DNA from: a bacterium
GTDB taxonomy: Bacteria; Bacillota; SLNR01; JBMNPB01
Assembly (NCBI GenBank): GCA_050943375.1
Contig: JBMNPB010000001.1
Span: 102,278 to 166,277 of the forward strand
Direction of reading: 5' to 3'
Length of the DNA stretch: 64,000 nt
Part shown: piece by piece, positions 1 to 64,000 of the stretch
Position numbering within the stretch: position 1 is the first letter of the stretch
Layout: the number at the start of each line of letters is the position of its first letter
Notes under the pieces: generated by a model
Database searches by the model: none
Told to the model about the DNA's origin: nothing
What the model saw: the letters and a program-made list of their open reading frames with translations, nothing else
Program-made: the position numbers and the translations under genes

Positions 1-884
1 AGAAGAGTCTGGCGATGCTGCGGGAGCGTTTCGCCAAACTCGAAGCGGTGGAAGACCGCCCGGTGCAGGACGGAGATTACACGGTCATTGATTTTACCGG
101 CTATATCGACGATAAACCGTTTCACGGAGGTGAGGCCAAAGATTTCAACTTGCAAATCGGTTCCGGTGCTTTTATTCCCGGTTTCGAAGAGCAGTTGATC
201 GGGGCCGCTAAGGACGAGACGAAGAAAATCACGGTAACGTTCCCGGAAGACTATCACAGCAAGGAACTGGCCGGCAAACCGGCAACCTTTGAGGTTACGG
301 TGCGGGAAATCAAGCAGCAAATTCTGCCGGAACTGGACGATGAATTTGCCAAAACGGCGAGCCGGTTCGATTCGCTGGAGGAATTAAAAAATGATATCGA
401 GAATAAGCTGAAGCAGGCGGCGGATGACAATGCCAAACGGAGACTTGAAAACGCGGTGGTCAGCCAGGCAGTCGACAACGCCGCGGTGGAAATACCGGCG
501 GCGATGATCGAGCGCCGCCTCGAACGGATGATTGCCGATCTGACGAGTGATTTGGAAAAACAGGGGGCGACGCTGGAGCAATATCTGGAATATTCGAAGA
601 AGACGCTTGAGGAACTGCGGCAGGATTTCAAGCCCGGCGTGGAGCGGGAAATCAAAACTGACCTCGTTCTGGCAAAAGTCGCCCGGGTGGAAAATCTGAC
701 GGCGGCGCCGGAAGAAGTTGACGCCGAAGTGGAGCGAGTCGCAAAAACTTATGGACAAGATCCTTTGCTGGTCAAACAGCGGTTTGCCGAACAGGGCAGT
801 TTGGCGGTCGTGGAAGAAGGGCTGGTCTTGCGCAAGGCAGTTGACTTTCTTGTTGCAAACGCCGCAGTGAAGCAAACCGATTAA
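1..884 (+). CDS. tig: trigger factor (C-terminal ~290 aa; 5' end outside window)
   Basis: Translation matches trigger-factor FKBP-PPIase and C-terminal chaperone domains (…GSGAFIPGFEEQLIGA…). The frame stays open to position 1 and stops at TAA 882-884. It is followed by the classic clpP-clpX gene order. Confidence 0.9.
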   Translation, partial: KSLAMLRERFAKLEAVEDRPVQDGDYTVIDFTGYIDDKPFHGGEAKDFNLQIGSGAFIPGFEEQLIGAAKDETKKITVTFPEDYHSKELAGKPATFEVTVREIKQQILPELDDEFAKTASRFDSLEELKNDIENKLKQAADDNAKRRLENAVVSQAVDNAAVEIPAAMIERRLERMIADLTSDLEKQGATLEQYLEYSKKTLEELRQDFKPGVEREIKTDLVLAKVARVENLTAAPEEVDAEVERVAKTYGQDPLLVKQRFAEQGSLAVVEEGLVLRKAVDFLVANAAVKQTD

Positions 885-901
885 AAGGGGCATAATATGC
901 A

Positions 902-946
902 CTGAGATTACGAATGGATAAACCTGAACGTAATCTCAGTTGATTT
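902..946 (+). terminator. tig-clpP intergenic hairpin (terminator/attenuator)
   Basis: Perfect 11-bp stem ctgagattacg/cgtaatctcag (902-912 and 929-939) followed by ttgattt. Confidence 0.45.
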
Positions 947-975
947 AGGAAATATTTGCGTGAGGTGAGTAAGGC

Positions 976-1572
976 ATGAATTTAGTTCCGATAGTTGTGG
1001 AGCAGACTAACCGGGGCGAAAGGTCGTACGATATTTATTCCCGGTTGCTTAAAGACCGGATTGTATTTATCGGCACACCGATTGATGACAACGTCGCCAG
1101 CCTTGTCATCGCCCAGTTGCTGTTCCTGGAAGGCGAAGACCCGGACAAGGAAATCAGCCTTTATATCAATTCGCCGGGCGGATTTGTCCACGCCGGATTG
1201 GCAATTTTTGATACACTCCAATATATTAAGCCGGACGTCTCGACGCTGTGCGTCGGTATGGCCGCCAGCATGGCCTCCGTGCTGTTGGCTGCCGGCACGA
1301 AAGGCAAGCGGTTTGCGTTGCCGAATTCCCGCATTATGATTCACCAGCCCTCGGGCGGAGCGCAGGGAACGGCCGCTGATATCGAGATTCACGCGCGAGA
1401 GATTCTCAAAACGCGGGAAATTATCACCCGGATTATGTCCGAACATACCGGGCAGCCGGAAGAGAGAATCGGCAAGGATATGGACCGTGATTTCTATATG
1501 TCTGCGGCCGAGGCAAAAGAGTATGGGATTGTGGACGCGATTCTTTCTTCTCGGAGTGGTTCGCGCAAGTAA
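976..1572 (+). CDS. clpP: ATP-dependent Clp protease proteolytic subunit
   Basis: 198-aa ORF with the ClpP serine-protease fold signature (…NSPGG…, …MIHQPSGG…). Confidence 0.95.
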
Positions 1573-1591
1573 AGACGCGGAGGTGTCAGGC

Positions 1592-2857
1592 ATGTTCAAG
1601 TTCAATGATGAAAAAGGGCAGTTGAAGTGTTCATTCTGCGGGAAGACCCAGGACCAAGTCAAGAAGCTGGTAGCCGGCCCGAGCGTTTATATCTGCGACG
1701 AATGCATTGAACTATGCAATGAGATTATTGAAGAAGAACTGAGTGAAGAACTGGATTTCGATATCAAGGACATCCCCAAGCCGAAAGAAATTAAGGACAT
1801 TCTGGATCAATACGTCATTGGTCAGGATCGAGCTAAACGGACCTTGGCGGTCGCAGTCTACAATCATTATAAGCGCATCAACCTGGAGACAAAAATCGAC
1901 GATATCGAACTGACTAAGAGCAATATCGTCATGCTGGGTCCGACCGGGGTGGGGAAGACGTTGCTGGCCCAGACTCTGGCGCAAATCCTGAATGTTCCTT
2001 TCGCGATTGCGGACGCTACGTCCCTCACGGAAGCCGGCTATGTGGGCGAAGACGTGGAAAACATCCTTTTGAAACTAATTCAGGCCGCTGATTACGATGT
2101 GGAGAAAGCGGAAAGAGGCATTGTCTATATTGATGAAATCGACAAAATCGCCCGGAAGGCGGAGAACCCGTCGATTACCAGGGATGTCTCCGGGGAAGGG
2201 GTTCAACAGGCCCTGCTGAAAATCCTTGAGGGCACGGTGGCGAGTGTGCCGCCGCAAGGCGGACGCAAACATCCGCATCAGGAATTCATCCAAATTGATA
2301 CGACTAATGTCCTCTTTATCTGCGGCGGTGCTTTTGAGGGTGTCGAGAAAATAATCCAGAACCGGGTCAGCAAGAAAGTGCTTGGTTTCGGCGCCGATAT
2401 GAAAGGCCGCGACAAGAAACAGCTGGGGGAAATCCTCAAGCATATTCTCCCGGAAGATTTACTGAAGTACGGCTTGATTCCCGAGATGGTCGGAAGGTTG
2501 CCGGTGATTGTGACTCTTGACGCTCTGGACGAGGAGGCGCTGATCCGCATTCTGACCGAACCGCGTAATGCTCTTGTGAAGCAGTATCGTAAGTTTTTGG
2601 AAATGGATGAGGTCGATTTGGAGTTTGCCGACGATGCCCTGCGGGAAATCGCGAAAAAAGCGATGGAGCGAAAAACCGGGGCGAGGGGGCTGCGGGCAAT
2701 CATGGAAGAGATCATGCTGGGTGTAATGTATGAAATCCCTTCCCGCGAGAATATCGCGAAATGCCTGGTTACCAAGGAGGCGGTTGTCAAAAAGCAGGAA
2801 CCATTGCTGGTGACGACCGATACCAAAAAATCGAAAAAGCGAGAAGAAACCGCATAA
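1592..2857 (+). CDS. clpX: ATP-dependent Clp protease ATP-binding subunit ClpX
   Basis: ATG 1592 preceded by ggaggtg. N-terminal zinc-binding motif (CSFCGK…YICDECI), Walker A GPTGVGKT and the ClpX IGF-loop region. The upstream in-frame extension in the ORF track is not used. Confidence 0.95.
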
Positions 2858-2885
2858 GCACGGCTGACAGCCGTGCTTTCTCGTT
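2857..2885 (+). terminator. rho-independent terminator after clpX
   Basis: 8-bp stem agcacggc/gccgtgct with a 5-nt loop, followed by a T-run (tttctcgtt). Confidence 0.55.
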
Positions 2886-3012
2886 AATATCTGGGTTTTC
2901 TGCCTCTTTTTTAGTAGCATGACGGACACAGCCCGACCGGATAAAATCGGTTCGGCAAGAAATACTAATATTGCCCGCAATAATAGAGAGAGAATAAGGA
3001 GGCAGGGAACCG

Positions 3013-4701
3013 ATGACTTCAAACCTAGGCGCATTTACGGTAATTCAGTTTCTGTTTTTGCTGATTATCATGTTTTATTTCATGAATTATTTCCGCGGCC
3101 AGCAAGGCACCCGCGTTGCTGTAGCTAAAGAATCGCGCAAGGAAATAGAAAAGCTGCAACGGCTGCGCTCGATATCTTTGACGGAACCGTTGTCCGAAAA
3201 GACCCGGCCGACCACGTTCGCGGATATTGTCGGTCAGGGGGAGGGGTTGAAGGCGTTGCGGGCCGCCCTCTGCGGACCAAATCCCCAGCATATCATCATC
3301 TACGGTCCACCCGGCGTCGGCAAAACAGCCGCGGCCAGGCTGATACTGGAAGAAGCGAAGCAGAATCCGCTGTCGCCCTTCAAAGAATGGGCCAAGTTTA
3401 TTGAGATTGACGCCACAACAGCCCGTTTCGATGAACGGGGAATTGCGGACCCGCTGATTGGTTCAGTGCACGATCCTCTTTATCAGGGGGCGGGGCCGAT
3501 GGGAATTGCCGGCATCCCCCAGCCGAAGCCGGGTGCGGTGACGCGGGCGCATGGCGGTATTCTCTTCCTGGATGAAATTGGTGAGCTCCACCCGGTGCAG
3601 ATGAACAAACTCCTGAAAGTTCTGGAGGACCGGAAAGTAATTCTGGAAAGCGCTTATTACAATCCGGAAGACCCGGGAGTGCCGTCGCATATCAAAGATA
3701 TTTTCGATAACGGTATGCCGGCCGATTTCCGTCTGGTCGGGGCAACAACGAAGACACCGCAGGATATCTCTCCGGCTATTCGTTCCCGCTGCGTAGAAAT
3801 TTTCTTCCGGGCGCTGACGCCGGAAGAGGTTGGGAGCATCGCTGCCAACGCGGTTCGTAAGATCAATTTTACCATCGAGGAGAAAGCGCTCGAAGTGATT
3901 ACGCAGTACGCGACGAACGGTCGGGAAGCGGTCAATATCGTCCAGATTGCCGCCGGCTTAGCCATGGGCAATAAGACAAGCTGCATTGACACCAAAACTG
4001 TCGAATGGGTTGTGAACTGCAGCCAATATTCACCCCGGCCGGACCGCAAAATCCATGAACAACCACTAATCGGCTATGCGAACGGTCTGGCGATGCACGG
4101 TGCCGGCCTTGGGATGCTGGTGGAAGTAGAGGTGTCGGCCATCCCCGCCGAGCCGGGTCAAGGGCAGGTAACAGTAACCGGAATCGTTGACGAGGAAGAG
4201 ATCGGCACTCCCGGAAAAACAATGCGTCGCAAGAGCGCCGTCAAAGGTTCGGTGGAAAATGTGCTAACAGTGCTGCGCCATTATTTCGACGCCAAAACGC
4301 GGGACTATGATATTCACTTGAATTTTCCCGGCGGGATTCCCCTCGACGGACCGTCAGCCGGCATCACCATTGCTGTCGCCATCTATTCCGCCTTGACAAA
4401 CACCCCCGTGGACAACACCGCGGCGATGACGGGGGAGGTGTCCATCCGCGGCTGTGTCAAACCGGTCGGCGGTGTTATCGCCAAAGTGGAAGCAGCCCGT
4501 CAGGCCGGGGCCAAGCGCGTCCTCATTCCGCGGGCTAACTGGCAGGAGGCCTTCCGGGATATGGCGGAGATTGAAGTCATCCCGGTGGAAACACTGAAAG
4601 AAGTCTTCCGGCAAGTGCTGGTTTCGGCACCGGGGGTTAGCCAGACGAGTATTATCCCTCCCCAGGGGAAAGTCATCACCGCCTCGAAAATGGGGGGATA
4701 A
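3013..4701 (+). CDS. lonB: sporulation-type Lon protease LonB (membrane-anchored AAA+ protease)
   Basis: N-terminal transmembrane helix, AAA+ Walker [11 protein letters not shown] and a Lon proteolytic domain (…DGPSAGI…). Near-collinear with B. subtilis LonB. RBS aaggagg upstream. Position between clpX and lon is as in B. subtilis. Confidence 0.9.
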   Translation: MTSNLGAFTVIQFLFLLIIMFYFMNYFRGQQGTRVAVAKESRKEIEKLQRLRSISLTEPLSEKTRPTTFADIVGQGEGLKALRAALCGPNPQHIIIYGPPGVGKTAAARLILEEAKQNPLSPFKEWAKFIEIDATTARFDERGIADPLIGSVHDPLYQGAGPMGIAGIPQPKPGAVTRAHGGILFLDEIGELHPVQMNKLLKVLEDRKVILESAYYNPEDPGVPSHIKDIFDNGMPADFRLVGATTKTPQDISPAIRSRCVEIFFRALTPEEVGSIAANAVRKINFTIEEKALEVITQYATNGREAVNIVQIAAGLAMGNKTSCIDTKTVEWVVNCSQYSPRPDRKIHEQPLIGYANGLAMHGAGLGMLVEVEVSAIPAEPGQGQVTVTGIVDEEEIGTPGKTMRRKSAVKGSVENVLTVLRHYFDAKTRDYDIHLNFPGGIPLDGPSAGITIAVAIYSALTNTPVDNTAAMTGEVSIRGCVKPVGGVIAKVEAARQAGAKRVLIPRANWQEAFRDMAEIEVIPVETLKEVFRQVLVSAPGVSQTSIIPPQGKVITASKMGG

Positions 4702-4705
4702 ACCA

Positions 4706-4742
4706 AACCCTGTTGCAGATACTGTAACAGGGTTTGACTTTC
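4706..4742 (+). terminator. hairpin after lonB
   Basis: 9-bp stem aaccctgtt/aacagggtt with a weak U tract (tgacttt). Confidence 0.35.
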
Positions 4743-4850
4743 TGGGGAGAGCATTGCCGCCAGATGGGCGGCAGGAAACGGCCGGCAGCAGCGAGAATAG
4801 TTAATGCAGAGTCTGGCGGAGGCGGCCGGAAAGCCGGAAAAGGAGGGAAA

Positions 4851-7202
4851 ATGATGGGCAAAGACGGATTGGTGCATGAAATACCGCTTCTTCCGCTGCG
4901 GGGAGTGATGGTATTCCCATATATGGTTATCCATCTGGACGTGGGACGCGATAAATCCATCAAAGCGCTCGACAAGGCGATGCTGATGGATCGGCTGATT
5001 TTGCTGGTGACTCAGAAAGATGCCAAAACGGATGAGCCGAAAGCGGGCGATCTGTACCGGGTCGGCACAATTGCCGAAATCAAGCAGTTGATTAAGATAC
5101 CTGGCGGAGCTATCAAGGTTCTGGTCGAAGGTATTGCCCGGGCAAAAATCATTGAATATCTGCCCGAAGACAGTTTACTCTTCGCCCGGGCCGAGGAAAT
5201 TCCCGACAACGAAGAGAAGACGACGGAAACCGAGGCGCTCATGCGCAGTGTCCTCAAACAGTTCGAACAGTATACGAAACTAAGCAAAAAGGTGCCGCCG
5301 GATACCCTCGTCTCCATTGCCAATATTGAGGACGGCGGCCGCCTGGCCGATATTATCGCTGCTCATATCACTCTGAAAATAGAAGACAAACAGGATGTTC
5401 TTGAGTCGTTTTCGGTCCGGGCGAGGCTGGAGAGAATCTATGGTCTTCTCCTCAGGGAAATCGAGGTTCTTGACTTGGAACGTCGCATCGGTATCCGCGT
5501 CCGCAAGCAGATGGAAAAGACGCAGAAAGAGTATTATCTGCGCGAGCAGCTCAAGGCGATCCAGAAAGAATTGGGCGAAAAGGATGAACGCTTAGCCGAG
5601 GTAGATGAAATCAGAGCTAAAGTTAAAGGTCTTGCCCTGCCGCCGGAAGTCGAAGAAAAAGTGATAAAAGAAGTGGAGCGGTTTGAGAGGATGCCGCCCA
5701 TGGCCGCGGAAGCGGTCGTGGTCCGCAATTATCTCGATTGGGTGCTGGCACTGCCCTGGACGAAGCAGACGGAGGACCGGCTCAATATTGATATCGCCGA
5801 GCAGATTCTGGATGAAGATCATTACGGGCTGAAGAAAGTAAAAGAAAGGATTCTCGAGTATCTCGCCATTCGTAGCCTCGCGAAAAAAATCAAAGGCCCC
5901 ATTCTCTGCCTCGTGGGGCCACCGGGAGTCGGCAAGACATCACTGGCCAAGTCGGTGGCCAGGGCTCTGAAGCGGAAATTTATCCGGATTTCCCTCGGGG
6001 GGGTGCGGGATGAGGCGGAAATCCGCGGGCACCGGCGGACGTATGTGGGCGCCATGCCCGGGCGAATCATTCAGGGGATGCGGCAGGCCGATTCGAAGAA
6101 TCCCGTTTTTTTGATGGATGAAATCGACAAGATGAACGCTGACTTTCGCGGCGACCCGTCCTCCGCTTTGCTGGAGGTGTTGGACCCGGAGCAGAATAAC
6201 TCTTTCAGCGACCATTATATCGAGATACCTTTTGACTTGTCAAAAGTGCTGTTTATTACCACGGCTAACGCCATGCACAATATTCCCCGGCCGCTTCTGG
6301 ACCGGATGGAAGTAATCTATCTGGCAGGTTATACGGAAGAGGAGAAAGTCCAAATCGGTGTCCGCTATCTGCTGCCCAAACAGATTGCGGAACACGGCCT
6401 GCAGAAGGAGAATCTGAAATTCGGCAAAAACGTCCTGCTGAAGATTATCCGCGAATACACCCGGGAAGCCGGAGTAAGAAACCTGGAGCGGGAGATAGCG
6501 ACGATCTGCCGTAAAACAGCCCGGAAAATCGTCCAGTCCAAGACGAAGACGGTTAGTGTGACCGTGCGTAATTTGGAAATGTATCTGGGGACGCCCCGCT
6601 ACCGTTTCGGGACGGCTGAAAAAGAAAACGAGATCGGCGTCGCCACCGGTGCCGCCTGGACGGAAACCGGTGGAGACATTCTGTCCATCGAAGCGACTTT
6701 GATGAAAGGCAAAGGCAATCTTCTGCTGACCGGAAAGCTGGGCGAGGTCATGCGGGAATCGGCCCAGGCCGGGTTTAGTTATATCCGGGCCAAGGCGTCG
6801 GAGTTAAACGTAGATGATCAGTTCCAGGATAAACATGATGTCCATATTCATATCCCGGAGGGAGCCATCCCCAAAGACGGACCTTCCGCCGGAATAACGA
6901 TGGCGACGGCGGTTATTTCGGCTTTGACCGGCCGTCCGGTCCGGCGGGATGTAGCCATGACCGGAGAAATCACTCTCCGGGGAAGAGTGCTGCCGGTGGG
7001 AGGAATTAAGGAGAAAGTGCTTGCCGCGCACCGCGGCGGAATTAAGACAATGCTGCTGCCGGTTGACAACAAGAAAGACTTGGAGGAAATTCCGGCCAAC
7101 ATCCAGCGTAAACTGGAGTTCGTCTTTGTGGAACACTTGGATGAGGTTCTTCCGGTGGCTTTGGCTCCGTCGGAAAGTGAGAAGAATGGTGCGGATAATT
7201 AA
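4851..7202 (+). CDS. lon: ATP-dependent protease La (LonA)
   Basis: ATG 4851 with RBS aggaggg. LON N-domain, Walker [10 protein letters not shown] and proteolytic Ser motif DGPSAGITM. The ORF-track start at 4734 lacks an RBS and is rejected. Confidence 0.93.
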
Positions 7203-7776
7203 GGCCGAACTGGCCATCAGCGCGGCTTCCCCGCGCCAGTTCCCGGCTGGCGGATTGCCGGAGATAGCGTTTGTCGGCCGCTCCAATGTGGGAAAATCAT
7301 CACTGCTTAATAATTTGCTGGGCCGGCGAGGATTGGCACGGACCAGTAGTCAACCGGGGAAAACCCGCCTGTTCAATTTTTATCTGATCAACGACCGCTT
7401 CTATTTCGTTGACTTGCCCGGATACGGTTATGCCCGGGTTTCCCGGGCGGAGCGGCAACGGTGGAGACAATTCATCGACCAATACCTGAAAGGCCGCGAA
7501 CCGCTCCGCTGCGTCCTGCAACTGATCGATATCAGGCATGAGCCGCAGGAGAACGACCGGAATATGATCGCCTGGCTGCGGGAGTGCAACCTGCCGGTGG
7601 TCATCGCGGCTACTAAAGCGGACAAAATTGCCCGGGGGCGCTGGCAGCAGCACCTGGCCCGAATCCGCCGCTGTCTTGCTCTGGAACCGGGAACCTCGCT
7701 CGTTCCTTTTTCGTCGGTGGCGGGGGATGGTAGAGATGAACTCTGGCAGTTGCTCGGCGGTTTCTTGGAGAATTAA
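7186..7776 (+). CDS. engB: ribosome biogenesis GTP-binding protein YsxC/EngB
   Basis: G1 motif [10 protein letters not shown] and G3 motif DLPGYG. Start ATG 7186 overlaps the lon stop. Position after lon is as in Bacillus. Confidence 0.85.
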
Positions 7777-7790
7777 ATTGGTTTTCATCA

Positions 7791-7814
7791 AAGGGTTGCG
7801 CCAGCGCAACCCTT
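7791..7814. terminator. bidirectional terminator between engB and the convergent ABC operon
   Basis: 10-bp stem aagggttgcg/cgcaaccctt with loop ccag, flanked by an A-run and a T-run. It sits between two convergent stop codons. Confidence 0.6.
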
Positions 7815-7816
7815 TT

Positions 7817-8665
7817 TCATTCATTCCACTTCAGGAAATGACTCTCCAAATGAGCAACGGCGCGGTAAAGCACTCCGGCCATAACGCAGAGGATGAGGAC
7901 GCTGGTCATAACAAGGCCGAGATTGAAGACTTGGCCGCCGTAAATTATCAGATAGCCGAGACCGGCCCGGGAAACGAGAAATTCTCCGGTGATGACCCCG
8001 ACGAAGGAGAGGCCGACGTTGACTTTCAGGGCGGCCATCATGGTCGGAACGCTGGCCGGCAGGACCACATGGCGCATAATTTGCCAGCGGGTGGCGCCGA
8101 AGGTCTGGAGGACCTTGATTTTGTTCCGATCGACGTTCTGGAAGCCGGAATAGACGACGGTGACGGTAATAATGCTGGAGATGGCGAGAGCCATGGCGAT
8201 AATTGTCCAGAGAGTACTCCCGAGCCAGACGATGAAGATGGGGCCGAAGGCAACTTTAGGGGTGCTGTTCAGGACAATCAGATAAGGGTCCAGGACGCGG
8301 GAGAGGAAATCGGACCACCAGAGAAGAACGGCGACAATAATGCCGACAATCGTCCCGATCACAAAGCCGGCAACTGTTTCCAGGCACGTGAAGCCGATGT
8401 GGCGGAAGATGCTGCCGTCAGCAGCCAGGCGCCGGAACGTCGCCCAGACGAGGCTCGGTTTGCTGGTCAGGAAATCGTTAATCATTTTTCGATCGGCGGC
8501 CCATTCCCAGAGCCAGAAAAAGAAGATAAGTAGCAGGACCTGCGCAAGGCTAACGGCGAGATTGCGTAAGCGCATCCGGCGCAGATAAGCGGCGTGATCG
8601 GGAGTGACGGCGCCGCGGGTCAGATAATGATCGAGCAGACCGAATACTGTTCGCCGTTTAGACAC
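7817..8665 (-). CDS. ABC transporter permease (NitT/TauT/SsuC-like family)
   Basis: 282-aa polytopic membrane protein with the ABC TM1-type EAA-like loop. Overlaps the ATPase gene by 8 nt in an operon arrangement. Confidence 0.85.
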   Translation of the reverse strand: MSKRRTVFGLLDHYLTRGAVTPDHAAYLRRMRLRNLAVSLAQVLLLIFFFWLWEWAADRKMINDFLTSKPSLVWATFRRLAADGSIFRHIGFTCLETVAGFVIGTIVGIIVAVLLWWSDFLSRVLDPYLIVLNSTPKVAFGPIFIVWLGSTLWTIIAMALAISSIITVTVVYSGFQNVDRNKIKVLQTFGATRWQIMRHVVLPASVPTMMAALKVNVGLSFVGVITGEFLVSRAGLGYLIIYGGQVFNLGLVMTSVLILCVMAGVLYRAVAHLESHFLKWNE

Positions 8666-9431
8666 GGACGTCCAACTCCTCCCAGATGAGATCGAAATAA
8701 GTGTTGAATTCAGGCGCCTCCCGCGCCGTGAACGGGGTGAGATGCGTGCCGGTCAGACGGATGGGATGGTCGCTTTTGATGGTGCCGGGTCGCCGGCTGA
8801 TCACAATGACCCGGTCAGACAGAGAGATGGCTTCAGAGATGTCGTGGGTGACCAGAATGACCGTTTTGCCGGCCTGACGGAGAATCTGGTGCACTTCGCC
8901 TTCCAGTGTAAGGCGCGTCTGATAATCGAGAGCGGAGAATGGTTCGTCCAGAAGGAAGATCTCCGGGTCGACCGCCATGGTTCGGATGAGCGCCGCCCGC
9001 TGCCGCATCCCGCCGGACAACTGACGAGGGTAATGGTCTTTGAACGCCCCGAGGCCATATTTATCAAGGAGGGTGCTAACGCGCCGCCGCGTCTCCGGCG
9101 TGGCTTTGCCCTGGATTTCCGGGCCGAGGAGAGCGTTGCCGAAAATGGTGCGCCATTCGAAAAGGTAATCCTGTTGGAGCATGTAACCGATTTTGCGGGA
9201 AGGTTCGCTCACTTCCGAGCCATCAATGTAAGCCCGGCCGACCGTCGGCCGCACAAGGCCGGCGATGACGGAGAGCAAAGTGCTTTTACCGCAGCCGCTG
9301 GGGCCGACGATGCTGATAAACTCCCCGTCGCGGACGACAAAGGAAATATCGGCCAAAGCGGCTGTCTCCCCGCCCGTCATTACATAATTGACCGAAACAT
9401 GTTCCAACCTGACTTTGCTGTCTACCGCCAA
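8658..9431 (-). CDS. ABC transporter ATP-binding protein (SsuB/TauB-like)
   Basis: Walker A GPSGCGKST, ABC signature LSGGMRQR, Walker B FLLDEPFSALD. Confidence 0.9.
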   Translation of the reverse strand: MAVDSKVRLEHVSVNYVMTGGETAALADISFVVRDGEFISIVGPSGCGKSTLLSVIAGLVRPTVGRAYIDGSEVSEPSRKIGYMLQQDYLFEWRTIFGNALLGPEIQGKATPETRRRVSTLLDKYGLGAFKDHYPRQLSGGMRQRAALIRTMAVDPEIFLLDEPFSALDYQTRLTLEGEVHQILRQAGKTVILVTHDISEAISLSDRVIVISRRPGTIKSDHPIRLTGTHLTPFTAREAPEFNTYFDLIWEELDVRV

Positions 9432-9494
9432 AATTTTTGCCTCCTTACGGCCGGTAGTCGGGCGGGGCCGTTATCGGTCCCGCCCAACCGGGCG

Positions 9495-10514
9495 TTATTT
9501 TACCCTCCGCAGTGTTTCTTCCGCAAATTCAGTCGTCACAATCGTTTCATAAGGGATGGGCTCGGCCAGTTCGCCGGCCTCAATCATAATCGTCTGCAGG
9601 CGGTCAAGGGATTCTTTGCTCATCACCGGATTTGGCGCCCAAGAGCCTTGCGCTTTGTACCGCTCCACCGATTTGACGATTTCCTCCCGCTCCGTATCCG
9701 GGAAATATTCAAGGATGACGTCGGTGACTTCTTCGGCCGAATGGTTTTCGACCCAGAGCTGGCCGCGGTAAACGGCGTTAGTGAATTTTTGCAGGACTTC
9801 CGGGTTCGCCGCGGCGTATTCTTTGGTGGCGTGATAGACGGTATAAGGCAGCTGGCCGCCTTCGATGCCGAAGGAAGCGACGATATGGGCGGTACCGGTC
9901 CGCTCGAAGGCGGAGGCGGTAGGTTCGAACAATTGGATGAAATCACCCATACCACCTTGGAAGGCGCCGGCGGTGGCATTGAACTGGATATTCTGGACCA
10001 TGTCCAGGTCCCCATGGGGATCAATGCCGTTCTCCCGCAGGACATATTCCATGATCATCTGCGGCACGCCGCCCGCGCGTCCCCCGATAATCGTCTTACC
10101 CCGCACGTCGTCCCAGGTGAAGTCAGGCTGCGGCTCCCGGGACAGGAAGAAGGAGCCGTCCGTAGCGGTAAGCTGGGCGAAGGCGATGAAATGGTTCTCC
10201 GCGCCCTGAGCGGCTACATAGATTCCGGCTTCGGGGCCGAACAGGGCAATATCGGCAGTGCCGGCCAGCAGGTCGGCGGCCCCTTTGTCGGCCCCCCAGG
10301 CTGTGGTGAGTTCCGTGATATCGAGGCCTTCGGCAGCAAAGAACCCTTCTTTAAGAGCGACATACTGGGGAGCGTAGAATACGGACCGGACGACCTCGGA
10401 CAGCCGGACCTCCGGCAGTGCCCCTTCCGTTCGGCCGCCGCACCCGCCGGCAGCCCCGGCCACGGCCACCAAAAGCAGGACAAGGCTGAGCTTTACCAGA
10501 TTACTTCTTATCAC
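9495..10514 (-). CDS. ABC transporter substrate-binding lipoprotein (NMT1/THI5-SsuA-like)
   Basis: Signal peptide with lipobox (…VAVAGAAGGC). Periplasmic binding-protein fold typical of the sulfonate/nitrate/HMP binding family. GTG start with RBS agggaggg. Confidence 0.8.
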   Translation of the reverse strand: MIRSNLVKLSLVLLLVAVAGAAGGCGGRTEGALPEVRLSEVVRSVFYAPQYVALKEGFFAAEGLDITELTTAWGADKGAADLLAGTADIALFGPEAGIYVAAQGAENHFIAFAQLTATDGSFFLSREPQPDFTWDDVRGKTIIGGRAGGVPQMIMEYVLRENGIDPHGDLDMVQNIQFNATAGAFQGGMGDFIQLFEPTASAFERTGTAHIVASFGIEGGQLPYTVYHATKEYAAANPEVLQKFTNAVYRGQLWVENHSAEEVTDVILEYFPDTEREEIVKSVERYKAQGSWAPNPVMSKESLDRLQTIMIEAGELAEPIPYETIVTTEFAEETLRRVK

Positions 10515-10635
10515 ACCAATCCCTCCCTGTTTCTATTCAGAAGCGGCGGCGGGACTTTATCCCGCCTTGTTTATTGTATTAAGGTCCTGGCTCATCGGTG
10601 ATTAGCGCACAAAAAAAGAAGCGGCTCGCCGAAAG

Positions 10636-10663
10636 GTTGACACGGCCACAGGTTGGTGTATAA
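10636..10663 (+). promoter_or_regulatory. sigmaA-type promoter for the valS leader (TTGACA-16-TATAAT)
   Basis: ttgaca 10636-10641 and tataat 10658-10663, positioned to start the T-box leader. Confidence 0.5.
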
Positions 10664-10669
10664 TATAAG

Positions 10670-10925
10670 AATAAACATCAATAATAATGACAACAGCAAA
10701 GAAAGGGAGAAGTAGACTGTTTTCACCGTCAGAGAAGGAGGTGTCAGGTGTAAGCCTCCCCGGTTGGAAACTCTCGAAGGTCGCCTTGGAGCTTCCGGGC
10801 TGAAGGCAGTAAGCCCGGGCGGGTACGCCCGTTACTGCGCCGAGTGTCCCGGCCCCGGTCGGGGAACTAAGGTGGTACCGCGGAAATGAACCCTTTCCGT
10901 CCTTATGGGCGGCGAGGGTTTTGTT
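10670..10925 (+). promoter_or_regulatory. T-box riboswitch leader of valS (with intrinsic terminator 10891-10925)
   Basis: AGAGA (GA/K-turn) box at ~10731. AGTA-like box (gcagtaa). Conserved T-box sequence aactaaGGTGGTACCGCGg at 10865-10883. A terminator hairpin ccctttccgtcc/gggcggcgaggg plus a U-run follows directly. Sits upstream of an aminoacyl-tRNA synthetase gene. Confidence 0.8.
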
Positions 10926-10959
10926 ATTGAGGCTAAATCTTGCGATGGGAGGACTGTGC

Positions 10960-13620
10960 ATGACTGCGCAAAAAAATTTGCCGACGGTCTATGACCCGAA
11001 GGCGGTCGAGAGCAAGTGGTATGATTATTGGCTGACCGAGAAATATTTTCACGCGGAAGTAGACAAGGACAAAAAACCGTACAGCATTGTCATTCCGCCG
11101 CCGAATGTTACCGGCTCTCTTCATATGGGCCACGCCCTGAACAATACTCTGCAGGACATCCTCATCCGCTGGCACAGGATGCTGGGCGAAAATGTCGTCT
11201 GGATTCCCGGCACGGACCACGCCGGCATCGCAACCCAGGTAGTTGTGGAGAGGGAACTGGCCAAGGAAGGGAAGACCAGGCATGATCTCGGCCGGGAAGC
11301 TTTTATCGAGCGAGTCTGGCAATGGAAGGAGCAATACGGCAACAGAATTATCGAACAGCTGCAGCGGCTGGGGACGTCCTGTGACTGGGACCGGGAAAGG
11401 TTCACTATGGATGAGCGCTGCTCCCGGGCGGTCCGGGAAGTTTTCGTCCATCTATACGAGAAAGGTCTGATTTACCAGGGCGACTTTATCATCAACTGGT
11501 GCCCCCGCTGTCTCACCGCCCTGTCGGATTTGGAGGTGGAGCATAATGAAACCGGCGGTCGTCTCCATTATGTCCGCTATTCCCTGGCAGACAGCGATGA
11601 GTCCATCATGGTGGCGACGACGCGGCCGGAGACAATTCTCGGGGATACCGGCATTGCCGTACACCCGGAAGATGAGCGGTACCGGCATCTGATCGGCCGC
11701 AATGCTCTCCTGCCGCTGCTGAATCGGGAATTGCCGATTATTGCCGACGATTATGTAGACCCGGAGTTCGGGACCGGAGCCGTCAAAGTCACTCCGGCTC
11801 ACGACCCGAACGACTTCGCCATGGGCGAGCGGCACAACTTGCCGAGCGTGGTGGTCATCGACGAGAAAGGCGGCATGAACGAAAATGCCGGTAAATACGC
11901 CGGGATGGATCGTTACGAATGCCGCCAGGCGATTCTGGCGGACCTGAAGACAATGGGATTCCTGGTGAAAGTGGAAGAACACACTCATGCCGTCGGACAT
12001 TGCTCCCGTTGCGATACAGTGGTTGAGCCAATGCTCTCCAAACAATGGTTTGTGAAAATGCAGCCTCTGGCCGAGCCGGCCATGCAGGTCGTCCGGGAAG
12101 GTAAGATCAAATTCGTCCCGGAACGGTTCGCCGATACTTATCTTTATTGGCTGGAGAATATTCACGATTGGTGCATTTCCCGCCAGCTCTGGTGGGGACA
12201 CCGAATCCCGGCGTGGTACTGCCGGGACTGCGGGGAAGTGCTTGTCGCGAAGGAAGATCCGACCCAATGCGGCAAATGCGGCGGCAAAAATCTCGTGCAG
12301 GACCCGGATGTGCTGGATACCTGGTTCAGTTCGGCCCTCTGGCCTTTCTCGACTCTCGGGTGGCCAGACGAAACACCGGAACTGGAGCATTTCTATCCAA
12401 CGTCGGTGCTCGCTACCGGCTACGATATCATCTTCTTCTGGGTTGCCCGGATGATTTTCATGGGCCTCGAGTTCCGGCAGGAAATTCCGTTCCATGAGGT
12501 GTTCATCAATGGACTGATTCGGGACGCGGAAGGGAAGAAAATGAGCAAGTCGCGGGGCAACACCATTGATCCCCTCGGCATTATCGAGCAGTACGGGACG
12601 GACACGCTGCGCTTCACTCTCGTGACCGGCAGTTCGCCCGGCAACGATATTCGCCTGTTCACGGAAAAATTCGAGGGTATCCGTAATTTCGCCAATAAAA
12701 TCTGGAACGCGTCCCGCTTCGTGCTGATGAATCAGGACGATACGGACGCCGGGCTGGCGGTCCCGGCACCGGAACAGCTGACCCTCGCCGACAAATGGAT
12801 TATCGGCCGGTACAACTTCGTCGCCGGTGAAATCACCCGCCTCCTGGCGCGCTATGATTTCAGCGAGGCGAGCAAAACATTATACGACTTCATCTGGAAC
12901 GAATATTGCGACTGGTATATTGAATTGGCCAAGCCGCGGCTCTACGGGAAGGAGAACGCCGCCGACCGGAAAACAGCCCAGGCCGTCCTCCGGTATGTCC
13001 TGAGCAATACCTTGAAGCTGCTACACCCCTTCATGCCCTTCATCACCGAGGAAATTTGGCAGGCCCTGCCGCACGACGGGGAAAGCATCATGGTCAGTCC
13101 CTGGCCGGAGCCGGAAATTGCGTCTGACCCGGCGGCGGAAGCGACGATGGAATTGTGCATGGAAGTCATCAAGTCCATCCGGAGCATTCGCGCCGAGATG
13201 GGTGTCGCTCCCGGTAAGAAAGCGGATGTTATCCTGCAGGCGGCGGAGGCGGGCGTCTACGCTGATCTGGAAGCAGGCTTGGGATACATCGAGCAGCTGG
13301 GCAGCGCGGCCGCTTTGACATTGACCCGGACGCTGGCGGAAAAACCGCGCAATGCGGCGGCTGCCATCACCCGGGGCGTGGAAATCTATCTGCCGCTGAA
13401 AGGTCTGATCGATATCGACAAGGAAATTGGTCGCCTGGAAAGCGAACTTGCGACTGCCCGGGCCGAAATCGGTCGGGCCGCGGGCAAACTCGCCAACACT
13501 GGTTTTCTGGCCAAGGCTCCGGCGGAAGTGGTGGAGAAGGAGAAAGCGAAGCAGGCGGAATATCAGGAGAAGGAAAGCAAGATCAAAGCGAGAATAAGAC
13601 AGCTCAAAGAGATGGCGTAA
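10960..13620 (+). CDS. valS: valyl-tRNA synthetase
   Basis: Class I HIGH (…SLHMGHA…) and KMSKS motifs, CP1 editing domain and C-terminal coiled coil. ATG 10960 with RBS gggagga. The ORF-track start 10921 lies inside the T-box terminator and is rejected. Confidence 0.95.
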
Positions 13621-13635
13621 GGTGAAGAGAAGCGA

Positions 13636-13677
13636 GGGAGAGACGATCGGCGCAGCCCGGCCGTCTCTCTCTTTTTG
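13636..13677 (+). terminator. rho-independent terminator after valS
   Basis: 10-bp stem gggagagacg/cgtctctctc followed by ctttttg. Confidence 0.7.
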
Positions 13678-13843
13678 TCCGCTCAAGGCTGATCGAACAT
13701 AGCTGTCTGTTTGCTGTGACACTCGGCGCTACAAAGCATCCGCACTCCGGGCGGGCAGTTGGCGAGGCTGCTAACGAGGTGCCGGGAGAAAAGAATCTCG
13801 GCTCTGTATCCGGCGGCGGAAACCCTCGAAGATTATTAATGCT

Positions 13844-13887
13844 TGTCTTACTTTTCTTGGTGCTGCACCGCTCTTCTGTGCTATAAT
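13844..13887 (+). promoter_or_regulatory. orphan extended -10 promoter (TGcTATAAT) in the valS-folC spacer
   Basis: tgctataat at 13879-13887. About 30 nt downstream are RBS aagggga and ATG 13919, which opens a 68-aa basic ORF. Confidence 0.35.
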
Positions 13888-14416
13888 AATGGCAGGGGAT
13901 TTCTAAGGGGATTGAAGAATGAAAAGCGCTGGAATTTTTTCCTTACATCAGAAGATGTCCGGGCGAAATATGGGTGGAACGGGCAAGCGGTTTGACGCTG
14001 CCGTCAATAAGATGGTGCGCTGCCTGAGCACACGTAAGACTGGGCTCGCGCTCTTGCCGCCGGTCACGAGCTGCCGAATGAAAACTTTGCCGCATTGGAA
14101 AAGGAAACAGACTTTTCGGCCGTGAAGGCAGAAGATGTAAAAGTAATTCCCCGGACAAGAGGTGAGTACCCTGGACAAAAGAGTAAGCGCCTTGGATGAG
14201 AAAGTGAGTGCTTTGGACGGTGAATTTGCAGCTACAAAACGGGCGTTTGTTACCCGGACGAGTGAATTCGAAGGTGATTATGGCGGAGTATATGCTGGGC
14301 GCCGACGCCAGGCTAAATGAGCATGAAGCCATCCTGCAACGGGTGCAGCGAGATTATTCCTGCCAGATGCTCCGGAGGTAATTCCGGGGCATTGTTGTAT
14401 AAGGGGAAAGAGGAGG

Positions 14417-15712
14417 TTGAGCATGAATTACCAGGAGGCGCTGGAATACATCCACGGTCTGCAGCAATTCGGGATCAAGCCGGGTTTGGCGCGAATGGAG
14501 GCCTTGCTTGAGCATCTCGGCAATCCGCATCTCGCTTATCCGTGCATCCACATCGCCGGGACGAACGGCAAAGGTTCAGTGACGGCAATGGTCACCTCTA
14601 TTCTCCGGGCGGCGGGGATAAAGACGGGACGCTACACGTCCCCAGCTTTGCAGAAATTCAATGAGCGCATCAATTTCGACGGAGCCGATATCCCGGACGC
14701 GGCGTTGGCCGCCCTGTTGACTGGTGTCCGGCCGGCGGTGGCAGCCGCGGCGGCAATTCCGGGCGGTGAACATCCGACGGAATTCGAAGTCGTCACGGCC
14801 GCCGCCTTCGAGTATTTCCGGGCGGTGGAGGCCGAGATTGCGGTGCTGGAAGCCGGCCTGGGCGGCCGTCTCGATTCCACCAATATCATCCCGACGCCGC
14901 TGGCGGCGGGAATCACCAATGTAGCCTTCGACCACATGAATGTCCTGGGCGACACGATCGAAGCGATTGCGGCGGAAAAAGCCGGGATTATCAAGAAGCG
15001 GGGAATGGTGGTCACCGGGGCGGAGGATCCGGCGGCCCTTGCGGTTATCCGGTGCGTCTGCCGGGAAAAAGAAGCCGGGCTGTGGGTGGTGGGCGAAGAC
15101 ATCCGGGCGGCAGCCGGGCCGGGCGGACGGCTCTCGCTGGCAACTCCGCGGCGGACGCACGAAGATTTAACCCTTTCCTTGGCCGGGGCGCATCAGCTGC
15201 GCAACGCCGCTACCGCGGTTGGGATTATCGACGCGCTTAGCCGGAGCGGAACCGATATTGACGCGGAAGCCGTTGCCAAAGGCTTGGCCGCCGTAACATG
15301 GCCCGGCCGTCTGGAAATAGTTCAGCACAATCCGACAGTTGTCCTGGACGGCGCTCATAATCCGGACGGCGCTCGCGCCTTAGGCCGGGCCTTGCGGAAT
15401 GCGTTCCGGTATGAGCGGCTCATTCTGGTCCTCGGTATTCTGCGGGACAAGGCGTACCCTGAGATGCTCGCGATTCTCGCGCCGCTGGCCGACACGCTTA
15501 TTCTGACTAAACCCGACAGCCCGCGGGCGGCAGAGCCAGAAGAACTGCAGGTGATCGCTGCCCGGTTCCAGAGCGATATCCGCTTGCAGGCAACAGTCGG
15601 GCAAGCGGTCGACGCGGCTTTGCGAATCGCCCGTCCGACCGACCTTGTGTGCATTGCCGGGTCTTTGTATACAGTCGGCGCAAGTCGCGATAGATGGCGA
15701 AAGCCATTGTAA
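14417..15712 (+). CDS. folC: folylpolyglutamate synthase / dihydrofolate synthase
   Basis: Mur-ligase family P-loop (…GTNGKGS…). valS-folC adjacency as in Bacillus. RBS gaggagg. Confidence 0.9.
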   Translation: MSMNYQEALEYIHGLQQFGIKPGLARMEALLEHLGNPHLAYPCIHIAGTNGKGSVTAMVTSILRAAGIKTGRYTSPALQKFNERINFDGADIPDAALAALLTGVRPAVAAAAAIPGGEHPTEFEVVTAAAFEYFRAVEAEIAVLEAGLGGRLDSTNIIPTPLAAGITNVAFDHMNVLGDTIEAIAAEKAGIIKKRGMVVTGAEDPAALAVIRCVCREKEAGLWVVGEDIRAAAGPGGRLSLATPRRTHEDLTLSLAGAHQLRNAATAVGIIDALSRSGTDIDAEAVAKGLAAVTWPGRLEIVQHNPTVVLDGAHNPDGARALGRALRNAFRYERLILVLGILRDKAYPEMLAILAPLADTLILTKPDSPRAAEPEELQVIAARFQSDIRLQATVGQAVDAALRIARPTDLVCIAGSLYTVGASRDRWRKPL

Positions 15713-15718
15713 CATAAT
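15383..15718. repeat. direct repeat copy 1 (native folC 3' end), paired with 22786-23125
   Basis: ~340 bp. The distal ~250 bp are >90% identical to 22870-23125. Similarity ends exactly at the folC stop codon. Confidence 0.85.
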
Positions 15719-15941
15719 AAAGAAATGGTTCTTGCTGTGTTTCTGTGTGTCTGCGGGCAATTTGCCGGCTAATGGCATCAATCACGTCCGCCGGTAACCG
15801 GCGGGGGCGGGCAAGGGAATAATGAATCTGCTATGTATCGGATTGTGGATGTGATCAGAAGCGACGGTTTGGGGGCTGATCGGGCTGCCGCCCGGATTTT
15901 TTGCATCAGAGCCGAGAATAAGCAGGAAAAAAGAAAACAAT

Positions 15942-16100
15942 GGCGAATCATAGCAATATGCATCATGAAACATATAGGTAAAATTTAATATTATTTTTTA
16001 AAATTCAATATGCATTAACAAACATAATAAAAATATATGTATTAAACATAGTTATTAAAGGTTAAGTAAATCTATCTAATACATTAGAAGATATAAAGCA
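15942..16100. repeat. ~50-bp motif (ggcgaatcatagcaatatgcatcatgaaacata … tagaagatataaagca) split by a 110-bp AT-rich insert; second uninterrupted copy at 16865-16916
   Basis: Direct comparison of the two regions. The insert 15975-16084 is ~20% GC in a ~60% GC genome. Confidence 0.6.
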
Positions 16101-16250
16101 GAATGTCCGTTTCCGATCGTATCTCACCCCTCGGTGAAAAGGACGGATACGGCATTAAGGGGCAAAATTGTGTGCTGCCAGGCCTGGGCAGCTCGCTTCC
16201 GGTAAACATGGAAGCCATCAGGTTCATAGAGACTTGTTAGGAGGATAAGC
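16100..16250 (+). promoter_or_regulatory. structured 5' leader (putative riboswitch, class not identified) of the ECF S-component gene
   Basis: A nested or pseudoknot-capable set of helices: gtccgtttc/gaaaaggac, cgtatc/gatacg, cccct/agggg, gctgcc/gggcagc and gcttcc/ggaagc. These sit immediately upstream of the RBS aggagga. ECF S-component genes are typically riboswitch-controlled. Confidence 0.35.
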
Positions 16251-16808
16251 ATGAACAAAACAGTTGCCTTTATCACTAAAACCGCGATGCTGCTGGCATT
16301 AACTGTCCTGTTCCAGTCGCTGCGGGTTATTATCCCGATGCCGGCGTCGCTCAGCCAGTTTATCGCCGGTTCTCTGGTCAATATGTCGCTGATTATTGCC
16401 GGCGTCACCATTGGCATTCGGGGCGGCTTGGCCGTCGCCGTGCTCACTCCGGTTGTTGCTTTGCTGCATGGTTTTATCGGCAACCCGGTCCTGGTTCCTT
16501 TTGTTGCTCTCGGCAATGTGATTATCGTCGTCATTGTCCCCTTGCTTTACCACTCCAATCGACACTTGGCCGTCATCGCCGGAGCCGCCGCCAAATTTGT
16601 CACGCTTTATCTGCTGATCGTGAAATTTGCTTTTCCGGTCCTGCTGGCACCATCGTTGCCGGCGCCGCAGGCATCTAAGATGATTGGCGTGCTTTCTTAT
16701 CAATTTTCCTGGCTGCAGTTCGTCACGGCTTTGCTGGGTGGGGTGCTGGCTATGATAATTCTGCCTTGGCTGGTTAGGATAAACAATCAGCCGGGTGCAA
16801 AGTTCTGA
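16251..16808 (+). CDS. ECF-transporter S-component-like small membrane protein (substrate unknown)
   Basis: 185 aa with ~5-6 TM helices and an N-terminal MNKT…TKTAMLLALTVLF signature typical of ECF S components (ThiW/QueT/RibU-like). RBS aggagga. Confidence 0.7.
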   Translation: MNKTVAFITKTAMLLALTVLFQSLRVIIPMPASLSQFIAGSLVNMSLIIAGVTIGIRGGLAVAVLTPVVALLHGFIGNPVLVPFVALGNVIIVVIVPLLYHSNRHLAVIAGAAAKFVTLYLLIVKFAFPVLLAPSLPAPQASKMIGVLSYQFSWLQFVTALLGGVLAMIILPWLVRINNQPGAKF

Positions 16809-17343
16809 CACCTTTGCCGGGCGGCTGGCTGCTACGGCAAGGCAATGCGTGCGAATAAAGGAAAGGCGAATCTCATCAATATGCATGACAAAACATAGCG
16901 GTAGAAGATAAAGCATAAAAAGAGGATATCCATGTAACTTCCCTGCTTGGTATAATGTAATCTTCCCCGGTGCGAAAACAGTTGAATGCACATCGGCGTT
17001 TCCCGACTTGGCGGCAGGCGTGGCGCCGGAGAAGCGACGGGGAGGGCCAATGTATGTCTCGGTGCGCCCAAAAGGGGGAAGACGCGCTTCCAGTTAACCG
17101 TAGCGCTGCAATATTTACAGACAACGGCCTTGAGAGATCTGTCCAACAAAATTAATTATGCTAATAAAAAATGCTGAAGGAATAGAGGATTTGCTAATTC
17201 ACAGATATCTACTGCAGTCAAATTCCTGCCGGAGTGAAGGTAACAACCGGGCGAAAGGTGGTGACGTTTAGTAAAAGTCGGACTCTTATGTTCTTGCATG
17301 AATCGGGACTGAAAATTGTTGGGACAGAAGGAGGTTATCAAGT

Positions 17344-17835
17344 ATGGCAGAGGTATGCAAATACTGCGGTGACCGGCAAGTAGAGATGTATAAGGCTTTG
17401 GACAAGGTCATCGCGGAATACAAGGGCAAGCCCGGAGCGCTGATTCCGGTATTGCACCAGGCGCAGCAAATCTTCGGCTGCCTGCCTAAGGAAGTTCAGA
17501 TCCATGTGGCTGAAGGCTTGGACGTTCCGCTGGGCGACGTGTACGGAGTAATCACCTTTTACGCCTTCTTCTCTATGAAGCCGAAAGGGAAATACCAGAT
17601 CGGCGTCTGCATGGGTACGGCCTGTTATGTCAAAGGAGCGGTCAAAGTTCTGGAAGCATTGGAACAGCAGCTGGGAATAAGGCAGGACGATACCACGGAA
17701 GACGGCAAATTTTCGCTTGAGGTGCTGCGCTGCATCGGCGCCTGCGGTCTGGCGCCGGCCATCAAAATCAACGATGAAGTCTACGGCCGGATGACGGCGG
17801 GCAAAGTGGCCGAAGTATTGGCGAAATACGCCTGA
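17344..17835 (+). CDS. hydC: NuoE-like [2Fe-2S] subunit of NADH-dependent [FeFe]-hydrogenase (HydC/HndA-type)
   Basis: Thioredoxin-like [2Fe-2S] NuoE family motifs (…GTACYVKGA…RCIGACGLAP…). RBS gaaggagg. First gene of a hydrogenase operon. Confidence 0.9.
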   Translation: MAEVCKYCGDRQVEMYKALDKVIAEYKGKPGALIPVLHQAQQIFGCLPKEVQIHVAEGLDVPLGDVYGVITFYAFFSMKPKGKYQIGVCMGTACYVKGAVKVLEALEQQLGIRQDDTTEDGKFSLEVLRCIGACGLAPAIKINDEVYGRMTAGKVAEVLAKYA

Positions 17836-17850
17836 GGTCGGAGAAAGTCG

Positions 17851-18405
17851 ATGCGCGAACTGTCCCTACATATCATTGATATCCTGGAGAATTCCCGAAC
17901 GGCGGGGGCAACGCGAATTGACTTAGCCATCCGGCTCGATTCGGCGGCCGACCGGCTGACTATCCGGGTCACGGACAACGGCAGGGGCATGGACGCCGAG
18001 ATGGTCCGGCGGGCGACCGACCCGTTTGTGACTACCCGGACGGCGCGGAAGGTCGGTTTGGGGCTGCCGCTCTTAGCGGCGGCGGCAAGCCGCTGCCACG
18101 GCGATCTGTCGATTGTCTCGGAGCCGGGCAAGGGCACAAGCGTGACGGCGTTGTTTCAGCACAGTCACATCGACCGGGCGCCGCTGGGAAATATCATCGA
18201 TACCGTAACCGTATTCATCAGCGGTAATCCCGAAATCGCATTTATTCTTCGTTACAGCGTGGACGGCCGGGAAATGCGGTTGGACACGGCGGAATTGCAG
18301 GCAGAATTAAGCGATGTATCACTGAGCCACCCTTTGGTGGCCGGTTGGATAAAGCAGTACCTGCGGAAGAAATTGATTGAATTACGCGGAGGTGAAGATT
18401 GGTGA
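17851..18405 (+). CDS. GHKL (histidine-kinase-like) ATPase-domain protein embedded in the hydrogenase operon
   Basis: HATPase_c motifs (N-box …IDLAIR…, G-boxes DNGRGM and GLGLPL, GKGTSV). No HisKA or receiver domain. Similar proteins sit between hydC and hydD in Thermoanaerobacter-type hydrogenase clusters. Confidence 0.75.
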   Translation: MRELSLHIIDILENSRTAGATRIDLAIRLDSAADRLTIRVTDNGRGMDAEMVRRATDPFVTTRTARKVGLGLPLLAAAASRCHGDLSIVSEPGKGTSVTALFQHSHIDRAPLGNIIDTVTVFISGNPEIAFILRYSVDGREMRLDTAELQAELSDVSLSHPLVAGWIKQYLRKKLIELRGGEDW

Positions 18406-18764
18406 AGTCGTTGGCGGAATTGGCGGAATTACGAAAGAAGGCGCAAGAAATGACCCGGCTGCGGGAAGGAGACGCGCCGTTGAAAGTAGTGGTCGGTATG
18501 GGCACTTGCGGTATCGCGGCCGGAGCGAGAGATACGATGGCGGCCATTCTGGACGAATTGGCCCAGCATAATAGGGATGATGTAACGGTAACCCAGACGG
18601 GATGCGCTGGGCGGTGCGAGATGGAACCGCTGGTGGAAGTGTGCGAACCGGGCCAGCCCAAAGTCACTTACGGCAAGGTGACTCCAGAGAGAGCCCGCCG
18701 CATAGTCGCCGAGCATATCGGCAGCGGCCGGATAATCGAGGAGTGGGTCGTAGCTAAGCAGTAA
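18399..18764 (+). CDS. hydD: thioredoxin-like [2Fe-2S] ferredoxin subunit (HydD/HndB-type)
   Basis: 121 aa. Cys motifs CGIAAG…C…C typical of NuoE-like/HndB ferredoxins. TTG/GTG start after RBS ggaggtg. Confidence 0.8.
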   Translation: MVKSLAELAELRKKAQEMTRLREGDAPLKVVVGMGTCGIAAGARDTMAAILDELAQHNRDDVTVTQTGCAGRCEMEPLVEVCEPGQPKVTYGKVTPERARRIVAEHIGSGRIIEEWVVAKQ

Positions 18765-18904
18765 AGCATTTTCCCCTGCAAGGGAAAGTTCGGCTTTTCA
18801 CAAGCATCTAACAATCGCTCCGTCTGGCGGATAATACCGGCGGCGGACAAGGCACGAGAACACCGGGTAGTACAGAAAAGCCCGGGCTAAAGGAGGGCAA
18901 TATT

Positions 18905-20698
18905 ATGGACAGGGTTAGGGCGCACGTTTTGGTTTGCGCCGGGGCCGGCTGCATTTCCTCCAACTGCAAGGCGGTGGAGGAGGCCCTGGTCGATGAACTG
19001 GAGAAACAGGGGCTGGCGCAGGAAGTTAAAGTAGTTGAAACCGGCTGCATCGGCACCTGCGAGCTTGGCCCCATCATGGTAATTTACCCGGAAGGGATAT
19101 TTTACTGCAAGCTTAGGCCGGAAGACGCCAGGGAAATTGTCAGCGAGCACCTGCTGAAAGGGCGCCGGGTGGAGCGGCTGATGTACCGGCGGCCGGGCAG
19201 CGATATACCCATCGAAGCTGTCGACAATATCGACTTTTTCCGCAAGCAGGTACGGATTGCCCTGCGGAACACCGGTATCATCAATCCGGAAATCATCGAG
19301 GAATATATTGCCCGGGACGGTTACGCCGCTCTCGGCAAAGTGCTCACGGAGACGACTCCGGCGGAAGTCATTGATATAATGAAGAAGTCGGGCTTGCGGG
19401 GACGCGGCGGCGCCGGTTTCCCGACCGGCCTCAAATGGGAGTTTACGGCGAAAGCGAAAGGAACTCCCAAATACATTGTCTGCAACGCGGACGAAGGCGA
19501 TCCGGGTGCTTTTATGGACCGGAGCATTCTGGAAGGCGACCCGCACAGCATTATTGAAGCGATGGCCATCGCCGCTTATGCGGTGGGGGCAAACCAGGGC
19601 TATGTCTATGTCCGGGCTGAGTATCCCCTGGCAGTGGAAAGATTGAGCCAGGCGATCGGCAAGGCAAGAGAATACGGCCTGCTGGGCAAGAATATCCTTG
19701 GCACGGGATTTGATTTCGACCTGGAAATCCGGATCGGGGCCGGCGCTTTTGTATGCGGCGAAGAAACGGCACTGCTCGCCTCCATCGAAGGCAATCGCGG
19801 CGAACCGCGGCCGAAGCCGCCGTTCCCGGCGAACGAAGGAGTCTGGGGCAAGCCGACTTTGAACAACAATGTGGAGACTTACGCTAATGTTCCGGCGATA
19901 ATTCTCAAAGGCTGGGAATGGTATTCCGGCATCGGAACGGAGAAAAGTAAAGGCACGAAGGTTTTCGCCCTCGCCGGCAAGTGCAACACGGCGGGGCTTG
20001 TGGAAGTGCCGATGGGTACGACGCTACGGGAGATTATTTACGATATTGGCGGCGGTATCCAGGGTGGCAAGAAGTTCAAGGCGGCCCAGATCGGCGGACC
20101 TTCCGGCGCCTGCCTGACGGCCGAGCATTTAGACCTGCCGATGGACTATGAAAATCTGAAGGCGGTAGGTGCCATGGTCGGCTCGGGCGGCCTGATTGTT
20201 ATCGACGAGGACAACTGCATGGTTGACGTGGCGAGATTCTTCCTCGACTTCACCCAGGATGAATCCTGCGGGAAATGCGTGCCTTGCCGGATCGGGACGA
20301 AGCGGATGCTGGAAGTCCTGAACCGGATCTGTGAAGGAAAAGGTGAAGAAGGCGATATCGATAACCTGTATGAGTTGGCCAAAGTCATCAGCGGCTCCGC
20401 CCTTTGCGCGCTCGGTCAGACGGCACCAAACCCGGTGTTGAGTACGATTAAACACTTCCGGGATGAATATGAAGCGCACATTAAAGAGAGGCATTGTCCG
20501 GCGGGTATTTGTAAACCGCTCATCACATACACCATTAATCCCGCTGTCTGCCGTGCCTGCGGACTGTGCGCCAAGGCCTGCCCGGTAGAGGCCATCAGCG
20601 GGAAAGTGAAGGACAGCTTCGCCATTGGCCAGGCGAAATGCATTAAATGCGGCACTTGCCTGGAAAAATGCCCGTTCGGAGCAATTGAGAAAAAATAA
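18905..20698 (+). CDS. hydB: NuoF-like NADH-binding flavo-FeS subunit (HydB/HndC-type)
   Basis: N-terminal thioredoxin-like domain, then a 51-kDa NADH/FMN fold (GLRGRGGAGFPTGLKW) and SLBB domain. [4Fe-4S] NuoF motif (CGKCVPCR) and two C-terminal ferredoxin-type CxxCxxCxxxCP motifs. Confidence 0.9.
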   Translation: MDRVRAHVLVCAGAGCISSNCKAVEEALVDELEKQGLAQEVKVVETGCIGTCELGPIMVIYPEGIFYCKLRPEDAREIVSEHLLKGRRVERLMYRRPGSDIPIEAVDNIDFFRKQVRIALRNTGIINPEIIEEYIARDGYAALGKVLTETTPAEVIDIMKKSGLRGRGGAGFPTGLKWEFTAKAKGTPKYIVCNADEGDPGAFMDRSILEGDPHSIIEAMAIAAYAVGANQGYVYVRAEYPLAVERLSQAIGKAREYGLLGKNILGTGFDFDLEIRIGAGAFVCGEETALLASIEGNRGEPRPKPPFPANEGVWGKPTLNNNVETYANVPAIILKGWEWYSGIGTEKSKGTKVFALAGKCNTAGLVEVPMGTTLREIIYDIGGGIQGGKKFKAAQIGGPSGACLTAEHLDLPMDYENLKAVGAMVGSGGLIVIDEDNCMVDVARFFLDFTQDESCGKCVPCRIGTKRMLEVLNRICEGKGEEGDIDNLYELAKVISGSALCALGQTAPNPVLSTIKHFRDEYEAHIKERHCPAGICKPLITYTINPAVCRACGLCAKACPVEAISGKVKDSFAIGQAKCIKCGTCLEKCPFGAIEKK

Positions 20699-20752
20699 GG
20701 ATGCCGCCAAAGGGCAACGGAAGGCATTCAAAAAGAAGGAGTGTGTAAGGCA

Positions 20753-22480
20753 ATGGTATCGCTGAACATCGACGGGCGGAACGTCAGCGTTGAACCCGGG
20801 ACGACTGTGCTGCACGCGGCAGAAAAAGCCGGGATTCACATTCCGACCCTTTGTTATCTGAAAGACATCAACTGCATCGGCGCCTGCCGGGTTTGCGTAG
20901 TGGAAGTCGAAGGCGCTCGGGCGCTGCAGACCGCCTGCACTTATCCGGTGGCGGAAGGCATGGTCGTGAAGACCAACACCCCGGCAGTGCGGGCGGCGAG
21001 GAAAGCGGTAGTCGAATTAATCTTGTCCGACCACCCCCAAGACTGTCTGACTTGTTTCCGCAATCAGAACTGCGAGCTGCAGAAACTGGCCCAAGATCTC
21101 AATGTCCGGGAAGTCCGTTTCGCCGGCGAACAGACCCATCATCCCATCGATGCCTCCAGCCTGGCAATCGTCCGTGAACCGGACAAATGCATTCTTTGCC
21201 GGCGCTGCATCAGTGTCTGCCAGCAAGTGCAGGGCGTTCACGCCATCGGAATGGCGGAGCGGGGCTTCAAAAGCCTCGTCACCCCGGTTTTCGGGGAGGA
21301 CTTGGCTGACGTCGCCTGCGCCAATTGCGGCCAATGCGTTCTCGCCTGCCCGACCGGCGCTCTGCACGAGAAAGACGATACCGATAAAGTCTGGGCGGCC
21401 TTGACCGATCCGACGAAGCATGTCATCATTCAGACGGCTCCGGCCGTCCGGGTTGCAGTGGGCGAGGAGATGGGAATGGAGCCCGGGAGCCTCGTTACCG
21501 GCAAGATGGTGGCTGCGATCCGGCGGCTTGGCTCTGACAAAGTGTTTGACACCGACTTTACGGCCGATCTGACGATAATGGAAGAAGGGCACGAATTGCT
21601 GCACCGTTTGAACAACGGCGGCAAGCTGCCGATGATCACCTCCTGCAGCCCCGGCTGGATCAAGTATATTGAGCATTTTTACCCGAATCTTCTGGAGCAT
21701 CTCTCGACGTGCAAATCACCGCAGCAGATGTTCGGGGCACTGGCCAAGACGTATTACGCGGAGAAGGAAGGCATCGACCCGAAAGATATTGTCAGCGTTT
21801 CGGTAATGCCCTGCACGGCGAAGAAGTTCGAAGCCAAGCGGCCGGAAATGGATGACAGCGGCTATCAGGATGTGGATATCGCGATTACGACCCGGGAACT
21901 GGGCAGGATGTTCCGGGAAGCTGGGTTAGATTTTGCGAATCTGCCGGAGGAAGAATACGACGCTCCGCTGGGAATCAGCACCGGCGCCGGTGTTATCTTC
22001 GGCGCGACGGGCGGCGTCATGGAAGCGGCCCTGCGCACGGTGTACGAAGTCGTGACCGGCAAGACGCTGGAAAAAGTCGAGTTCACGGCGGTCCGGGGCC
22101 TGGAAGGCATCAAAGAAGCAACGGTTCAGGCTGGTGACATACCGGTGAAGGTGGCGGTAGCGCACGGCCTTGCCAATGCCCGGAAGATAATGGATCTGAT
22201 TCAAGACGGAAAAGCCGATTATCAATTCATCGAAATCATGTGCTGCCCGGGCGGGTGTATTGGTGGCGGCGGCCAGCCAATCCCGACCAATACCAAAATA
22301 CGCGGCAAGCGGGCGATGGCCATCTACACCGCGGATGAACTCTCAGTTATCCGCAAATCCCATGAAAACCCGGCGGTGCAGACATTGTACAAAGAATTCC
22401 TGGAGAAGCCCCTCGGGGAAAAATCCCATCATCTGCTGCACACTCATTACACGAAGCGGCCAAAATACCCGAAGGTTTAG
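20753..22480 (+). CDS. hydA: [FeFe]-hydrogenase catalytic subunit with NuoG-like N-terminal FeS domains and variant H-cluster motifs
   Basis: N-terminal 2Fe-2S and 4Fe-4S domains. H-cluster motifs: L1 ITSCSPGW (21632-21658), L2 MPCTAKKFE and L3 EIMCCPGGCIGGGGQP. ATG 20753 with RBS aaggag. Confidence 0.9.
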   Translation: MVSLNIDGRNVSVEPGTTVLHAAEKAGIHIPTLCYLKDINCIGACRVCVVEVEGARALQTACTYPVAEGMVVKTNTPAVRAARKAVVELILSDHPQDCLTCFRNQNCELQKLAQDLNVREVRFAGEQTHHPIDASSLAIVREPDKCILCRRCISVCQQVQGVHAIGMAERGFKSLVTPVFGEDLADVACANCGQCVLACPTGALHEKDDTDKVWAALTDPTKHVIIQTAPAVRVAVGEEMGMEPGSLVTGKMVAAIRRLGSDKVFDTDFTADLTIMEEGHELLHRLNNGGKLPMITSCSPGWIKYIEHFYPNLLEHLSTCKSPQQMFGALAKTYYAEKEGIDPKDIVSVSVMPCTAKKFEAKRPEMDDSGYQDVDIAITTRELGRMFREAGLDFANLPEEEYDAPLGISTGAGVIFGATGGVMEAALRTVYEVVTGKTLEKVEFTAVRGLEGIKEATVQAGDIPVKVAVAHGLANARKIMDLIQDGKADYQFIEIMCCPGGCIGGGGQPIPTNTKIRGKRAMAIYTADELSVIRKSHENPAVQTLYKEFLEKPLGEKSHHLLHTHYTKRPKYPKV

Positions 22481-22600
22481 GCAGGTGGAAAGGGGAAGCG
22501 GGGAGGAGAGAAAACATTGCCTTACCTGCTCTCTGGATGGGCGACAAAGAAAAGGCCGAGGCGGCCCAATCTCCCCGGCAACACTTAAAAGCAAAGAACG

Positions 22601-22644
22601 GGACTGTTCCCTTCCGGCAAGGAGGAGGACAGTCCTTTTATTTG
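22601..22644 (+). terminator. rho-independent terminator after hydA
   Basis: Long bulged stem ggactgttccctt/aaggaggaggacagtcc followed by ttttatttg. Confidence 0.6.
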
Positions 22645-22785
22645 ATGGATATGCTTAGCCAGGGCGGAAGTAATGAGATGATATTAACTGTCTCCAAAAA
22701 ACCGCCGCCCGCAATCTGACTGCTGCCGGGAGGTAAGCGGCGCAAGCGGACCGTCATCCCCGGGCAGCCCGTAGACATAGGCAAG

Positions 22786-23125
22786 CGCATCTCTGCGCCA
22801 GGCATAGCGGGAGGCGTTCAGGTACGAGCGGCTCGTTCTGGGCCTCAATTTCCTGCGGATAAGGCGTACCCTGAGATGCTCGCGATTCTCGCGCCGTTGG
22901 CCGACACGCTTATTCTGACTAAACCCGACAGCCCGCGGGCGGCAGAGCCGGAAGAACTGCAGGTGATCGCTGCCCGGTTCCAGAGCGATATCCGCCTGCA
23001 GGCAACAGTCGGGCAAGCGGTCGACGCGGCTTTGCGCATCGCCCGTCCGGCCGACCTTGTGTGCATTGCCGGGTCTTTGTATACAGTCGGCGCAAGTCGC
23101 GATAGATGGGGAAAATCGGCTTAAA
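22786..23125 (+). pseudogene. displaced partial copy of the folC 3' end (codons ~323-431), paired with 15383-15718
   Basis: The 82-aa ORF 22876-23124 is near-identical to the FolC C-terminus (MLAILAPLADTLILTKPD…SLYTVGASRDRW). It has no 5' part of the gene and no RBS. Confidence 0.8.
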
Positions 23126-23388
23126 ACAAAGATTACCCGATAACAACTGCTTTGACTTTTCGGGCTTTTTTAGCTAAGATGAAACTTAAAGAGAGCAGTC
23201 GGAGCAGCCAAATTACACCAAAGCGGAAATTAACTGTCTGTTGCAGGGATTCCGCAAAATTTGTCTAACACATAAATAGTTCAAAACATCACAAAATATT
23301 TTGTCGTCGACGGGCGGCAATATTATGATTGCAAAATTAGTATATATTTAATATCATTGCCGGGCGGGCGATTGGGGAGGTTAGAAAT

Positions 23389-23742
23389 TTGCCTCTTGTT
23401 CTTGAAGATGTTCGTCGTATTCTGGACGCGGAAATCATCAGCGGGGAAGAGAGGCTGGAGCGCCCAGTCGCTACGGTTTGCGCCTCCGATATGATGAGCG
23501 ATGTCCTAACGGTTGCCAAGGAACACGCAATCCTGCTTACGAGTCTCGCCAATCAGTATGTCATCCGCACGGCCGAAATAACCGATCTGGATGCGATTGT
23601 GTTTGTCTGCGGCAAGCGGCCGGATGCTGCCGCTACCGCTTTGGCCCGCCGAGTCGGCATGCCCCTTATGGCGACCGGCAAAACAATGTTTGAAAGCTGC
23701 GGCCTGTTGTATGGACATGGATTTAGGAGTGTTGCGCAGTAA
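23389..23742 (+). CDS. DRTGG-domain protein
   Basis: 117 aa. DRTGG-type fold signature (…DMMSDVLT…AILLTSLAN…DLDAIVFVCG…). TTG start after RBS ggggagg. Confidence 0.7.
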   Translation: MPLVLEDVRRILDAEIISGEERLERPVATVCASDMMSDVLTVAKEHAILLTSLANQYVIRTAEITDLDAIVFVCGKRPDAAATALARRVGMPLMATGKTMFESCGLLYGHGFRSVAQ

Positions 23743-23777
23743 AGCGGGGCGGTCTGGGAGCAGTGGGAGGAAAAAGA

Positions 23778-24245
23778 ATGGCTGGCGAGGAAAGTAGCGG
23801 GAGAAAGTCCGCCCCTGTGCTGACAATGTCGTTCCCGGTCAACTACCGGAACTTCGGAGCGGTCGGGGAAGCCGCCAGCCGAATTAAGACCGCGCTTCAA
23901 AAAATCGGCGTACCGCCTCCGATTATCCGACGGGTGGCAGTTGCCGCTTATGAAACGGCAATGAATATCGCAATTCACGCCGAGCGGGGCGACCTTATCT
24001 TAATCATCAACCCCGACTGCATCGAGATTTTAGCGGAAGACACCGGAGCCGGAATTGCTGATTTGGAGATGGCCATGCAGGAGGGGTATTCGACTGCCCC
24101 CGATTATATCCGGAAAATGGGTTTCGGTGCCGGAATGGGACTGCCCAACAGCAAGCGCTGTGCCGATATATTTGAACTCCGCTCTCAACTCGGCAAAGGT
24201 ACGACAGTCTACATCCGGATTAATGTTCCGGAACAAGCCGAATAA
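23778..24245 (+). CDS. GHKL ATPase (anti-sigma-factor/RsbW-SpoIIAB-like HATPase_c) protein
   Basis: HATPase_c N-, G1- and G2-boxes (…AYETAMNIAIHA…, DTGAGI, GFGAGMGL). ATG 23778 with RBS gggagg. Confidence 0.7.
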   Translation: MAGEESSGRKSAPVLTMSFPVNYRNFGAVGEAASRIKTALQKIGVPPPIIRRVAVAAYETAMNIAIHAERGDLILIINPDCIEILAEDTGAGIADLEMAMQEGYSTAPDYIRKMGFGAGMGLPNSKRCADIFELRSQLGKGTTVYIRINVPEQAE

Positions 24246-24313
24246 CGATGAAAAGAAACAGCCGGCTCGGTAACGCCCCGGGCCGGGGAGAGAAGGCAAG
24301 CGAGGTGAGAAGA

Positions 24314-24652
24314 ATGAAACTGGGAGACCTGGCCAGGGAGCTAGGTCTGCGGGTCTGCAGCGGACAGGAGTATCTGGAGCGAGAAGTGACCGGGGGTTAT
24401 TGCTCGGACATGCTCAGTGACGTCATGGCTCATGCGCAGGAAGGCAATATTTGGCTGACTATCCAGACTCATCAGAACATCGTCGCGGTGGCTTCTCTCC
24501 TCGGGCTGTGCGCCATTGTTATTACCGGCGGTGGTGAACCGGATGCGGACACGCTGGGAAAAGCCCAAAAAGAGGAAGTCGCTATTCTTACCACTGCGTG
24601 GTTTTCATTTGAAACAGGCGGCCGGATTTATCAACTGCTGGCCAAAGGATAG
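24314..24652 (+). CDS. DRTGG-domain protein (second copy)
   Basis: Paralogous to 23389-23742 (…GYCSDMLSDVMA…IWLTIQTHQN…AIVITGG…). ATG 24314 with RBS gaggtgag. Confidence 0.7.
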   Translation: MKLGDLARELGLRVCSGQEYLEREVTGGYCSDMLSDVMAHAQEGNIWLTIQTHQNIVAVASLLGLCAIVITGGGEPDADTLGKAQKEEVAILTTAWFSFETGGRIYQLLAKG

Positions 24653-25079
24653 CCGCGGCAAAATTACGGCCGGGCATGCTGAAAGCTTTGTGGCGCCGGA
24701 GCCGAAATGCCGGCGATACGATATCGCCCAGATTGGGGCGGAAAGAGTCAGCATAATTACTGACGACCGCAAAAGAGATCTGCTCGTCAGAGTTTTCGAC
24801 GTCCGCTGACCAGAAGTTTCAGACCGGGAGCGAACGCAGATTGGAACGGCTGAATCGCTACGGTAAAATCAGCCCCGCTGTACGGACCGAGCAGAATGAA
24901 AAGGTGGTGATAGCCAGTCATATGCGCGCCAGTATCCGAAAGCCGGAGTTTTTCACCCGGCACGAAAGCTTCTCCGGGATATTTGCGGAACTGGTTCTAT
25001 CAGATTTGAGTAATACCGCCGGGTCAGGCAGCGCGAGTTGCCGGTTTTCCTGAATAACCGCCTCTGTTTGGGTCTGCAA

Positions 25080-25114
25080 TTATGGCTGAAATATGAGAGC
25101 GGCTATGGTATAAT
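25080..25114 (+). promoter_or_regulatory. extended -10 promoter (TGgTATAAT) upstream of the fdh module
   Basis: tggtataat at 25106-25114. Weak -35. Confidence 0.4.
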
Positions 25115-25158
25115 GCCAGCGTGTGTGCAATTTTTCACAAATTTTGCTCAAATCCATA

Positions 25159-25677
25159 ATGAAGCTGAGGGAGGTGTTTTCATTGGCAAAACGCAAGACG
25201 GTTGTACCGTTTCAGGGCACAGCAGAGCAGGAAGCGAAGCTTCTGGAGATTATCGAGAAGCATAAAGGGGTGCAAGGCGCATTGATGCCGGTCCTGCAGC
25301 AGGCCCAGGATCTTTACGGCTATCTTCCCATCGAGGTCCAGAGAATCATTGCCGATAAGATGGGCTTGCCGCTGTCGGAGGTCTATGGCGTAGCTACGTT
25401 CTACGCACAGTTCACTCTCAATCCGAAAGGCAAGCACCAGATTGCAGTCTGTCTGGGGACTGCTTGCTATGTAAAGGGTTCGGGCGCGGTGATTGAACGT
25501 ATCGGCCAGAAGCTCGGCATCGAACCGGGCGGGATTACCCCGGACGGCTTGTTCTCGCTGGAGGCGACACGTTGCATCGGCGCTTGCGGACTGGCGCCGG
25601 CGATGACCATCGACGGCAAGGTTTACGGCCGCCTGACTCCGGCAGATGTGGATGAAATCATTGATTCATACAAGTAG
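25159..25677 (+). CDS. NuoE-like [2Fe-2S] subunit (paralog of hydC) of the formate dehydrogenase module
   Basis: Same NuoE signature (GTACYVKGS…RCIGACGLAP). Start ambiguous: ATG 25159, or TTG 25183 after gagggagg. Confidence 0.85.
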   Translation: MKLREVFSLAKRKTVVPFQGTAEQEAKLLEIIEKHKGVQGALMPVLQQAQDLYGYLPIEVQRIIADKMGLPLSEVYGVATFYAQFTLNPKGKHQIAVCLGTACYVKGSGAVIERIGQKLGIEPGGITPDGLFSLEATRCIGACGLAPAMTIDGKVYGRLTPADVDEIIDSYK

Positions 25678-25738
25678 GACGAGTCTTGGCTTTAACGACT
25701 CGCAGCAATTGTGAAAAATCATAAGGAGGTGTATTCCT

Positions 25739-27598
25739 ATGAAATCCCTGGCGGAACTTGCCGAATACCGGGAAAAAGTGAAGGCTGAATGCAATTTGCG
25801 TCAAGACAAATCGGACGACACGCGGGTGTTGGTCGGTTATGCGACATGCGGAATTGCAGCCGGCGCTACCCCGGTGCTGGACGCCTTTATCGAAGAAGTT
25901 GGCAAACGTCGACTCCCGAAAGTGATGGTGACCCAGACCGGCTGTATCGGTATCTGTAAGCTCGAACCAGTGGTGGAAATCCTCGAGCCCGGCAAAGAAA
26001 AAGTGACCTATGTGGAATTGACTCCGGATAAGGTGGAAAAAATCGTCACAGAGCATCTGCAAAACGGCCGGGTGGTCGATGAATACACGATCGGCGCCCA
26101 TGAGGAAGGCATCCAGAGTCTGAACGACAGCAAGTTTTACAAGAAGCAGCGACGCGTGGCGCTGCGGAACTCCGGAATCATCAATCCAGAGTCAATCGAC
26201 GAATACATCGCCCGTGACGGTTATGAAGCGCTCGGGCGCGTGCTGACCAGCATGCAACCGGAAGACGTCATCGCTACCATCAAGAATTCCGGCCTGCGTG
26301 GCCGTGGCGGTGCCGGCTTCCCGACCGGCCTGAAGTGGCAGTTCGCTGCGGCCAGCCCCGGACCGGTGAAATATGTCTGCTGCAACGCCGACGAAGGCGA
26401 CCCCGGCGCGTTCATGGACAGATCGGTGCTGGAAGGCGATCCCCACGCTTTGCTGGAGGCGATGACTATCGCCGGTTACGCCATAGGTGCGCATCAAGGA
26501 TATATCTATGTCCGGGCTGAGTATCCGACCGCAATCAAGCGCCTGCAGATCGCTATCGACCAAGCGCATAAATACGGTTTCCTGGGCAAAAACATCTTTA
26601 ACACCGGTTTCGATTTTGATCTGGAACTGAGGCTTGGCTCGGGTGCGTTCGTGTGCGGCGAGGAGACGGCGCTGATGATCTCCATCGAAGGTAAGCGCGG
26701 TGAGCCCAGACCCCGGCCGCCTTTCCCGGCAGTCAAAGGTCTGTTTGACAAGCCCACTATTCTGAACAACGTTGAGACTTACGCTAATATCCCGCGCATT
26801 ATTCTGAACGGCGCCGACTGGTTCTCCGCCGTCGGAACCGAAAAATCGAAAGGCACCAAAGTGTTCTGCCTGGTCGGCAAAATCAACAACACCGGCTTGG
26901 TGGAAATCCCGATGGGTACAACTTTGCGGGAGGTAATCGAGGAAATCGGCGGCGGCATCCAGGGCGGCAAGAAATTTAAGGCAGCGCAGACCGGCGGTCC
27001 CTCGGGCGGCTGCATCCCCGCATCCTTAATCGATACACCCATCGATTACGATAACCTCGTCGCCATCGGCGCGATGATGGGCTCGGGCGGTCTCATCGTT
27101 ATGGATGAGGACACATGCATGGTGGACATCGCTAAGTTCTTCCTGGAATTCACGGCCGAGGAGTCCTGCGGTAAGTGCACACCCTGCCGCATCGGAACGA
27201 AACGTCTGCTGGAAATGCTCGAGAAGATCACCCGTGGCGAAGGCACACTGGAACTGCTTGACGACATGGAAGAGCTGTGTAACGGCATCAAAAACAACAG
27301 CCTTTGCGCCCTCGGTCAGACAGCCCCGAACCCGGTTCTGTCAACGCTGCGCTATTTCCGGGATGAATATGTTGCCCATGTGGTCGACAAAAAATGCCCG
27401 GCTGGTGTTTGTAGGGATCTGCTGTCCTATGAGATTGACGCCGACAAGTGCATCGGCTGCACGGCTTGTGCCAGAGCCTGCCCGGCGGGTGCCATCTCCG
27501 GCAAGGTTAAGGAAAAGCATGTTATCGATAAGGCCAAGTGCATCAAGTGCGGCGCTTGCCTCGAAGCTTGTAAGTTCGGCGCCGTCGCCAAGAAATAA
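25739..27598 (+). CDS. NuoF-like NAD(H)-binding flavo-FeS subunit with fused N-terminal thioredoxin-like ferredoxin domain (paralog of hydB)
   Basis: GLRGRGGAGFPTGLKW, CGKCTPCR and C-terminal 2x[4Fe-4S] motifs. Collinear with 18905-20698. Confidence 0.9.
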   Translation: MKSLAELAEYREKVKAECNLRQDKSDDTRVLVGYATCGIAAGATPVLDAFIEEVGKRRLPKVMVTQTGCIGICKLEPVVEILEPGKEKVTYVELTPDKVEKIVTEHLQNGRVVDEYTIGAHEEGIQSLNDSKFYKKQRRVALRNSGIINPESIDEYIARDGYEALGRVLTSMQPEDVIATIKNSGLRGRGGAGFPTGLKWQFAAASPGPVKYVCCNADEGDPGAFMDRSVLEGDPHALLEAMTIAGYAIGAHQGYIYVRAEYPTAIKRLQIAIDQAHKYGFLGKNIFNTGFDFDLELRLGSGAFVCGEETALMISIEGKRGEPRPRPPFPAVKGLFDKPTILNNVETYANIPRIILNGADWFSAVGTEKSKGTKVFCLVGKINNTGLVEIPMGTTLREVIEEIGGGIQGGKKFKAAQTGGPSGGCIPASLIDTPIDYDNLVAIGAMMGSGGLIVMDEDTCMVDIAKFFLEFTAEESCGKCTPCRIGTKRLLEMLEKITRGEGTLELLDDMEELCNGIKNNSLCALGQTAPNPVLSTLRYFRDEYVAHVVDKKCPAGVCRDLLSYEIDADKCIGCTACARACPAGAISGKVKEKHVIDKAKCIKCGACLEACKFGAVAKK

Positions 27599-27785
27599 GC
27601 GATATTCTTGTCTGCATCCCGTTTAAGGCGGGATCCGGCTGCGGCCGTCCTGGCGCCGCCGGCAATGAAGCCAGCGGTTTTTGTCTCGTCAGAGAAAGAA
27701 GGCGGACGGCTGACCGGGGTGCAGGTGTCGCTTCATCATCACACAACAAGGATTCACTTCAGTGAATTCACGAGGAGGGATAACC

Positions 27786-30461
27786 TTGATAAACGTCACC
27801 ATCGACGGCATTCCGGTACAGGTGGAAGAAGGCGCAACCATTCTCGATGCCGCCGAAAAGGCCGGAATTCATATTCCCACCCTCTGTCATTTAAAGGGGG
27901 TCACCGGCGAAGGCTCCTGCCGGATGTGTTTGGTCGAGGTCGAAGGTGTGCGCGGTATGCCAGCCGCCTGCTCCTTCCCGGTGGCTGAGGGCAATGTGGT
28001 TCACACCGACACCCCCAAAGTCATCGAAAGCCGCAAGTTCGTCCTGAACCTGCTGCTCTCGAACCACAGAACGGATTGCTTCTCCTGTGCCAAAAACGGC
28101 GATTGCAAGCTGCAGGAGTACTGCTATGAATATGGAATCGAGATGTCGAAATACGAAGGCGAAAAAACCGAAGCTCCCATTGACGACAGCAACGAGTTCT
28201 TCACTTACGATCCTTCCCAATGCATCATGTGCCGTCGTTGCGTAAACACTTGCCACAAGCTGCACGGCGTCGGCGCCATCTCCGTTGTCGACCGGGGTTT
28301 TTCGGCGGCAATCCGCGCCCCCTTCGACGAACTGCTGAAAAGCAGCGACTGCGTCTCCTGCGGCAATTGCGTCTCCAACTGCCCGGTCGGCGCCCTGGCT
28401 CCCAAATCGAAGCATCGTTTCCGTACTTGGGAAGTCAAACACGTTCCGACCACCTGCAGTTACTGCGGCGTCGGCTGCCAATTGGATCTGCTGGTCAAGG
28501 GTAATAAAGTGGTCGGCGTACAACCGCTTGACGGTCCCGCCAACCACGGACTGCTTTGCGTCAAAGGCAAATTCGGGTATGAGTTTATCGACCATCCCGA
28601 CCGCCTGAAGAAGCCGCTGATTCGCAAGGACGGCGAATTGGTGGAAACGAGCTGGGATGAGGCGCTTGACTATGTGGCCGACAAACTGAAGGCGATCAAG
28701 GCCGAAAGTGGCCCCGACGCCATCGCCGGCTTGACCAGCGCCCGCTGCACCAACGAAGAGAACTATGCTTTTATGAAGATGATGCGCGCAGCCGTCGGCA
28801 CTAACAATGTCGATCACTGCGCCCGCCTCTGACACTCCCCAACGGTGGCCGGTCTGGCCGCCACACTGGGGTCCGGTGCTATGACTAACTCTATCGCGGA
28901 AGTAGCTGACGCTGATCTGGTCTTTGTGACCGGTTCCAATACCACTGAAACGCATCCGGTTATCGGTTCGCTGATCCGGCAGGCCAAACGTAAGGGCGGC
29001 AAGCTCATTGTGGCTGAACCGAGGAAGATTCCGCTCTGCCGCGAGGCTGATTTGTTCCTGCAGATCAAACCGGGTACCAACGTCGCGCTGCTCAACGGGA
29101 TGATGAACGTCATCATTGCCGAAGGACTGCAGGACCAGGCATACATTGATGCCCGCACCGAAGGCTACGAGGAGCTGAAAGCGGTTGTCGCCGACTACAC
29201 TCCCGATAAAGTGGCCGAAATCTGCGGTATCGAAGCGGAAGACCTGAAGACCGCGGCCCGGATGTATGCCGAGGCCGGTGTAGCCGGTATCTTTTATGCC
29301 ATGGGTGTGACCCAGCATACAACCGGTACGGAAGGGGTCATGAGTACTGCCAACCTGGCGCTGCTGTGCGGCAATATCGGCAAATACGCCGGCGGTGTTA
29401 ACCCGCTGCGCGGACAGAACAACGTCCAGGGCGCCTGCGATATGGGCGGGCTGCCCGGTGATTTCTCCGGCTATCAGAAAGTAGCGAACCCGGCCGTTAT
29501 CGAGAAATTCGAGAAGGCCTGGGGTGTGAAGCTGTCCAATAAGCCCGGCTACACCGTCATGGAAATGATGGACGCTATCGACAAAGGCGAGGTTCGCGCT
29601 ATGTATATCATGGGTGAGAATCCCATGATTTCCGACCCCGATATCCAGCACGTCGAACACGCGCTTAAAAAATGCGAGCTCCTCGTGGTTCAGGATATCT
29701 TCCTGACCGAAACGGCTGCTCTCGCCGACGTTGTTCTCCCGGCCGCTGCTTTCGCTGAGAAGGATGGTACCTTTACTAACACCGAGCGGCGCGTGCAGCT
29801 GGTCAACAAGGCGGTGGAAGCACCCGGCGAGGCGAGAACCGACTTGGATATCATTAACGATATGACAGCGCGCCTCGGATACAAAAACAACTTCGCGACT
29901 CCGGCCGAAGTGCTGGCGGAAATCGCCGCGGTGACGCCTTCCTACGGAGGGATGTCGGTGGAGCGGCTCAAGGACGGAGGGCTGCAGTGGCCCTGCCCCG
30001 ACAAGGACCATCCCGGCACTCCTATCCTGCATGCTAAGAAGTTCTCCCGCGGCGAGCGCGCGATCTTCAAGCCGGCGAAGTACCGTTCCGGAGCGGAACA
30101 GCCCGATGCTGAATATCCTTATATCTTCACGACGGGCCGGATCCTTTATCAGTATCACACCCGCACTATGTCGGGCAAGGTCGACGGTCTTAACGCCATC
30201 GCGGGCAACTCCTATGTGGAGATTAACCCGACCGATGCCGCGAAATACGGCATTAAGCAGGGCGACGCCGTCACGGTCAGCTCCCGGCGGGGCAGCGTGA
30301 CCGTCCCGGCTCAGGTCACGGAGGCGGTCGCCGAAGGGATTATCTTCATGCCCTTCCATTTCGCCGACGGTCCGGCCAATCTGCTGACTAACGCTGTATA
30401 TGATCCTATCGCCAAGATCCCGGAATACAAGGTCTGCGCAGTCAAGATCCGAAAAGGATAA
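27786..30461 (+). CDS. fdhA: selenocysteine-containing formate dehydrogenase alpha subunit (NuoG-like N-terminus plus molybdopterin domain); in-frame UGA at 28830-28832
   Basis: The ORF-track ORFs 27762-28832 and 28845-30461 are in the same frame. The junction reads …VDHCARL-U-HSPTVAGLAA…, the canonical Sec context of Fdh-type enzymes. A SECIS-like hairpin follows. TTG 27786 after RBS gaggaggg. Confidence 0.85.
28837..28871 (+). promoter_or_regulatory. bacterial SECIS-like hairpin 5 nt downstream of the in-frame UGA
   Basis: Lower stem cccc/gggg, internal loop, upper stem gtggc(c)gg/ccgccac with a bulged C and apical loop UCUGG. Confidence 0.55.
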
Positions 30462-30522
30462 AACGATGCTTCCGGTTTGCGCCGGCTCATACCGGCGCAA
30501 ACCGGCCCCGGGAGGGAGTCCA

Positions 30523-31137
30523 ATGAAAATGTTCGGAACAGCGGCCATTCTGGCCGGCGGCAAATCATCGCGAATGGGTTTTGACAAGCAGTTGCTCACG
30601 CTTGACGGGAAACGGTTTCATGTTCAAATCATCGAACAGCTACGGCAATTGTTTGGCGATGTTCTGCTGGTGACGAACAAGCCGGAGTTTTACCGGGAAT
30701 TGCCAGTACGGGTCTGCTCCGACGTTTTTCCCGGAAGGGGTCCGCTCGGCGGCATTCACGCGGCGCTGTTCAATGCCCAAAGCCGTTATGTCTATGTGCT
30801 GGCCTGTGATATGCCGTGTGTTTGCCCCGGTTATATCCATTACCAGATGAAACTGCTTCGGCGCAACCCCTCCGGCGCCTGTGTCACCCGGAAGGAGGAC
30901 TGGCTGGAGCCTTTCAATGCCTTTTACAGTACCGACACTCTCCCGATTTTGTCCCGCCATCTGCAGGAAGGGAAAAGCTCGCTTTATTTCTTTCTGAAGG
31001 AAATCAACGCTGCTATTCTGGCGGAAGAGACAGCCCGCCGCTTTGATCCGGAGATGAATATGTTCCTCAATCTGAACACTCCGGCGGAGTATGAGGCCTT
31101 TATCAAAAGGAGAGGGCGATATGAAGCTTGCGGTTGA
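30523..31137 (+). CDS. mobA: molybdenum cofactor guanylyltransferase
   Basis: N-terminal nucleotide-binding motif AILAGGKSSRMG. ~205 aa. ATG 30523 with RBS gggaggga. Confidence 0.8.
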   Translation: MKMFGTAAILAGGKSSRMGFDKQLLTLDGKRFHVQIIEQLRQLFGDVLLVTNKPEFYRELPVRVCSDVFPGRGPLGGIHAALFNAQSRYVYVLACDMPCVCPGYIHYQMKLLRRNPSGACVTRKEDWLEPFNAFYSTDTLPILSRHLQEGKSSLYFFLKEINAAILAEETARRFDPEMNMFLNLNTPAEYEAFIKRRGRYEACG

Positions 31138-31900
31138 TGCGCCGATTTTGCGCTATGAAGATGGGCAAACCAGGTTGCTCGACGATCCCGTCGTTGTCGA
31201 ATACCGACTGGCTGTCTGGCTGAACGGAGCGCCTTGGGTCAATCTCCTGTGCTCACCGCAGGATCTGGATGTACTGGTGCTGGGTTATCTGTACGGCGAA
31301 GGCATTATCAAGACGCCGGACGATATCCTGTCGATTGCCCTCGCGCCGGAAGACGGCATCGCCCGGGTAACGGTCCGGGGTGTGCCGGAGATGCCGGCCC
31401 AGGCCGGTCCGATCACGGCCCCCCGCGGCGCCGGGCGGCAGCACGCAATGGGCGGCGCCGGCCCGGGCCGCCCGGCTGAGCCTCTTTCGGGCAGTCTAAA
31501 CTTTGCCGGTGGTGCGCTGCTTAGGAATCTGCGGCAGTTCTACGCCGACTCGGGCTTGCACCGATTGACGGCAGGGGTGCACCGTGCCGCTCTCTGTGAC
31601 GACAACGGCATCCTTCTGACCGCCATTGATATCAGCCGGCATAATGCTTTCGACAAGGTGCTCGGCATGGCCTTGCGGCAAAACATCCCGCTGGAATGCC
31701 ACTATCTGATCACCAGCGGCCGTGTTCCCAGCGACATGGTCAACAAAGCGATTACCGCCCGTTTGCCTATGCTGGTATCCCGGGCGGCGCCTACAGATTG
31801 GGCAATCAGACTCGCCCGGGAAGCGAACATGACGCTGCTGGGATTCTCCCGTGAGAATCGCTTCAACATTTATACCGGAGCACACCGGGTTAATATGTAG
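31121..31900 (+). CDS. fdhD: FdhD-family formate dehydrogenase accessory sulfurtransferase homolog (cysteine loop not evident)
   Basis: FdhD-like N- and C-terminal blocks (…LTAGVHRAAL…DISRHNAFDKVLG…VSRAAPTDWAIRLAREANMTLLGFSR…). ATG 31121 with RBS aggaga. Overlaps the mobA end. Confidence 0.8.
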   Translation: MKLAVDAPILRYEDGQTRLLDDPVVVEYRLAVWLNGAPWVNLLCSPQDLDVLVLGYLYGEGIIKTPDDILSIALAPEDGIARVTVRGVPEMPAQAGPITAPRGAGRQHAMGGAGPGRPAEPLSGSLNFAGGALLRNLRQFYADSGLHRLTAGVHRAALCDDNGILLTAIDISRHNAFDKVLGMALRQNIPLECHYLITSGRVPSDMVNKAITARLPMLVSRAAPTDWAIRLAREANMTLLGFSRENRFNIYTGAHRVNM

Positions 31901-32517
31901 CATCTCATTGTAATATCTTATACGGGGAGAATAGAGTATCTTTTCAGCAAAATTGCCCCAAAAAATGACCGGAATTGGAAAGAAAAGCCTCAACTCCAGT
32001 AAAGAGTTGTTCGCTATGTCCGGCGGCAGCCTGATTGTCATCGCGGTGCCGGAAATGAATACTTACTGGCTGATGTGATGCACATCCGGAAATTATCTGT
32101 CTTGGGAACTCCGCCGGGGTGCTTCTAAGTGCCCGGCTGGCAGTGACTTCCGGACATCTGAAACTTCGCGGCAATACTCCGGCGCTGACCACCGGCAAGA
32201 CCGCTGCGGCTGAATGCTCAACCGTATCCGGATAACTGTTTTCATCAGTATCTTAACTAACTTACTCGTTTTCCGTATGGATAAGCTTTGCAGCTAAGGA
32301 CATCGCCGGCAAGATGGCCAATTACTATCTGCCGCTGTTCGTACTCTGCGGTTTCGAGTACAGCAGTCAGCAGATATTCCAAACCGGCGGCAGCGGAACC
32401 CGGTCATATTCTCGGCAAATGAGCGGAAGGACTGGACAAAGGCATCCGAAGCAAAGCGAGAATAGCGGGAAAACCAAAATCATCTTCTTGACAAAAAGGA
32501 AGTGAGGGGAGGACATT

Positions 32518-33501
32518 ATGTTTATTCCCGTAATTGGATTTTTAACGTTGTTTGCGATGACATGTACATTGGTTGGTTTAGGCCTGACGGAAACATTTAA
32601 TCAACCCGGTTTCGGCAGTACTGCCGTTATTGTTGCGGTGCTGGCGGCGCTGCTGTATGGAGCCAGGCTGGAATGGGCCCTGAGTCTGACCAAAGAGAAA
32701 ACCCAGAATGCCAAGATCGGCGGAAACGATTTGGCGAATTTTGTCGCCGTGGTTATTGGAGCGATTATCGCCTATTTTATCAATGTTACTTTGGGACTGG
32801 GCGGGGTGGTGGCCGTCGGATTGGTGGGTGTAACCACCAACCTGGTTGCCCCGAAACACGATGTCCCGGTCTACTGTGGCGGTATTATGGGCATGGCCAG
32901 CGGGGCATTGCTGCCGACCTATGCGTATGTACTGCTGGCGGCAATAATTGCCGGGATTGTGTTTGTGATTAGTAAATTCACCTTTAACGGTTTTGGGGGC
33001 AAGCTGGGCACTACCGCTATTACCGGCTGTGTGCTTACGGCCTTGATTACCGGCCAGCCGTTCGGCAGCTCTCCCGTCCCGGCCGGGGATGTGATTCTGC
33101 TCTATGTTATCTATTGTGCTATGGGAGCGGTTCTGAGCTTTGGTGTGAAGGAGTATTTTAAGCACAACGCAGTAATGAGTTCAGCGCTGATCGCGCTTCT
33201 TGCCGGGCTGTTGCTGCCGGCTCTCAATCCGCAAATGGGCGGAGCGCTCGCAGTTGTGGCATCCGTCGGCGCTTTTGCCGGCATGAGCGCGCCGGCCCGG
33301 ATTCCCAACCTGGCGTATATGTTCGTGGCCGGAATAATCGGCGGTGTGATTTACTCTTACACTTCCCCATATTTGGGCGGCGCCGGCGGAAAATTGGGAA
33401 CTACCGCTTTTAGTTCGGTTGTAGCCCTGAATGCAATGATTAGCCTGGCCAAGAATTTCAGCGGAAAGAGCCAGGTGCAGCAGGCAAAGACGCCGCACTG
33501 A
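32518..33501 (+). CDS. polytopic membrane protein with internal tandem duplication (unknown family; possible YedE/YeeE-like transporter)
   Basis: 327 aa, ~10 TM. Two homologous halves, each ending in G(F/A)GGKLGTTA(I/F). RBS gaggggagg. Confidence 0.7.
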   Translation: MFIPVIGFLTLFAMTCTLVGLGLTETFNQPGFGSTAVIVAVLAALLYGARLEWALSLTKEKTQNAKIGGNDLANFVAVVIGAIIAYFINVTLGLGGVVAVGLVGVTTNLVAPKHDVPVYCGGIMGMASGALLPTYAYVLLAAIIAGIVFVISKFTFNGFGGKLGTTAITGCVLTALITGQPFGSSPVPAGDVILLYVIYCAMGAVLSFGVKEYFKHNAVMSSALIALLAGLLLPALNPQMGGALAVVASVGAFAGMSAPARIPNLAYMFVAGIIGGVIYSYTSPYLGGAGGKLGTTAFSSVVALNAMISLAKNFSGKSQVQQAKTPH

Positions 33502-33651
33502 GCCGGAACGGCGATAAACAACCGCGCCGGATGCCGCAAGAATGGCTTGCATTATCGGGCGCAAGGCTGGGAAAGTACTTGTGACTCTGGGGAAGAAAGG
33601 CGGCCGGCAAGCGGTTAACAGAATAAACCCGGGCGTAATTGACGCTGGGCA

Positions 33652-33696
33652 GCCAAGCGGGCAGGTGAAATCACCTGCCCGCTTGGCGTTTAGTAT
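33652..33696 (+). terminator. very stable hairpin terminator upstream of the AT-rich rnf promoter region
   Basis: 17-bp perfect stem gccaagcgggcaggtga/tcacctgcccgcttggc with a 2-nt loop, followed by guuuagu. Confidence 0.6.
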
Positions 33697-33908
33697 GAAA
33701 AATCCAACAATTAGGCATTGCGAAATATATTGGTAGTAACAATAGATATATCAAAGAATATAAATAGCTATCATAATCTAAGCTTTTAATAATTAAAATA
33801 GGTAAGAACAGTATATACCTATTTCCCTATTGTCACCAAAGGCGAAATGTAGTAAGATAAAAGACGAAATTTTATTTTGTGGTTGAGAATATGAGGTGAA
33901 ACTGCCAG

Positions 33909-35135
33909 ATGAGCAAACGGGTTTTCTTGGAAGGAGCCGACCTGCGGCAATTGCGGGGGACGACCGCCGAAAAAACGATTGTCGCTGTCCCCGCTCCGGC
34001 GAGCGTCGTGCTGTTTGTCGGCGATCTGGAAATGCTTGTCAAAGCCGGAGACACGGTGCTGGCCGGTCAGATGCTGGCGCACAGTAAAGCGCTTTTATCT
34101 GTCCCGGTCCACGCCAGTATCGCCGGCAAGATCAAGCAGGTGGAAGACTTGCCCAATCCGAACGGCGGTCTGGCCCGGGCGGTAGTGATTGAGAATGACG
34201 GCTCGGGAGCGGTGCACGAGACGGTGCAGAAGCCGGGCAATTGGGAGTCCATGCCGGCCGATGCTTTGCGGGACGCAATTTTCAACGCCGGTATTTATCT
34301 TCCTCCCTTCGGCGGCGACCGGCCAGGCCAGGTATTGGTAAACTGCGCGGTAAGTGAGCCTTCGATTACCGCCGATTATCGCCTGATGCTGGAGCGGGCG
34401 GCCGATATTGTCAGCGGCCTTGCGGCCGCAATTAAGGCGGTCGGCGCCAAACAAGGGATAATTGTCGTGGACAAGAGAGAACTCGAAGCGGTGCAGGCGA
34501 TGCGGAAAGCTTTGCCGGCGGACGGCACCATCGGTCTTGTCGCCCCGGACAATCGTTATCCGCCGCTGGCGGAAAAGCTGCTGTTCAGGGATGTGACCGG
34601 GGGTAAGATGCCCAGCGTCATCATGACTGCGGGCGAAGCAGTGGCGATCAGTGAATTTCTGCAGACTGGCAAACCGTATATCGAAAAGACGGTGACCGTT
34701 ACCGGATCCGGCGTGCGGGAACCTGGCAATTATCAGATGCCGTTGGGGATGCGCTGCCGCGACGCGCTTGCGGCCGCGGCGAAGATCGAAGGAGAAATCG
34801 GCCAGATTATTCTGGGCGGTCCTCTGGCGGGAACACTGGCGGCTTCGGCGGATGTACCGCTCACGAAAAAAATGGACGGTATTCTGGTCTTGGCCGCCGC
34901 CGATGTGCGGCGGGATAAGCCGGGGAAATGCGTCCGCTGCGGGGCTTGTATTCAGGTCTGTCCCATCGGGCTGATGCCGCTGTATCTGGGGGATGTGGCC
35001 GAGGCCGGCCGGGCCGGTGAAGCTGCCGCTTACCACGTTGACGAATGTGTTGAGTGCGGCGCCTGTGCTTACGAATGTCCGGCGAAGCGGCCGCTGCTGC
35101 AGTATATCAGGCTGGCCAAAGGCGAGGGGAAATAA
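33909..35135 (+). CDS. rnfC: Rnf complex subunit C (divergent nucleotide-binding loop)
   Basis: RnfC_N, SLBB-like region (…LVNCAVSEPSITADYRLMLE…) and two C-terminal [4Fe-4S] motifs (CVRCGACIQVCP, CVECGACAYECP). First gene of rnfCDGEAB. Confidence 0.8.
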   Translation: MSKRVFLEGADLRQLRGTTAEKTIVAVPAPASVVLFVGDLEMLVKAGDTVLAGQMLAHSKALLSVPVHASIAGKIKQVEDLPNPNGGLARAVVIENDGSGAVHETVQKPGNWESMPADALRDAIFNAGIYLPPFGGDRPGQVLVNCAVSEPSITADYRLMLERAADIVSGLAAAIKAVGAKQGIIVVDKRELEAVQAMRKALPADGTIGLVAPDNRYPPLAEKLLFRDVTGGKMPSVIMTAGEAVAISEFLQTGKPYIEKTVTVTGSGVREPGNYQMPLGMRCRDALAAAAKIEGEIGQIILGGPLAGTLAASADVPLTKKMDGILVLAAADVRRDKPGKCVRCGACIQVCPIGLMPLYLGDVAEAGRAGEAAAYHVDECVECGACAYECPAKRPLLQYIRLAKGEGK

Positions 35136-35170
35136 CGGTGTGAGCCGTCGGACAAAAGGGAGGAAAAGAA

Positions 35171-36190
35171 ATGCGGGAATATCATTTCATTGGTTCCGCC
35201 CCGCCGTATCTGAAATGTAATGATACAGTCCGGGGCATAATGCGCCACGCGCTCATCGCCTTTGCGCCGGCGGCGCTGGCGGCGGTATATTTCTTCGGCT
35301 TTGCCGCCATTACGGTTATGATGACGAGTGTTTTGACGGCAGTGGCGACCGAGGCGATTATCCAGAAACTACGGGGGATGCCAATTACGATTAACGACGG
35401 CAGTGCTGTGATAACCGGATTGCTCTTGTCTTTCACATTGCCGCCCGGTTTCCCACTGCTGCTGACGGCGCTGGGTGCGGTGTTTGCTATTGCGATTGTG
35501 AAGCATACTTTCGGGGGTCTCGGTCACAATGTCTTCAATCCGGCCCTGGCGGCCTGGGTTTTTCTGGCGGTTTCCTGGCCGGAAGAAGCGGCTGCTTTCA
35601 TCTGGCCGGAAAAACTGGCCTGGGCGGCCAAGGCGGCCGGCGGCTTTGACGCCGCGACTACCGCGACTCCGCGGGCTTTGGAGAAAGCTGGCGCTATTGC
35701 AGCCAATTTTAACTTGTTTAGCGGCAGCGGACTTATTTCTAATCTTTCCATGTACGCCGATCTGTTTGTGGGCCGTGTCGCCGGTTCTCTCGGCGAGACA
35801 TCCGCTCTGGCTATTCTGATCGGGGGAGCGTATCTTCTCCTGACCTGCCGTAAATATGTGGGCTGGAGGGTTACGGCGAGTTTTATCGGCACGGTAGCCG
35901 TCCTCGCTTGGCTGCTGGGCGGCCCGGGGGAACTCGCGACCGGCGACCCGATTTATGCGGTTCTTTCCGGCGGCGTGCTGCTGGGCGCCTTCTTCTATGC
36001 GACGGATATTGTCACTTCGCCGGTGACGCACCGGGGACAATTGATTGCAGGTATCGGCTGCGGCATCCTGACGTTTGTGATCCGGGCTTACGGGAAATGG
36101 CCGGAAGGCGTCGTTTTCGCCATTCTGATCATGAATGCCCTGACCCCGCTGATTGATCGTCTGGTGCTGCCAAAACCTTTAGGGAGGTGA
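35171..36190 (+). CDS. rnfD: Rnf complex subunit D (NqrB-like membrane flavoprotein)
   Basis: Conserved N-terminus …SAPPYLKCNDTVRGIM…, polytopic, FMN-attachment region …TTATPRAL…. RBS aaagggagg. Confidence 0.9.
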   Translation: MREYHFIGSAPPYLKCNDTVRGIMRHALIAFAPAALAAVYFFGFAAITVMMTSVLTAVATEAIIQKLRGMPITINDGSAVITGLLLSFTLPPGFPLLLTALGAVFAIAIVKHTFGGLGHNVFNPALAAWVFLAVSWPEEAAAFIWPEKLAWAAKAAGGFDAATTATPRALEKAGAIAANFNLFSGSGLISNLSMYADLFVGRVAGSLGETSALAILIGGAYLLLTCRKYVGWRVTASFIGTVAVLAWLLGGPGELATGDPIYAVLSGGVLLGAFFYATDIVTSPVTHRGQLIAGIGCGILTFVIRAYGKWPEGVVFAILIMNALTPLIDRLVLPKPLGR

Positions 36191-36197
36191 GGGTGCA

Positions 36198-37028
36198 GTG
36201 AAAGACATCATAAGATTGGCAGTAATCCTGATGGTAATTTGCGCCGTTGCGGCGACGGCTTTGGCCGGGACGCACGGTTTTACGACAACTGTTATCTCGG
36301 AGCGACAGGCGGCGGAGCGGCGCGCTCTTCTGAGCGCGTTCATCCCTGACGCCGATACGTTTGAGGAGCCGGTCGAGGAAGACGGCTACACCTTCTACAT
36401 CGGCCGTAAAGCGGGTGAGCTGGCCGGGATAGCTGCCGCCTTTACCGAGCCTGGCTTCAAAGGCGGCATCCAAATGATGCTCGGGGTGGATACCCAAGGC
36501 AAAATCACTGCCCTGGAGATAATGAGTCAGAGTGAAACGCCGGGTCTCGGGGCACTGATTGCCGAGGATAACTTCAAGAGCCAATACGCCGGCAAGAAGC
36601 AGACGGATCCCATCGAACTCGGGGAAGATATCACTGCAATCAGTGGAGCGACCGTTTCTTCCCGGGCGGTGACGACCGGAGTGCGCAAAGCGGTGGACAA
36701 AATCGGCGCCAAATATCTTGGCATTGCCGAGCCGGCGGAAGAGCCGATCGTCCTGACTGAAATCGCGGACGGGACATATCGAGGTACCGGCAGAGGGTTG
36801 CTGGGCGATATTGTAGTCGATGTCACAGTGGAAGATCATGCCATCACGGACATCAAGATCGTCTCCGAGCAGGAAACACCGGAAATATCCGGACCGGCCA
36901 AAAAGAGTGTTCCGGCGCGAATCATCGGGCAGCAAACGGTTGAAGTCGACGTTGAGAGCGGGGCGACGTTCACCAGTAAAGGCATCATCGAAGCTGTGGA
37001 AAACGCCCTGCAGGAATTGAAGCAGTAA
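36198..37028 (+). CDS. rnfG: Rnf complex subunit G with two FMN_bind domains
   Basis: N-terminal TM helix. FMN_bind domain 1 (…ISGATVSSRAV…) plus an additional C-terminal FMN_bind domain (…VESGATFTSKGI…). 276 aa versus ~200 aa typical. Confidence 0.85.
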   Translation: MKDIIRLAVILMVICAVAATALAGTHGFTTTVISERQAAERRALLSAFIPDADTFEEPVEEDGYTFYIGRKAGELAGIAAAFTEPGFKGGIQMMLGVDTQGKITALEIMSQSETPGLGALIAEDNFKSQYAGKKQTDPIELGEDITAISGATVSSRAVTTGVRKAVDKIGAKYLGIAEPAEEPIVLTEIADGTYRGTGRGLLGDIVVDVTVEDHAITDIKIVSEQETPEISGPAKKSVPARIIGQQTVEVDVESGATFTSKGIIEAVENALQELKQ

Positions 37029-37044
37029 GCGTAAAGGAGGTAAA

Positions 37045-37659
37045 TTGATGAACTTGCGCCGGGTATTCATGAACGGTATCGTAACGGAAAACCCCATGTT
37101 CCGGCTACTGCTGGGCAATTGCCCGACTCTCGCCGTTTCCACGGCGGCCGTTAATGGGCTGGGAATGGGGGCGGGCGTTATCTTCGTGCTGGTCGGCTCG
37201 AACATGGTGGTGTCGCTGATTAGGAATTTCGTCCCTGACAAGATCAGGATTCCCAGCTATATCGTGGTGGTGGCGACGTTTGTCAGTATCACCGATATGG
37301 TGATGGCGGCATATGCCAAGGAATTGTACAGCGCGCTGGGAATCTTTATTCCTCTGATCGTTGTCAATTGTTTAATCTTTGCCAGAGCGGAGGCGTTTGC
37401 CTCTAAGAATCCGCCGCTGCCTTCGATGGTCGACGGCTTCGGCATGGGTGTCGGTTATCTGCTCTCCCTGACCGGGCTGGCGGCCATCCGGGAGATGGTT
37501 GGCGCCGGTACTCTGTTCGGCCGGCAGCTGTTTGGGGCTGGTTTCAGCCCGGCCAGAATGTTCGCGACCCCGCAGGGCGGCTTTATTACCCTGGCTCTGT
37601 TGATTGCATTTATCAACGTGCTGAGCCGAAAGAAATCCGCCAATGCGGTGCGGGGTTAA
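37045..37659 (+). CDS. rnfE: Rnf complex subunit E
   Basis: RnfE/NqrD-family membrane protein. RBS aaaggagg. Confidence 0.9.
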   Translation: MMNLRRVFMNGIVTENPMFRLLLGNCPTLAVSTAAVNGLGMGAGVIFVLVGSNMVVSLIRNFVPDKIRIPSYIVVVATFVSITDMVMAAYAKELYSALGIFIPLIVVNCLIFARAEAFASKNPPLPSMVDGFGMGVGYLLSLTGLAAIREMVGAGTLFGRQLFGAGFSPARMFATPQGGFITLALLIAFINVLSRKKSANAVRG

Positions 37660-37671
37660 GGGGGAGTATTG

Positions 37672-38247
37672 ATGGAAAGTTTGCTGTTTTTGCTGTTGAG
37701 CGCCGTTCTGGTCAATAACGTCGTCCTTATTCAGACCCTTGGTATCTGCCCTTTCGTCGGTGTATCGCGTAAATTGGAGACGGCGATGGGTATGGGACTG
37801 GCAGTTATTTTCACCATCACCATGGTATCAATTGTGGCCTGGTTTGTTGACCACGGCATTCTGATGCGTTACGAATTGGGCTATCTCAGGACCATCGCGT
37901 TCATCCTGGTCATCGCCGGGTTCGTGCAACTGGTGGAGATGATTATTCTCAAAGTCAGCCCGACTTTGTACAGCGCCTTGGGCATCTATCTGCCGCTGAT
38001 TACGACGAACTGCGCCGTGCTCGGTGTGGCATTGCTGAATGTTACCAAGAATCACGCCTTGATTGAAAGTACAGTCTACGGCTTCGGGATTTCCCTCGGT
38101 TTTACTCTGGCGTTGCTGGTGATGGCCGGTATTCGCGAGCGGCTGGAATTCTCAGCCATTCCGGAGCCGCTGCAGGGCTTTCCGATTGCCCTGATTAACG
38201 CCGGTTTACTGTCGATGGCTTTCCTGGGTTTCTCCGGGATGATGTAG
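37672..38247 (+). CDS. rnfA: Rnf complex subunit A
   Basis: RnfA/NqrE-family membrane protein. ATG 37672 after RBS aagggggag. Confidence 0.9.
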   Translation: MESLLFLLLSAVLVNNVVLIQTLGICPFVGVSRKLETAMGMGLAVIFTITMVSIVAWFVDHGILMRYELGYLRTIAFILVIAGFVQLVEMIILKVSPTLYSALGIYLPLITTNCAVLGVALLNVTKNHALIESTVYGFGISLGFTLALLVMAGIRERLEFSAIPEPLQGFPIALINAGLLSMAFLGFSGMM

Positions 38248-38262
38248 AGGGGGTGAAAACTG

Positions 38263-39081
38263 ATGCTGCATGCAATAGCCAGTCTGGGCGGGATTGGTCT
38301 CGTTATCGGGGCGATTCTGGCGTACGCGGCGAAAATCTTTGCCGTGGAAAGTGATCCGCGGCTCGAAGCGATAGTCGGGGTGTTGCCGGGAGCGAACTGC
38401 GGCGCCTGCGGCTATGCCGGCTGTGCGGCTCTGGCCGGGGCGATTGCCGCCGGGCAGGCGCCCGTTGACGCCTGTCCCGTCGGGCGGGCGCCGGTTGCTG
38501 AGAAAGTGGCCGAAATTATGGGCATTAATGCGGGAGGCCCGGCTGTGAAAAAGCAGGCGCAAGTGCTTTGCCAAGGCGGAAAAGATATCGCCAAGACAAA
38601 GTATGAATATGCCGGCATTGATGATTGCCAGGCGGCGGCTCAGGTCGCCGGTGGGCCGAAAAGCTGCGAATATGCCTGTATCGGTCTCGGTAGCTGCGCC
38701 GAAGCTTGTCCTTTCGGTGCCATCAGCGTGAGCGCGGATGGTCTTCCGGTGATTGACGGGGAAATCTGCACCGGCTGCGGTGTTTGTGTTAAGACATGCC
38801 CGAAGCAAGTGCTGGACTTGGTGCCGCAAAACAGCCGGGTTCAAGTCAGGTGTAATTCGAATGCCAAAGGTGCCGCCGTGCGGCCGGTCTGCCAGAAAGG
38901 CTGCATCGGCTGCGGGATTTGCGCTAAAAATTGTCCGGCCGAGGCGATAAGAGTCGAGGACAATCTGGCAAAAATCGACTATGACAAATGCACCGGCTGC
39001 GGAATATGCGCCGCCAAATGTCCGACTAAGGCGATTACGGCCGGCGGGGAAGAGGCGGAGTCAAAACGGGCGGCTGGATAG
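38263..39081 (+). CDS. rnfB: Rnf complex subunit B (polyferredoxin)
   Basis: N-terminal membrane anchor, CGACGYAGC motif and multiple CxxCxxCxxxCP ferredoxin motifs. Confidence 0.9.
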   Translation: MLHAIASLGGIGLVIGAILAYAAKIFAVESDPRLEAIVGVLPGANCGACGYAGCAALAGAIAAGQAPVDACPVGRAPVAEKVAEIMGINAGGPAVKKQAQVLCQGGKDIAKTKYEYAGIDDCQAAAQVAGGPKSCEYACIGLGSCAEACPFGAISVSADGLPVIDGEICTGCGVCVKTCPKQVLDLVPQNSRVQVRCNSNAKGAAVRPVCQKGCIGCGICAKNCPAEAIRVEDNLAKIDYDKCTGCGICAAKCPTKAITAGGEEAESKRAAG

Positions 39082-39092
39082 GGTTAACGGAA

Positions 39093-39122
39093 AGGCCGGA
39101 TAATAATCTGGCCTTTTTCTTT
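39093..39122 (+). terminator. rho-independent terminator after rnfB
   Basis: 8-bp stem aggccgga/tctggcct with loop taataa, followed by ttttcttt. Confidence 0.65.
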
Positions 39123-39257
39123 AGCAAAAAAAGGATAAAGATTATTTCCGGCTGATAACAGAGGATTTTCCGCATTTATGTTATAATTATGAGAGTATGG
39201 ACAAGCAGAGCCAAAAACAGGCGTGACAGGTATCCTGATCTCCAAAGGAGAAGAGAT

Positions 39258-40316
39258 ATGGACAGTCGACGTCGAAGAAAGGGGTATCTTGTTGGAGTAA
39301 TCCTGCTGGCGCTCCTGGCCGGCTGCCGGGGTCGGGATCATGGAGCGGACAAACCGCAGGCAGTGGCGCGGACCGGCTTCATGATGGATACCATCTTCGA
39401 GATTACTGCCTACGGTCCGGCCGGCGAAGCGCTTCAGGCCGCCACGGCCGCTCTGGATGAAGTGAGGCGGCTGGAGGATTTATTGAGTGCGCACATTGCA
39501 ATGAGTGATGTGGCCAGGATTAACGCGGCGGCCGGCCAAGATGCCGTTCCGGTAAGCCCGGAGACGATTTGGCTGCTTGAACAGTCCCTTGCTTTCTCGG
39601 CCCGGACGGAAGGTGCTTTCGATGTGACGGTCAAACCGCTTATCGATGTTTGGGGCATCGGCAAAAAAGAAGATTATATCCCGACCCCGGATGAGGTCGC
39701 AGCGGCGCTGGCATTAATCGGTTATCACCGGGTGGAAATCGACTCGGCGGCAAAAACTGTTTTTCTGCCGGAGGCGGGAATGGGAATCGATTTAGGAGCG
39801 GTAGCCAAGGGCTATGCCGTCGACCGGGCCGCCGCCGTCCTGCAGGAAAAGGGCGTCAGCGCCGGCATTGTCAACGGCGGCGGGAATATCCGGGTTCTCG
39901 GCCAAAAACCGGACGGGAGCGACTGGCGTATCGCGGTCAGGGACCCCCGCATTGAGGGCGGCACGGCCGTGGTACTCAGCCTCGCCGACAAGGCGATCGC
40001 GACGTCCGGCGACTATGAACGGTATTTTATCAAGGATAATCAGCGCTATCATCACCTTTTCGATCCGGCGACTGGAGAGCCGGCCGCCGGCGGCATTATC
40101 AGCGCTACGGTGGTGGCAGACAGCGCGATGGAAGCCGATATTCTGTCCACGGCCGTATTCGTGCTCGGCCCGGATGATGGATTGGCAGCAGTTGGACAGA
40201 TGGAGGCGGCTGATGCATTTATCATCCGCTCTGACGGCAGTACCGTTGAATCACCCGGGTTGGCTGATAAACTGCAAAGGGTTGAGAACAGTTCCAGCGG
40301 GAATAATAGCAATTAA
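39258..40316 (+). CDS. apbE: FAD:protein FMN transferase (ApbE/Ftp) lipoprotein
   Basis: Lipobox …LLALLAGC. ApbE-family motifs (…AFDVTVKPL…, …GVAKGYAVD…, …ATSGDYERYF…). ATG 39258 with RBS aaggag. The ORF-track start 39189 lacks an RBS. Confidence 0.85.
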   Translation: MDSRRRRKGYLVGVILLALLAGCRGRDHGADKPQAVARTGFMMDTIFEITAYGPAGEALQAATAALDEVRRLEDLLSAHIAMSDVARINAAAGQDAVPVSPETIWLLEQSLAFSARTEGAFDVTVKPLIDVWGIGKKEDYIPTPDEVAAALALIGYHRVEIDSAAKTVFLPEAGMGIDLGAVAKGYAVDRAAAVLQEKGVSAGIVNGGGNIRVLGQKPDGSDWRIAVRDPRIEGGTAVVLSLADKAIATSGDYERYFIKDNQRYHHLFDPATGEPAAGGIISATVVADSAMEADILSTAVFVLGPDDGLAAVGQMEAADAFIIRSDGSTVESPGLADKLQRVENSSSGNNSN

Positions 40317-40350
40317 TGGCATCTTAAGACAAGCCAAGGGGGTTGGAAAG

Positions 40351-40599
40351 ATGCGACATAATCAAAGTGTACTGACCTTGCTTCTTTTGCTGCTTTCCGG
40401 CGCTCTTATCGGCGGGGTGCTCGGGGAAGCGCTGAGCGTCTTTGCCCCAATTCTGACGAAAGGTTTTACGCTCGGGCTGAACCCGCCGGCGCAAATCGAT
40501 TTGTGGGTCTTGGGAATCGTTCTCGGTTTTACCTTGAAAATAAATTTGGCTGCGGCGGTGGGAATGCTGCTGGCGGCTCTGTTGTACCGCCGGTTATAA
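40351..40599 (+). CDS. small two-TM membrane protein (DUF4321-like) hidden in the 3' end of a long spurious ORF
   Basis: 82 aa: MRHNQSVLTLLLLLLSGALIGGVLGEAL… . Its stop overlaps the maf start (TAATG). RBS aagggggttgg. Confidence 0.55.
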   Translation: MRHNQSVLTLLLLLLSGALIGGVLGEALSVFAPILTKGFTLGLNPPAQIDLWVLGIVLGFTLKINLAAAVGMLLAALLYRRL

Positions 40600-41204
40600 T
40601 GGAAAGATACGGCCGAGAAATTATTTTGGCCTCAGCCTCACCCCGCCGGCGCGAATTGCTGGAGCAAATCGGGATTAGCGATTATCGGGTTGTCCCGAGC
40701 GAGGTGGAGGAAACCGTCGTCTGCGGCATGAGTCCGGCAGCGACGGCGATGCATCTAGCCCGGGCCAAGGCAAGAGCTGTGGCGGAGACCGCGCCCGCGG
40801 CGGTAGTGATTGCTGCCGACACACTTGTCGTCCTGGATGATGTTGTCCTCGGCAAGCCGGCCGACCGAAGAGAAGCGGCGGCGATGCTGACTGCCCTGAG
40901 TGGAAGGGAGCACGCTGTGATTACCGGGTTTACCATCCGGCAGGGCAGTCAGCGGGAAGTCTGTGACCATGTCCGGACGAAGGTGATTTTTCGTCCGCTT
41001 ACTTCGGCGGAGATCGTGGCTTATCTCGCCACGGGCGAAGCTGACGATAAGGCCGGGGCGTATGGAATACAAGGACGGGCAGCAGTTTTTGTGGAAAGGA
41101 TCGAGGGCTGTTATTTCAATGTGGTCGGACTGCCGGTGAGCGCTCTCGCCCGGGCGCTGGCCGGTTTCGGGGTTCGATTGTGGCCGGAGCCTAATGCGCT
41201 TTAA
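40599..41204 (+). CDS. maf: Maf-family nucleoside triphosphate pyrophosphatase (septum-formation protein)
   Basis: N-terminal ILASASPRRRELL motif. maf-radC-mreBCD order as in Bacillus. Confidence 0.9.
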   Translation: MERYGREIILASASPRRRELLEQIGISDYRVVPSEVEETVVCGMSPAATAMHLARAKARAVAETAPAAVVIAADTLVVLDDVVLGKPADRREAAAMLTALSGREHAVITGFTIRQGSQREVCDHVRTKVIFRPLTSAEIVAYLATGEADDKAGAYGIQGRAAVFVERIEGCYFNVVGLPVSALARALAGFGVRLWPEPNAL

Positions 41205-41217
41205 GGTGGGGATAATC

Positions 41218-41937
41218 TTGAGCAACATCGATTACCACCTGACCATCAAGGAGATGAATGAGGAGGATCGGCCGCGGGAACGACTCGCCAAATACGGCCC
41301 CGAGACGCTGTCCAACGTTGAATTGCTCGCGATTATTATTCGGACCGGCACCCGGGACGAAACGGCAGTCGACTTAGCCAATCAACTGCTCAGCGGCAAG
41401 GGTCTGTCTGCCCCGGGCGCCGGTGGCCTGACGGGTCTTGCCGCGGCCAAGACGGAAGATCTTTGCCAGATGCGGGGGATTGGTCCGGCCAAGGCGGTGC
41501 AAATTCAGGCGGCTCTGGAACTGGGACGCCGACTGTCCGGGGCGGCATCTGACCGTCGTTCGGCAGTCAGCACTCCGGCGCAGGCCAGTTCTCTGGTGAT
41601 GAACGAAATGCGCTTTCTGGACCGGGAGCATTTCCGAATTATCATTCTGAATACTAAAAACATGGTATTGGGGGTCGAATTGGTCTCGGTGGGGAGTCTG
41701 AATTCCACTGTCGTCCATCCCCGGGAAGTTTTCAAGACACCGCTCAAACGAAGTGCGGCCGCGGTTATTCTGGTTCATAATCATCCCAGCGGGGATCCGA
41801 CACCGAGTCAGGAAGATATCGATCTGACCTGCCGTCTCGTCGAAGCCGGGAAAGTTCTGGGGATTAATGTTCTCGATCACCTGATCATCGGTGATGGCAG
41901 TTATATCAGCCTGAAGGAGCGGGGATTGGTATTTTAA
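41218..41937 (+). CDS. radC: RadC-family JAB/MPN-domain protein (UPF0758)
   Basis: HhH region …RPRERL… plus JAMM motif HNHPSGDPTPS. TTG 41218 after RBS aaggtgggg. Confidence 0.85.
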   Translation: MSNIDYHLTIKEMNEEDRPRERLAKYGPETLSNVELLAIIIRTGTRDETAVDLANQLLSGKGLSAPGAGGLTGLAAAKTEDLCQMRGIGPAKAVQIQAALELGRRLSGAASDRRSAVSTPAQASSLVMNEMRFLDREHFRIIILNTKNMVLGVELVSVGSLNSTVVHPREVFKTPLKRSAAAVILVHNHPSGDPTPSQEDIDLTCRLVEAGKVLGINVLDHLIIGDGSYISLKERGLVF

Positions 41938-41976
41938 AGCCGCGCCTGAGTTTAAGACGATAAAGGAGGAAGACCC

Positions 41977-43011
41977 GTGAGTTTCTTTTTTAACCAATTG
42001 TCCCGTGACCTCGGGGTTGATCTGGGAACGGCCAACACATTAGTCTACGTCAAAGGGCGGGGGATTGTTCTGCAGGAACCCTCGGTAGTGGCGATTCAGC
42101 GCGATACCAAGGCTGTATTGGCTGTCGGCGAAGAAGCGAAAAAAATGATTGGAAGGACCCCGGGGAATATCGTCGCCATCCGGCCAATGAAAGACGGGGT
42201 TATTGCCGACTTCGACATCACTCAGGCCATGCTTAAGCATTTCATCGGCCGGACCATCAAAACCCGTTCCATTGTCAAACCGAGAGTTGTCGTCTGCGTT
42301 CCTTCCGGGGTGACGGAGGTGGAAAAACGTGCCGTCATTGACGCGACTCTGCAGGCCGGGGCCCGGGAGGCTTATCTGCTGGAAGAGCCGATGGCTGCTG
42401 CCATCGGGGCCGGTCTGCCGGTCGAGGAACCGACGGGAAGCATGATTGTCGATGTCGGCGGCGGGACGACCGAAGTGGCGATAATTTCTCTGGGGGGGAT
42501 TGTGACGAGCCGTTCCATCCGAATTGGCGGCGATGAAATGGATGAGGCGATCATCCAGAATATCAAGCGGACATATAATTTAATGATTGGGGAGAGGACG
42601 GCGGAGAACGTCAAAATTAATCTCGGAAATGCTCTGCCTAAGCAAGCCGTGGGCGAAATGGAAATCCGGGGCCGTGATCTGATGACCGGGCTGCCGAAGA
42701 CGATCACTGTAAAGTCAGAGGAAATTGCCAAAGCTCTCGCCGAGCCGATAGCAAATATCGTTGACGCAATCAAGGTTACACTGGAGAAAACACCGCCGGA
42801 ACTGGCGGCGGATATCATGGACAAGGGGATAATCATGGCCGGCGGCGGTTCACTTCTGTGCGGCCTGGATGATCTGATCAGCGAGGAAACGGGGATGCCG
42901 ATCTATCCGGCGGACGAACCGATACTTTGCGTTGTGCGCGGGGCCGGCCTTGTTCTGGATGGCCTGAATAAATGGCGCCGGGCCCTGACAGTTTCGAAAC
43001 GGCTCGGTTAG
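41977..43011 (+). CDS. mreB: rod-shape-determining protein MreB
   Basis: Actin-like ATPase motifs (DLGTANT…, …DVGGGTTE…). GTG start after RBS aaggagga. Confidence 0.95.
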
Positions 43012-43026
43012 CAGCGGACAAAGGGC

Positions 43027-43869
43027 GTGGTTTTTTTGGGCCGACAGTTTTGGCAACGTAAATATTGGGCGGCTTTGCTGTTGCTTGTCGTTCTGCTTGG
43101 TGTCATCGGTGCCACTGCCGGTCGGCATTCTCTTTCCGGAGCAGCGGCGCTGGCGGCAAGGGTTTTTTCTTTTGCCCAAAAACCGGTGGAGACGGCCGGC
43201 AATACATTGCATGGCTTTGTTGTGTCGCTCGGGGAGATCCGCAACCTGCGGGTGGAAAACGAGGAACTTCGCCGGGAGTTGGCGGCTTTGACGGGTAAAT
43301 ACACCGATCTCGTGGAACGGGAAATTGAAAATCAGCGTCTGAGAGAGCTGTTGGATTTCAAAAAGGGTAATCCTTTCGATACTGTGACAGCCCAAGTTAT
43401 CGGACGTAGCACCAGTCATTGGTTCAGCACCGCGACTTTGAACCGGGGGACCGGCGACGGAGTACAGAAAGATATGGTGGTCGTGACCGGAAAAGGACTT
43501 GTGGGTAAAATCATCTCGACCACGGTCGATACCGCAGTGGTGCTTTTGTTTGTCGACCCGGACTGCGGGGTTGGCGCTTATATCCAGAGAACGCGGGATT
43601 ACGGCGTCGTACTCGGTCAGGTCGGGACGAGTGGTAGCGTCGATATGCGTCTCTTCGTCCAGGAATGCGGGGTATCGGTTGGTGATGTGGTGCTGACTTC
43701 CGGTCTGGGCGATGTCTTCCCGCCAGAACTGCCCGTCGGAGTAGTAACGGCTGTGGGGAAAGGGGAATACGGGCTGACCACTTACGCCAAGGTTGCTCCT
43801 TATGTTGATTTCGATCGCCTGGAAGATGTTCTGATTATTGTGGGGACGGAGGTGACGGCAATTGAGTAG
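43027..43869 (+). CDS. mreC: rod-shape-determining protein MreC
   Basis: N-terminal TM, coiled coil (…LRVENEELRRELAAL…) and beta-rich C-domain. Confidence 0.9.
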   Translation: MVFLGRQFWQRKYWAALLLLVVLLGVIGATAGRHSLSGAAALAARVFSFAQKPVETAGNTLHGFVVSLGEIRNLRVENEELRRELAALTGKYTDLVEREIENQRLRELLDFKKGNPFDTVTAQVIGRSTSHWFSTATLNRGTGDGVQKDMVVVTGKGLVGKIISTTVDTAVVLLFVDPDCGVGAYIQRTRDYGVVLGQVGTSGSVDMRLFVQECGVSVGDVVLTSGLGDVFPPELPVGVVTAVGKGEYGLTTYAKVAPYVDFDRLEDVLIIVGTEVTAIE

Positions 43870-44362
43870 CGCGGCAGCCGGTTTCTGGCTCTTTGTCAGC
43901 TTGCTTCTCCAGTCTACTGTGCTGCACCGTCTCGCCATTGCCGGCACTCGCCCTGATCTGCTTCTCGTGCTGACGATCATCACCGGATTACTGCAGGGAA
44001 CCCGCTATGGGGCGGCAGTCGGATTTATCGGCGGTCTGATGCAGGATATCCTGATCGGCCGCTTTCTCGGCATGAATGCCTTGGTTAAGATGATTATCGG
44101 TTATTTGGTCGGGATGACCGAAGAAAAGGTATTCAAGGAGAATTTCCTGACACCATTTGCGGCAGTTCTGCTCGGTACGTTGTTGAGTGAATTGCTACTC
44201 TGGTTCTTATTCCGTGTTTATGGACGCGCCATTCCGTTTTCAGACGCGTTGCTCCGGATTATTCTGCCCGGGATTGGCTACAATTGTCTCGTAGCCGTCT
44301 TGTGCATCGCCAGACTGAACCGGGTGAAATTAACGGCGCTGACCTATGACCGCAGCGCATAA
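43862..44362 (+). CDS. mreD: rod-shape-determining protein MreD
   Basis: 166-aa polytopic membrane protein directly after mreC. TTG start overlaps the mreC stop. Confidence 0.8.
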   Translation: MSSAAAGFWLFVSLLLQSTVLHRLAIAGTRPDLLLVLTIITGLLQGTRYGAAVGFIGGLMQDILIGRFLGMNALVKMIIGYLVGMTEEKVFKENFLTPFAAVLLGTLLSELLLWFLFRVYGRAIPFSDALLRIILPGIGYNCLVAVLCIARLNRVKLTALTYDRSA

Positions 44363-44382
44363 TCTTACGGCAGGAGGCTCCG

Positions 44383-46215
44383 GTGATGGTGGAAAAAACC
44401 GTCAACAAACGGATGAATGTTTATCAGACGGTGATTATGCTGTTGCTGGCCGTTCTGCTGGTCCGCCTCGGGCTGCTGCAGCTTTGGCTGGGGGAGACTT
44501 ATGCCGGTCTGGCCGAGGGGAACCGAATTCGGATTGTCCCAGTCGTTGCCGCCCGCGGGTCGATGTATGACCGGGACGGGGAAATTCTGGTAACGAGCCG
44601 CCCGGCCTATACGGTCTCCATCATGCTGATGGACCTGGAGAATACCGAGCAGGTGGTAGGCGAGCTAAGCGAATTGCTGCAAATCAATAAACAGACGATA
44701 ATGGATGAGATTGCCAAGCGTCAAAAGCAGCAGCGTCTCTATGAGCCGATTCGGCTGAAGGTCGACATCGACGAAGTGACGCATACCAGACTGGAAGAGC
44801 GGCGTTCCGATCTGCCGGGAGTTGTCATCGAGGTGGAGCCGGTCCGTAATTATCCGCTGGGGGAAGCGATCGCCCATGTGGTCGGCTATGTGGGTGCTTC
44901 CGAGACATCAAACCGGATTGAAGGCAAGAAAGGTCTGGAAAAACAATACGATACTTATCTGCAGGGGGAGGACGGTGGGAAGCAGGTGGAGGTCAACGCC
45001 CGGGGAACATGGGCCAAAGTCATCGGCCAACAGGATCCGGTTCCTGGCAGCAATCTCACCTTGACTATCGACGCTGACCTGCAGGCAGTGGCGGCCGAGG
45101 CTCTTGCCACCACGATGGAAAAAGTCCGGAACAACCCCGGCGAAGCTTTTCCGAATGCAAAGACGGGTGCCGTTGTCGCCATCGACCCGCGTACTGGTGA
45201 AGTTCTGGCAATGGTGAGTCTGCCTGCCTATGACCCGAACAAATTCGCCGTAGGACTCTCTCATGCGGAATGGAACGCCCTGAATGACCCGGTGCTGCGG
45301 CCGCTCATTAACCGGGCCGCGGCCGCGGCATATCCCCCCGGCTCGGTGTTCAAGCCGGTCACGGCAACGGCCGCACTGGAGGAAGGCGTCACTACACCGG
45401 CGGAAAAAATCTATGATACGGGAACGTTTCGGATTGCCGGCGCCAGATGTTGGGTCCGAAGCGGGCACGGCTGGGTGGATCTGAACCGGGCTATCGCCGT
45501 CTCGTGCAATTTTTATTTCTATGAAATGGGTACGCGCCTCGGGGTCGACAAAATTGCCGAGTACGCCCGGCAATTCGGCTTGGGTCGTCCGACCGGCATT
45601 GACCTGGACGACGACCGGGCCGGGACGCTGCCGACAGTGGAGTGGAAAGCCGACCGGTTCGATCAGCCTTGGTGGCCCGGTGAGACAATCTATGCCGCCA
45701 TCGGTCAGGGATATCACGCATATACGCCGCTGCAGCTGGCCAATTACGCTGCCACTCTGGCTAACGGCGGGATATTGTATCGGCCTTATCTCGTCAAATC
45801 AATCACAGATTCTGCCGGCGCCGTAGTCAAATCCTTCGGTCCGGAGATTGTCGGAAGGGTGGATGCCACACCGGAAACGCTGGCGCATGTCCAGCAGGGG
45901 ATGGTTACCGTAACTCAGCCGGGAGGTACTGCCTATTGGGCTTTCCATGGCCTGCCGTATCAGGTCGCCGCAAAGACGGGGACGGCTCAGAACAGCTCGG
46001 GCGATGACCACGGCGTCTTTATCGCTTACGCCCCCGCCGAAAATCCGCAGATTGCGGTGGCCGTGCTGGTGGAACAGGGCGGGCACGGCAGCACGACCGG
46101 CGGGCCGGTAGCCCGGGCGATTTTTGATGAGTATTTCGCCGCTCAACTGGATGAGGCGAACGCCGAAAAGCTGGATCTGGATAATCTGAACCTGCCGGTC
46201 GGTGGGGAAGAGTAA
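44383..46215 (+). CDS. mrdA: penicillin-binding protein 2 (elongasome transpeptidase)
   Basis: N-terminal TM and PBP dimerisation domain. Transpeptidase motifs SVFK, SCN (AVSCN) and KTG(T). Confidence 0.9.
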   Translation: MMVEKTVNKRMNVYQTVIMLLLAVLLVRLGLLQLWLGETYAGLAEGNRIRIVPVVAARGSMYDRDGEILVTSRPAYTVSIMLMDLENTEQVVGELSELLQINKQTIMDEIAKRQKQQRLYEPIRLKVDIDEVTHTRLEERRSDLPGVVIEVEPVRNYPLGEAIAHVVGYVGASETSNRIEGKKGLEKQYDTYLQGEDGGKQVEVNARGTWAKVIGQQDPVPGSNLTLTIDADLQAVAAEALATTMEKVRNNPGEAFPNAKTGAVVAIDPRTGEVLAMVSLPAYDPNKFAVGLSHAEWNALNDPVLRPLINRAAAAAYPPGSVFKPVTATAALEEGVTTPAEKIYDTGTFRIAGARCWVRSGHGWVDLNRAIAVSCNFYFYEMGTRLGVDKIAEYARQFGLGRPTGIDLDDDRAGTLPTVEWKADRFDQPWWPGETIYAAIGQGYHAYTPLQLANYAATLANGGILYRPYLVKSITDSAGAVVKSFGPEIVGRVDATPETLAHVQQGMVTVTQPGGTAYWAFHGLPYQVAAKTGTAQNSSGDDHGVFIAYAPAENPQIAVAVLVEQGGHGSTTGGPVARAIFDEYFAAQLDEANAEKLDLDNLNLPVGGEE

Positions 46216-46363
46216 ACCTAAACTTGTCTGATATTGTCCGTTTGGCCAGAATTACGGGGGATGAATTTTCCTCCGTAATTTATTGATTAAGCAGGATTTG
46301 CAAGCAGTTTGCCGAAATTTAACAGAGCATTTCATGCATTCGATACAGGAGGAAGTCGGACAG

Positions 46364-47110
46364 ATGAAGCGCGATACAGTAATATTCAAAGGAACGAAAG
46401 GCGGCCTGGTAATTATCTTGGACGGCAGTGAGGAGTTTGCCGTTCTGACCGCCAAATTACGGGAGAAACTGAAATCGGCTACGGCATTTTTCAAGGACGC
46501 CAGAGTAATTGTCAATATTGCGGCGCGCCCCTTTGATGACACGGAAATTAAAGCCTTGCAGGAAATCATCGGCGTTGAGTACGGCCTGAAGCTGCTGGAA
46601 ATTATTAACGAACCGGAAGCCAATGAAGAAACGGAAGACTTCGACCTGTTTTCCGACGGCAACGAAGTCTTTTTAATACCTGACGGCAGCTCCGTCGCCG
46701 GACCGGAGCGAACCCGCGGCGGCGAAAGCAGACTGCCGGAGCGGAAGCCGGAAGATAAAGAAGCGGGCGACAGCAATACTTTACTCGTCAAGCGGACACT
46801 ACGCTCCGGCCAGCACATTCGTTACGACGGAAGTGTAGCGGTGTTGGGTGACGTCAACCCGGGGGCTGAGGTCATCGCCAGCGGCGACATTGTCGTTTTG
46901 GGTTCATTCCGGGGGGTGGCTCATGCCGGGGCAACCGGCAACCCCAAGGCTATCGTCGCGGCCTTTCGTCTTAACCCAACCCAGCTGAGAATTGCGAATA
47001 TCATCACGCGGTCGCCGGACGGGGACAGCACTGGCCCTGCCACCCCGGAAATAGCCCGGGTCAAGGACGGCAAAGTTATAATCGAAGCTTTTTGGATGCA
47101 CGGCAACTGA
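46364..47110 (+). CDS. minC: septum site-determining protein MinC
   Basis: MinC N-domain (…VIFKGTKGGLVIIL…) and C-terminal beta-helix (…GDVNPGAEVIASGDIVVLG…). ATG 46364 with RBS aggagga. Confidence 0.85.
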   Translation: MKRDTVIFKGTKGGLVIILDGSEEFAVLTAKLREKLKSATAFFKDARVIVNIAARPFDDTEIKALQEIIGVEYGLKLLEIINEPEANEETEDFDLFSDGNEVFLIPDGSSVAGPERTRGGESRLPERKPEDKEAGDSNTLLVKRTLRSGQHIRYDGSVAVLGDVNPGAEVIASGDIVVLGSFRGVAHAGATGNPKAIVAAFRLNPTQLRIANIITRSPDGDSTGPATPEIARVKDGKVIIEAFWMHGN

Positions 47111-47169
47111 TACAGTGACAATGGCGGCCGGATTTGGGATTTTCAGTTACATCAAAGGAGGGAAATGAT

Positions 47170-47970
47170 TTGGGTACAGTCTATGTAATCACTTCGGGCA
47201 AAGGCGGGGTGGGAAAAACAACGACCGTTGCCAATCTGGGGACCGGACTCGCGGCTTTGGGCAAGAAAGTAGTGATGGTGGATACTGACATCGGATTGCG
47301 CAATTTGGATGTCGTGCTGGGTCTGGAGAACCGGATTGTCTATGATATTGTGGACGCGGTGGAGGGGACATGCCGTCTGAAGCAGGCGATGATCAAAGAC
47401 AAGCGCTTCGATGACAGTCTTTTTTTGCTGCCGGCGGCCCAAACCAGGGAAAAGAACGCGGTCAGCCCGGAGCAGATGCAGGAGATCTGCAATACGCTCA
47501 AAGAAGAGTTCGATTATATCCTGGTTGACTGCCCGGCCGGAATCGAGCAAGGATTCCGGAATGCGGTCGCCGGCGCGGAAGAAGCGATTATTGTTACGAA
47601 TCCGGAGGTTTCGGCCGTGCGGGATGCCGACCGGATTATCGGGTTGCTGGAAGCGGCGGAGCTCCACAATCCGAAGCTCCTGGTGAACCGCCTGCGGCCC
47701 CAGATGGTTAAGAAAGGCGATATGATGGATATCAATGACATGCTGGATATCCTGGCAATTGAACTCCTCGGCGTTGTCCCGGAAGACGACGCGATTGTAG
47801 TTTCGACTAACCGGGGCGAGCCGGCCGTTCTTGACCGTACTTCCAAAGCGGGGCAGGCTTACAGGAACGTCGTGCGGCGGATGGAAGGACAGAATGTGCC
47901 TTTCATGTCTATGGAGACGAGTTCGGGATTGATGAGCCGTCTGCGGAAGCTGATGGGCTTGGATAAATAA
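47170..47970 (+). CDS. minD: septum site-determining ATPase MinD
   Basis: Deviant Walker A GKGGVGKTT. TTG 47170 after RBS aaaggaggg. Confidence 0.9.
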   Translation: MGTVYVITSGKGGVGKTTTVANLGTGLAALGKKVVMVDTDIGLRNLDVVLGLENRIVYDIVDAVEGTCRLKQAMIKDKRFDDSLFLLPAAQTREKNAVSPEQMQEICNTLKEEFDYILVDCPAGIEQGFRNAVAGAEEAIIVTNPEVSAVRDADRIIGLLEAAELHNPKLLVNRLRPQMVKKGDMMDINDMLDILAIELLGVVPEDDAIVVSTNRGEPAVLDRTSKAGQAYRNVVRRMEGQNVPFMSMETSSGLMSRLRKLMGLDK

Positions 47971-47990
47971 ACGCAGAGGAGGCAGAAATT

Positions 47991-48275
47991 GTGTTTGATT
48001 TTATCGCCAGGCTGTTCGGCCGGGAAGAGAATAAAAGCAAGGATGTTGCCAAAGAAAGGCTGCGGCTTGTGCTGGTACATGACCGGTCGTCGGTGTCGCC
48101 GCAGTTTCTGGAGATGATCAAGGAGGAATTGATCCGGGTGATATCCGAATATATGGAGATTGATCAGCAGGCGCTGGATGTGCAACTATCCAGCGAGGAC
48201 AACTCTGTCGCCTTGATCGCGAATATCCCGGTCAAGAAAGTCAAAAGAGCGTATCAGTCGGGAGCGAAAGGATAA
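47991..48275 (+). CDS. minE: cell division topological specificity factor MinE
   Basis: 94 aa, N-terminal amphipathic MFDFIARLFG. GTG start after RBS agaggagg. Confidence 0.85.
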   Translation: MFDFIARLFGREENKSKDVAKERLRLVLVHDRSSVSPQFLEMIKEELIRVISEYMEIDQQALDVQLSSEDNSVALIANIPVKKVKRAYQSGAKG

Positions 48276-48406
48276 AACATATCCGAATTTGGCAGGAAGA
48301 CGGTTTGACCGTTTTCCTTTTGTTTTGTCTGGTAATATTCCCCGGGCTGGACGGTAAGTGTGTTTACGCGTATAATTAAAACAGCGGAGTATACGGAGGC
48401 GGAAGA

Positions 48407-49525
48407 ATGCCATTGCCACGGCGGTTGCTGAAAAACATTGATTATACCATGATTGTCGCGGTGCTGCTGCTCCTCGGGCTTGGCCTGCTCGCCATTGCCA
48501 GCGCCACCCAGGCGAATGCGGTCGGGAACGGCGGCACGGTCACTTACGTCAAAAAACAGGCGCTGGGCATCATTATCGGTCTGGTTGCGGCCGTTGTCGT
48601 TATGAGCATCGATTATAGTAATTACAGTCGTTTCGCCAATTATCTTTATTTCGGCAGTCTGGCAATGCTGCTCTTGGTTCTTTTGCCTGGCCTGGGGAAG
48701 GAAAATTTCGGGGCACAGCGTTGGTTCAGCATCGGTTCTTTCGAATTCCAGCCGTCTGAGTTTGCCAAGCTGGCCATTATTATCACTTTTGCTGATCTTT
48801 TAAGTAAAAAGAATGGGAAAATCGAAACCTGGCAGGAACTTTTGCCGTTGCTGGTGCACGTAGGAATCCCCCTTCTGTTGATACTGCGCCAGCCCGACTT
48901 GGGGACGACGCTGATTATTCTGGCGGCTGCCTTCGCAATGCTGTATGTTTCCGGCCTGAAAGCCAAGTTTCTGAACACAATACTGGGGGCGGGGCTCGCC
49001 ATTTCGCCGGTGCTGTGGCATTTGCTGAAGCCTTACCAAAAAAGACGACTGCTTGTTTTCATTAACCCGCAGGCGGATCCCCTTGGCGATGGTTATCATA
49101 TTATCCAGTCCAAAATTGCAATCGGCTCCGGTCAGCTGTTTGGAAAAGGACTGTTTGCCGGCACGCAGAATCAATTGAAATTTCTCCCGATTCGGCATAC
49201 CGACTTCATCTTTTCCGTGATCGGGGAAGAATTCGGTTTTATCGGCAGTATTGTCTTATTGGCTCTGCTCTGGGTCTTCCTGTGGCGGGGCACCCGGGTG
49301 GTCATGGAAGCGAAGGATACTTTCGGCAGTCTGATCGCCGTCGGGATTGTCGCGGCAATGGGTTTTCAGTCCTTTATCAATATCGGTATGACGATGGGGA
49401 TTATGCCGGTGACGGGCAAGACATTGCCTTTTGTCAGTTACGGCGGCACTTCCATCGTGGCCAATTTGCTGGCGCTGGGCGTCTTGCTCAGCGTCTATAT
49501 CCGGCGGCAGAAAATTATGTTCTGA
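48407..49525 (+). CDS. rodA: SEDS-family peptidoglycan glycosyltransferase RodA
   Basis: FtsW/RodA/SpoVE-family 10-TM protein (…RWFSIGSFEFQPSEFAKL…). Follows minCDE. Confidence 0.9.
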   Translation: MPLPRRLLKNIDYTMIVAVLLLLGLGLLAIASATQANAVGNGGTVTYVKKQALGIIIGLVAAVVVMSIDYSNYSRFANYLYFGSLAMLLLVLLPGLGKENFGAQRWFSIGSFEFQPSEFAKLAIIITFADLLSKKNGKIETWQELLPLLVHVGIPLLLILRQPDLGTTLIILAAAFAMLYVSGLKAKFLNTILGAGLAISPVLWHLLKPYQKRRLLVFINPQADPLGDGYHIIQSKIAIGSGQLFGKGLFAGTQNQLKFLPIRHTDFIFSVIGEEFGFIGSIVLLALLWVFLWRGTRVVMEAKDTFGSLIAVGIVAAMGFQSFINIGMTMGIMPVTGKTLPFVSYGGTSIVANLLALGVLLSVYIRRQKIMF

Positions 49526-49658
49526 GTCAGGCAGCGAAGAAATCGCTGCCTCCTTTTTCTCCCGCCGGGGCGCCGCGCCGGGCGGCGGCAATTGTAATAA
49601 TCCCCTGCCGCCGGCAATATACATAGACAAGGAGGTACTAAGCAGGGGGGAATCAGGC

Positions 49659-50429
49659 GTGAAGGCAAAGTTCTACCGGAAAAATTTCCGTCTGCCGCGG
49701 CGGCCGGAGTGGGGGAAGGCAAAATTCATTCCGATCCGGGAATGGGCCGGAGCGGAACCGACCCGGAAAGTTATTGTCTCGGCGCTTCTTCTTCTCTTCG
49801 TCGTTCTGGTCCAAAGAGCCGATTTTAGCGCGGCGCGGCGCCTCGAGGCTGGAATCCGTTATGTGATAACGGCCAGAATCGATTATGCGCCGGTGCTGCA
49901 ACGACTGCAATCAGTGGGCAGTTTAACTGACCGGCTGCGCTGGCCGCTGCTGCCCGCCGGCCCGGACATCGTGCCGGAGGATGCCGCTGCCGACCCGGCC
50001 GCGGGTGCGAGCCCGGCGGAATTGGAAGCCAGAGTCAGGGAGCGCGGGCTGACCGCGCCGCTGGCAGCGGAAGTGACTTCCGGTTACGGCCCCAGACTGC
50101 ATCCGGTCGATCTGGAAGAAAGGCTGCACACCGGAATTGATTTGGGTGCTGCGACCGGGGCGCCGGTTGCCGCCGCTTTGGATGGAATTGTGAGCGAAGT
50201 CAGTGAAGATGAAATATTGGGGAAGACGATCGTGATCAATCACGGTGACGGGATTGAAACAGTCTACGCTCATTGCTCGGAAACAACGGCCGGCGCCGGA
50301 CAATATGTCCGCAGCGGCGACACCATTGCCTATGTCGGTGAAACCGGACAGACGGATGGCCCGCATTTGCATTTTGAGGTCAGGGTGGACGGCACGCCCA
50401 TCGACCCGTCCCGGGTATTGGACGGCTGA
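49659..50429 (+). CDS. spoIVFA: SpoIVFA-like membrane-anchored M23 (LytM) peptidase
   Basis: N-terminal TM, C-terminal M23 domain with intact HxxxD (HTGIDLGA) and HxH (GPHLHFEV) motifs. Position between rodA/minCDE and spoIVFB is as in B. subtilis. GTG 49659 after RBS agcagggggg. Confidence 0.75.
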   Translation: MKAKFYRKNFRLPRRPEWGKAKFIPIREWAGAEPTRKVIVSALLLLFVVLVQRADFSAARRLEAGIRYVITARIDYAPVLQRLQSVGSLTDRLRWPLLPAGPDIVPEDAAADPAAGASPAELEARVRERGLTAPLAAEVTSGYGPRLHPVDLEERLHTGIDLGAATGAPVAAALDGIVSEVSEDEILGKTIVINHGDGIETVYAHCSETTAGAGQYVRSGDTIAYVGETGQTDGPHLHFEVRVDGTPIDPSRVLDG

Positions 50430-50465
50430 CTGTATTGGCGGCGGGGAGGAGATGTGGGTGACTAG

Positions 50466-51350
50466 ATGTATGCTGGCAAGATTGCCGGAATCCCTCTCCG
50501 GCTGAATATTTATTTCCTGCTCGCGGCAGCTCTTTATGCCATCTTGGGATTGCTGCCGGAAATGGCACTCGTCTTCGCCATTGTCTGTCTGCATGAAATA
50601 GGGCATATCCTTTGTGCACAAAGCAAAGGTATCAAAGTAAAAGAGATTGAATTGCTCCCGTTTGGCGGCGTGGCCAAGCTGGACAATTTTTTTTCCATCG
50701 ACCCGGGATGCGAGACGGCTCTGGCTCTGGCCGGGCCTCTTACCAATCTGATACTGGTCGCTTTCGTCCTTTTGCTGCGGATGCATCCTTTGTGGCGGTG
50801 GCCGTTTAGCGATCTCTTTATCCGCTGCAATCTGGCGATGGCCGCCTTCAATTTCCTGCCGGCTCTCCCACTGGACGGCGGGCGCATTTATCGGGCTCAG
50901 CTTTCCCGGAAAGCAGGTCACCGAGCCGCAACGGAAAAAACGGCCAGACTGGGGAAAGCTATTTCTGTTGCGCTGGTGCTGGCGGGGTTGTACACATTGT
51001 ACGCCGGTCTCTTCACCCCAAGCCTTTTTCTCCTTGCTTTTTTTCTGTTCAACGGAGCGGACCGGGAGCAGGGGATGGCCGTTTACATTTTCATGCGGAC
51101 CCTGGCGGCAAAGAAGGAAGAGCTTTCTCGCAGCGGAGTGCTGCCAGCCGAGCATCTGGCTGCTGAAGGCGATACTCCTGTCAAGCAGGTGCTGCGTTAT
51201 ATCCTGCCGCAGAAATATCATCTGATTGTTCTCCTAAATAAAAACGGCTCAGCCCGGACCGTTCTGACCGAGACCGAACTTTTGGACGGTCTTCTGGAAT
51301 ACGGGATTGATGTATCGGTGCAAACAGTGGCTGACTTGGTAAATAAATAA
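50466..51350 (+). CDS. spoIVFB: pro-sigmaK processing site-2 metalloprotease SpoIVFB (M50 family, CBS domain)
   Basis: HEIGH zinc motif in a TM helix, NFLPALPLDGG (LDG motif) and C-terminal CBS-like region. Confidence 0.85.
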   Translation: MYAGKIAGIPLRLNIYFLLAAALYAILGLLPEMALVFAIVCLHEIGHILCAQSKGIKVKEIELLPFGGVAKLDNFFSIDPGCETALALAGPLTNLILVAFVLLLRMHPLWRWPFSDLFIRCNLAMAAFNFLPALPLDGGRIYRAQLSRKAGHRAATEKTARLGKAISVALVLAGLYTLYAGLFTPSLFLLAFFLFNGADREQGMAVYIFMRTLAAKKEELSRSGVLPAEHLAAEGDTPVKQVLRYILPQKYHLIVLLNKNGSARTVLTETELLDGLLEYGIDVSVQTVADLVNK

Positions 51351-51476
51351 TATTCCGTCCGATTTGTGGAAGAATATTACCAGCAAGTAAAGCTTAGCTG
51401 CAAAGAGCTAAGCTTTTTGCAAGGATTTGTCCGGGGAAATGTAGAAATAGAAAACGGAGGAACGGGGGGCGCAGCG

Positions 51477-53360
51477 ATGATGACTGAAGAAAAATTGGCG
51501 GCAATTCTGGCGAAAGTGGAGAAGCCGGCGCGATATATCGGGACGGAATGGAATTCGGTGCACAAAGAGCACAGGCAAATGGCGATAAAATTTGCACTGG
51601 CGTTCCCGGATATTTATGAAGTGGGTATGTCGCATCTGGGATCGAAGATTCTTTATCATGAATTGAACCGCCGGAAGGATACGGCGGGGGAAAGAGTCTT
51701 TGCTCCCTGGGTGGACATGGAGGCGGCGATGCGCCGGGAAGGCATACCTCTCTATGCGTTGGAATCGCGGGTGCCAATCCGGGAATTTGATTTTGTCGGG
51801 TTTACCCTGCAGTACGAAATGAGCTATACGAATATCCTGAACATGCTGGATCTGGCGGGGATACCTTTGACCGCGGCGTCCAGAGGCCTTGACGATCCTT
51901 TCGTACTGGCGGGCGGGCCGTGCGCTTTTAACGTGGAACCTCTGGCCGATTTTTTTGATTTTGTTGTGCTCGGCGAAGGGGAAGTAGTTATCCATGCCGT
52001 CCTGGATGAGTATCTTGCTTGGAAAAACGACCCGGAAAGGACGCGGGCGGGACTGCTTGAGCGTCTGGCCCGAATTGACGGTGTCTATGTTCCTTCTTTT
52101 TACCAGTTGATGTACAATAGTGATGGTACAGTTCGTTCCGTCGCCCCGGCGGACGGAGACATCCCTTTGCCGGTCCGCAAAAGAGCAGTAGCCGACCTGG
52201 ATACTCTGGATTATCCGACCAAGCCGATTGTTCCTTTTCTGGAAATTGTCCATGACCGGGCGATGCTGGAAGTCTTTCGTGGTTGTTCGCGGGGCTGCCG
52301 TTTTTGCCAGGCGGGGATGATTTACCGCCCGGTGCGGGAGCGTTCCCGGGCCAGGCTGGAAGAGCAGGCACAAGCATTGATTTGCCAGACCGGCTACAAC
52401 GAAATTTCTCTTTCCTCATTGAACACGAGCGATTATTCCCAAGTCCAGGAATTGGTCGGGGCCTTGGTCGACCAGCACCGGGAGACGGGAGTCGGGGTAT
52501 CGTTGCCGTCTTCCCGCGTCGATTCTTTCTCGGTAGCCTTGTTGGAGAAAATCCAGCAAGTCAGAAAAACGGGCCTGACCCTCGCCCCGGAAGCCGGAAC
52601 GCAGCGTCTCCGCGATGTCATTAACAAGAATGTGACGGAGGAAGATTTTACGGCTGCTGTCACCGACGCTTTTCAGGCCGGCTGGAGCAGCCTGAAATTC
52701 TATTTTATGCTCGGTTTGCCGACGGAGACGGAAGCCGACCTGGATGGTATTGCCGAACTGGCCAAAAAGGCAATATCCTTGCACCGGGAAGTGACCCGGG
52801 CAGGCTCGGTCCGGCGCCGGGCGCCCCGGATTACGGTCAGCGTCGCTTCCTTCGTTCCGAAGCCGCACACGCCTTTCCAATGGGAGCCACAGATGACAGT
52901 GGAGGAATTGAAAGAGCGCCAACGCTATCTCGCCCGAGCGCTTCGGCACGGTAACATCGTTTACAATTGGCATGACGCGGAAGTCAGTTTTCTGGAGGCG
53001 GTCTTTTCCCGCGGCGATCGGCGACTTGGGGCGGTCCTTGTCGCAGCCTGGCGGGCGGGGTGCCGTTTCGACGGCTGGTCGGAGCATTTCCGGTACGAGA
53101 CATGGCTTAAGGCGTTCGCGGACTGCGGACTTGATCCGGCTTTCTATGCCAACCGGCGCCGCCCGTACACAGAAATCCTGCCGTGGGAGCATCTGGATGC
53201 GGGAGTCAGCAAGGATTATCTGATGAGCGAGCACCGGAAGGCGCTGCTGGGGCAGACGACGACGGACTGCCGGTTTGACCGGTGTCTCGACTGCGGCGTT
53301 TGCCCGGGGCTCGGAGTGGCCTTGGACGTGAAAGGCGGTGACCGCGGTGGAGCGCTTTAG
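51477..53360 (+). CDS. B12-binding-domain radical SAM protein (TIGR03960-like, function unknown)
   Basis: CxxxCxxC radical SAM motif (CSRGCRFCQAG) and an N-terminal B12-binding-like fold. Adjacent DUF2344 partner and rng are a conserved neighbourhood. ATG 51477. Confidence 0.8.
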   Translation: MMTEEKLAAILAKVEKPARYIGTEWNSVHKEHRQMAIKFALAFPDIYEVGMSHLGSKILYHELNRRKDTAGERVFAPWVDMEAAMRREGIPLYALESRVPIREFDFVGFTLQYEMSYTNILNMLDLAGIPLTAASRGLDDPFVLAGGPCAFNVEPLADFFDFVVLGEGEVVIHAVLDEYLAWKNDPERTRAGLLERLARIDGVYVPSFYQLMYNSDGTVRSVAPADGDIPLPVRKRAVADLDTLDYPTKPIVPFLEIVHDRAMLEVFRGCSRGCRFCQAGMIYRPVRERSRARLEEQAQALICQTGYNEISLSSLNTSDYSQVQELVGALVDQHRETGVGVSLPSSRVDSFSVALLEKIQQVRKTGLTLAPEAGTQRLRDVINKNVTEEDFTAAVTDAFQAGWSSLKFYFMLGLPTETEADLDGIAELAKKAISLHREVTRAGSVRRRAPRITVSVASFVPKPHTPFQWEPQMTVEELKERQRYLARALRHGNIVYNWHDAEVSFLEAVFSRGDRRLGAVLVAAWRAGCRFDGWSEHFRYETWLKAFADCGLDPAFYANRRRPYTEILPWEHLDAGVSKDYLMSEHRKALLGQTTTDCRFDRCLDCGVCPGLGVALDVKGGDRGGAL

Positions 53361-54048
53361 GGTTCAGTTCAGCAAGGAGGAAGCGGTCAAATATATTTCT
53401 CACCTCGACCTGATCCGGGTTTGGGAGCGGTCGCTGCGGCGGGCAAAAATGCCGGTTGCTTTCTCGGAAGGGTTCAACCCGCATCCGAAGCTGTCGCTGG
53501 CTTCCGCGCTACGGGTCGGGACGACGAGCGAAGCGGAGATTCTGGATATTGAGCTTTCCCGTCCGGTACCGGCCGCCGTTTTCGCTACAGCTGTACAGAA
53601 AGTGCTTCCGGAAGGAATCACAATCCGCGCCGTCAAAAACATCAGTTCATCGGCGCCGGCCGCTATGGCCGTCGCAAATCTCGCCGGCTACCGGATTGCG
53701 GCGGCGATGACGACGGGTTGCGCGGAAGAGGCAGTGCAGGCCGCGCTCGCCGCTTTTCTGGCCGCTACGGTGGTCATGACGGAAAGGATGACCAGCAAAG
53801 GGCGGAAAGAGATTAATATCCGTCCTCTGACGCCGCATCTCGCTTTGCTTGGTTTGGACGAGAATTATTTGTATCTGGCGGCCGATATGACCATGGGAAC
53901 GGCCGGAACCGGACGCCCGGAAGAAATCGTCCGGGTGCTGCGGGATGATTATGGGCTGCCGCTGGCGGCGGAAGGCCATATGATCCACCGCACCGGACTT
54001 TATCACCGGCGGGCGGATGGGACAAGGTTATCGCTGCTGGAAATCTAA
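53338..54048 (+). CDS. DUF2344 (TIGR03936-like) protein, partner of the upstream radical SAM protein
   Basis: 236 aa. Overlapping, likely translationally coupled GTG start. Conserved block …YISHLDLIRVWERSLRRA…. Confidence 0.75.
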   Translation: MTAVERFRVQFSKEEAVKYISHLDLIRVWERSLRRAKMPVAFSEGFNPHPKLSLASALRVGTTSEAEILDIELSRPVPAAVFATAVQKVLPEGITIRAVKNISSSAPAAMAVANLAGYRIAAAMTTGCAEEAVQAALAAFLAATVVMTERMTSKGRKEINIRPLTPHLALLGLDENYLYLAADMTMGTAGTGRPEEIVRVLRDDYGLPLAAEGHMIHRTGLYHRRADGTRLSLLEI

Positions 54049-54086
54049 TAGCTTCGGGCGGTGTTCGTTCCGGAGCAGGGAGTGAA

Positions 54087-55790
54087 TTGTTGTTGACAAA
54101 AGAAATAATTATGAATGCCGAAAATGACGAAACCCGGGTCGCCGTTTTGGAAGATGGGGTTCTCGTTGAGTTCTACATCGAAAGGCCGGTAGCCCACCGG
54201 CTGGCCGGCAATATTTATAAAGGGCGAGTGGAAAATGTCCTGCCGGGAATGCAGGCGGCTTTTGTGAATATCGGATTGGAAAAGAACGCTTTTTTATATG
54301 TGACAGACGCTATCGCCGCCCGCAGCAATGGGGAAGACGTAGAGATTTTCGGTGATAGTAAACGGTTGTCGATCAAGGATGTCCTGCGGCGGGGGCAGAA
54401 TATCACCGTTCAGATCACTAAAGATCCAATGGGGACAAAAGGCGCCCGGGTAACGACCCACATAACCCTGCCAGGCCGGTACCTTGTGCTGATGCCGACA
54501 GTCGACTATCTCGGAGTATCCCGGCGGATTGGGAACGACCGAGAGCGGGAACGACTGAAGAACCTGGCCGAGAAGCTGAAGCCGCGCCGGATGGGACTGA
54601 TTGTGAGGACGGTAGCGGAAGGGAAAGAAGAAGAAGAACTCCGGCACGATGTGAATTTCCTGACGAAACTGTGGAGCAAAATTCGGGGCAAAGGCCGCGG
54701 CGCGGGCGCCCCGGCCCTGCTGCACAAAGATCTGGGACTTATTGAGCGCGTCATTCGCGATATCCTGTCGCTGGATATCGACAATCTCATCATCGATTCT
54801 AAACATGAATACGAAAAGATTATTGATTATCTGGATATTATTTCCCCGGACCTGAAGGGGAAGGTGAAACTGTTTAATTACCGGGAAGGAGCTATTTTTG
54901 ACGTCTATGGAATCGAGGCAGAGATTGAGAAGGCTCTGAAGCGGAAAGTCTGGCTGAAGAGCGGTGGTTATCTCGTCATCGACCATACTGAGGCATTGAC
55001 GGTGATTGATGTCAATACCGGGAAGTTCGTGGGAAGCGAGAACCTCTCCGACACGGTATTGAAGACCAATCTGGAGGCGGCCGGCGAAATCGCCCGCCAA
55101 ATCAGGCTGCGCAACACTGGCGGCATTATTGTCATCGATTTTATTGATATGGAAATCTCCGAGCACCGGGAAAAAGTTGTCAAGGCGTTGGAAGAAGCGC
55201 TGAAAAAAGATCGGACGAAGGCCAATGTTCTGGGCCTCACCCAGCTTGGCCTGGTGGAAATGACGCGGAAAAAGATTTCTCAGGGGCTGGAGGATGTCCT
55301 GCAAAAGCAATGCCCTTATTGCGAAGGGAAAGGGCAGGTGCTTTCGGAGGAAACCATGAGCCGCAAAGTGGAGCGGGAAATCAAGAAGCTGCTCAAACAT
55401 TCGGTTATCGAGGCGATTTTGGTCGAAGTCCACCCAACCGTCGCCGCCCTGATTATCGGCTCCGGCGGCAGTCATCTGCGGGAACTGGAAAGAGCGACGG
55501 GCAAGCATATCTATATCCGCGGCTCGGCGGAGGCCAAGATTGAAGAAATTCGCATCTGTGTAGCCGGGACGAAAGAGGAAGTGGAAAGCAAAGCCCTGCC
55601 GGTCAAGGCGGGGCAAATCCTGGATGTGAAAATTGAGGAGCCCCATGTAGCTAACCCGTGGAATGGCATCGCCCGGCTGGAAGGCTATGTCATTGATGTT
55701 GAAGGGGCGGGAGAACTGATGGGAGAGAAGGTGCGGACGGAAATTACCCGGGTTTACCGGACATACGCGAAAGGAAAGCTCGTGAATTGA
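54087..55790 (+). CDS. rng: ribonuclease G/E-family endoribonuclease (Rng)
   Basis: S1 domain (…GNIYKGRVENVLPGMQAAFVNIG…), DNase-I-like and RNase E/G catalytic core, and a Zn-link CPxCxGxG (CPYCEGKG). Start ambiguous: TTG 54087 or ATG 54111. Confidence 0.85.
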   Translation: MLLTKEIIMNAENDETRVAVLEDGVLVEFYIERPVAHRLAGNIYKGRVENVLPGMQAAFVNIGLEKNAFLYVTDAIAARSNGEDVEIFGDSKRLSIKDVLRRGQNITVQITKDPMGTKGARVTTHITLPGRYLVLMPTVDYLGVSRRIGNDRERERLKNLAEKLKPRRMGLIVRTVAEGKEEEELRHDVNFLTKLWSKIRGKGRGAGAPALLHKDLGLIERVIRDILSLDIDNLIIDSKHEYEKIIDYLDIISPDLKGKVKLFNYREGAIFDVYGIEAEIEKALKRKVWLKSGGYLVIDHTEALTVIDVNTGKFVGSENLSDTVLKTNLEAAGEIARQIRLRNTGGIIVIDFIDMEISEHREKVVKALEEALKKDRTKANVLGLTQLGLVEMTRKKISQGLEDVLQKQCPYCEGKGQVLSEETMSRKVEREIKKLLKHSVIEAILVEVHPTVAALIIGSGGSHLRELERATGKHIYIRGSAEAKIEEIRICVAGTKEEVESKALPVKAGQILDVKIEEPHVANPWNGIARLEGYVIDVEGAGELMGEKVRTEITRVYRTYAKGKLVN

Positions 55791-55834
55791 CCGGCTGGCC
55801 GATACCAGATGCGTCGCCGTGGCAATGTGCACGA

Positions 55835-55863
55835 TTGACAAAAAAATGGAGTTATGTTAAAAT
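55835..55863 (+). promoter_or_regulatory. consensus sigmaA promoter (TTGACA-17-TAAAAT) of the rplU operon
   Basis: ttgaca 55835-55840 and taaaat 55858-55863. Confidence 0.6.
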
Positions 55864-55869
55864 TGAAGT

Positions 55870-55965
55870 CTGTTGACGGCATTAGCCGTCTCTGCCGCAC
55901 AAAGCAGGTTGTAAAATACTCCGGTATTACCTGATTTTGGCGAGTCTGAAGCAGGAGGTGCAGAG
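55870..55965 (+). promoter_or_regulatory. structured 5' leader of rplU-prp-rpmA (L21-leader-like)
   Basis: Hairpin gacggcattagccgtc and further pairing before RBS ggaggtg. Firmicute rplU operons carry a conserved autoregulatory leader. Confidence 0.45.
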
Positions 55966-56277
55966 ATGTACGCGATTATTGAAACCGGCGGCAAGCAATA
56001 CAAGGTTGCGGAAGGCGATAAAATCAAAGTGGAAAAATTGGCTGCCAATCCGGGTGAAACGGTTGTCCTGGACAGAGTCCTCCTTGTCAGCAAAGAGGAT
56101 GGAGTCGTGGCCGGAACTCCGGTCGTAGAGGGCGCCAAAGCGGTGGCGAAAGTGCTGGAGCAAGGCAAGAGTAAGAAGATTATTGTTTTTAAGTACAAAG
56201 CGAAAGCCAACTATCGCCGCAAACGTGGCCACCGTCAGCCGTATACCGAGCTGGCAATTGAAAAAATCGAGCTTTAG
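55966..56277 (+). CDS. rplU: 50S ribosomal protein L21
   Basis: [14 protein letters not shown]… canonical L21. Confidence 0.95.
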
Positions 56278-56290
56278 ATAATCGGCCGCC

Positions 56291-56614
56291 ATGATTGAGA
56301 TAACAGTCGAGCGGGATGCCCAGGGAGAAATCAGTGCTTTCACCGTTACCGGCCATGCCGGTTTCGCTCCGCACGGCAGCGATATCGTATGTGCCGCCGT
56401 GTCCGTCCTGACGCAGACTGCGGTAATTGCGGTTAACCGGCTGGCTGCAATGGAACCGGCCGTACAAATGTCATCCGGCTTAATTACCTTTCGCTTGCCG
56501 AAAGGCAGAGCCGGGCCGGCAAAGGAAAAGGCGGACGTCATTCTGGCGGCGATGCTGATTGGCCTTAAGGAAGTCGCCGCTTCTTATCCGAACAGGGTCA
56601 AAGTGAAAGATTAA
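56291..56614 (+). CDS. prp: ribosomal-processing cysteine protease Prp (YsxB)
   Basis: 107 aa with Prp His/Cys dyad context (…[18 protein letters not shown]…). Sits between rplU and rpmA. Confidence 0.9.
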
Positions 56615-56628
56615 AGGAGGTGGAGTCG

Positions 56629-56925
56629 ATGCAGTTCAAAATCAATTTGCAATTATTTGCACATAAAAAAGGGATGGGCAGTTCCCGCAACGGGCGCGAC
56701 AGCGCCGCGCAACGTCTGGGGATTAAATGCCATGACGGCAATCTCGTGCCTGCCGGCAGTATTCTGGTCCGGCAGCGGGGAACGCGGATTTACCCGGGAA
56801 CAAATGTCGGCCTGGGCAAAGACGATACCCTCTTTGCGAAGGTTGCCGGGATCGTGAGTTACAAACGCGTAGGCAAAGATAAAAAGAGCGTCAGTGTCCA
56901 CCCGGTCCAGGAAGTCACGGCGTAA
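56629..56925 (+). CDS. rpmA: 50S ribosomal protein L27 with Prp-cleaved N-terminal extension
   Basis: [10 protein letters not shown]|AHKKG… extension typical of Firmicutes. ATG 56629 after RBS aaggagg. Confidence 0.95.
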
Positions 56926-56933
56926 GATTGTGA

Positions 56934-56966
56934 AGCCAGTGGGATTATGCACTGGCTTTTTCTTTT
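56934..56966 (+). terminator. rho-independent terminator after rpmA
   Basis: 8-bp stem agccagtg/cactggct followed by tttttctttt. Confidence 0.6.
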
Positions 56967-57060
56967 GCCGGAAGACGGGGATATTACCACGGCAGGTGTT
57001 TTTGGAAAGCCGTCGAAATTAGGAGCGGAATGTATTAAGCATCTGAAACGAGGGGGAGCC

Positions 57061-57858
57061 GTGCAGAAGAGGTATTGGCTGCTGCAGACGTTCGCGTTAC
57101 TGTTATTGGCCGGGTTGATTGCGCTGGGCGCCTTGATTATATGCCGGATACCGGCGGCGATGGGAGGGTGCTCCGCCCGTCTGCTGCTCGCAGTTTGTCT
57201 CGTTTGCGGCCTCGTTTTCCTGCTTTGTCTCCGCCGGGCGGGGAATGATGCGGAGATTGAAGCGGCGCTGCAGGCAGCCAGACGGGAGGAGCAGTCCGCT
57301 TTAGTGCAGGCGCTGCGGATGCAAAAGCATGATTTCGCCAACCACTTACAGGTAATTGCTGGCCTGGCTCAACTGGGGAAATCGGAACGATTGCTGCCGT
57401 ATATTCAGGAAATCGCCGCGGCCGGAGCCGGCTTAAATGCGTACTCGGCCATCTGTCAGCCGGAAATCAAAACGGTTCTGTTGGCCAAAGCTTATATCGC
57501 CGCAGCTCGCCGTCGCCAGCTTGATCTGGTGGCGGAGACGGATCTGGCTGTTTTTGCCCTTGATGCGGAAAAATTTGCTTCTTATCTCGGCAGTGTCCTG
57601 GATATTCTGCTGGAAGAGACCAGCGAAAGCAGCGGAGAGACGGACCGGTTTATCCTTTATATCAGTGAGGGACACGGGTTTTATGAAGTAACAATGAGCG
57701 GGGAACGGGAAACCATTGACCGCCTGGCCCGGCATCAAGCGGTCGGTGCGGCAATCCGCCGCGAATTTGGCGGTACTTACGAGTTTGTCCCGCTGGCCGG
57801 AGGGGAAGCGAAGATTGTTTTGCGTTTTCCCAAATTGCGGCGCCGGGGCAGGGAATAA
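57061..57858 (+). CDS. membrane-anchored Spo0B-like phosphotransferase-domain protein
   Basis: Two N-terminal TM helices, then a Spo0B-type helical hairpin with conserved His (…LRMQKHDFANHLQVIAGLAQLG…) and a C-terminal ATPase-like alpha/beta domain. Occupies the B. subtilis spo0B slot between rpmA and obg. GTG 57061 after RBS agggggag. The ORF-track start 56947 lies inside the rpmA terminator. Confidence 0.6.
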   Translation: MQKRYWLLQTFALLLLAGLIALGALIICRIPAAMGGCSARLLLAVCLVCGLVFLLCLRRAGNDAEIEAALQAARREEQSALVQALRMQKHDFANHLQVIAGLAQLGKSERLLPYIQEIAAAGAGLNAYSAICQPEIKTVLLAKAYIAAARRRQLDLVAETDLAVFALDAEKFASYLGSVLDILLEETSESSGETDRFILYISEGHGFYEVTMSGERETIDRLARHQAVGAAIRREFGGTYEFVPLAGGEAKIVLRFPKLRRRGRE

Positions 57859-57925
57859 ATCAGAGCGGTAAGGGCAGAATTGACAGAAAAGGACTGCGTA
57901 ATTTCCAGGATGATAGGGTGAGATT

Positions 57926-59203
57926 ATGTTTATTGATAAGGTCAAAATATTTGTCAGAGGCGGGGACGGCGGCAATGGATGCGTCGCTTTCCGGCGGGAA
58001 AAGTATGTGCCGGAGGGAGGCCCGAATGGCGGCGATGGCGGCAAGGGGGGCGATGTTATTTTTTTTGTTGACCCCGGGGCGAGGACTTTACTCGACTTCC
58101 GTTATCAAGGCCATTATAAGGCGGGGCGGGGCGAGCATGGAATGGGCAAAGGGATGCACGGCCGTGCCGGTGACAGTCTCCGGGTGGCGGTGCCGCCGGG
58201 AACGTTGGTATATGATGCGGAGAGCGGAGAGTTGATCGCCGACTTGATCCGCCCGGAAGAGGAAGCAGTTGCAGCCCGGGGCGGCCGGGGCGGCCGCGGT
58301 AATCCTCATTTTGTCTCGGCGGTGAACCGGGCGCCGCGGATGGCCGAAAAAGGCGAGCCGGGGGAGGAGCGCTGGTTGCGCCTGGAATTGAAGCTCCTGG
58401 CCGACGTCGGATTGGTGGGATTGCCCAATGCCGGCAAATCCATGCTTCTCAGCACCGTCTCGGAAGCGAAGCCGAAAATAGCTGATTATCCCTTCACGAC
58501 TCTTTCTCCCAATCTGGGCGTCGTCAAGGCGGGCGATGGGCGCAGCTTTGTGATGGCCGATATCCCCGGTTTGATCGAAGGGGCACACGCCGGAGCGGGG
58601 CTCGGGCATGAGTTCCTCCGGCATATCGAGAGGACCAAGGTTCTCGTCCACGTGGTGGATGCCTCCGGGTTTGCCGGCCAGGATCCTCTGGCGGATTATG
58701 CCGCGGTCGATCAGGAGCTTAAGCTATACGACCCGGCTCTGGCTGAGCGGCCGCAAATTGTCGCTCTGAACAAAATTGATCTTACCGAGGCGCGGGACAT
58801 TGCCGTCCGCCTGGCCGGGGTTTTCCGGGACCGCGGTCTGGAAGTGTTCCTGATATCCGCCGCTACCGGGGAAGGGGTCCGGGAGATGATTTACCGGGTG
58901 GCTGATCTTTTGGCGGCGGTGCAGGCCGAGGCTGTCCCGCCGGCGGAAAAAGATCGGCCGGAAAAAATATACCGGGCCAGGCCAAGCGGCTTTAGCGTCC
59001 GCCGCGCCGACGGCATATATGTGATAGAAGGGGAGGATATCGAGAGAATTGTGGCGATGACCGATTTTGAAAACGAGGAGGCGGTCCGGCGCTTTCAGAA
59101 TATCCTGCGGAAGATGGGGATAAGCGCTGCTTTGCGGGAAAAAGGTCTGAAAGATGGTGATGCTGTCAGCATCAGGGGGATTGAATTTGCTTATACTGAG
59201 TAG
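57926..59203 (+). CDS. obg: GTPase Obg/CgtA
   Basis: Gly-rich Obg fold (…GGDGGNGC…GGDGGKGG…), G-domain GLPNAGKS and C-terminal TGS-like domain. Confidence 0.95.
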   Translation: MFIDKVKIFVRGGDGGNGCVAFRREKYVPEGGPNGGDGGKGGDVIFFVDPGARTLLDFRYQGHYKAGRGEHGMGKGMHGRAGDSLRVAVPPGTLVYDAESGELIADLIRPEEEAVAARGGRGGRGNPHFVSAVNRAPRMAEKGEPGEERWLRLELKLLADVGLVGLPNAGKSMLLSTVSEAKPKIADYPFTTLSPNLGVVKAGDGRSFVMADIPGLIEGAHAGAGLGHEFLRHIERTKVLVHVVDASGFAGQDPLADYAAVDQELKLYDPALAERPQIVALNKIDLTEARDIAVRLAGVFRDRGLEVFLISAATGEGVREMIYRVADLLAAVQAEAVPPAEKDRPEKIYRARPSGFSVRRADGIYVIEGEDIERIVAMTDFENEEAVRRFQNILRKMGISAALREKGLKDGDAVSIRGIEFAYTE

Positions 59204-59340
59204 ATATCAGCAGAAAAATTAAACGAAGCCGGACCCTGCTTATTAAGTTGCGGCTGGGGAAAAGGCCGGCCGGGTGGTGAAACCCAGCGAAGGCGATTCC
59301 GGAAAGAACGGGAAGATATCCGGAAAGTTATCTGAGAAAA

Positions 59341-59368
59341 GGCACATGGAAAGCCATGTGCCTTTTGC
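59341..59368 (+). terminator. rho-independent terminator after obg
   Basis: ggcacatgg-aaag-ccatgtgcc followed by ttttg. Confidence 0.65.
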
Positions 59369-59381
59369 CGCGGCAAACCGG

Positions 59382-59410
59382 TTGTCGGCGGCCGGGGAAG
59401 ATGTTATAAT
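59382..59410 (+). promoter_or_regulatory. sigmaA promoter (TTGTCG-17-TGtTATAAT) for nadD
   Basis: ttgtcg 59382-59387 and extended -10 tgttataat 59402-59410. Confidence 0.5.
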
Positions 59411-59453
59411 CGACTTATATTCGGCGCGGACAGGCAGAATACAGGAGGTTGGT

Positions 59454-60086
59454 GTGTTGCAGGCAAAAAAGCGCATTGGGATCATCGGCGGAACTTTTGA
59501 CCCGATCCATTACGGGCACTTGGTAAATGCGGAAGGAGCCAGAGTGGAGTTCGGGCTTGACAAAGTAATTTTTGTTCCCAGTGGTAAACCGCCGCATAAA
59601 AAAGATTATCACATTACCGACCCTGAAGACAGATATCTGATGACTCTGCTGGCAACGATCACTAACCCGCATTTCGAGTTGTCCCGGGCGGAGATCGACC
59701 GGACCGGTCTTTCGTATACAGTGGACACGATCCGGGAGTTCAAAACGGCCTATGGTGGCGTAGCCGATTTATTTTTTATCACCGGCGCCGATGCGATTCT
59801 GGAAATCCTGACTTGGAAGAATGTCGGCGAACTGATCACCCTATGCCAGTTTGTCGCGGCGACCCGGCCGGGCTATTCGCTGACTGGACTGCAGAATATC
59901 GTTTCCACCGTCCGCCAGAAAGAGCGGGCTGATTTCACTGTACACAGCATTGAGGTGCCGGCACTGATGATCTCTTCGACCGATATCCGTCACCGGGTCG
60001 CGGGGGGGCGGCCGATAAAATATCTGTTGCCGGAAGCGGTGGAAAATTATATTTTCAAGGAAAAACTGTATGTCGGCGGCCGTTAA
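59454..60086 (+). CDS. nadD: nicotinate-nucleotide adenylyltransferase
   Basis: [11 protein letters not shown] (HxGH) motif. GTG 59454 after RBS aggagg. The ORF-track upstream extension is rejected. Confidence 0.9.
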
Positions 60087-60312
60087 AAAAAGAGCCGTTT
60101 GACAAGGCAGGATGTTTATGGTATTCTGTTTTTATTATATTGGGGAATGACGCCATTATTAGGCAGGATTTTTCTTCTTGCGCCAGGAGATAATAGATTT
60201 GCAGTGGAGTTGTTTTATTGTTGAATCGGACAGGGCGGGGGTGCCTGGCGCTGAAAACCTGGGGATCCCCGTGCAAATGATTGGCAATTTCTCCGAAAGT
60301 GAGGTGACGAGA

Positions 60313-60564
60313 ATGGCAAAAACGTTGTATGTCGGTAATTTACCCTGGACAACAACGGAAGAAGAATTGACAGAAGCTTTTGGCGCTTATGTAACTGTTG
60401 AAAGCGTCAGAATTATCAAAGACCGGGAAACCGGCCGTTCCAAGGGATTTGGGTTTGTTGAAGTAACGGAGGACGATCTGGAAGACGTTATTGCCAAGAT
60501 GAATGGTTCGACCATGGGCGGAAGAACGTTGGTCGTGAATGAGGCGAAACCCCGCCTTGCCTAA
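60313..60564 (+). CDS. RRM-type RNA-binding protein
   Basis: 83 aa. RNP2 LYVGNL and RNP1 KGFGFVEV. ATG 60313 after RBS gaggtga. Confidence 0.85.
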   Translation: MAKTLYVGNLPWTTTEEELTEAFGAYVTVESVRIIKDRETGRSKGFGFVEVTEDDLEDVIAKMNGSTMGGRTLVVNEAKPRLA

Positions 60565-60739
60565 GCAGTCAAATTTTGTTTGCATTCTGGGTCCCCCTCG
60601 GCTGCAGTGCGGTCCGGCGACCGCGCCAACTGCCCGCGTTACGGGAGGGGCCTTTGTTTTGCCTAATTGTCGAAGGAACAATTCCGGCAGGTTTTTCGTC
60701 TAATAATGGCGAATAAATATATTTTGAGGTGTTGATTCC

Positions 60740-61351
60740 ATGCTGGCGGAAGCAGAAATCGAGCAAAAGTTAAGGGAAAAGCTTTCCGCTGCGCGCTGGG
60801 CGCATTCCCGCCGGGTACAGGCGACCGCCGGTCGCTTAGCGCTGAAGTATGGCGCCGACGTCGGCCGGGCCAGACTGGCCGGCTTGGTGCATGACTGTGC
60901 CAAAGGGATGACGGCAGCGGAATTGATGAATGCCGCCAGCCTTTTCGGACTCAAGCCGGATCGGGTCGAAATTGAGCAGCCGGACTTATTGCACGGACCG
61001 GTAGGAGCTGGACTCTGCCGCAGGGAATTTGGCATCACCGATGAAGCTGTCCTAAGCGCGGTCAGCAAGCATACAACCGGCGACGGGAAAATGGCTGTCC
61101 TCGAAAAAATTATCTATATCGCCGATTACACCGAACCGGGCCGCGTTTTTCCCGGTGTCGGGCGACTGCGGGCGGCGGCGGAGCGGGATCTGGACTGCGC
61201 CGTATTGCTGGCGGCAGATCAGACGATCCGTTATGTGACGGTGCGGGGCTGGCTTTTACACCCCCGGACGCTGGCAGCACGCGAAGCCGCCCGGCAGAAA
61301 GTCGTCAGAAAAGGAGTAAACTGTCATGACGATGCAAACAAGATTGAATAA
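60740..61351 (+). CDS. yqeK: HD-domain bis(5'-nucleosyl)-tetraphosphatase YqeK
   Basis: HD motif (…HSRRV…LVHDCAK…). Conserved nadD-yqeK neighbourhood. Confidence 0.85.
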   Translation: MLAEAEIEQKLREKLSAARWAHSRRVQATAGRLALKYGADVGRARLAGLVHDCAKGMTAAELMNAASLFGLKPDRVEIEQPDLLHGPVGAGLCRREFGITDEAVLSAVSKHTTGDGKMAVLEKIIYIADYTEPGRVFPGVGRLRAAAERDLDCAVLLAADQTIRYVTVRGWLLHPRTLAAREAARQKVVRKGVNCHDDANKIE

Positions 61352-62585
61352 AAGACATCCCAAACGCCGTATTACCTGGCGCTTTGTTCTGAGCGTCGCC
61401 GTGCTGGTCTTAGCTGGCTTTCTGCTGACAGCCGGTTCGGCCCTGTACGAGTTTCTCGGTAATCTGAACAATGATCCGGCTTTTGCCGGGGAAGCCCTGC
61501 CGAAGCCGCAGCCCGGGGAGAATATCAATATACTTATCCTCGGCATCGACGTCCCGGTTGACGGAAAAGGCAATGTTATCAAGGGAGTAGCGGCAAGGTC
61601 GGATACCATAATGCTGGCGACGGTAGACATGGAGGAAAAAGAGGTTAGTCTGCTTTCGATTCCGCGGGACACGAAAGTACGGATTCCGGGCCGGAGCGGC
61701 CACGATAAAATGAACGCGGCCCATGCTTACGGCGGCCCGATGCTTGCACTGCAGACGGCGGAGGAACTTTTCGATATCCCGGTTCATTATTACATTCGGA
61801 CGAATGTGGCCGGTTTCAGTGAGATCATTGATATTCTCGGCGGAGTTAATATCTATGTTGAGAAAGATATGTACTATCCCGATCCTTGGCAGGATCTGGT
61901 GATTGATCTGAAGAAAGGGCAGCAGACGTTGGACGGGGATAAAGCGATGCAATATGTCCGTTATCGGAGCGACGGCGACGATCTGACGCGGATTCACCGG
62001 CAGCAGAAGTTCATGACCGCTTTGGCTGACAAAATGCTTAAGCCCGCTACCCTGCTCCGAATCCCGAACCTGATGAATGAGATTACCAAATATATCACCA
62101 CCAATATGGAGCCGGCTGATATGCTACGGCTGGCTAATCTGGCTGTCGGCATGAACAAAGAGAATATCCAGATGGAAGTCATGCCCGGTTATCCGAATAA
62201 TTATGCCGCTGGCGAAGATGGCGGGATCAGCTATTGGATCCCGGACAAGACTAAAGTTACCCGACTGATGGATAAGGTATACCGGGATATCGACGCAGAA
62301 GCGAACAGCGCTATCAAAATCGAAATCCTTAACGGTACGAATCGCTCCGGTCTTGCCGCTAATTTGTCCGAATATCTTGTGAGCAAGGGATTTACAGTCA
62401 TAAATACGGGCAACGCAGACAACAATAAATATGAATTGACTAAAGTTATCGACCGTACCGGGGATAACGGGAAAATTGAGGCTCTCGCCAAAGTATTCGG
62501 CCAGGGAAGGCTCTTCCATGAGGAAGCAGCGGAGAGCGGCGCCGATATCACGATTATCATTGGTTCCGATTATGAGGGCAATTAG
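61326..62585 (+). CDS. LytR-CpsA-Psr (LCP) family cell-wall polymer transferase with C-terminal LytR_C domain
   Basis: N-terminal TM, LCP catalytic domain (…ILILGID…RSDTIMLATVD…SIPRDT…) and C-terminal LytR_C-like domain. Confidence 0.85.
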   Translation: MTMQTRLNKRHPKRRITWRFVLSVAVLVLAGFLLTAGSALYEFLGNLNNDPAFAGEALPKPQPGENINILILGIDVPVDGKGNVIKGVAARSDTIMLATVDMEEKEVSLLSIPRDTKVRIPGRSGHDKMNAAHAYGGPMLALQTAEELFDIPVHYYIRTNVAGFSEIIDILGGVNIYVEKDMYYPDPWQDLVIDLKKGQQTLDGDKAMQYVRYRSDGDDLTRIHRQQKFMTALADKMLKPATLLRIPNLMNEITKYITTNMEPADMLRLANLAVGMNKENIQMEVMPGYPNNYAAGEDGGISYWIPDKTKVTRLMDKVYRDIDAEANSAIKIEILNGTNRSGLAANLSEYLVSKGFTVINTGNADNNKYELTKVIDRTGDNGKIEALAKVFGQGRLFHEEAAESGADITIIIGSDYEGN

Positions 62586-62612
62586 AAGAGCAGGCAAGCA
62601 GGAGGTGCATTA

Positions 62613-62981
62613 ATGCAGGACAAGGCAAGGGAACTGGCCTATCTGGTCGCGGCAGCCGCTGACGATAAACGGGCAAAAGATATCAGGATTCTGAAAGTGG
62701 AAGGCATCACTCTGGTAACCGATTATTTCGTTATTTGCAGCGGTAATTCTACGACCCAGGTGCAGGCAATTGCCGACGGGATAGGGGAGAAGTTGAAAGA
62801 AGCGGGGCAACGGGCCGGTCATATCGAAGGTTACCGGGAAGCAAAATGGGTTTTGCTCGATCTCGGCTCGGTGGTCGTCCATATTTTCACTGACGCGGAA
62901 CGGGACTTCTATGACCTAGAGCGGCTCTGGGGCGATGCTGAGTCGATTGGTTTTACGCCGGCAACAACGGTGAACAACTGA
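62613..62981 (+). CDS. rsfS: ribosomal silencing factor RsfS (Iojap)
   Basis: 122 aa Iojap-family (…DYFVICSGNSTTQVQAIADGI…HIF…). Confidence 0.9.
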   Translation: MQDKARELAYLVAAAADDKRAKDIRILKVEGITLVTDYFVICSGNSTTQVQAIADGIGEKLKEAGQRAGHIEGYREAKWVLLDLGSVVVHIFTDAERDFYDLERLWGDAESIGFTPATTVNN

Positions 62982-63076
62982 ATGTGGTGATTTCAGCAGA
63001 AAATTAGCGTTGCCAGAATAAACCCTTTGACAATTGCGGCGTTTTATACTAAAATATTTATTGCGATTGAAAATTT

Positions 63077-63152
<76 letters not shown>

Positions 63153-63211
63153 ACGAAATATTATCCGAACCTTTTTGTTTTACCAGATTGTTTCGGGATA
63201 GTAATAAAGAT

Positions 63212-63250
63212 AGCAGACCTGGATTGATTCCGGTCTGCTGTTTTTATTTT
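63212..63250 (+). terminator. rho-independent terminator after tRNA-Ala
   Basis: 8-bp stem agcagacc/ggtctgct followed by gtttttatttt. Confidence 0.65.
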
Positions 63251-63318
63251 GCTATAGGCATAATTGAATACATGAGATAATAACCCTCCCCACCATGCGA
63301 TCGCCGAAGGCGAAGCGC

Positions 63319-63369
63319 GTTGGATTGGATTCGGATTCGGATTGGATTCGGATTGGATTGGATTGGATT
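63319..63369. repeat. imperfect tandem (C)GGATT penta/hexanucleotide repeat, ~9 units
   Basis: ggatt ggatt cggatt cggatt ggatt cggatt ggatt ggatt ggatt read directly from the sequence. Confidence 0.75.
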
Positions 63370-63621
63370 ACGGGGACATTTGCTATCATTTGATTTCAAA
63401 TGATATTTTGAGGAAAAATAAGCACTTTATTTCAAATGTTTTCCGTTGTAAGTATTTGCTATCACATGATTTCCGGTGTTCCGAAGTCGGTTCCATCTGT
63501 AATCAATAGAAAGCGCCTGGAATCAGCCCAGGGCGCTTTATTTTTTGCCCTCCGGCGGTCAATTAGCTTGTTCCCCTTGAAGCGTCTAAGCTGTAAACAG
63601 GCGATTGAAGGGGGGCTGTGT

Positions 63622-64000
63622 ATGATCGTTATAAATCGCTATGCCATAGAATACGACGAAGCCAGGGCGGCTTATAGGATCATAAGCGCCAGGCCTTCTA
63701 TATGCCCGGATTGCGGCCAGGTCCTATCCGGATATGATACCAGGAAGCGACACGCGATCGACGGTTCAGGGGCCGTCAGGTGGTTCCTGTTGCGCCGGCT
63801 TCGGTGTTCTGGCTGTGGAAAGATACACCTTGAACTTCCGGACTTCATTCAGCCACAGAAGCACTATGAATCCCAGGTGATCCGCGAAACATTGACAGGC
63901 CTTTCCGATCATTGTCCGGCCGACGATTCAACGATCTGGCGCTGGCGTAACCAGAATAACCCACCTGGTTTGCATTCAGCTTTTGATCCTGGCGCGGTAA
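63622..64000 (+). CDS. partial ORF (runs off the window) encoding a Cys-rich zinc-ribbon protein resembling IS-associated DUF6431-type proteins
   Basis: ATG 63622 after RBS gaagggggg. CPDCG…(28 aa)…CSGCGK zinc-ribbon pattern with …LPDFIQPQKHY… . Recognition of the family is from memory only. Confidence 0.4.
   Translation, partial: MIVINRYAIEYDEARAAYRIISARPSICPDCGQVLSGYDTRKRHAIDGSGAVRWFLLRRLRCSGCGKIHLELPDFIQPQKHYESQVIRETLTGLSDHCPADDSTIWRWRNQNNPPGLHSAFDPGAV

Follow-up and report, generated by a model that had tools for sequence, protein, structure and literature searches.

Two operons encoding NuoEF-type redox enzymes lie on the forward strand of the stretch of bacterial DNA analyzed here (64,000 nt, hereafter the window), and the four small genes that accompany them raise the question of whether such genes form a module of their own, belong to something larger or are what is left of something lost. 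The initial annotation described the three genes ahead of the formate dehydrogenase operon as a triad and the fourth as a hydrogenase-embedded ATPase, and likened them to partner-switching kinase modules or to ATP-dependent assembly or regulatory factors. We find that the triad and the fourth gene belong to a conserved cassette of six genes, from which the other two, hydS and a PHP phosphoesterase gene, have been lost here. The locus is a derived state relative to that cassette, and a sensor-less variant of the already noted HydS-kinase-HydABC association.

Four small proteins and the operons around them

The hyd operon (17344–22480, + strand), assigned from its open reading frames and from Pfam and NCBIfam matches, comprises hydC (NuoE-like, 17344–17835), hydD (18399–18764), hydB (NuoF-like, 18905–20698) and hydA (20741–22480), with the gene for the small ATPase GHKL-B (17851–18405) between hydC and hydD. 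The fdh module (25183–31900, + strand) encodes, according to Pfam, a NuoE-like subunit (about 25183–25677), a NuoF-like subunit (25739–27598), a selenocysteine-containing FdhA (27762–30461, with the in-frame TGA at 28830–28832), a MobA-like protein and FdhD; it has no GHKL-B of its own. The triad, DRTGG-1 (23389–23742), GHKL-A (23778–24245) and DRTGG-2 (24314–24652), precedes fdh by a 470-nt gap. These flanking genes are the ones initially described, and the best promoter-like site of the region (25086–25114; 10/12 matches, extended −10) lies ahead of fdh. Neither the gap nor the region upstream of hyd has an Rfam match to a riboswitch or other RNA element even at E ≤ 1, and no family was found for a 70-aa open reading frame at 24841–25053. 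A Rex operator was discarded as a candidate, there being one site with two mismatches (25123–25140, just past the fdh −10) and the same count being reached in 55/100 shuffles.

All four open reading frames are present on the + strand with the Pfam families first assigned to them, and the starts of the triad agree with the NCBI calls MGI5838147-9 (117, 155 and 112 aa). The start codons are TTG at 23389 for DRTGG-1 (ribosome-binding site GGGGAGG), ATG at 23778 for GHKL-A (GGGAGG) and ATG at 24314 for DRTGG-2 (GAGGTGA), the last within a longer in-frame open reading frame from 24248. Both DRTGG proteins consist of a single DRTGG domain (PF07085, cut-off 25.2 bits), which scores a marginal 25.3 bits in DRTGG-1 and 29.3 bits in DRTGG-2. 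The AF2 model of DRTGG-1 (pLDDT 93) has the complete DRTGG fold and is matched by Foldseek to 2IOJ (AF1212; TM 0.78), to the DRTGG domain of a CBS-pyrophosphatase (TM 0.71) and to the HprK N-domain fold; no STAS structure occurs among its top 50 structural matches. GHKL-A is a single-domain SpoIIAB/RsbW/RsbT-like ATPase and putative Ser/Thr kinase (HATPase_c, 32.6 bits; HATPase_c_2, 28.5 bits). Its profile matches SpoIIAB structures in the PDB at E ~2e-10 and RsbW at 1.6e-3, and all its ATP-binding motifs are kept (N-box E59/N63, G1 D88xGxG92, G2 GFGAGMG); scoring 41.6 bits against the NCBIfam spIIAB cut-off of 135, it is not an equivalog.

Judging from its predicted structure, GHKL-B appears to be a different kind of GHKL protein, MutL-like. 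The 184-aa protein (HATPase_c, 61 bits; HATPase_c_3, 29 bits) joins a Bergerat fold to an 80-aa C-terminal domain, and its AF2 model (pLDDT 90.7) has as best full-length Foldseek matches the N-terminal regions of MutL-type proteins (PMS2, MutL, MLH1) and TopoVI-B, at a TMq of only 0.54–0.57, with GRP94 also among the closest folds; the C-terminal domain is far smaller than the transducer domain of GHL ATPases. This C-terminal half has no match even at E = 10, and a HisKA-like region within it was ruled out on finding no Pfam or PDB sequence match. The motif SHIDRAPLG does not vary at H106, D108, R109 and G113, and its conservation reaches at least 90% at I107, A110 and P111; by eye only, it resembles an H-box. 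An anti-phage defense role was dismissed, since GHKL-B gave just a weak MzaB match.

Pfam detects no HisKA, receiver or helix-turn-helix domain in any of the four proteins, in keeping with the initial description. Homologues number 954 for GHKL-A, 2444 for GHKL-B and 223 for DRTGG-1. That the proteins might be truncated two-component kinases can be ruled out: homologues of the ATPases are uniformly single-domain proteins of 140–190 aa, the longer database entries contain no extra Pfam domains, and each of the four proteins is intact and spans the full length of the large family to which it belongs.

A six-gene cassette and its reduction in the window

In other genomes these genes belong to a cassette with the order DRTGG-1, GHKL-A, HydS (a putative H2-sensing [FeFe]-hydrogenase of group D, or M2e), DRTGG-2, a PHP phosphoesterase and GHKL-B. 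Relatives of GHKL-A lie within it in at least 600 species, and the same gene order was seen in six neighborhoods that were looked up, from Bacillota, Atribacterota, Desulfobacterales and Syntrophomonadaceae. In a census of the 55 genome loci whose flanking DNA extended far enough, DRTGG-1, DRTGG-2 and PHP are each present in 53/55, HydS and GHKL-B each in 48/55, and the order of DRTGG-1/GHKL-A followed by DRTGG-2 is kept in 53/55. Conservation of the neighborhood, left in question at the outset, is very strong, and the triad is not a self-contained module but the remainder of a larger unit. GHKL-B closes the cassette; among 59 loci its upstream neighbor is PHP in 32 and NuoE in 25, and HydD follows directly 3′ in 43. 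Its description as hydrogenase-embedded is accurate for the window, where it sits between hydC and hydD, but does not hold generally, for GHKL-B and the rest of the cassette also occur without any hydrogenase genes (L003, L092 and L093).

The cassette is attached almost always to NuoE/NuoF-type hydrogenase operons, usually of the HydABC type, and sometimes to NuoEF-FdhA formate dehydrogenase operons, lying directly ahead of the operon or inside it; in Oscillospirales the whole cassette stands between hydC and hydD. NuoF is found within 10 kb in 50/55 loci, including those of the selenocysteine formate dehydrogenases of L050 and L074, and the proposed link to NuoEF-type enzymes is borne out. 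A ‘TSCSP’ motif in HydA, considered as an oddity, was dropped because it is the norm among cassette-linked HydA proteins (30/36). The HydS neighbor shows the M2e architecture, in which two Fer4 domains and an H-domain are combined with a C-terminal FeS domain and PAS is absent. Six loci encode GHKL-A as a fusion with a CBS pair, HydS is missing from all six and no HydS-bearing locus carries the fusion; because the two are mutually exclusive across loci, this looks like the swapping of one sensor, HydS, for another, the CBS pair. The PHP protein is nearest to nucleotide phosphoesterases (the Cv1693 pAp phosphatase 2YB1, E 1e-5, and RNase AM, 7UG9), not to protein phosphatases, which makes a nucleotide-based mechanism possible. 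The cassette contains no DNA-binding component, and neither the unit in the window nor the looked-up neighborhoods contain a STAS protein, a PP2C phosphatase or a sigma factor.

The closest relative, L001, has the layout folC/DRTGG-1/GHKL-A/HydS/DRTGG-2/PHP/hydC/GHKL-B, and its orthologues are 66% (DRTGG-1), 72% (GHKL-A) and 81% (DRTGG-2) identical to the proteins of the window. The blastn break-points between the two loci flank hydS and PHP exactly. Between GHKL-A and DRTGG-2, where the M2e HydS gene is missing, there is only a scar of 68 nt (24246–24313, + strand) that aligns to both ends of L001 hydS, matching its first ~30 nt and last ~45 nt with ~1.3 kb gone between them; an internal deletion took out hydS and spared only its two ends. 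The PHP gene, missing after DRTGG-2, was lost in the lineage of the window and has left no remnant in it at E < 10. By tblastn there is no other HydS copy or remnant in the 64,000 nt, a ‘HydS’ match at 38263–39081 having been rejected as a second HydS because it is an RnfB-like FeS/Fer4 protein; HydS and PHP could lie elsewhere in the genome, outside the window. Both genes are missing together in none of the 55 comparable loci.

The hyd operon has also changed place. In L001 folC lies directly 5′ of DRTGG-1, and the window has at this position the pseudogene fragment folC′ (22797–23124, + strand), the original 3′ end of folC, which carries a frameshift, is still syntenic with DRTGG-1 and shares 93.4% identity across 319 nt (97% across 258 ungapped nt) with the 3′ end of the window’s own folC (15384–15702). 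Homology of the hyd operon to L001 starts at 17323, 21 nt upstream of hydC. The duplication of the folC 3′ end is the trace of this move: the hyd operon, together with GHKL-B, was transferred upstream to between the intact folC and the old truncated folC 3′ end. The two adjacencies typical of the cassette, of GHKL-B to HydD and of the cassette to NuoE/NuoF-type genes, are both present in the window, now split by this rearrangement. The 99% identical locus L008 has the same HydS-less triad, followed by amidohydrolase genes and not by fdh.

Possible functions of the remaining genes

The best explanation, and in our judgment a fairly probable one, is that the triad and GHKL-B are a remnant of the cassette which, without HydS and PHP, serves as an ATP-driven kinase or partner switch acting on NuoEF enzymes. 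The mechanism we consider most likely draws by analogy on the resemblance of GHKL-A to SpoIIAB and RsbW. The cassette would be a cytoplasmic signaling device, not a set of transcription factors, in which a sensor, either HydS or, in HydS-less genomes, the CBS pair fused to GHKL-A, feeds an ATP-dependent switch. GHKL-A would phosphorylate or sequester the DRTGG proteins, PHP would reverse this action and GHKL-B would couple the state of the switch post-translationally to the HydD/NuoEF module. With HydS and PHP gone, the triad now ahead of the fdh operon and hyd behind an upstream region of its own, the module would be unable to report H2 and may be either locked in one state or answering another input.

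The triad might instead be a non-functional remnant, orphaned by the loss of hydS and PHP and by hyd having its own promoter region, and drifting toward pseudogenes. The region is a rearrangement hot-spot: folC underwent a duplication, two deletions occurred and the sequence downstream differs in L008. Against the ≥80% family consensus DRTGG-1 carries the changes A41T, G52S, Q57Y, R74C and L112F, of which positions 41, 52, 57 and 74 are also at least 90% conserved among HydS-bearing loci; GHKL-A has the substitution E61A at a position at least 90% conserved, at which L008 keeps the consensus residue; and the window and L008 differ by five non-synonymous and three synonymous codons. Together with a HydS-less, PHP-less state that is unique among the 55 loci, the codon differences and the changes G52S, R74C and E61A are compatible with early decay. 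Yet the three triad open reading frames are intact and have good ribosome-binding sites, whereas the adjoining folC′ is already frameshifted. The ATP-binding motifs are preserved, dN/dS against L001 is 0.13–0.19 for the remaining genes (0.20 for folC), and a relative-rate test against L001 finds no significant acceleration, the strongest case being GHKL-A (8 vs 2, p = 0.11). DRTGG-2 (one deviation across 15 conserved columns) and GHKL-B (one deviation) are at or near their family consensus. We therefore regard decay as unlikely: the intact catalytic motifs, the dN/dS values and the absence of significant acceleration make DRTGG-1, GHKL-A, DRTGG-2 and GHKL-B look, at the level of sequence, functional and constrained. 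Deviations at DRTGG-1 positions 52 and 74 and at GHKL-A positions 33, 61 and 91 (numbered 38, 66 and 96 in the alignment, which used a 160-aa open reading frame with a GTG start) accompany HydS loss both in the window and in L083.

If the genes do function, they might form a self-sufficient switch of the RsbW/SpoIIAB type, a kinase with two antagonists, dedicated to the downstream fdh operon and regulating it. The likeness of GHKL-A to SpoIIAB and RsbW, the position of the triad directly 5′ of fdh and the cassettes tied to NuoF-FdhA(Sec) enzymes of the window’s type (L050, L074, L011 and L083), one of which, L074, has DRTGG-1 and a CBS-GHKL-A immediately ahead of NuoF-FdhA, all speak for such a switch. 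The initial comparison with partner-switching modules nonetheless stands for GHKL-A and fails for its partners: STAS, PP2C and sigma factor are all missing, and the DRTGG fold is not that of STAS. The triad is moreover demonstrably a deletion product, in L008 it precedes genes other than fdh, and in the window 470 nt with a promoter-like site of the fdh operon’s own lie between it and fdh, so that we think this account quite improbable. We give still less credence to the idea that the proteins use ATP to assemble or mature the FeS and flavin subunits of NuoEF-type enzymes, with GHKL-B as an Hsp90/MutL-like clamp on HydD. It would fit the co-transcription of the genes within structural operons, as in Oscillospirales, the frequency with which HydD directly follows GHKL-B and the nearness of the GHKL-B fold to MutL, TopoVI-B and GRP94. 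The occurrence of the cassette without enzyme genes and the exchange of HydS for a CBS pair, which is typical of sensor domains, instead suggest signaling rather than enzyme assembly; in addition, the cassette includes a low-activity, sensor-type hydrogenase (PMC8163306), and the fdh module of the window lacks a GHKL-B.

Beyond the favored reading of a cassette remnant acting on NuoEF enzymes, a bolder proposal, which we regard as unlikely, is that the triad and GHKL-B are the sensor-independent core of an undescribed STAS-less and PP2C-less cytoplasmic switch that gates NuoEF-type flavin-based electron-bifurcating enzymes and accepts plug-in sensors. The gating of HydABC and of the NAD-dependent formate dehydrogenase would then be post-translational, and the sensors would be group D HydS for H2 and the CBS pair for adenylates. 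If this is true, the locus shows such a core working, or re-used for formate dehydrogenase, without a dedicated sensor. GHKL-B itself might act through the invariant His106 as a mini histidine kinase of permuted layout.

Relation to known systems

The locus bears on how anaerobes sense H2 and tune electron-bifurcating hydrogenases. M2e hydrogenases have been described beside kinases and upstream of hydrogenases of the bifurcating type (PMC3561251), and the link of M2e HydS, kinase and HydABC has been noted since 2010–2012 (Carere et al. 2012, PMC3561251, citing Calusinska 2010). According to PMC8163306 and PMC13104023 (2026), neither the signal transduction nor the partners of group D HydS had been established, and the latter paper states that the interaction partners of the sensor have yet to be identified. 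In the literature searched we found no discussion of the DRTGG proteins, PHP or GHKL-B as parts of a HydS system. The neighborhood data name five conserved candidate partners of HydS (two DRTGG proteins, the SpoIIAB-like ATPase, the PHP phosphoesterase and the MutL-like ATPase) and indicate that a CBS pair can stand in for the sensor. As a natural deletion variant, the locus points through its kept ATPases and DRTGG proteins to the core parts, and it ties the system to an NAD-dependent formate dehydrogenase, a connection of interest for electron transfer by H2 and formate.

The nearest counterparts are the group D HydS loci upstream of trimeric bifurcating HydABC, such as TTE0887/TTE0892-0894, Cthe_0335/Cthe_0340-0342 and TamHydS (PMC3561251; Land et al. 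2020, PMC8163306); in Clostridium thermocellum HydS is Cthe_0335 (PMC3561251) and GHKL-B is Cthe_0339 (PMC3990059), and the other cassette genes are assigned to the region around Cthe_0335-0339 by gene numbers alone. These loci share a kinase-like ATPase before the sensor, a downstream NuoEF-type hydrogenase and, separating hydC from hydD, a ‘histidine kinase’, a layout that L001 matches exactly, whereas the window lacks the sensor, of which the scar remains, and PHP, its hyd operon has moved off and a formate dehydrogenase operon follows. Group C HydS systems (TmHydS, R. albus HydS, Thermoanaerobacterium hfsABCD) likewise combine a putative H2-sensing [FeFe]-hydrogenase homologue with kinase/phosphatase genes and fermentative hydrogenases (PMC5707799, PMC11837493), but their sensor has PAS, their partner is a serine phosphatase (PMC11837493) and DRTGG, PHP and small GHKL proteins are missing from them; equivalence with hfsABCD, with its PAS-HydS and serine phosphatase, was ruled out on these grounds.

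With the SpoIIAB/SpoIIAA/SpoIIE and RsbW/RsbV/RsbU modules the cassette shares an ATPase of ~150 aa of the HATPase_c_2 type with full N, G1 and G2 boxes, small alpha/beta neighbors and, in canonical loci, a phosphoesterase. It differs in that the partners are DRTGG and not STAS proteins, the phosphoesterase is PHP (TrpH/Cv1693-like) and not PP2C, no sigma factor lies nearby and a second, MutL-like ATPase belongs to the set; that GHKL-B resembles a MutL-type clamp, not a kinase, goes against the mechanism favored above. The CBS-DRTGG insert of family II inorganic pyrophosphatase (3L2B/3L31) has the same DRTGG fold as DRTGG-1, and its association with CBS recurs in the HydS-less cassettes, in which the CBS pair is fused to GHKL-A, but there DRTGG is internal to an enzyme, whereas here it forms free-standing proteins of 112–117 aa.

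A conserved cassette beside NuoEF-type enzymes

The four small open reading frames described in the initial annotation are present on the + strand: a triad composed of DRTGG-1 (23389-23742), the ATPase GHKL-A (23778-24245) and DRTGG-2 (24314-24652), and a lone ATPase gene, GHKL-B (17851-18405). Sequence inspection places ribosome-binding sites before TTG 23389, ATG 23778 and ATG 24314, and the NCBI gene calls for the same MAG (MGI5838147-9) agree with the triad starts. In Pfam searches DRTGG-1 and DRTGG-2 score 25.3 and 29.3 bits, respectively, against the DRTGG cut-off of 25.2, GHKL-A matches HATPase_c and HATPase_c_2, and GHKL-B matches HATPase_c and HATPase_c_3; as had been claimed from the sequence, none of the four proteins has a HisKA, receiver or DNA-binding domain by Pfam. 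The triad is flanked upstream by hydC, hydD, hydB and hydA and downstream by genes for NuoE-like and NuoF-like proteins and FdhA. The latter has an in-frame TGA (28830-28832) within the motif ...VDHCARL-U-HSPTVAG..., hence FdhA is a selenoprotein, a selenocysteine formate dehydrogenase; a GC-rich hairpin lies just downstream of the TGA, and genes for MobA-like (30400-31137) and FdhD (31091-31900) proteins lie downstream of FdhA.

These genes are members of a conserved cassette linked to NuoEF-type enzymes. Databases hold 954 GHKL-A relatives, nearly all of 140-170 aa, and a scan of species, with one genome each, found a relative in at least 600 species of many phyla. In every neighbourhood looked up, including some entered from GHKL-B homologues, the order is DRTGG, GHKL-A, hydrogenase-like protein, DRTGG, PHP phosphoesterase (PHP), (NuoE), GHKL-B, HydD, NuoF, HydA. 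The hydrogenase-like protein (HydS; 420-470 aa, Fer4 + Fe_hyd_lg_C + FeS) has the M2e/group D architecture, the class represented by TamHydS (PMC8163306), without a PAS domain. We annotated 80 loci from the species scan by phmmer with seed proteins and counted components over the 55 with sufficient flanking DNA: DRTGG-1, DRTGG-2 and PHP each occur in 53/55, HydS and GHKL-B each in 48/55, and NuoF lies within 10 kb in 50/55. GHKL-B is preceded by PHP in 32 cases and NuoE in 25, and is directly followed by HydD in 43/59. Three hydrogenase-free cassettes (L003, L092, L093) still carry GHKL-B, which argues that it is part of the cassette and not of the enzyme. Selenocysteine NuoF-FdhA enzymes of the window type follow some cassettes (L050, L074; also L011, L083). 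In one lineage (L003-L005, 13586-14748), the place of a hydrogenase after the six-gene cassette is taken by RseC/MucC and Rex genes, with multihaem cytochrome genes beyond them, and in Lutispora thermophila (L091, 11176-16305) the cassette and NuoF are immediately followed by an rnf operon. The window also encodes an RnfB-like protein (38263-39081; FeS + 4 x Fer4), which probably closes an rnf operon starting near 33909.

Rearrangement and gene loss at the window locus

The window locus is a derived, stripped version of this cassette, having lost HydS and PHP, a double absence seen in none of the 55 loci. Its closest relative, L001 (GHKL-A 72% identical), has the order valS, an unassigned 153-aa gene, folC, full cassette, hydC, GHKL-B and contig end. 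By blastn the two loci share three colinear blocks with break-points flanking hydS and PHP. The 68 nt separating GHKL-A and DRTGG-2 still match L001 hydS at its two extremities, ~30 nt from the start of the gene and ~45 nt from its end, and because both ends are represented, hydS was once present and was deleted internally; of PHP no trace is found in the window. Immediately before DRTGG-1 sits a frameshifted duplicate, 319 nt long, of the folC 3′ end (22797-23124), syntenic with folC of L001 and 93% identical to the intact folC (14417-15712; 97% over an ungapped 258 nt). Downstream of the intact gene come novel AT-rich DNA, a gene for an ECF transporter S-component (16251-16808) and then the hyd operon, and the segment between the folC copies looks like an insertion that arrived with a folC 3′ end of its own. 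The metagenome contig L008 (Logan ERR3486052), 99% identical, matches window 23368-24780 over its positions 1-1413 and carries the same HydS-less triad, so the deletion predates that strain split. Past the break-point at window 24780 it continues with amidohydrolase genes, not fdh, hence the triad-fdh junction is not fixed; this difference may be due to variation between strains or to a chimeric assembly.

The remaining cassette genes are probably still functional, as judged from their substitution patterns: measured against L001, the triad has a dN/dS of 0.13-0.19, compared with 0.20 for GHKL-B and 0.20 for folC (dS, however, is ~1), and a relative-rate test against the family consensus found no significant acceleration, the strongest case being GHKL-A (8 vs 2 changes, p = 0.11). 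Early decay may nevertheless have begun; the 13 differences between the window and L008 (5 non-synonymous codons, 3 synonymous) are too few to decide.

Several further elements lie in the window. A Rex-box-like sequence, GTGTGCAATTTTTCACAA (25123-25140), sits immediately past the fdh -10, two mismatches from TTGTGAA-N4-TTCACAA; by shuffling, such sites are not above chance in number. Three copies of the 21-nt motif CAATATGCATNANNAAACATA are present (expected 0 in 100 shuffles), two upstream of the ECF S-component gene (15954-15974, 16006-16026) and one (16877-16897) ~50 nt upstream of an extended -10 (TGgTATAAT) preceding the hyd operon; the motif may be a shared operator, and none of the 93 fetched loci contains it. 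The window retains the conserved valS-folC ... rplU backbone of Bacillota, with a T-box leader (10690-10907) upstream of an 899-aa, valS-like tRNA synthetase gene, an L21 leader (55886-55957) and a tRNA gene (63077-63149).

Protein features and sensor variants

The GHKL-A family profile matches SpoIIAB structures (E ~2e-10) and RsbW (1.6e-3), and the N-box (E59/N63), G1 (DxGxG) and G2 (GFGAGMG) motifs are invariant in the family and retained in the window. The closest full-length folds to the predicted GHKL-B model (pLDDT 90.7) are the N-terminal regions of PMS2, MutL, MLH1 and TopoVI-B (TMq 0.54-0.57), with histidine-kinase CA domains aligning over only ~100 columns. Just past its ATP-binding fold lies the motif F..SHIDRAPLG (residues 102-113; window 18154-18189), in which F102, H106, D108, R109 and G113 never vary within the family, whose conservation at I107, A110 and P111 is 90% or more. 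To the eye the motif looks like the histidine-kinase H-box, SHELRTPL; profile and sequence searches gave this likeness no support. The DRTGG-1 model (pLDDT 93) has the DRTGG fold (TM 0.78 to 2IOJ, 0.71 to the CBS-PPase insert, 0.6-0.7 to the HprK/P N-domain), with no room for a helix-turn-helix and no STAS similarity. Its conserved D34/S37/D38, T51/G52 and R74/G75/K76 lie at the C-terminal ends of predicted strands and may form a ligand or phosphoryl pocket; the window protein carries G52S and R74C. The best matches to L001 PHP are nucleotide phosphoesterases, 2YB1 and 7UG9, rather than protein phosphatases.

HydS is missing from nine loci, in six of which (L033, L062, L071, L074, L079, L089) GHKL-A bears an N-terminal CBS pair (~300 aa total). 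This fusion is found in no HydS-bearing locus, a mutual exclusivity suggesting that one sensor can be swapped for another. The other three (L065, L082, L083) combine a short GHKL-A with a retained PHP. The window and L083 share several substitutions at otherwise conserved positions, 52 and 74 of DRTGG-1 and 38, 66 and 96 of GHKL-A (alignment numbering by the 160-aa GTG-start ORF; minus 5 for the 155-aa protein, e.g., 66 is E61), a suggestive pattern, though one drawn from only two lineages.

A putative switch and its known relatives

We propose that the cassette may be a cytoplasmic ATP-driven switch in which GHKL-A would act on the DRTGG proteins, PHP would oppose it and GHKL-B would couple the switch to HydD/NuoEF. 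It would tune enzyme activity in response to H2 via HydS or to adenylates via CBS, the H2 input presumably being lost in the window genome. The lack of a DNA-binding component, together with co-transcription inside structural operons, points to post-translational control.

M2e hydrogenases have been described close to kinases and bifurcating hydrogenases (PMC3561251, citing Calusinska 2010). A "histidine kinase-like ATPase" flanking the sensor gene is noted by Land et al. (2020), who pose the route of signal transduction as a question (PMC8163306), and a 2026 paper still asks that the partners be identified (PMC13104023). Full-text searches combining DRTGG with hydrogenase gave nothing relevant. 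The kind of cassette is thus known but uncharacterised, and the window locus is a new, sensor-less form of it.

Follow-up and report, generated by a model that had tools for sequence, protein, structure and literature searches.

Two open reading frames follow one another in the window (the whole 64-kb stretch of DNA that was analysed) with a UGA codon between them, and the question raised by this locus is whether they represent two genes, the remains of a broken one or a single formate dehydrogenase (FDH) gene in which UGA stands for selenocysteine (Sec). The source organism is an uncultured, deep-branching member of the Bacillota, present in biogas-reactor metagenomes. A sequence-only reading had favoured the last of these answers. 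The overall best explanation, to which a probability of about 0.9 can be attached, is an fdhA gene with Sec at the UGA that encodes the catalytic subunit of a Type 1 Fdh-Bfu complex. The features of the locus are collected in Table 1.

Table 1. Features in and around fdhA, numbered from the first nucleotide of the window.
Feature	Position	Strand	Basis or remarks
Promoter-like site ahead of the NuoE-like gene: CTGAAA-17-TATAAT, TG-extended	25086-25114	+	Consensus match 10/12
NuoE/HydC-like [2Fe-2S] subunit (BfuC), maximal ORF	25123-25677	+	Pfam 2Fe-2S_thioredx 6e-53; NCBIfam HoxE/NuoE/FDH-gamma
NuoF/HydB-like FMN/NAD(H) subunit (BfuB)	25739-27598	+	Pfam Complex1_51K, SLBB, NADH_4Fe-4S, Fer4 x2
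Structured intergenic leader before fdhA, 187 nt	27599-27785	+	MFE; ends with AGGAGGG at 27773-27779
ORF 1	27762-28832	+	ORF listing; GTG start, 356 aa
fdhA, FDH catalytic subunit, 891 codons	27786-30461	+	TTG start, TAA stop
In-frame UGA (codon 349), predicted Mo/W-ligating selenocysteine	28830-28832	+	Alignment to FdhH 1aa6 Sec140
Predicted SECIS core, 7-bp apical stem GGUGGCC/GGCCGCC, loop GGUCU (28851-28855)	28844-28862	+	Rfam, codon contrast, covariation; begins 12 nt past the UGA
ORF 2	28845-30461	+	ORF listing; GTG start, 538 aa
Perfect 14-bp hairpin, downstream of the fdhA stop and ahead of the mobA-like RBS	30472-30505	+	Without T-run
MobA-like NTP transferase (molybdopterin guanine dinucleotide synthesis)	30523-31137	+	Pfam NTP_transf_3 7e-35; start ATG 30523, L081 gene call
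FdhD, sulfurtransferase for FDH maturation	31121-31900	+	TIGR00129 171 bits vs cut-off 141; Pfam FdhD-NarQ; L081 gene call

The starts of the two ORFs are both divisible by three, so they share one frame, and translation of 27786-30461 yields 892 codons with codon 349 as the single internal stop, in the context NNVDHCARL-stop-HSPTVAGLAA. Both the common frame and this junction had been recognised in the sequence-only reading, and a single TGA separates the two ORFs. The true start of fdhA is the TTG at 27786, which lies behind the Shine-Dalgarno sequence AGGAGGG, is also picked by two public gene callers and coincides with residue 1 of the protein, where the alignment of homologues begins. As had been claimed, 27786-30461 is a single gene that was mis-split: three matches span the UGA unbroken. 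The formate dehydrogenase alpha profile TIGR01591 is matched with 902.8 bits (cut-off 666.25) over aa 222-888, corresponding to profile positions 1-672, in one stretch; the Pfam Molybdopterin domain runs over aa 273-693 with codon 349 inside it; and PDB entry 6tg9_A aligns to aa 2-888, again in one stretch, at 1e-238. Full-length homologues number more than 100, with 60-73% identity and 100% query coverage. An antisense ORF of 902 aa (27891-30599), codon-aligned with fdhA, was dismissed as a shadow ORF, which is open because fdhA contains one TTA, CTA or TCA codon where 5.2 would be expected.

FdhA combines a NuoG-like N-terminus carrying five Fe-S sites with a Mo/W-bis-MGD domain. The earlier recognition of 2Fe-2S and 4Fe-4S modules in the N-terminus agrees with the Pfam domains found there (Fer2_4, NADH-G_4Fe-4S_3, Fer4 and Molybdop_Fe4S4), and the cysteine motifs lie at aa 34-48/62, 94-107, 146-156, 189-199 and 224-231/258. 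The proximal [4Fe-4S] cluster and both MGD-binding domains are represented by Molybdop_Fe4S4, Molybdopterin and Molydop_binding. The best full-length structural match is FdsGBA(D) from Rhodobacter capsulatus (6tg9), in which NuoG-like and FDH parts are fused as they are in FdhA and which likewise works with NuoE- and NuoF-like partners; its metal ligand is Cys, not Sec, as it is in related chains. The catalytic domain is also that of FdhH (FdhF, 1aa6/1fdo) from E. coli, with 605 bits over aa 218-888. When the protein is compared with homologues, the UGA codon falls on Sec140 of FdhH (1aa6) and on the Cys of 7qv7_S, 7bkb_D and 7vw6_A, while His350 matches the adjoining His141 and Arg542 matches Arg333. 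FdhH, unlike FdhA, lacks the NuoG-like extension at the N-terminus and belongs to the membrane-bound formate hydrogenlyase, whereas FdhA is accompanied by NuoE/F-like subunits.

Across 80 related loci, the column of codon 349 holds TGA in 38 gene copies and TGC or TGT in 43, with no domain boundary at that position in any homologue, a finding that would have spoken against the proposed selenoprotein. The nearest FdhA relatives, which are 64-73% identical (L001-L019 and L045), are all of the Cys type, with TGC or TGT, and the sister clade, in gut Oscillospiraceae, has Cys throughout and a largely eroded SECIS. The close relative L087 keeps the same TGA. The Sec form could be a Cys-to-Sec re-acquisition within an otherwise all-Cys clade rather than an ancestral Sec that was kept. 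Some Sec-type homologues (L020, L029 and others) gave matches of about 3.6 kb, suggestive of an 'insertion' of about 930 nt; this was rejected, as the ORFs flanking their Sec codon are normal in size (about 350 and 543 aa), and the long match probably arose because tblastn added on the NuoG-like domain of an adjacent gene. A metagenome scan with the FdhA N-terminus gave a best match of 57% identity, with no closer relatives and no further leader sequences.

With respect to the signal for Sec insertion, the Rfam model RF01989 (SECIS_3) is matched from position 1 to 59 at 28827-28885, with 54.8 bits and E = 6.3e-10 over the whole window, and this is the only SECIS match in the window. The score lies below the Rfam gathering score of 63, as it does in all of the eight other Sec-type homologues compared with the model (42-58 bits, 0/8 reaching 63). 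Cys-type homologues, used as a control on the score, reach 21.5-40.3 bits, because of coding conservation. Several pairs of the model are non-canonical in the fdhA sequence, and the helix that these data support pairs 18-24 with 30-36 around a 5-nt loop, a register other than that of the model. In the E. coli fdhF mRNA, too, a stem-loop stands shortly after the UGA, and its apical loop opens with GGUC, the sequence contacted by SelB; the fdhA element presents the 5-nt loop GGUCU on a 7-bp GC-rich stem.

The folding energy of the hairpin is unremarkable (-24.9 kcal/mol, z = -1.8, 11/200 shuffles folding as well) and too weak to serve as evidence, so the contrast between Sec and Cys codons and covariation were used instead. 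At least six contiguous pairs of the 7-bp stem are present in 38/39 Sec genes vs 6/43 Cys genes (Fisher p = 7e-16), and the loop GGTCT in 38/39 vs 13/43 (p = 5e-11); these p-values overstate independence, because the sequences in both groups are phylogenetically related. Over the stem, the two types of gene encode the same amino acids (V-A-G-L-A), and Sec-type genes keep the stem through synonymous-codon choice and compensatory changes. Covariation at 28844-28862 gives the same picture, with 94% of cells paired (0/500 shuffles equal this, and slid controls reach 10-58%) and compensatory pairs at 21:33 (UA/GC/CG) and 24:30 (AU/CG/UA). The comparison with SECIS models that had been suggested as a check thus agrees with the codon and covariation evidence, and from these sequence comparisons 28844-28862 is taken to be a SECIS element. 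The bulged hairpin originally described at 28837-28871 needs to be qualified: a SECIS is present and the hairpin does pair as described, with CCCC at 28837-28840 against GGGG at 28868-28871 around the inner stem, but its lower, bulged part is not a conserved element, that helix being lineage-specific and paired in 49% of cells across the family. The full MFE structure was rejected as the SECIS for the same reason, as its lower helices are 49-71% paired and only the apical helix is conserved.

Other explanations of the UGA have to be measured against these data. If fdhA were a Cys-type gene struck by a TGC-to-TGA nonsense mutation, it would yield a 348-aa NuoG-like fragment only and its remainder would be decaying; this would fit the TGC or TGT of all its closest relatives, from which TGA is one base away, and the fact that selA, selB, selD and tRNA-Sec were not found within the 64-kb window. 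Such a pseudogene is nevertheless very improbable, since 542 codons remain open after the UGA and the C-terminal 541 aa are more conserved than the N-terminal 348 aa (74% vs 67% identity to homologues). In addition, the same TGA is found in L087 although about 30% of its codons differ, and the codon differences behind it (33 synonymous, 7 non-synonymous) reveal purifying selection, with one change in the 59-nt SECIS region. The stem-loop is also intact in fdhA, with 7/7 pairs and the GGUCU loop, and the compensatory changes that it shows are characteristic of Sec-type genes alone. Alternatively, the UGA might be a true stop, with the C-terminal 526-538 aa translated separately from GTG 28845 or ATG 28881 and the two polypeptides assembling afterwards. 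Gene callers yield exactly such pieces (P0241, P0242, 348 aa; 1527-2573 and 2622-3179 in L087), but a split at this point would interrupt the Molybdopterin domain and take out the metal-ligand residue, no Shine-Dalgarno sequence precedes 28845 or 28881, and a split at a sense codon is seen at this site in none of the homologues (80 loci, 120 proteins). As this arrangement would also leave the SECIS signature without explanation, it is extremely unlikely.

Readthrough that does not involve Sec, either by reassignment of UGA (to Trp or Gly) or by insertion of a near-cognate amino acid or Cys, would produce a non-selenium enzyme. This is compatible with the negative search of the window for Sec machinery and with the many homologues in which Cys at position 349 gives active enzymes. 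Against it, TGA is the ordinary stop of 10/44 genes in the window, among them hydC, rnfD, rodA and rsfS, where it falls at the ends of family profiles, so the code is the standard one; an in-frame TGA occurs in fdhA alone, and a stem-loop of the SelB type is under selection. Readthrough of this kind is accordingly given little credence, and codon 349 almost certainly specifies selenocysteine rather than a stop, its insertion being what the element would direct.

The two genes upstream encode the predicted partner subunits of FdhA. The BfuC-like gene has a probable start at TTG 25183, behind GAGGGAGG, and its product is 54% identical to the HydC paralogue encoded at 17344-17835, while the BfuB-like subunit is 61% identical to the HydB paralogue encoded at 18905-20698. 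The latter subunit begins with a thioredoxin-like [2Fe-2S] domain (an NCBIfam 2Fe-2S ferredoxin matches aa 37-117) and ends with a 2x[4Fe-4S] ferredoxin domain (Fer4 x2 at aa 564-615). Its best PDB match is HydB (7q4v_B, 876 bits, aa 39-618), whereas the match to the non-bifurcating FdsB (6tg9_B) reaches 389 bits and ends at aa 544, with 75 aa extending beyond it. Beta subunits of bifurcating enzymes are said to be set apart from non-bifurcating ones by an A and an M close to the NADH site, an F close to the FMN and a GGPSG motif (PMC7311640), a pattern that is fitted by GAFM at 223, GAFVCGEE at 302 and GGPSG at 419, matched by motif to the T. maritima numbering. Non-bifurcating homologues are without the B2-B5 clusters (PMC9304861). 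These features agree with the NAD(H)/ferredoxin-linked FDH, working with the upstream NuoE and NuoF paralogues, that the sequence-only reading had envisaged.

Among known systems, Type 1 Fdh-Bfu enzymes of the BfuABC family, exemplified by Carboxydothermus hydrogenoformans (Schut et al. 2022, PMC9304861), have the same three genes, with a BfuA that carries a pterin FDH domain in place of the H-cluster domain, and the same extra Fe-S domains and GAFM, GAFVCGEE and GGPSG motifs in BfuB; the present complex, a Sec-type one, is assigned to them from sequence features. As of 2022, biochemical characterisation of a Type 1 Fdh-Bfu had yet to be reported (PMC9304861). FdsGBA from R. capsulatus does not bifurcate (PMC9304861), and FdsB is devoid of the C-terminal 2x[4Fe-4S] domain that the BfuB-like subunit possesses; a beta subunit of the FdsGBA type would consist of the NuoF core only, whereas two Fer4 motifs follow it here, and no fdsD-like gene was recognised at this locus. 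The bifurcating W- and Se-containing FdhF2-HylABC from Gottschalkia (Clostridium) acidurici (Wang et al. 2013, via PMC9304861 and PMC7311640) is, as these secondary accounts present it, likewise a selenocysteine FDH with HydB/HydC-type subunits, in which formate reduces NAD+ and ferredoxin; according to the same accounts, its pterin subunit and the NuoG-like HylA are separate (Type 3), whereas both are fused in the single FdhA described here. The complex is thus predicted to be a three-subunit Type 1 Fdh-Bfu, linked to NAD and ferredoxin and electron-bifurcating.

Following the known bacterial pathway, translation would begin at TTG 27786, the UGA would not be read as a stop, SelB-GTP-Sec-tRNA(Sec) would bind the stem-loop and insert selenocysteine, and translation would run on to the TAA ending at 30461. 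In the mature enzyme, Sec349 would ligate the bis-MGD-bound metal, which may be Mo or W, with His350 and Arg542 completing the active site. Electrons would pass through the five Fe-S clusters of the NuoG-like N-terminus to the HydC-like and HydB-like subunits, where electron bifurcation may link the interconversion of formate and CO2 to NAD+/NADH and ferredoxin. The NAD and ferredoxin pools would be common to Fdh-Bfu, the HydABC hydrogenase and the Rnf complex, both of which adjoin the fdhA locus, and the products of the downstream mobA-like gene and fdhD would mature the FDH cofactor.

Additional elements may contribute to the expression of these genes. The promoter-like site upstream of the NuoE-like gene is the best match within 22400-34000, and its similarity to the consensus makes it the likely operon promoter. 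The leader before fdhA is strongly structured (MFE -79.7 kcal/mol, z = -3.8, 1/200 shuffles as good) and may be a so far undescribed RNA that senses a cofactor or a metal, in which case translation of fdhA would be controlled separately inside the operon. A Moco riboswitch, present at the equivalent place in L087, was considered for this leader and discarded, the Rfam search of 27599-27785 having returned no match of any kind. That either holds, a sensing RNA in the leader or a Sec form re-acquired from Cys, is unlikely when the two are taken jointly, and neither is needed to explain fdhA. The hairpin behind fdhA (-34.3 kcal/mol, z = -3.8, 0/200 shuffles as good) may stabilise the RNA or mark a site of processing.

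Automated annotation was expected to truncate or split this gene, and both IMG and Logan gene calls indeed do so at the UGA: on the source contig, the sole JGI/IMG call is a 348-aa 'molybdopterin-dependent oxidoreductase YjgC', and in L087 the calls are the two pieces mentioned above. As only the 348-aa product is annotated, a metabolic reconstruction would miss both the complete FDH and the organism's predicted need for selenium. Sec-containing FDH is the commonest bacterial selenoprotein, and the enzyme described here is a predicted selenoprotein FDH of ordinary, well-known biology that leaves current understanding unchanged. With its all-Cys sister clade, the locus provides a clean natural contrast between Sec and Cys, and an NAD/ferredoxin-linked FDH beside HydABC and Rnf is the toolkit expected for the interconversion of formate and H2 in syntrophy or acetogenesis.

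The two ORFs that lie around codon 349 of fdhA start at coordinates divisible by 3 and therefore share a frame (see the table for the coordinates of all features). Translated as a whole, the gene has 892 codons and just one stop inside it, the TGA at codon 349, within the peptide TNNVDHCARL-stop-HSPTVAGLAA, in agreement with the sequence-only reading, which had described two same-frame ORFs divided by one TGA. The functional start is TTG 27786, which lies 6 nt downstream of AGGAGGG, coincides with the residue at which homologues begin to align and is also chosen by public gene callers. The GTG that opens the downstream ORF was rejected as a real start, being merely the first start codon past the TGA, and no Shine-Dalgarno sequence was found upstream of it or of ATG 28881. 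A long antisense ORF, codon-aligned to fdhA, was likewise dismissed as a shadow ORF; fdhA contains one TTA, CTA or TCA codon, compared with 5.2 expected from 14 other genes.

Features in and around the formate dehydrogenase (FDH) operon
Feature	Position	Strand	Remarks
T-box leader	10690-10907		5' of valS; 126.8 bits
valS	10981-13620		
[FeFe]-hydrogenase cluster	17344-22480		HydC, HATPase protein, small [2Fe-2S] protein, HydB, HydA
Three small genes	23389-24652		DRTGG domain, HATPase_c, DRTGG domain
Promoter-like site	25086-25114		
NuoE/HydC-like protein	25123-25677		[2Fe-2S]
NuoF/HydB-like protein	25739-27598		619 aa; N-terminal thioredoxin-like [2Fe-2S] region, C-terminal 2x[4Fe-4S] domain
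Intergenic gap	27599-27785		187 nt; -79.7 kcal/mol, z = -3.8
Upstream ORF	27762-28832	+	356 aa
fdhA	27786-30461	+	
Shadow ORF	27891-30599	-	902 aa
SECIS_3 match	28827-28885		
In-frame TGA	28830-28832	+	
Lower helix	28837-28840/28868-28871		CCCC/GGGG
Predicted SECIS core	28844-28862		loop GGUCU, 28851-28855
Downstream ORF	28845-30461	+	538 aa
Hairpin	30472-30505		14 bp; -34.3 kcal/mol, z = -3.8
Membrane protein	32518-33501		327 aa
Terminator-like hairpin	33652-33687		16 bp
rnfCDGEAB, apbE	33909-40316		
L21 leader	55886-55957		36.1 bits (gathering score 36)

Read through the TGA, the product is a single FDH catalytic subunit. Its Molybdopterin domain runs unbroken across codon 349 (aa 273-693), flanked by the further Pfam domains Molybdop_Fe4S4 and Molydop_binding and by Fer2_4, NADH-G_4Fe-4S_3 and Fer4, the latter three bearing out the proposed NuoG-like N-terminus with 2Fe-2S and 4Fe-4S clusters. 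The protein scores 902.8 bits on NCBIfam TIGR01591 (formate dehydrogenase subunit alpha; cut-off 666), and its top solved-structure matches are FDH alpha subunits, including Rhodobacter capsulatus FdsA (6tg9_A, 1e-238, aa 2-888), T. kivui HDCR FdhF, Methylobacterium FoDH1 and E. coli FdhH. In the residue-level alignment with FdhH, the UGA codon, the following His and Arg542 correspond to Sec140, His141 and Arg333, and the UGA column is occupied by Cys in 7qv7_S, 7bkb_D and 7vw6_A, as had been anticipated. The metal of FdhA would be Mo or W.

A scan of species-representative genomes recovered 80 loci with 54-73% identity to FdhA, in which the UGA column holds TGA in 38 gene copies (Sec-type) and TGC or TGT in 43 (Cys-type), with no domain boundary or other codon at that position among the 80 loci. 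In several Sec-type loci (among them L020, L029, L031 and L038) tblastn matches span about 3.6 kb instead of 2.67 kb; an insertion was rejected, as the ORFs around the Sec codon are of normal length, and the extra span therefore probably belongs to an adjacent gene whose product carries a NuoG-like domain.

Regarding the SECIS element proposed next to the UGA, the Rfam model SECIS_3 (RF01989) matches end to end with 54.8 bits. Its E-value is 1.4e-12 when 141 nt are searched and 6.3e-10 for the full window, which has no other SECIS match; the bits fall short of the gathering score (63), so the element is absent at the curated threshold. Since the model overlaps conserved coding sequence, homologues were used as controls: Cys-type genes score 21.5-40.3 bits and Sec-type genes 42-58. 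Both classes encode the peptide T-V-A-G-L-A, which makes the comparison of their stem-loops informative, as any difference reflects synonymous-codon choice. At least six contiguous pairs of the apical stem (positions 18-24 with 30-36 of the 59-nt match) are found in 38/39 Sec-type versus 6/43 Cys-type genes (Fisher p = 7e-16), and the loop GGTCT in 38/39 versus 13/43 (p = 5e-11), both p-values being upper bounds on significance given that the sequences are related by descent. Among the 39 Sec-type sequences, 94% of cells are paired (0/500 shuffles as good; slid registers 10-58%), with compensatory types at 21:33 (UA, GC, CG) and 24:30 (AU, CG, UA); the window stem, GGUGGCC/GGCCGCC, retains 7/7 pairs despite three double changes relative to the majority AGUUGCA/UGCAACU. 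Of the bulged hairpin originally drawn, the lower helix did not hold, as it is not conserved across the family, and the hairpin's folding energy by itself is unremarkable (z = -1.8). With these two features set aside, the predicted functional core is the apical stem-loop, beginning 12 nt past the UGA.

Conservation points to translation past the UGA: mean identity to 40 homologues is 74% over the 541 residues after it and 67% over the 348 before, without gaps. A closer relative in Logan assemblies (L087, L088, L089), about 92% identical in its N-terminal part, shares the TGA, and codon differences are 94 synonymous and 30 non-synonymous upstream, and 33 and 7 downstream; the 59-nt SECIS segment carries one substitution, at an unpaired position. 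TGA is the ordinary stop of 10/44 window genes, so the code is standard and recoding site-specific. As selA, selB, selD and tRNA-Sec are not found within the 64-kb window, the case for Sec is indirect but convergent, with column identity, a selected SECIS and translation of the region past the UGA all pointing to it.

The nearest relatives of FdhA, gut and rumen MAGs labelled Oscillospiraceae, Faecousia or Acutalibacteraceae (64-73% identity), are all Cys-type. In a rough NJ tree the window FdhA is sister to this clade, and Sec- and Cys-type lineages interleave further out; the simplest reading of this unrefined tree would be that Sec is ancestral and was repeatedly replaced by Cys. A few Cys-type loci keep 6-7 contiguous apical-stem pairs (L030 7060, L077 7060, L018 7045, L026 1079, L032 7057, L074 7060) and another, L025, reaches 40 bits on SECIS_3; all these loci may carry 'fossil' SECIS elements that outlived the change from Sec to Cys. 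The host is a deep-branching member of the Bacillota, uncultured and, given its LonB, spore-forming; genes identical to those of the window occur in a biogas-fermenter metagenome and other assemblies. Its ValS is 100% identical to the MAG protein MGI5838138.1, encoded on a 178,031-bp contig; the next relatives of ValS show 86%, 76% and 70% identity, followed by named Negativicutes (Acetonema, Sporolituus) at about 66%. FdhA is instead closest to gut/rumen Oscillospiraceae (73%), a mismatch that could stem from horizontal FDH gene transfer or from sparse sampling.

Directly upstream of fdhA lie the expected NuoE and NuoF paralogues, which share 54% and 61% identity with HydC and HydB, respectively, of the electron-bifurcating-type [FeFe] hydrogenase encoded in the same window. 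The beta subunit best matches bifurcating HydB (7q4v_B, 876 bits, aa 39-618), other leading matches being NiFe-HydB 7t2r_B and the Stn and Nfn B subunits, whereas non-bifurcating FdsB (6tg9_B) reaches 389 bits and its alignment ends at aa 544. It also contains GAFM, GAFVCGEE and GGPSG, a pattern tied to bifurcating beta subunits (Losey et al. 2020, PMC7311640). These features favour the predicted NAD(H)/ferredoxin-linked type and suggest bifurcating activity. The architecture is exactly that of Type 1 Fdh-Bfu, uncharacterised at the time of Schut et al. 2022 (PMC9304861).

Downstream of fdhA come a MobA-like gene, fdhD and a Gly/Ala-rich polytopic membrane protein gene, conserved in Logan contig L081, which is followed by a strong terminator-like hairpin; a complete rnf cluster with apbE lies directly 3' of the operon. 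Pfam and NCBIfam searches gave no match for the membrane protein, and to propose that it transports formate or another substrate would be guesswork. The three small genes between the hydrogenase and FDH clusters may be regulators. The perfect GC-rich hairpin between the fdhA stop and the mobA-like RBS (0/200 shuffles as good) lacks a T-run and is therefore not a canonical terminator. The gap preceding fdhA folds very stably and matched no family in an Rfam search; the longer equivalent gap of L087 (1301-1409), alignable with it over the last ~100 nt only, contains a riboswitch of the Molybdenum/Tungsten cofactor family (RF01055, 36.8 bits, gathering score 36).

As foreseen, automated callers truncate or split the gene: the exact 348-aa N-terminal fragment is found among Logan gene calls (P0241) and in JGI/IMG (P0242, 178,031-bp contig), where it is named 'predicted molibdopterin-dependent oxidoreductase YjgC', and the gene calls for L087 divide fdhA into 1527-2573 and 2622-3179. 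The finding is real and was correctly interpreted, as a Sec-type member of a known FDH class using a known recoding mechanism; unsurprising to a specialist, it offers an annotation fix for public data and a contrast between Sec- and Cys-type genes.

Follow-up and report, generated by a model that had tools for sequence, protein, structure and literature searches.

In the window, the 64-kb stretch of bacterial DNA that we analyzed here, the genes for a formate dehydrogenase (FDH) are located on the forward strand in the order NuoE-like subunit, NuoF-like subunit, FDH alpha subunit, mobA and fdhD, flanked by an [FeFe]-hydrogenase cluster upstream and by an rnf operon downstream. The NuoE-like (25123-25677; PF01257) and NuoF-like (25739-27598; PF01512 and PF10589) genes encode electron-transfer subunits. 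The FDH alpha subunit (27762-30461) contains N-terminal 2Fe-2S/4Fe-4S domains and Mo/W-bisPGD domains, as identified with Pfam. Its reading frame includes a TGA codon at 28830-28832 (HCARL*HSPTVAGL), which probably encodes selenocysteine (Sec). The position of this in-frame codon within HCARL-U-HSPTVAGL indicates a Sec enzyme, and an orthologous alpha subunit at locus L004 is split at the same point. The mobA gene for a molybdenum cofactor guanylyltransferase (30523-31137) is recognized by PF12804 (E 5e-35) and by the MobA models of NCBIfam, and the same gene call is made in loci L001, L002 and L086. It is the only gene between FDH alpha and fdhD (31121-31900), which lie 660 nt apart, and its 3' end overlaps the start of fdhD by 17 nt. 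The order FDH alpha, mobA, fdhD is found again beside the homologues P0002 and P0003 (loci L004 and L005), and a MobA-FdhD fusion protein (P0031, locus L087) is encoded immediately after an FDH alpha gene. As judged from this gene arrangement, mobA and fdhD are linked by translational coupling within an FDH alpha/mobA/fdhD operon that is conserved. By its ValS, the organism is closest to Negativicutes (Sporomusaceae; 64-66% identity), which points to an uncultured Bacillota lineage.

The fdhD gene codes for a protein of 259 amino acids, which we assign to the FdhD/FdsC family of formate dehydrogenase accessory proteins. PF02634 (FdhD-NarQ) matches it in one stretch over model positions 1-236 of 237 (E 1.5e-62; 211.9 bits, with a cut-off of 27.2), and the FdhD equivalog model TIGR00129 is likewise above its cut-off (171.5 versus 140.9 bits). 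The score with NF001943, which describes the PRK00724 subtype, is 170.5 bits and below the cut-off of 269, and the protein is thus placed outside this subtype. With 66 homologues as input, AlphaFold2 gave a model with a mean pLDDT of 90.8 and a pTM of 0.89. When compared to the PDB with Foldseek, this model finds 4PDE and 2PW9 with E values of ~1e-22 and TM scores of 0.79-0.92, while the next matches have E values above 0.01. The strong matches of the predicted structure are hence the two solved FdhD proteins only. The window protein retains every residue that does not vary across sets of 30 and 66 homologues, among them H154, D170, R173, H174, D178 and G182. We place the start codon at the ATG at 31121. 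It is preceded by the Shine-Dalgarno-like sequence AAAGGAGAGGG (31106-31116), which we read from the sequence 4 nt before the ATG and within the 3' end of mobA, and the N termini of homologues begin at the same residue. Of the two possible starts, the one at 31121 is better supported and more likely than an ATG further upstream, at 31091. Both the family assignment and this start codon had been proposed in the first-pass annotation of the DNA, and they are borne out by the family models, the predicted fold, the putative ribosome binding site and the homologues.

FdhD sulfurtransferases of the E. coli type carry a CXXC, a CC or a single cysteine in a disordered loop, which receives persulfide from IscS. 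The window FdhD has none of these arrangements and thereby lacks the one trait by which the E. coli-type mechanism is defined. At the place of the canonical loop, between the last strand of the N-terminal domain and the first helix of the C-terminal domain, we found a segment rich in Gly, Pro, Ala and Arg (residues 86-127, 42 residues; 31376-31501, forward strand), which reads RGVPEMPAQAGPITAPRGAGRQHAMGGAGPGRPAEPLSGSLN and contains no cysteine. The three cysteines of the protein, C44, C159 and C193, are all located outside the loop. When the protein is aligned to 2PW9 (with the loop TSGCGGTGK) and to relatives of the canonical type (ITSGCGRG), Arg102 occupies the column of the catalytic cysteine (SGCG). 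The first-pass annotation had described the loop as devoid of cysteine, with cysteines elsewhere in the protein only, and had asked whether an alignment with the FdhD family would uncover one that it had overlooked; its description holds, and the alignment uncovers none. The codon for Arg102 (CGC, 31424-31426) would be converted to TGC by a single transition, and it is the same in all five assemblies compared below. It is placed at the 3' end of a C6 homopolymer at 31419-31424, a run that had been noticed before but positioned 2 nt too far downstream, at 31421-31426. The run has the same length in loci L001, L002 and L003, and the fdhD gene of L086 has no nucleotide difference from that of the window.

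The loop is predicted to be an unstructured coil: in the AlphaFold2 model, mean pLDDT values for consecutive 10-residue blocks across residues 91-120 are 58, 46 and 52, with values under 50 for residues 101-115. The DNA encoding it is extremely GC-rich, as had also been pointed out before. The GC content of 31393-31482 is 86.7%, the highest value for any 90 nt in the 64-kb window (mean 55.3%, SD 7.5%, z = 4.2), and the corresponding loops of relatives reach only 64-71%. We considered an RNA element or a repeat in this stretch and rejected both, as folding revealed no excess of RNA structure (z = -0.10) and Tandem Repeats Finder reported no tandem repeats, the stretch containing just short GC-rich direct and inverted repeats.

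A conceptual problem with a missing cysteine in such a sequence is that the GC-rich or homopolymeric stretch could contain an indel or two, introduced during sequencing or assembly, that mask a normal cysteine loop. This explanation had been put forward in the first-pass annotation, and it draws on the high GC content of the stretch (84-87%) with its C6 run and on the +1 frame, which indeed reads CRRCRPRP (VCRRCRPRP with one further residue), as had been stated. We compared five assemblies, the window and those from the runs SRR31065934, ERR10905743, SRR31066179 and ERR3486052. The FdhD protein from SRR31066179 is identical to that of the window, and SRR31065934 and ERR10905743 each differ from it by 1 nt within fdhD. 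Over 181 nt around the loop, C6 run included, these three agree with the window base for base. The strain represented by ERR3486052 is more diverged (2.3% at the nucleotide level, with a 96%-identical protein), yet loop and frame are preserved, and in the same 181 nt we found six substitutions, no indel and an intact C6 run. Five independent assemblies are therefore either the same over the loop or different by substitutions only.

The reading frames argue in the same direction. The sequences on either side of the loop share a reading frame, so that two compensating indels would be required to hide a cysteine between them. Stop codons flank the +1 frame both upstream and downstream, and the +2 frame runs into one downstream; a three-frame translation of the loop revealed no G-C-G-type (SGCG) motif in either alternative frame. 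The annotated frame, in contrast, retains a relative-like G-R-Q-H, to be compared with G-K-Q-H in P0003, P0126 and P0127; the matching segments of the latter two read TACGKQHS or TGCGKQHS. In addition, the relatives at 51-58% identity are Cys-less as well. From these sequence comparisons, the frameshift reading is effectively refuted by the three identical loops, the diverged strain without indels, the stopped frames and the Cys-less relatives, and we give it practically no chance of being correct.

We next turn to these relatives. The closest homologues, P0002 (58% identity) and P0003 (51%; alignment A2), both are without a loop cysteine, and the P0003 loop (IQSGNGKQHG) has an asparagine at the cysteine position. 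The SGCG motif is missing from P0002 through P0050 in the hit list, whose loops are mostly ~25 residues shorter, and the first canonical loop is found in P0051, at 41% identity (BLASTP). The Cys-less loop is thus kept in relatives, a point on which the first-pass annotation had sought confirmation. In a neighbor-joining tree of 243 FdhD domains, calculated with the loop masked, the window FdhD pairs with P0002 and belongs to a clade of 57-71 sequences, just 4-5 of which fit even a loose cysteine pattern. It is hence a family member whose loss of the loop cysteine is common to its relatives, as in the FdhD subgroup without loop cysteine. Fitch parsimony on the 243-domain tree yields ~49 changes of the loop-cysteine state; this is a rough figure, and it indicates that the character is very labile. 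An exhaustive search returned 7,511 matches at E <= 0.001, and we classified the best 150 representatives of clusters formed at 50% identity: 66 have a canonical xGCGx loop, 50 have no loop cysteine, and the remaining 34 have another type. Among the GTDB matches listed that come from named genomes (29-41% identity, the close clade not being among them), Bacilli carry a CC motif, and loops without cysteine occur in Dehalococcoidales, Syntrophomonadaceae, Oscillospiraceae, a deltaproteobacterial MAG and Izemoplasmatales. These sequence comparisons together indicate that Cys-less FdhD loops are common and polyphyletic and that the loop varies fast among relatives.

We compared the window protein to FdhD proteins that have been characterized before. 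E. coli FdhD (4PDE) acts as an IscS-dependent sulfurtransferase and as a bis-MGD chaperone for FdhF, FdnG and FdoG. The two proteins share the Pfam and TIGRFAM family, the fold (TM 0.81-0.86 for the window model), a long loop at the same position that is disordered in E. coli FdhD and predicted to be so in the window FdhD, the D-x-x-R-H-x-x-x-D-K and S-x-R motifs, and an association with formate dehydrogenase. They differ in that their sequences are only ~25% identical, that the E. coli loop contains CGVC (C121 and C124) whereas the window loop has no cysteine and aligns Arg102 instead, and that the window gene is coupled to mobA and appears to serve a cytoplasmic Sec-FDH with NuoE/F-like subunits. 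The best match in the PDB is the FdhD-like protein 2PW9 from Desulfotalea psychrophila (sequence E 3.5e-21; TM up to 0.92), the loop of which, unlike that of the window FdhD, has a single cysteine (TSGCGGTGK). FdsC from Rhodobacter capsulatus is, like the window protein, an FdhD-family chaperone for a cytoplasmic FDH with NuoE/F-like subunits, and it binds bis-MGD. It retains a CXXC motif, however, its FDH uses cysteine rather than Sec, and its host is an aerobic/facultative proteobacterium.

The window FdhD is most similar in its loop to a set of proteins that is already on record. 'Group III' FdhDs without loop cysteines were described in 2018 by Schwanhold et al. (PMC6239281), and a review from 2023 (PMC10609526) names the FdhD of Methanococcus maripaludis as a Cys-less example. 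These proteins from Clostridia, Bacilli, archaea and others have one or no loop cysteine, and they have been proposed to retain the binding and insertion of the cofactor, with sulfuration following another route; the window FdhD agrees with this description. The window loop is of canonical length (49 versus ~50 residues between the flanking elements), unusually rich in Gly, Pro and Ala, and has an arginine at the cysteine site, whereas in most of its own clade ~25 loop residues are deleted. Both the Cys-less FdhD phenomenon and its proposed explanation have been published, and the window FdhD is no new class. The lineage-specific traits (a full-length loop free of cysteine, arginine at the cysteine site, and the local GC content) are minor, and they give no hint of a new mechanism.

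The window protein is probably a true FdhD/FdsC family member that is functional, belongs to a sizeable lineage that has lost the loop cysteine, has Arg102 at the cysteine site and serves the Sec-containing, NuoE/F-linked FDH encoded upstream. A different account would be that a canonical FdhD from another locus of the genome is the true sulfurtransferase, and that the copy in the window is redundant and losing its function. Our data cover 64 kb of a 178-kb contig and of a larger genome, even the additional cysteine found at position 156 in most members of its clade is missing from the protein, and dN/dS between the window gene and that of the diverged strain (18 substitutions in all) is 0.74 in the loop. 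Yet dN/dS is ~0.33-0.35 in the folded parts, the ORF is intact, every invariant residue is retained, and the structure is modeled with confidence. The gene moreover overlaps with mobA, to which it is coupled, the two being part of a conserved FDH operon, and the loss of the loop cysteine is common to the whole clade and has been maintained over many lineages. We searched the six-frame ORFs of the entire 64 kb with an HMM and found no second fdhD in the window. Decay of a redundant copy is, in light of these findings, improbable.

The overlap of the two genes raises the question of whether MobA supplies the missing function, with the Cys-less FdhD working only in complex with its neighbor, a dependence that the first-pass annotation had offered as one way out. 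In line with this, all MobA-FdhD fusions that we found (430-450 amino acids) fall into the Cys-loop-less clade; our literature search on such fusions returned nothing relevant. MobA, however, is a guanylyltransferase, and we know of no sulfur-transfer role for it. As a signature of Cys-less FdhDs, mobA adjacency turned out to be unspecific and was rejected: among the genome loci examined, mobA also adjoins fdhD genes of the canonical, Cys-containing type (8 of 35), while seven of eight unrelated Cys-less fdhD genes are without mobA nearby, the eighth being a fusion. Channelling of the bis-MGD substrate would by itself account for the coupling, which agrees with the order of the pathway, in which MobA makes bis-MGD and FdhD receives it. 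A requirement for MobA as a compensating partner is thus unsupported, and we judge it highly improbable.

Alternatively, the sulfur relay may have been relocated, with a cysteine of the folded domain carrying the persulfide. Candidates are C159 in the sequence HRAALC, C44, or the H[RC]CALC site of the clade, in which most members have their extra cysteine three residues from the position of C159. C44 and C159 are near-invariant in the window protein's part of the family, but they are about equally common in canonical FdhDs with a cysteine loop and hence do not qualify as compensatory. Cys156 is enriched in proteins without loop cysteine, where it is found in 74 of 134 sequences compared with 29 of 109 of the others (odds ratio 3.4, Fisher p = 8e-6); this test ignores phylogeny, and the association comes mostly from one clade. 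The window FdhD itself has Ala156. Relocation of the thiol therefore seems doubtful to us for this protein. We also envisage, as a similarly doubtful and slightly more speculative extension, that the loop-deleted, Cys-loop-less clade, together with the window FdhD and all MobA-FdhD fusions, represents a distinct maturation module. In such a module, bis-MGD would be channelled directly from MobA to FdhD, and the sulfur-carrying thiol would have moved from the loop to the CxxC-like H[RC]CALC site, which is located next to the invariant histidine. Within this scheme, the window FdhD, with its HRAALC sequence and a Cys-free loop of full length, would represent an intermediate or a doubly reduced form, wholly dependent on C159 or on free sulfide.

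Coming back to the reading that we prefer, the window FdhD is most likely mainly a bis-MGD chaperone, whose contribution to sulfuration would not involve a loop cysteine. MobA would make the Mo/W-bis-MGD cofactor, which the nucleotide-binding face of FdhD may then bind and hold while the terminal sulfido ligand is installed, before FdhD delivers it to the apo-FDH. Sulfur would bypass a loop persulfide and go straight to the bound cofactor. It could originate from the persulfide of a cysteine desulfurase or from free sulfide in a cytoplasm that is reducing and strictly anaerobic; among the part of the window ORFs scanned with Pfam, none is a cysteine desulfurase. The loop, rich in Gly, Pro and Ala and encoded by GC-rich DNA, would be a non-catalytic linker under relaxed constraint.

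We infer sulfuration independent of the loop from three reports (PMC6239281, PMC10609526 and PMC12140954). The loop cysteines of R. capsulatus FdsC are dispensable, as loop-Cys variants still give active FDH, and in the same study, from one laboratory, loop-Cys variants of E. coli FdhD also give active FDH (PMC6239281). The review already mentioned notes that some FdhDs are without loop cysteines and speculates that sulfuration follows another route, with FdhD inserting the cofactor (PMC10609526). An FDH devoid of the sulfido ligand can be activated chemically by sulfide and a reductant, a chaperone not being needed (PMC12140954). On the other hand, earlier work, as far as it is cited in PMC6239281, found that C121 and C124 variants of E. 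coli FdhD result in inactive FdhF. The dispensability of the loop cysteines is thus contested in at least one system. The suggestion in the first-pass annotation that the protein is a Cys-less cofactor chaperone agrees with the proposal made in PMC10609526, and our analysis supports it as far as a sequence can.

The route by which the sulfido ligand reaches the Mo/W center of FDHs is still debated, and laboratories are split over the need for the FdhD loop cysteines. Natural Cys-less FdhDs in active FDH operons favor the notion that the loop thiol has an accessory part and is not at the heart of the mechanism, a question that bears on the heterologous production of CO2-reducing FDHs from anaerobes. 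The locus adds a further example, a Sec-FDH operon with a Cys-less FdhD from an uncultured Bacillota lineage. As Cys-less FdhDs are published and frequent, the case is correct but ordinary, and it opens no new question. The most interesting by-products of our analysis are located outside the window protein: the MobA-FdhD fusions and the possibly compensatory Cys156 of the loop-deleted clade.

The cysteine-less FdhD of the window belongs with a clade of relatives that lack a cysteine-bearing loop, most of them carrying a loop shortened by about 25 residues, and this loop-deleted clade contains all of the MobA-FdhD fusions that we found. In these single-chain proteins of 430-450 aa, a MobA domain (PF12804) is joined to FdhD (PF02634), and they are common among the relatives P0012-P0059 in our list of homologues. 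One fusion locus was examined (L087), and here the formate dehydrogenase (FDH) alpha gene lies directly 5' of the fusion P0031 (L087:8001-9338). NCBIfam holds no dedicated model for the MobA-FdhD fusion, and a literature search returned no description of it.

We compared cysteine positions in an alignment of 243 FdhD domains. Many contain an extra cysteine two residues past the invariant histidine (H[RC]CALC), forming a CxxC-like pair with the cysteine that corresponds to Cys-159 in the window's protein. This residue is more common in domains without a loop cysteine (74/134 versus 29/109; odds ratio 3.4, p = 8e-6 in a Fisher test, which ignores phylogeny), with one clade accounting for most of the enrichment. 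The window's FdhD has an alanine at this position, its motif reading HRAALC (residues 154-159; 31580-31597).

The DNA encoding the loop (31393-31482) is 86.7% GC, compared with a window mean of 55.3%, and is the highest 90-nt value in the 64 kb. Because the same loop reaches only 64-71% GC in the closest relatives, this extreme composition is specific to the window's lineage. We found no tandem repeat and no excess of RNA structure in the segment, and its content of Gly, Pro, Ala and Arg codons is the only account we have for it.

The FDH alpha gene (27762-30461) contains an in-frame TGA (28830-28832) within the conserved active-site motif HCARL-U-HSPTVAGL, and on this ground it almost certainly encodes a selenocysteine enzyme. 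In L004, the locus of a relative with the same gene order, the ortholog is split at the same point; the FDH adjoining the fusion in L087 is an uninterrupted 892-aa protein. No protein family supports the 902-aa open frame antisense to the alpha gene (27891-30599, minus strand), for which the best reading is a shadow ORF arising from the GC-rich coding strand.

Between fdhD and rnfC lies a gene for a hydrophobic, Gly/Ala-rich and apparently membrane-bound 327-aa protein (32518-33501) with no Pfam match. In L004 and L005, both loci of relatives, the slot 3' of fdhD is held by a FocA-type formate/nitrite transporter, and the 327-aa protein might be an unrelated transporter in its place. The window further encodes two paralogous NuoE-like/NuoF-like pairs, one accompanying an [FeFe]-hydrogenase (17302-22480; hydrogenase, 20741-22480) and one the FDH (25123-27598), with small HATPase and DRTGG proteins between them. 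This layout resembles modules for electron-bifurcating hydrogenases and FDHs in anaerobic Bacillota. ValS (10960-13614) is only 64-66% identical to its closest named relatives, the Negativicutes Acetonema, Sporolituus, Dendrosporobacter and Lucifera, so that the source of the window is a poorly classified Bacillota lineage.
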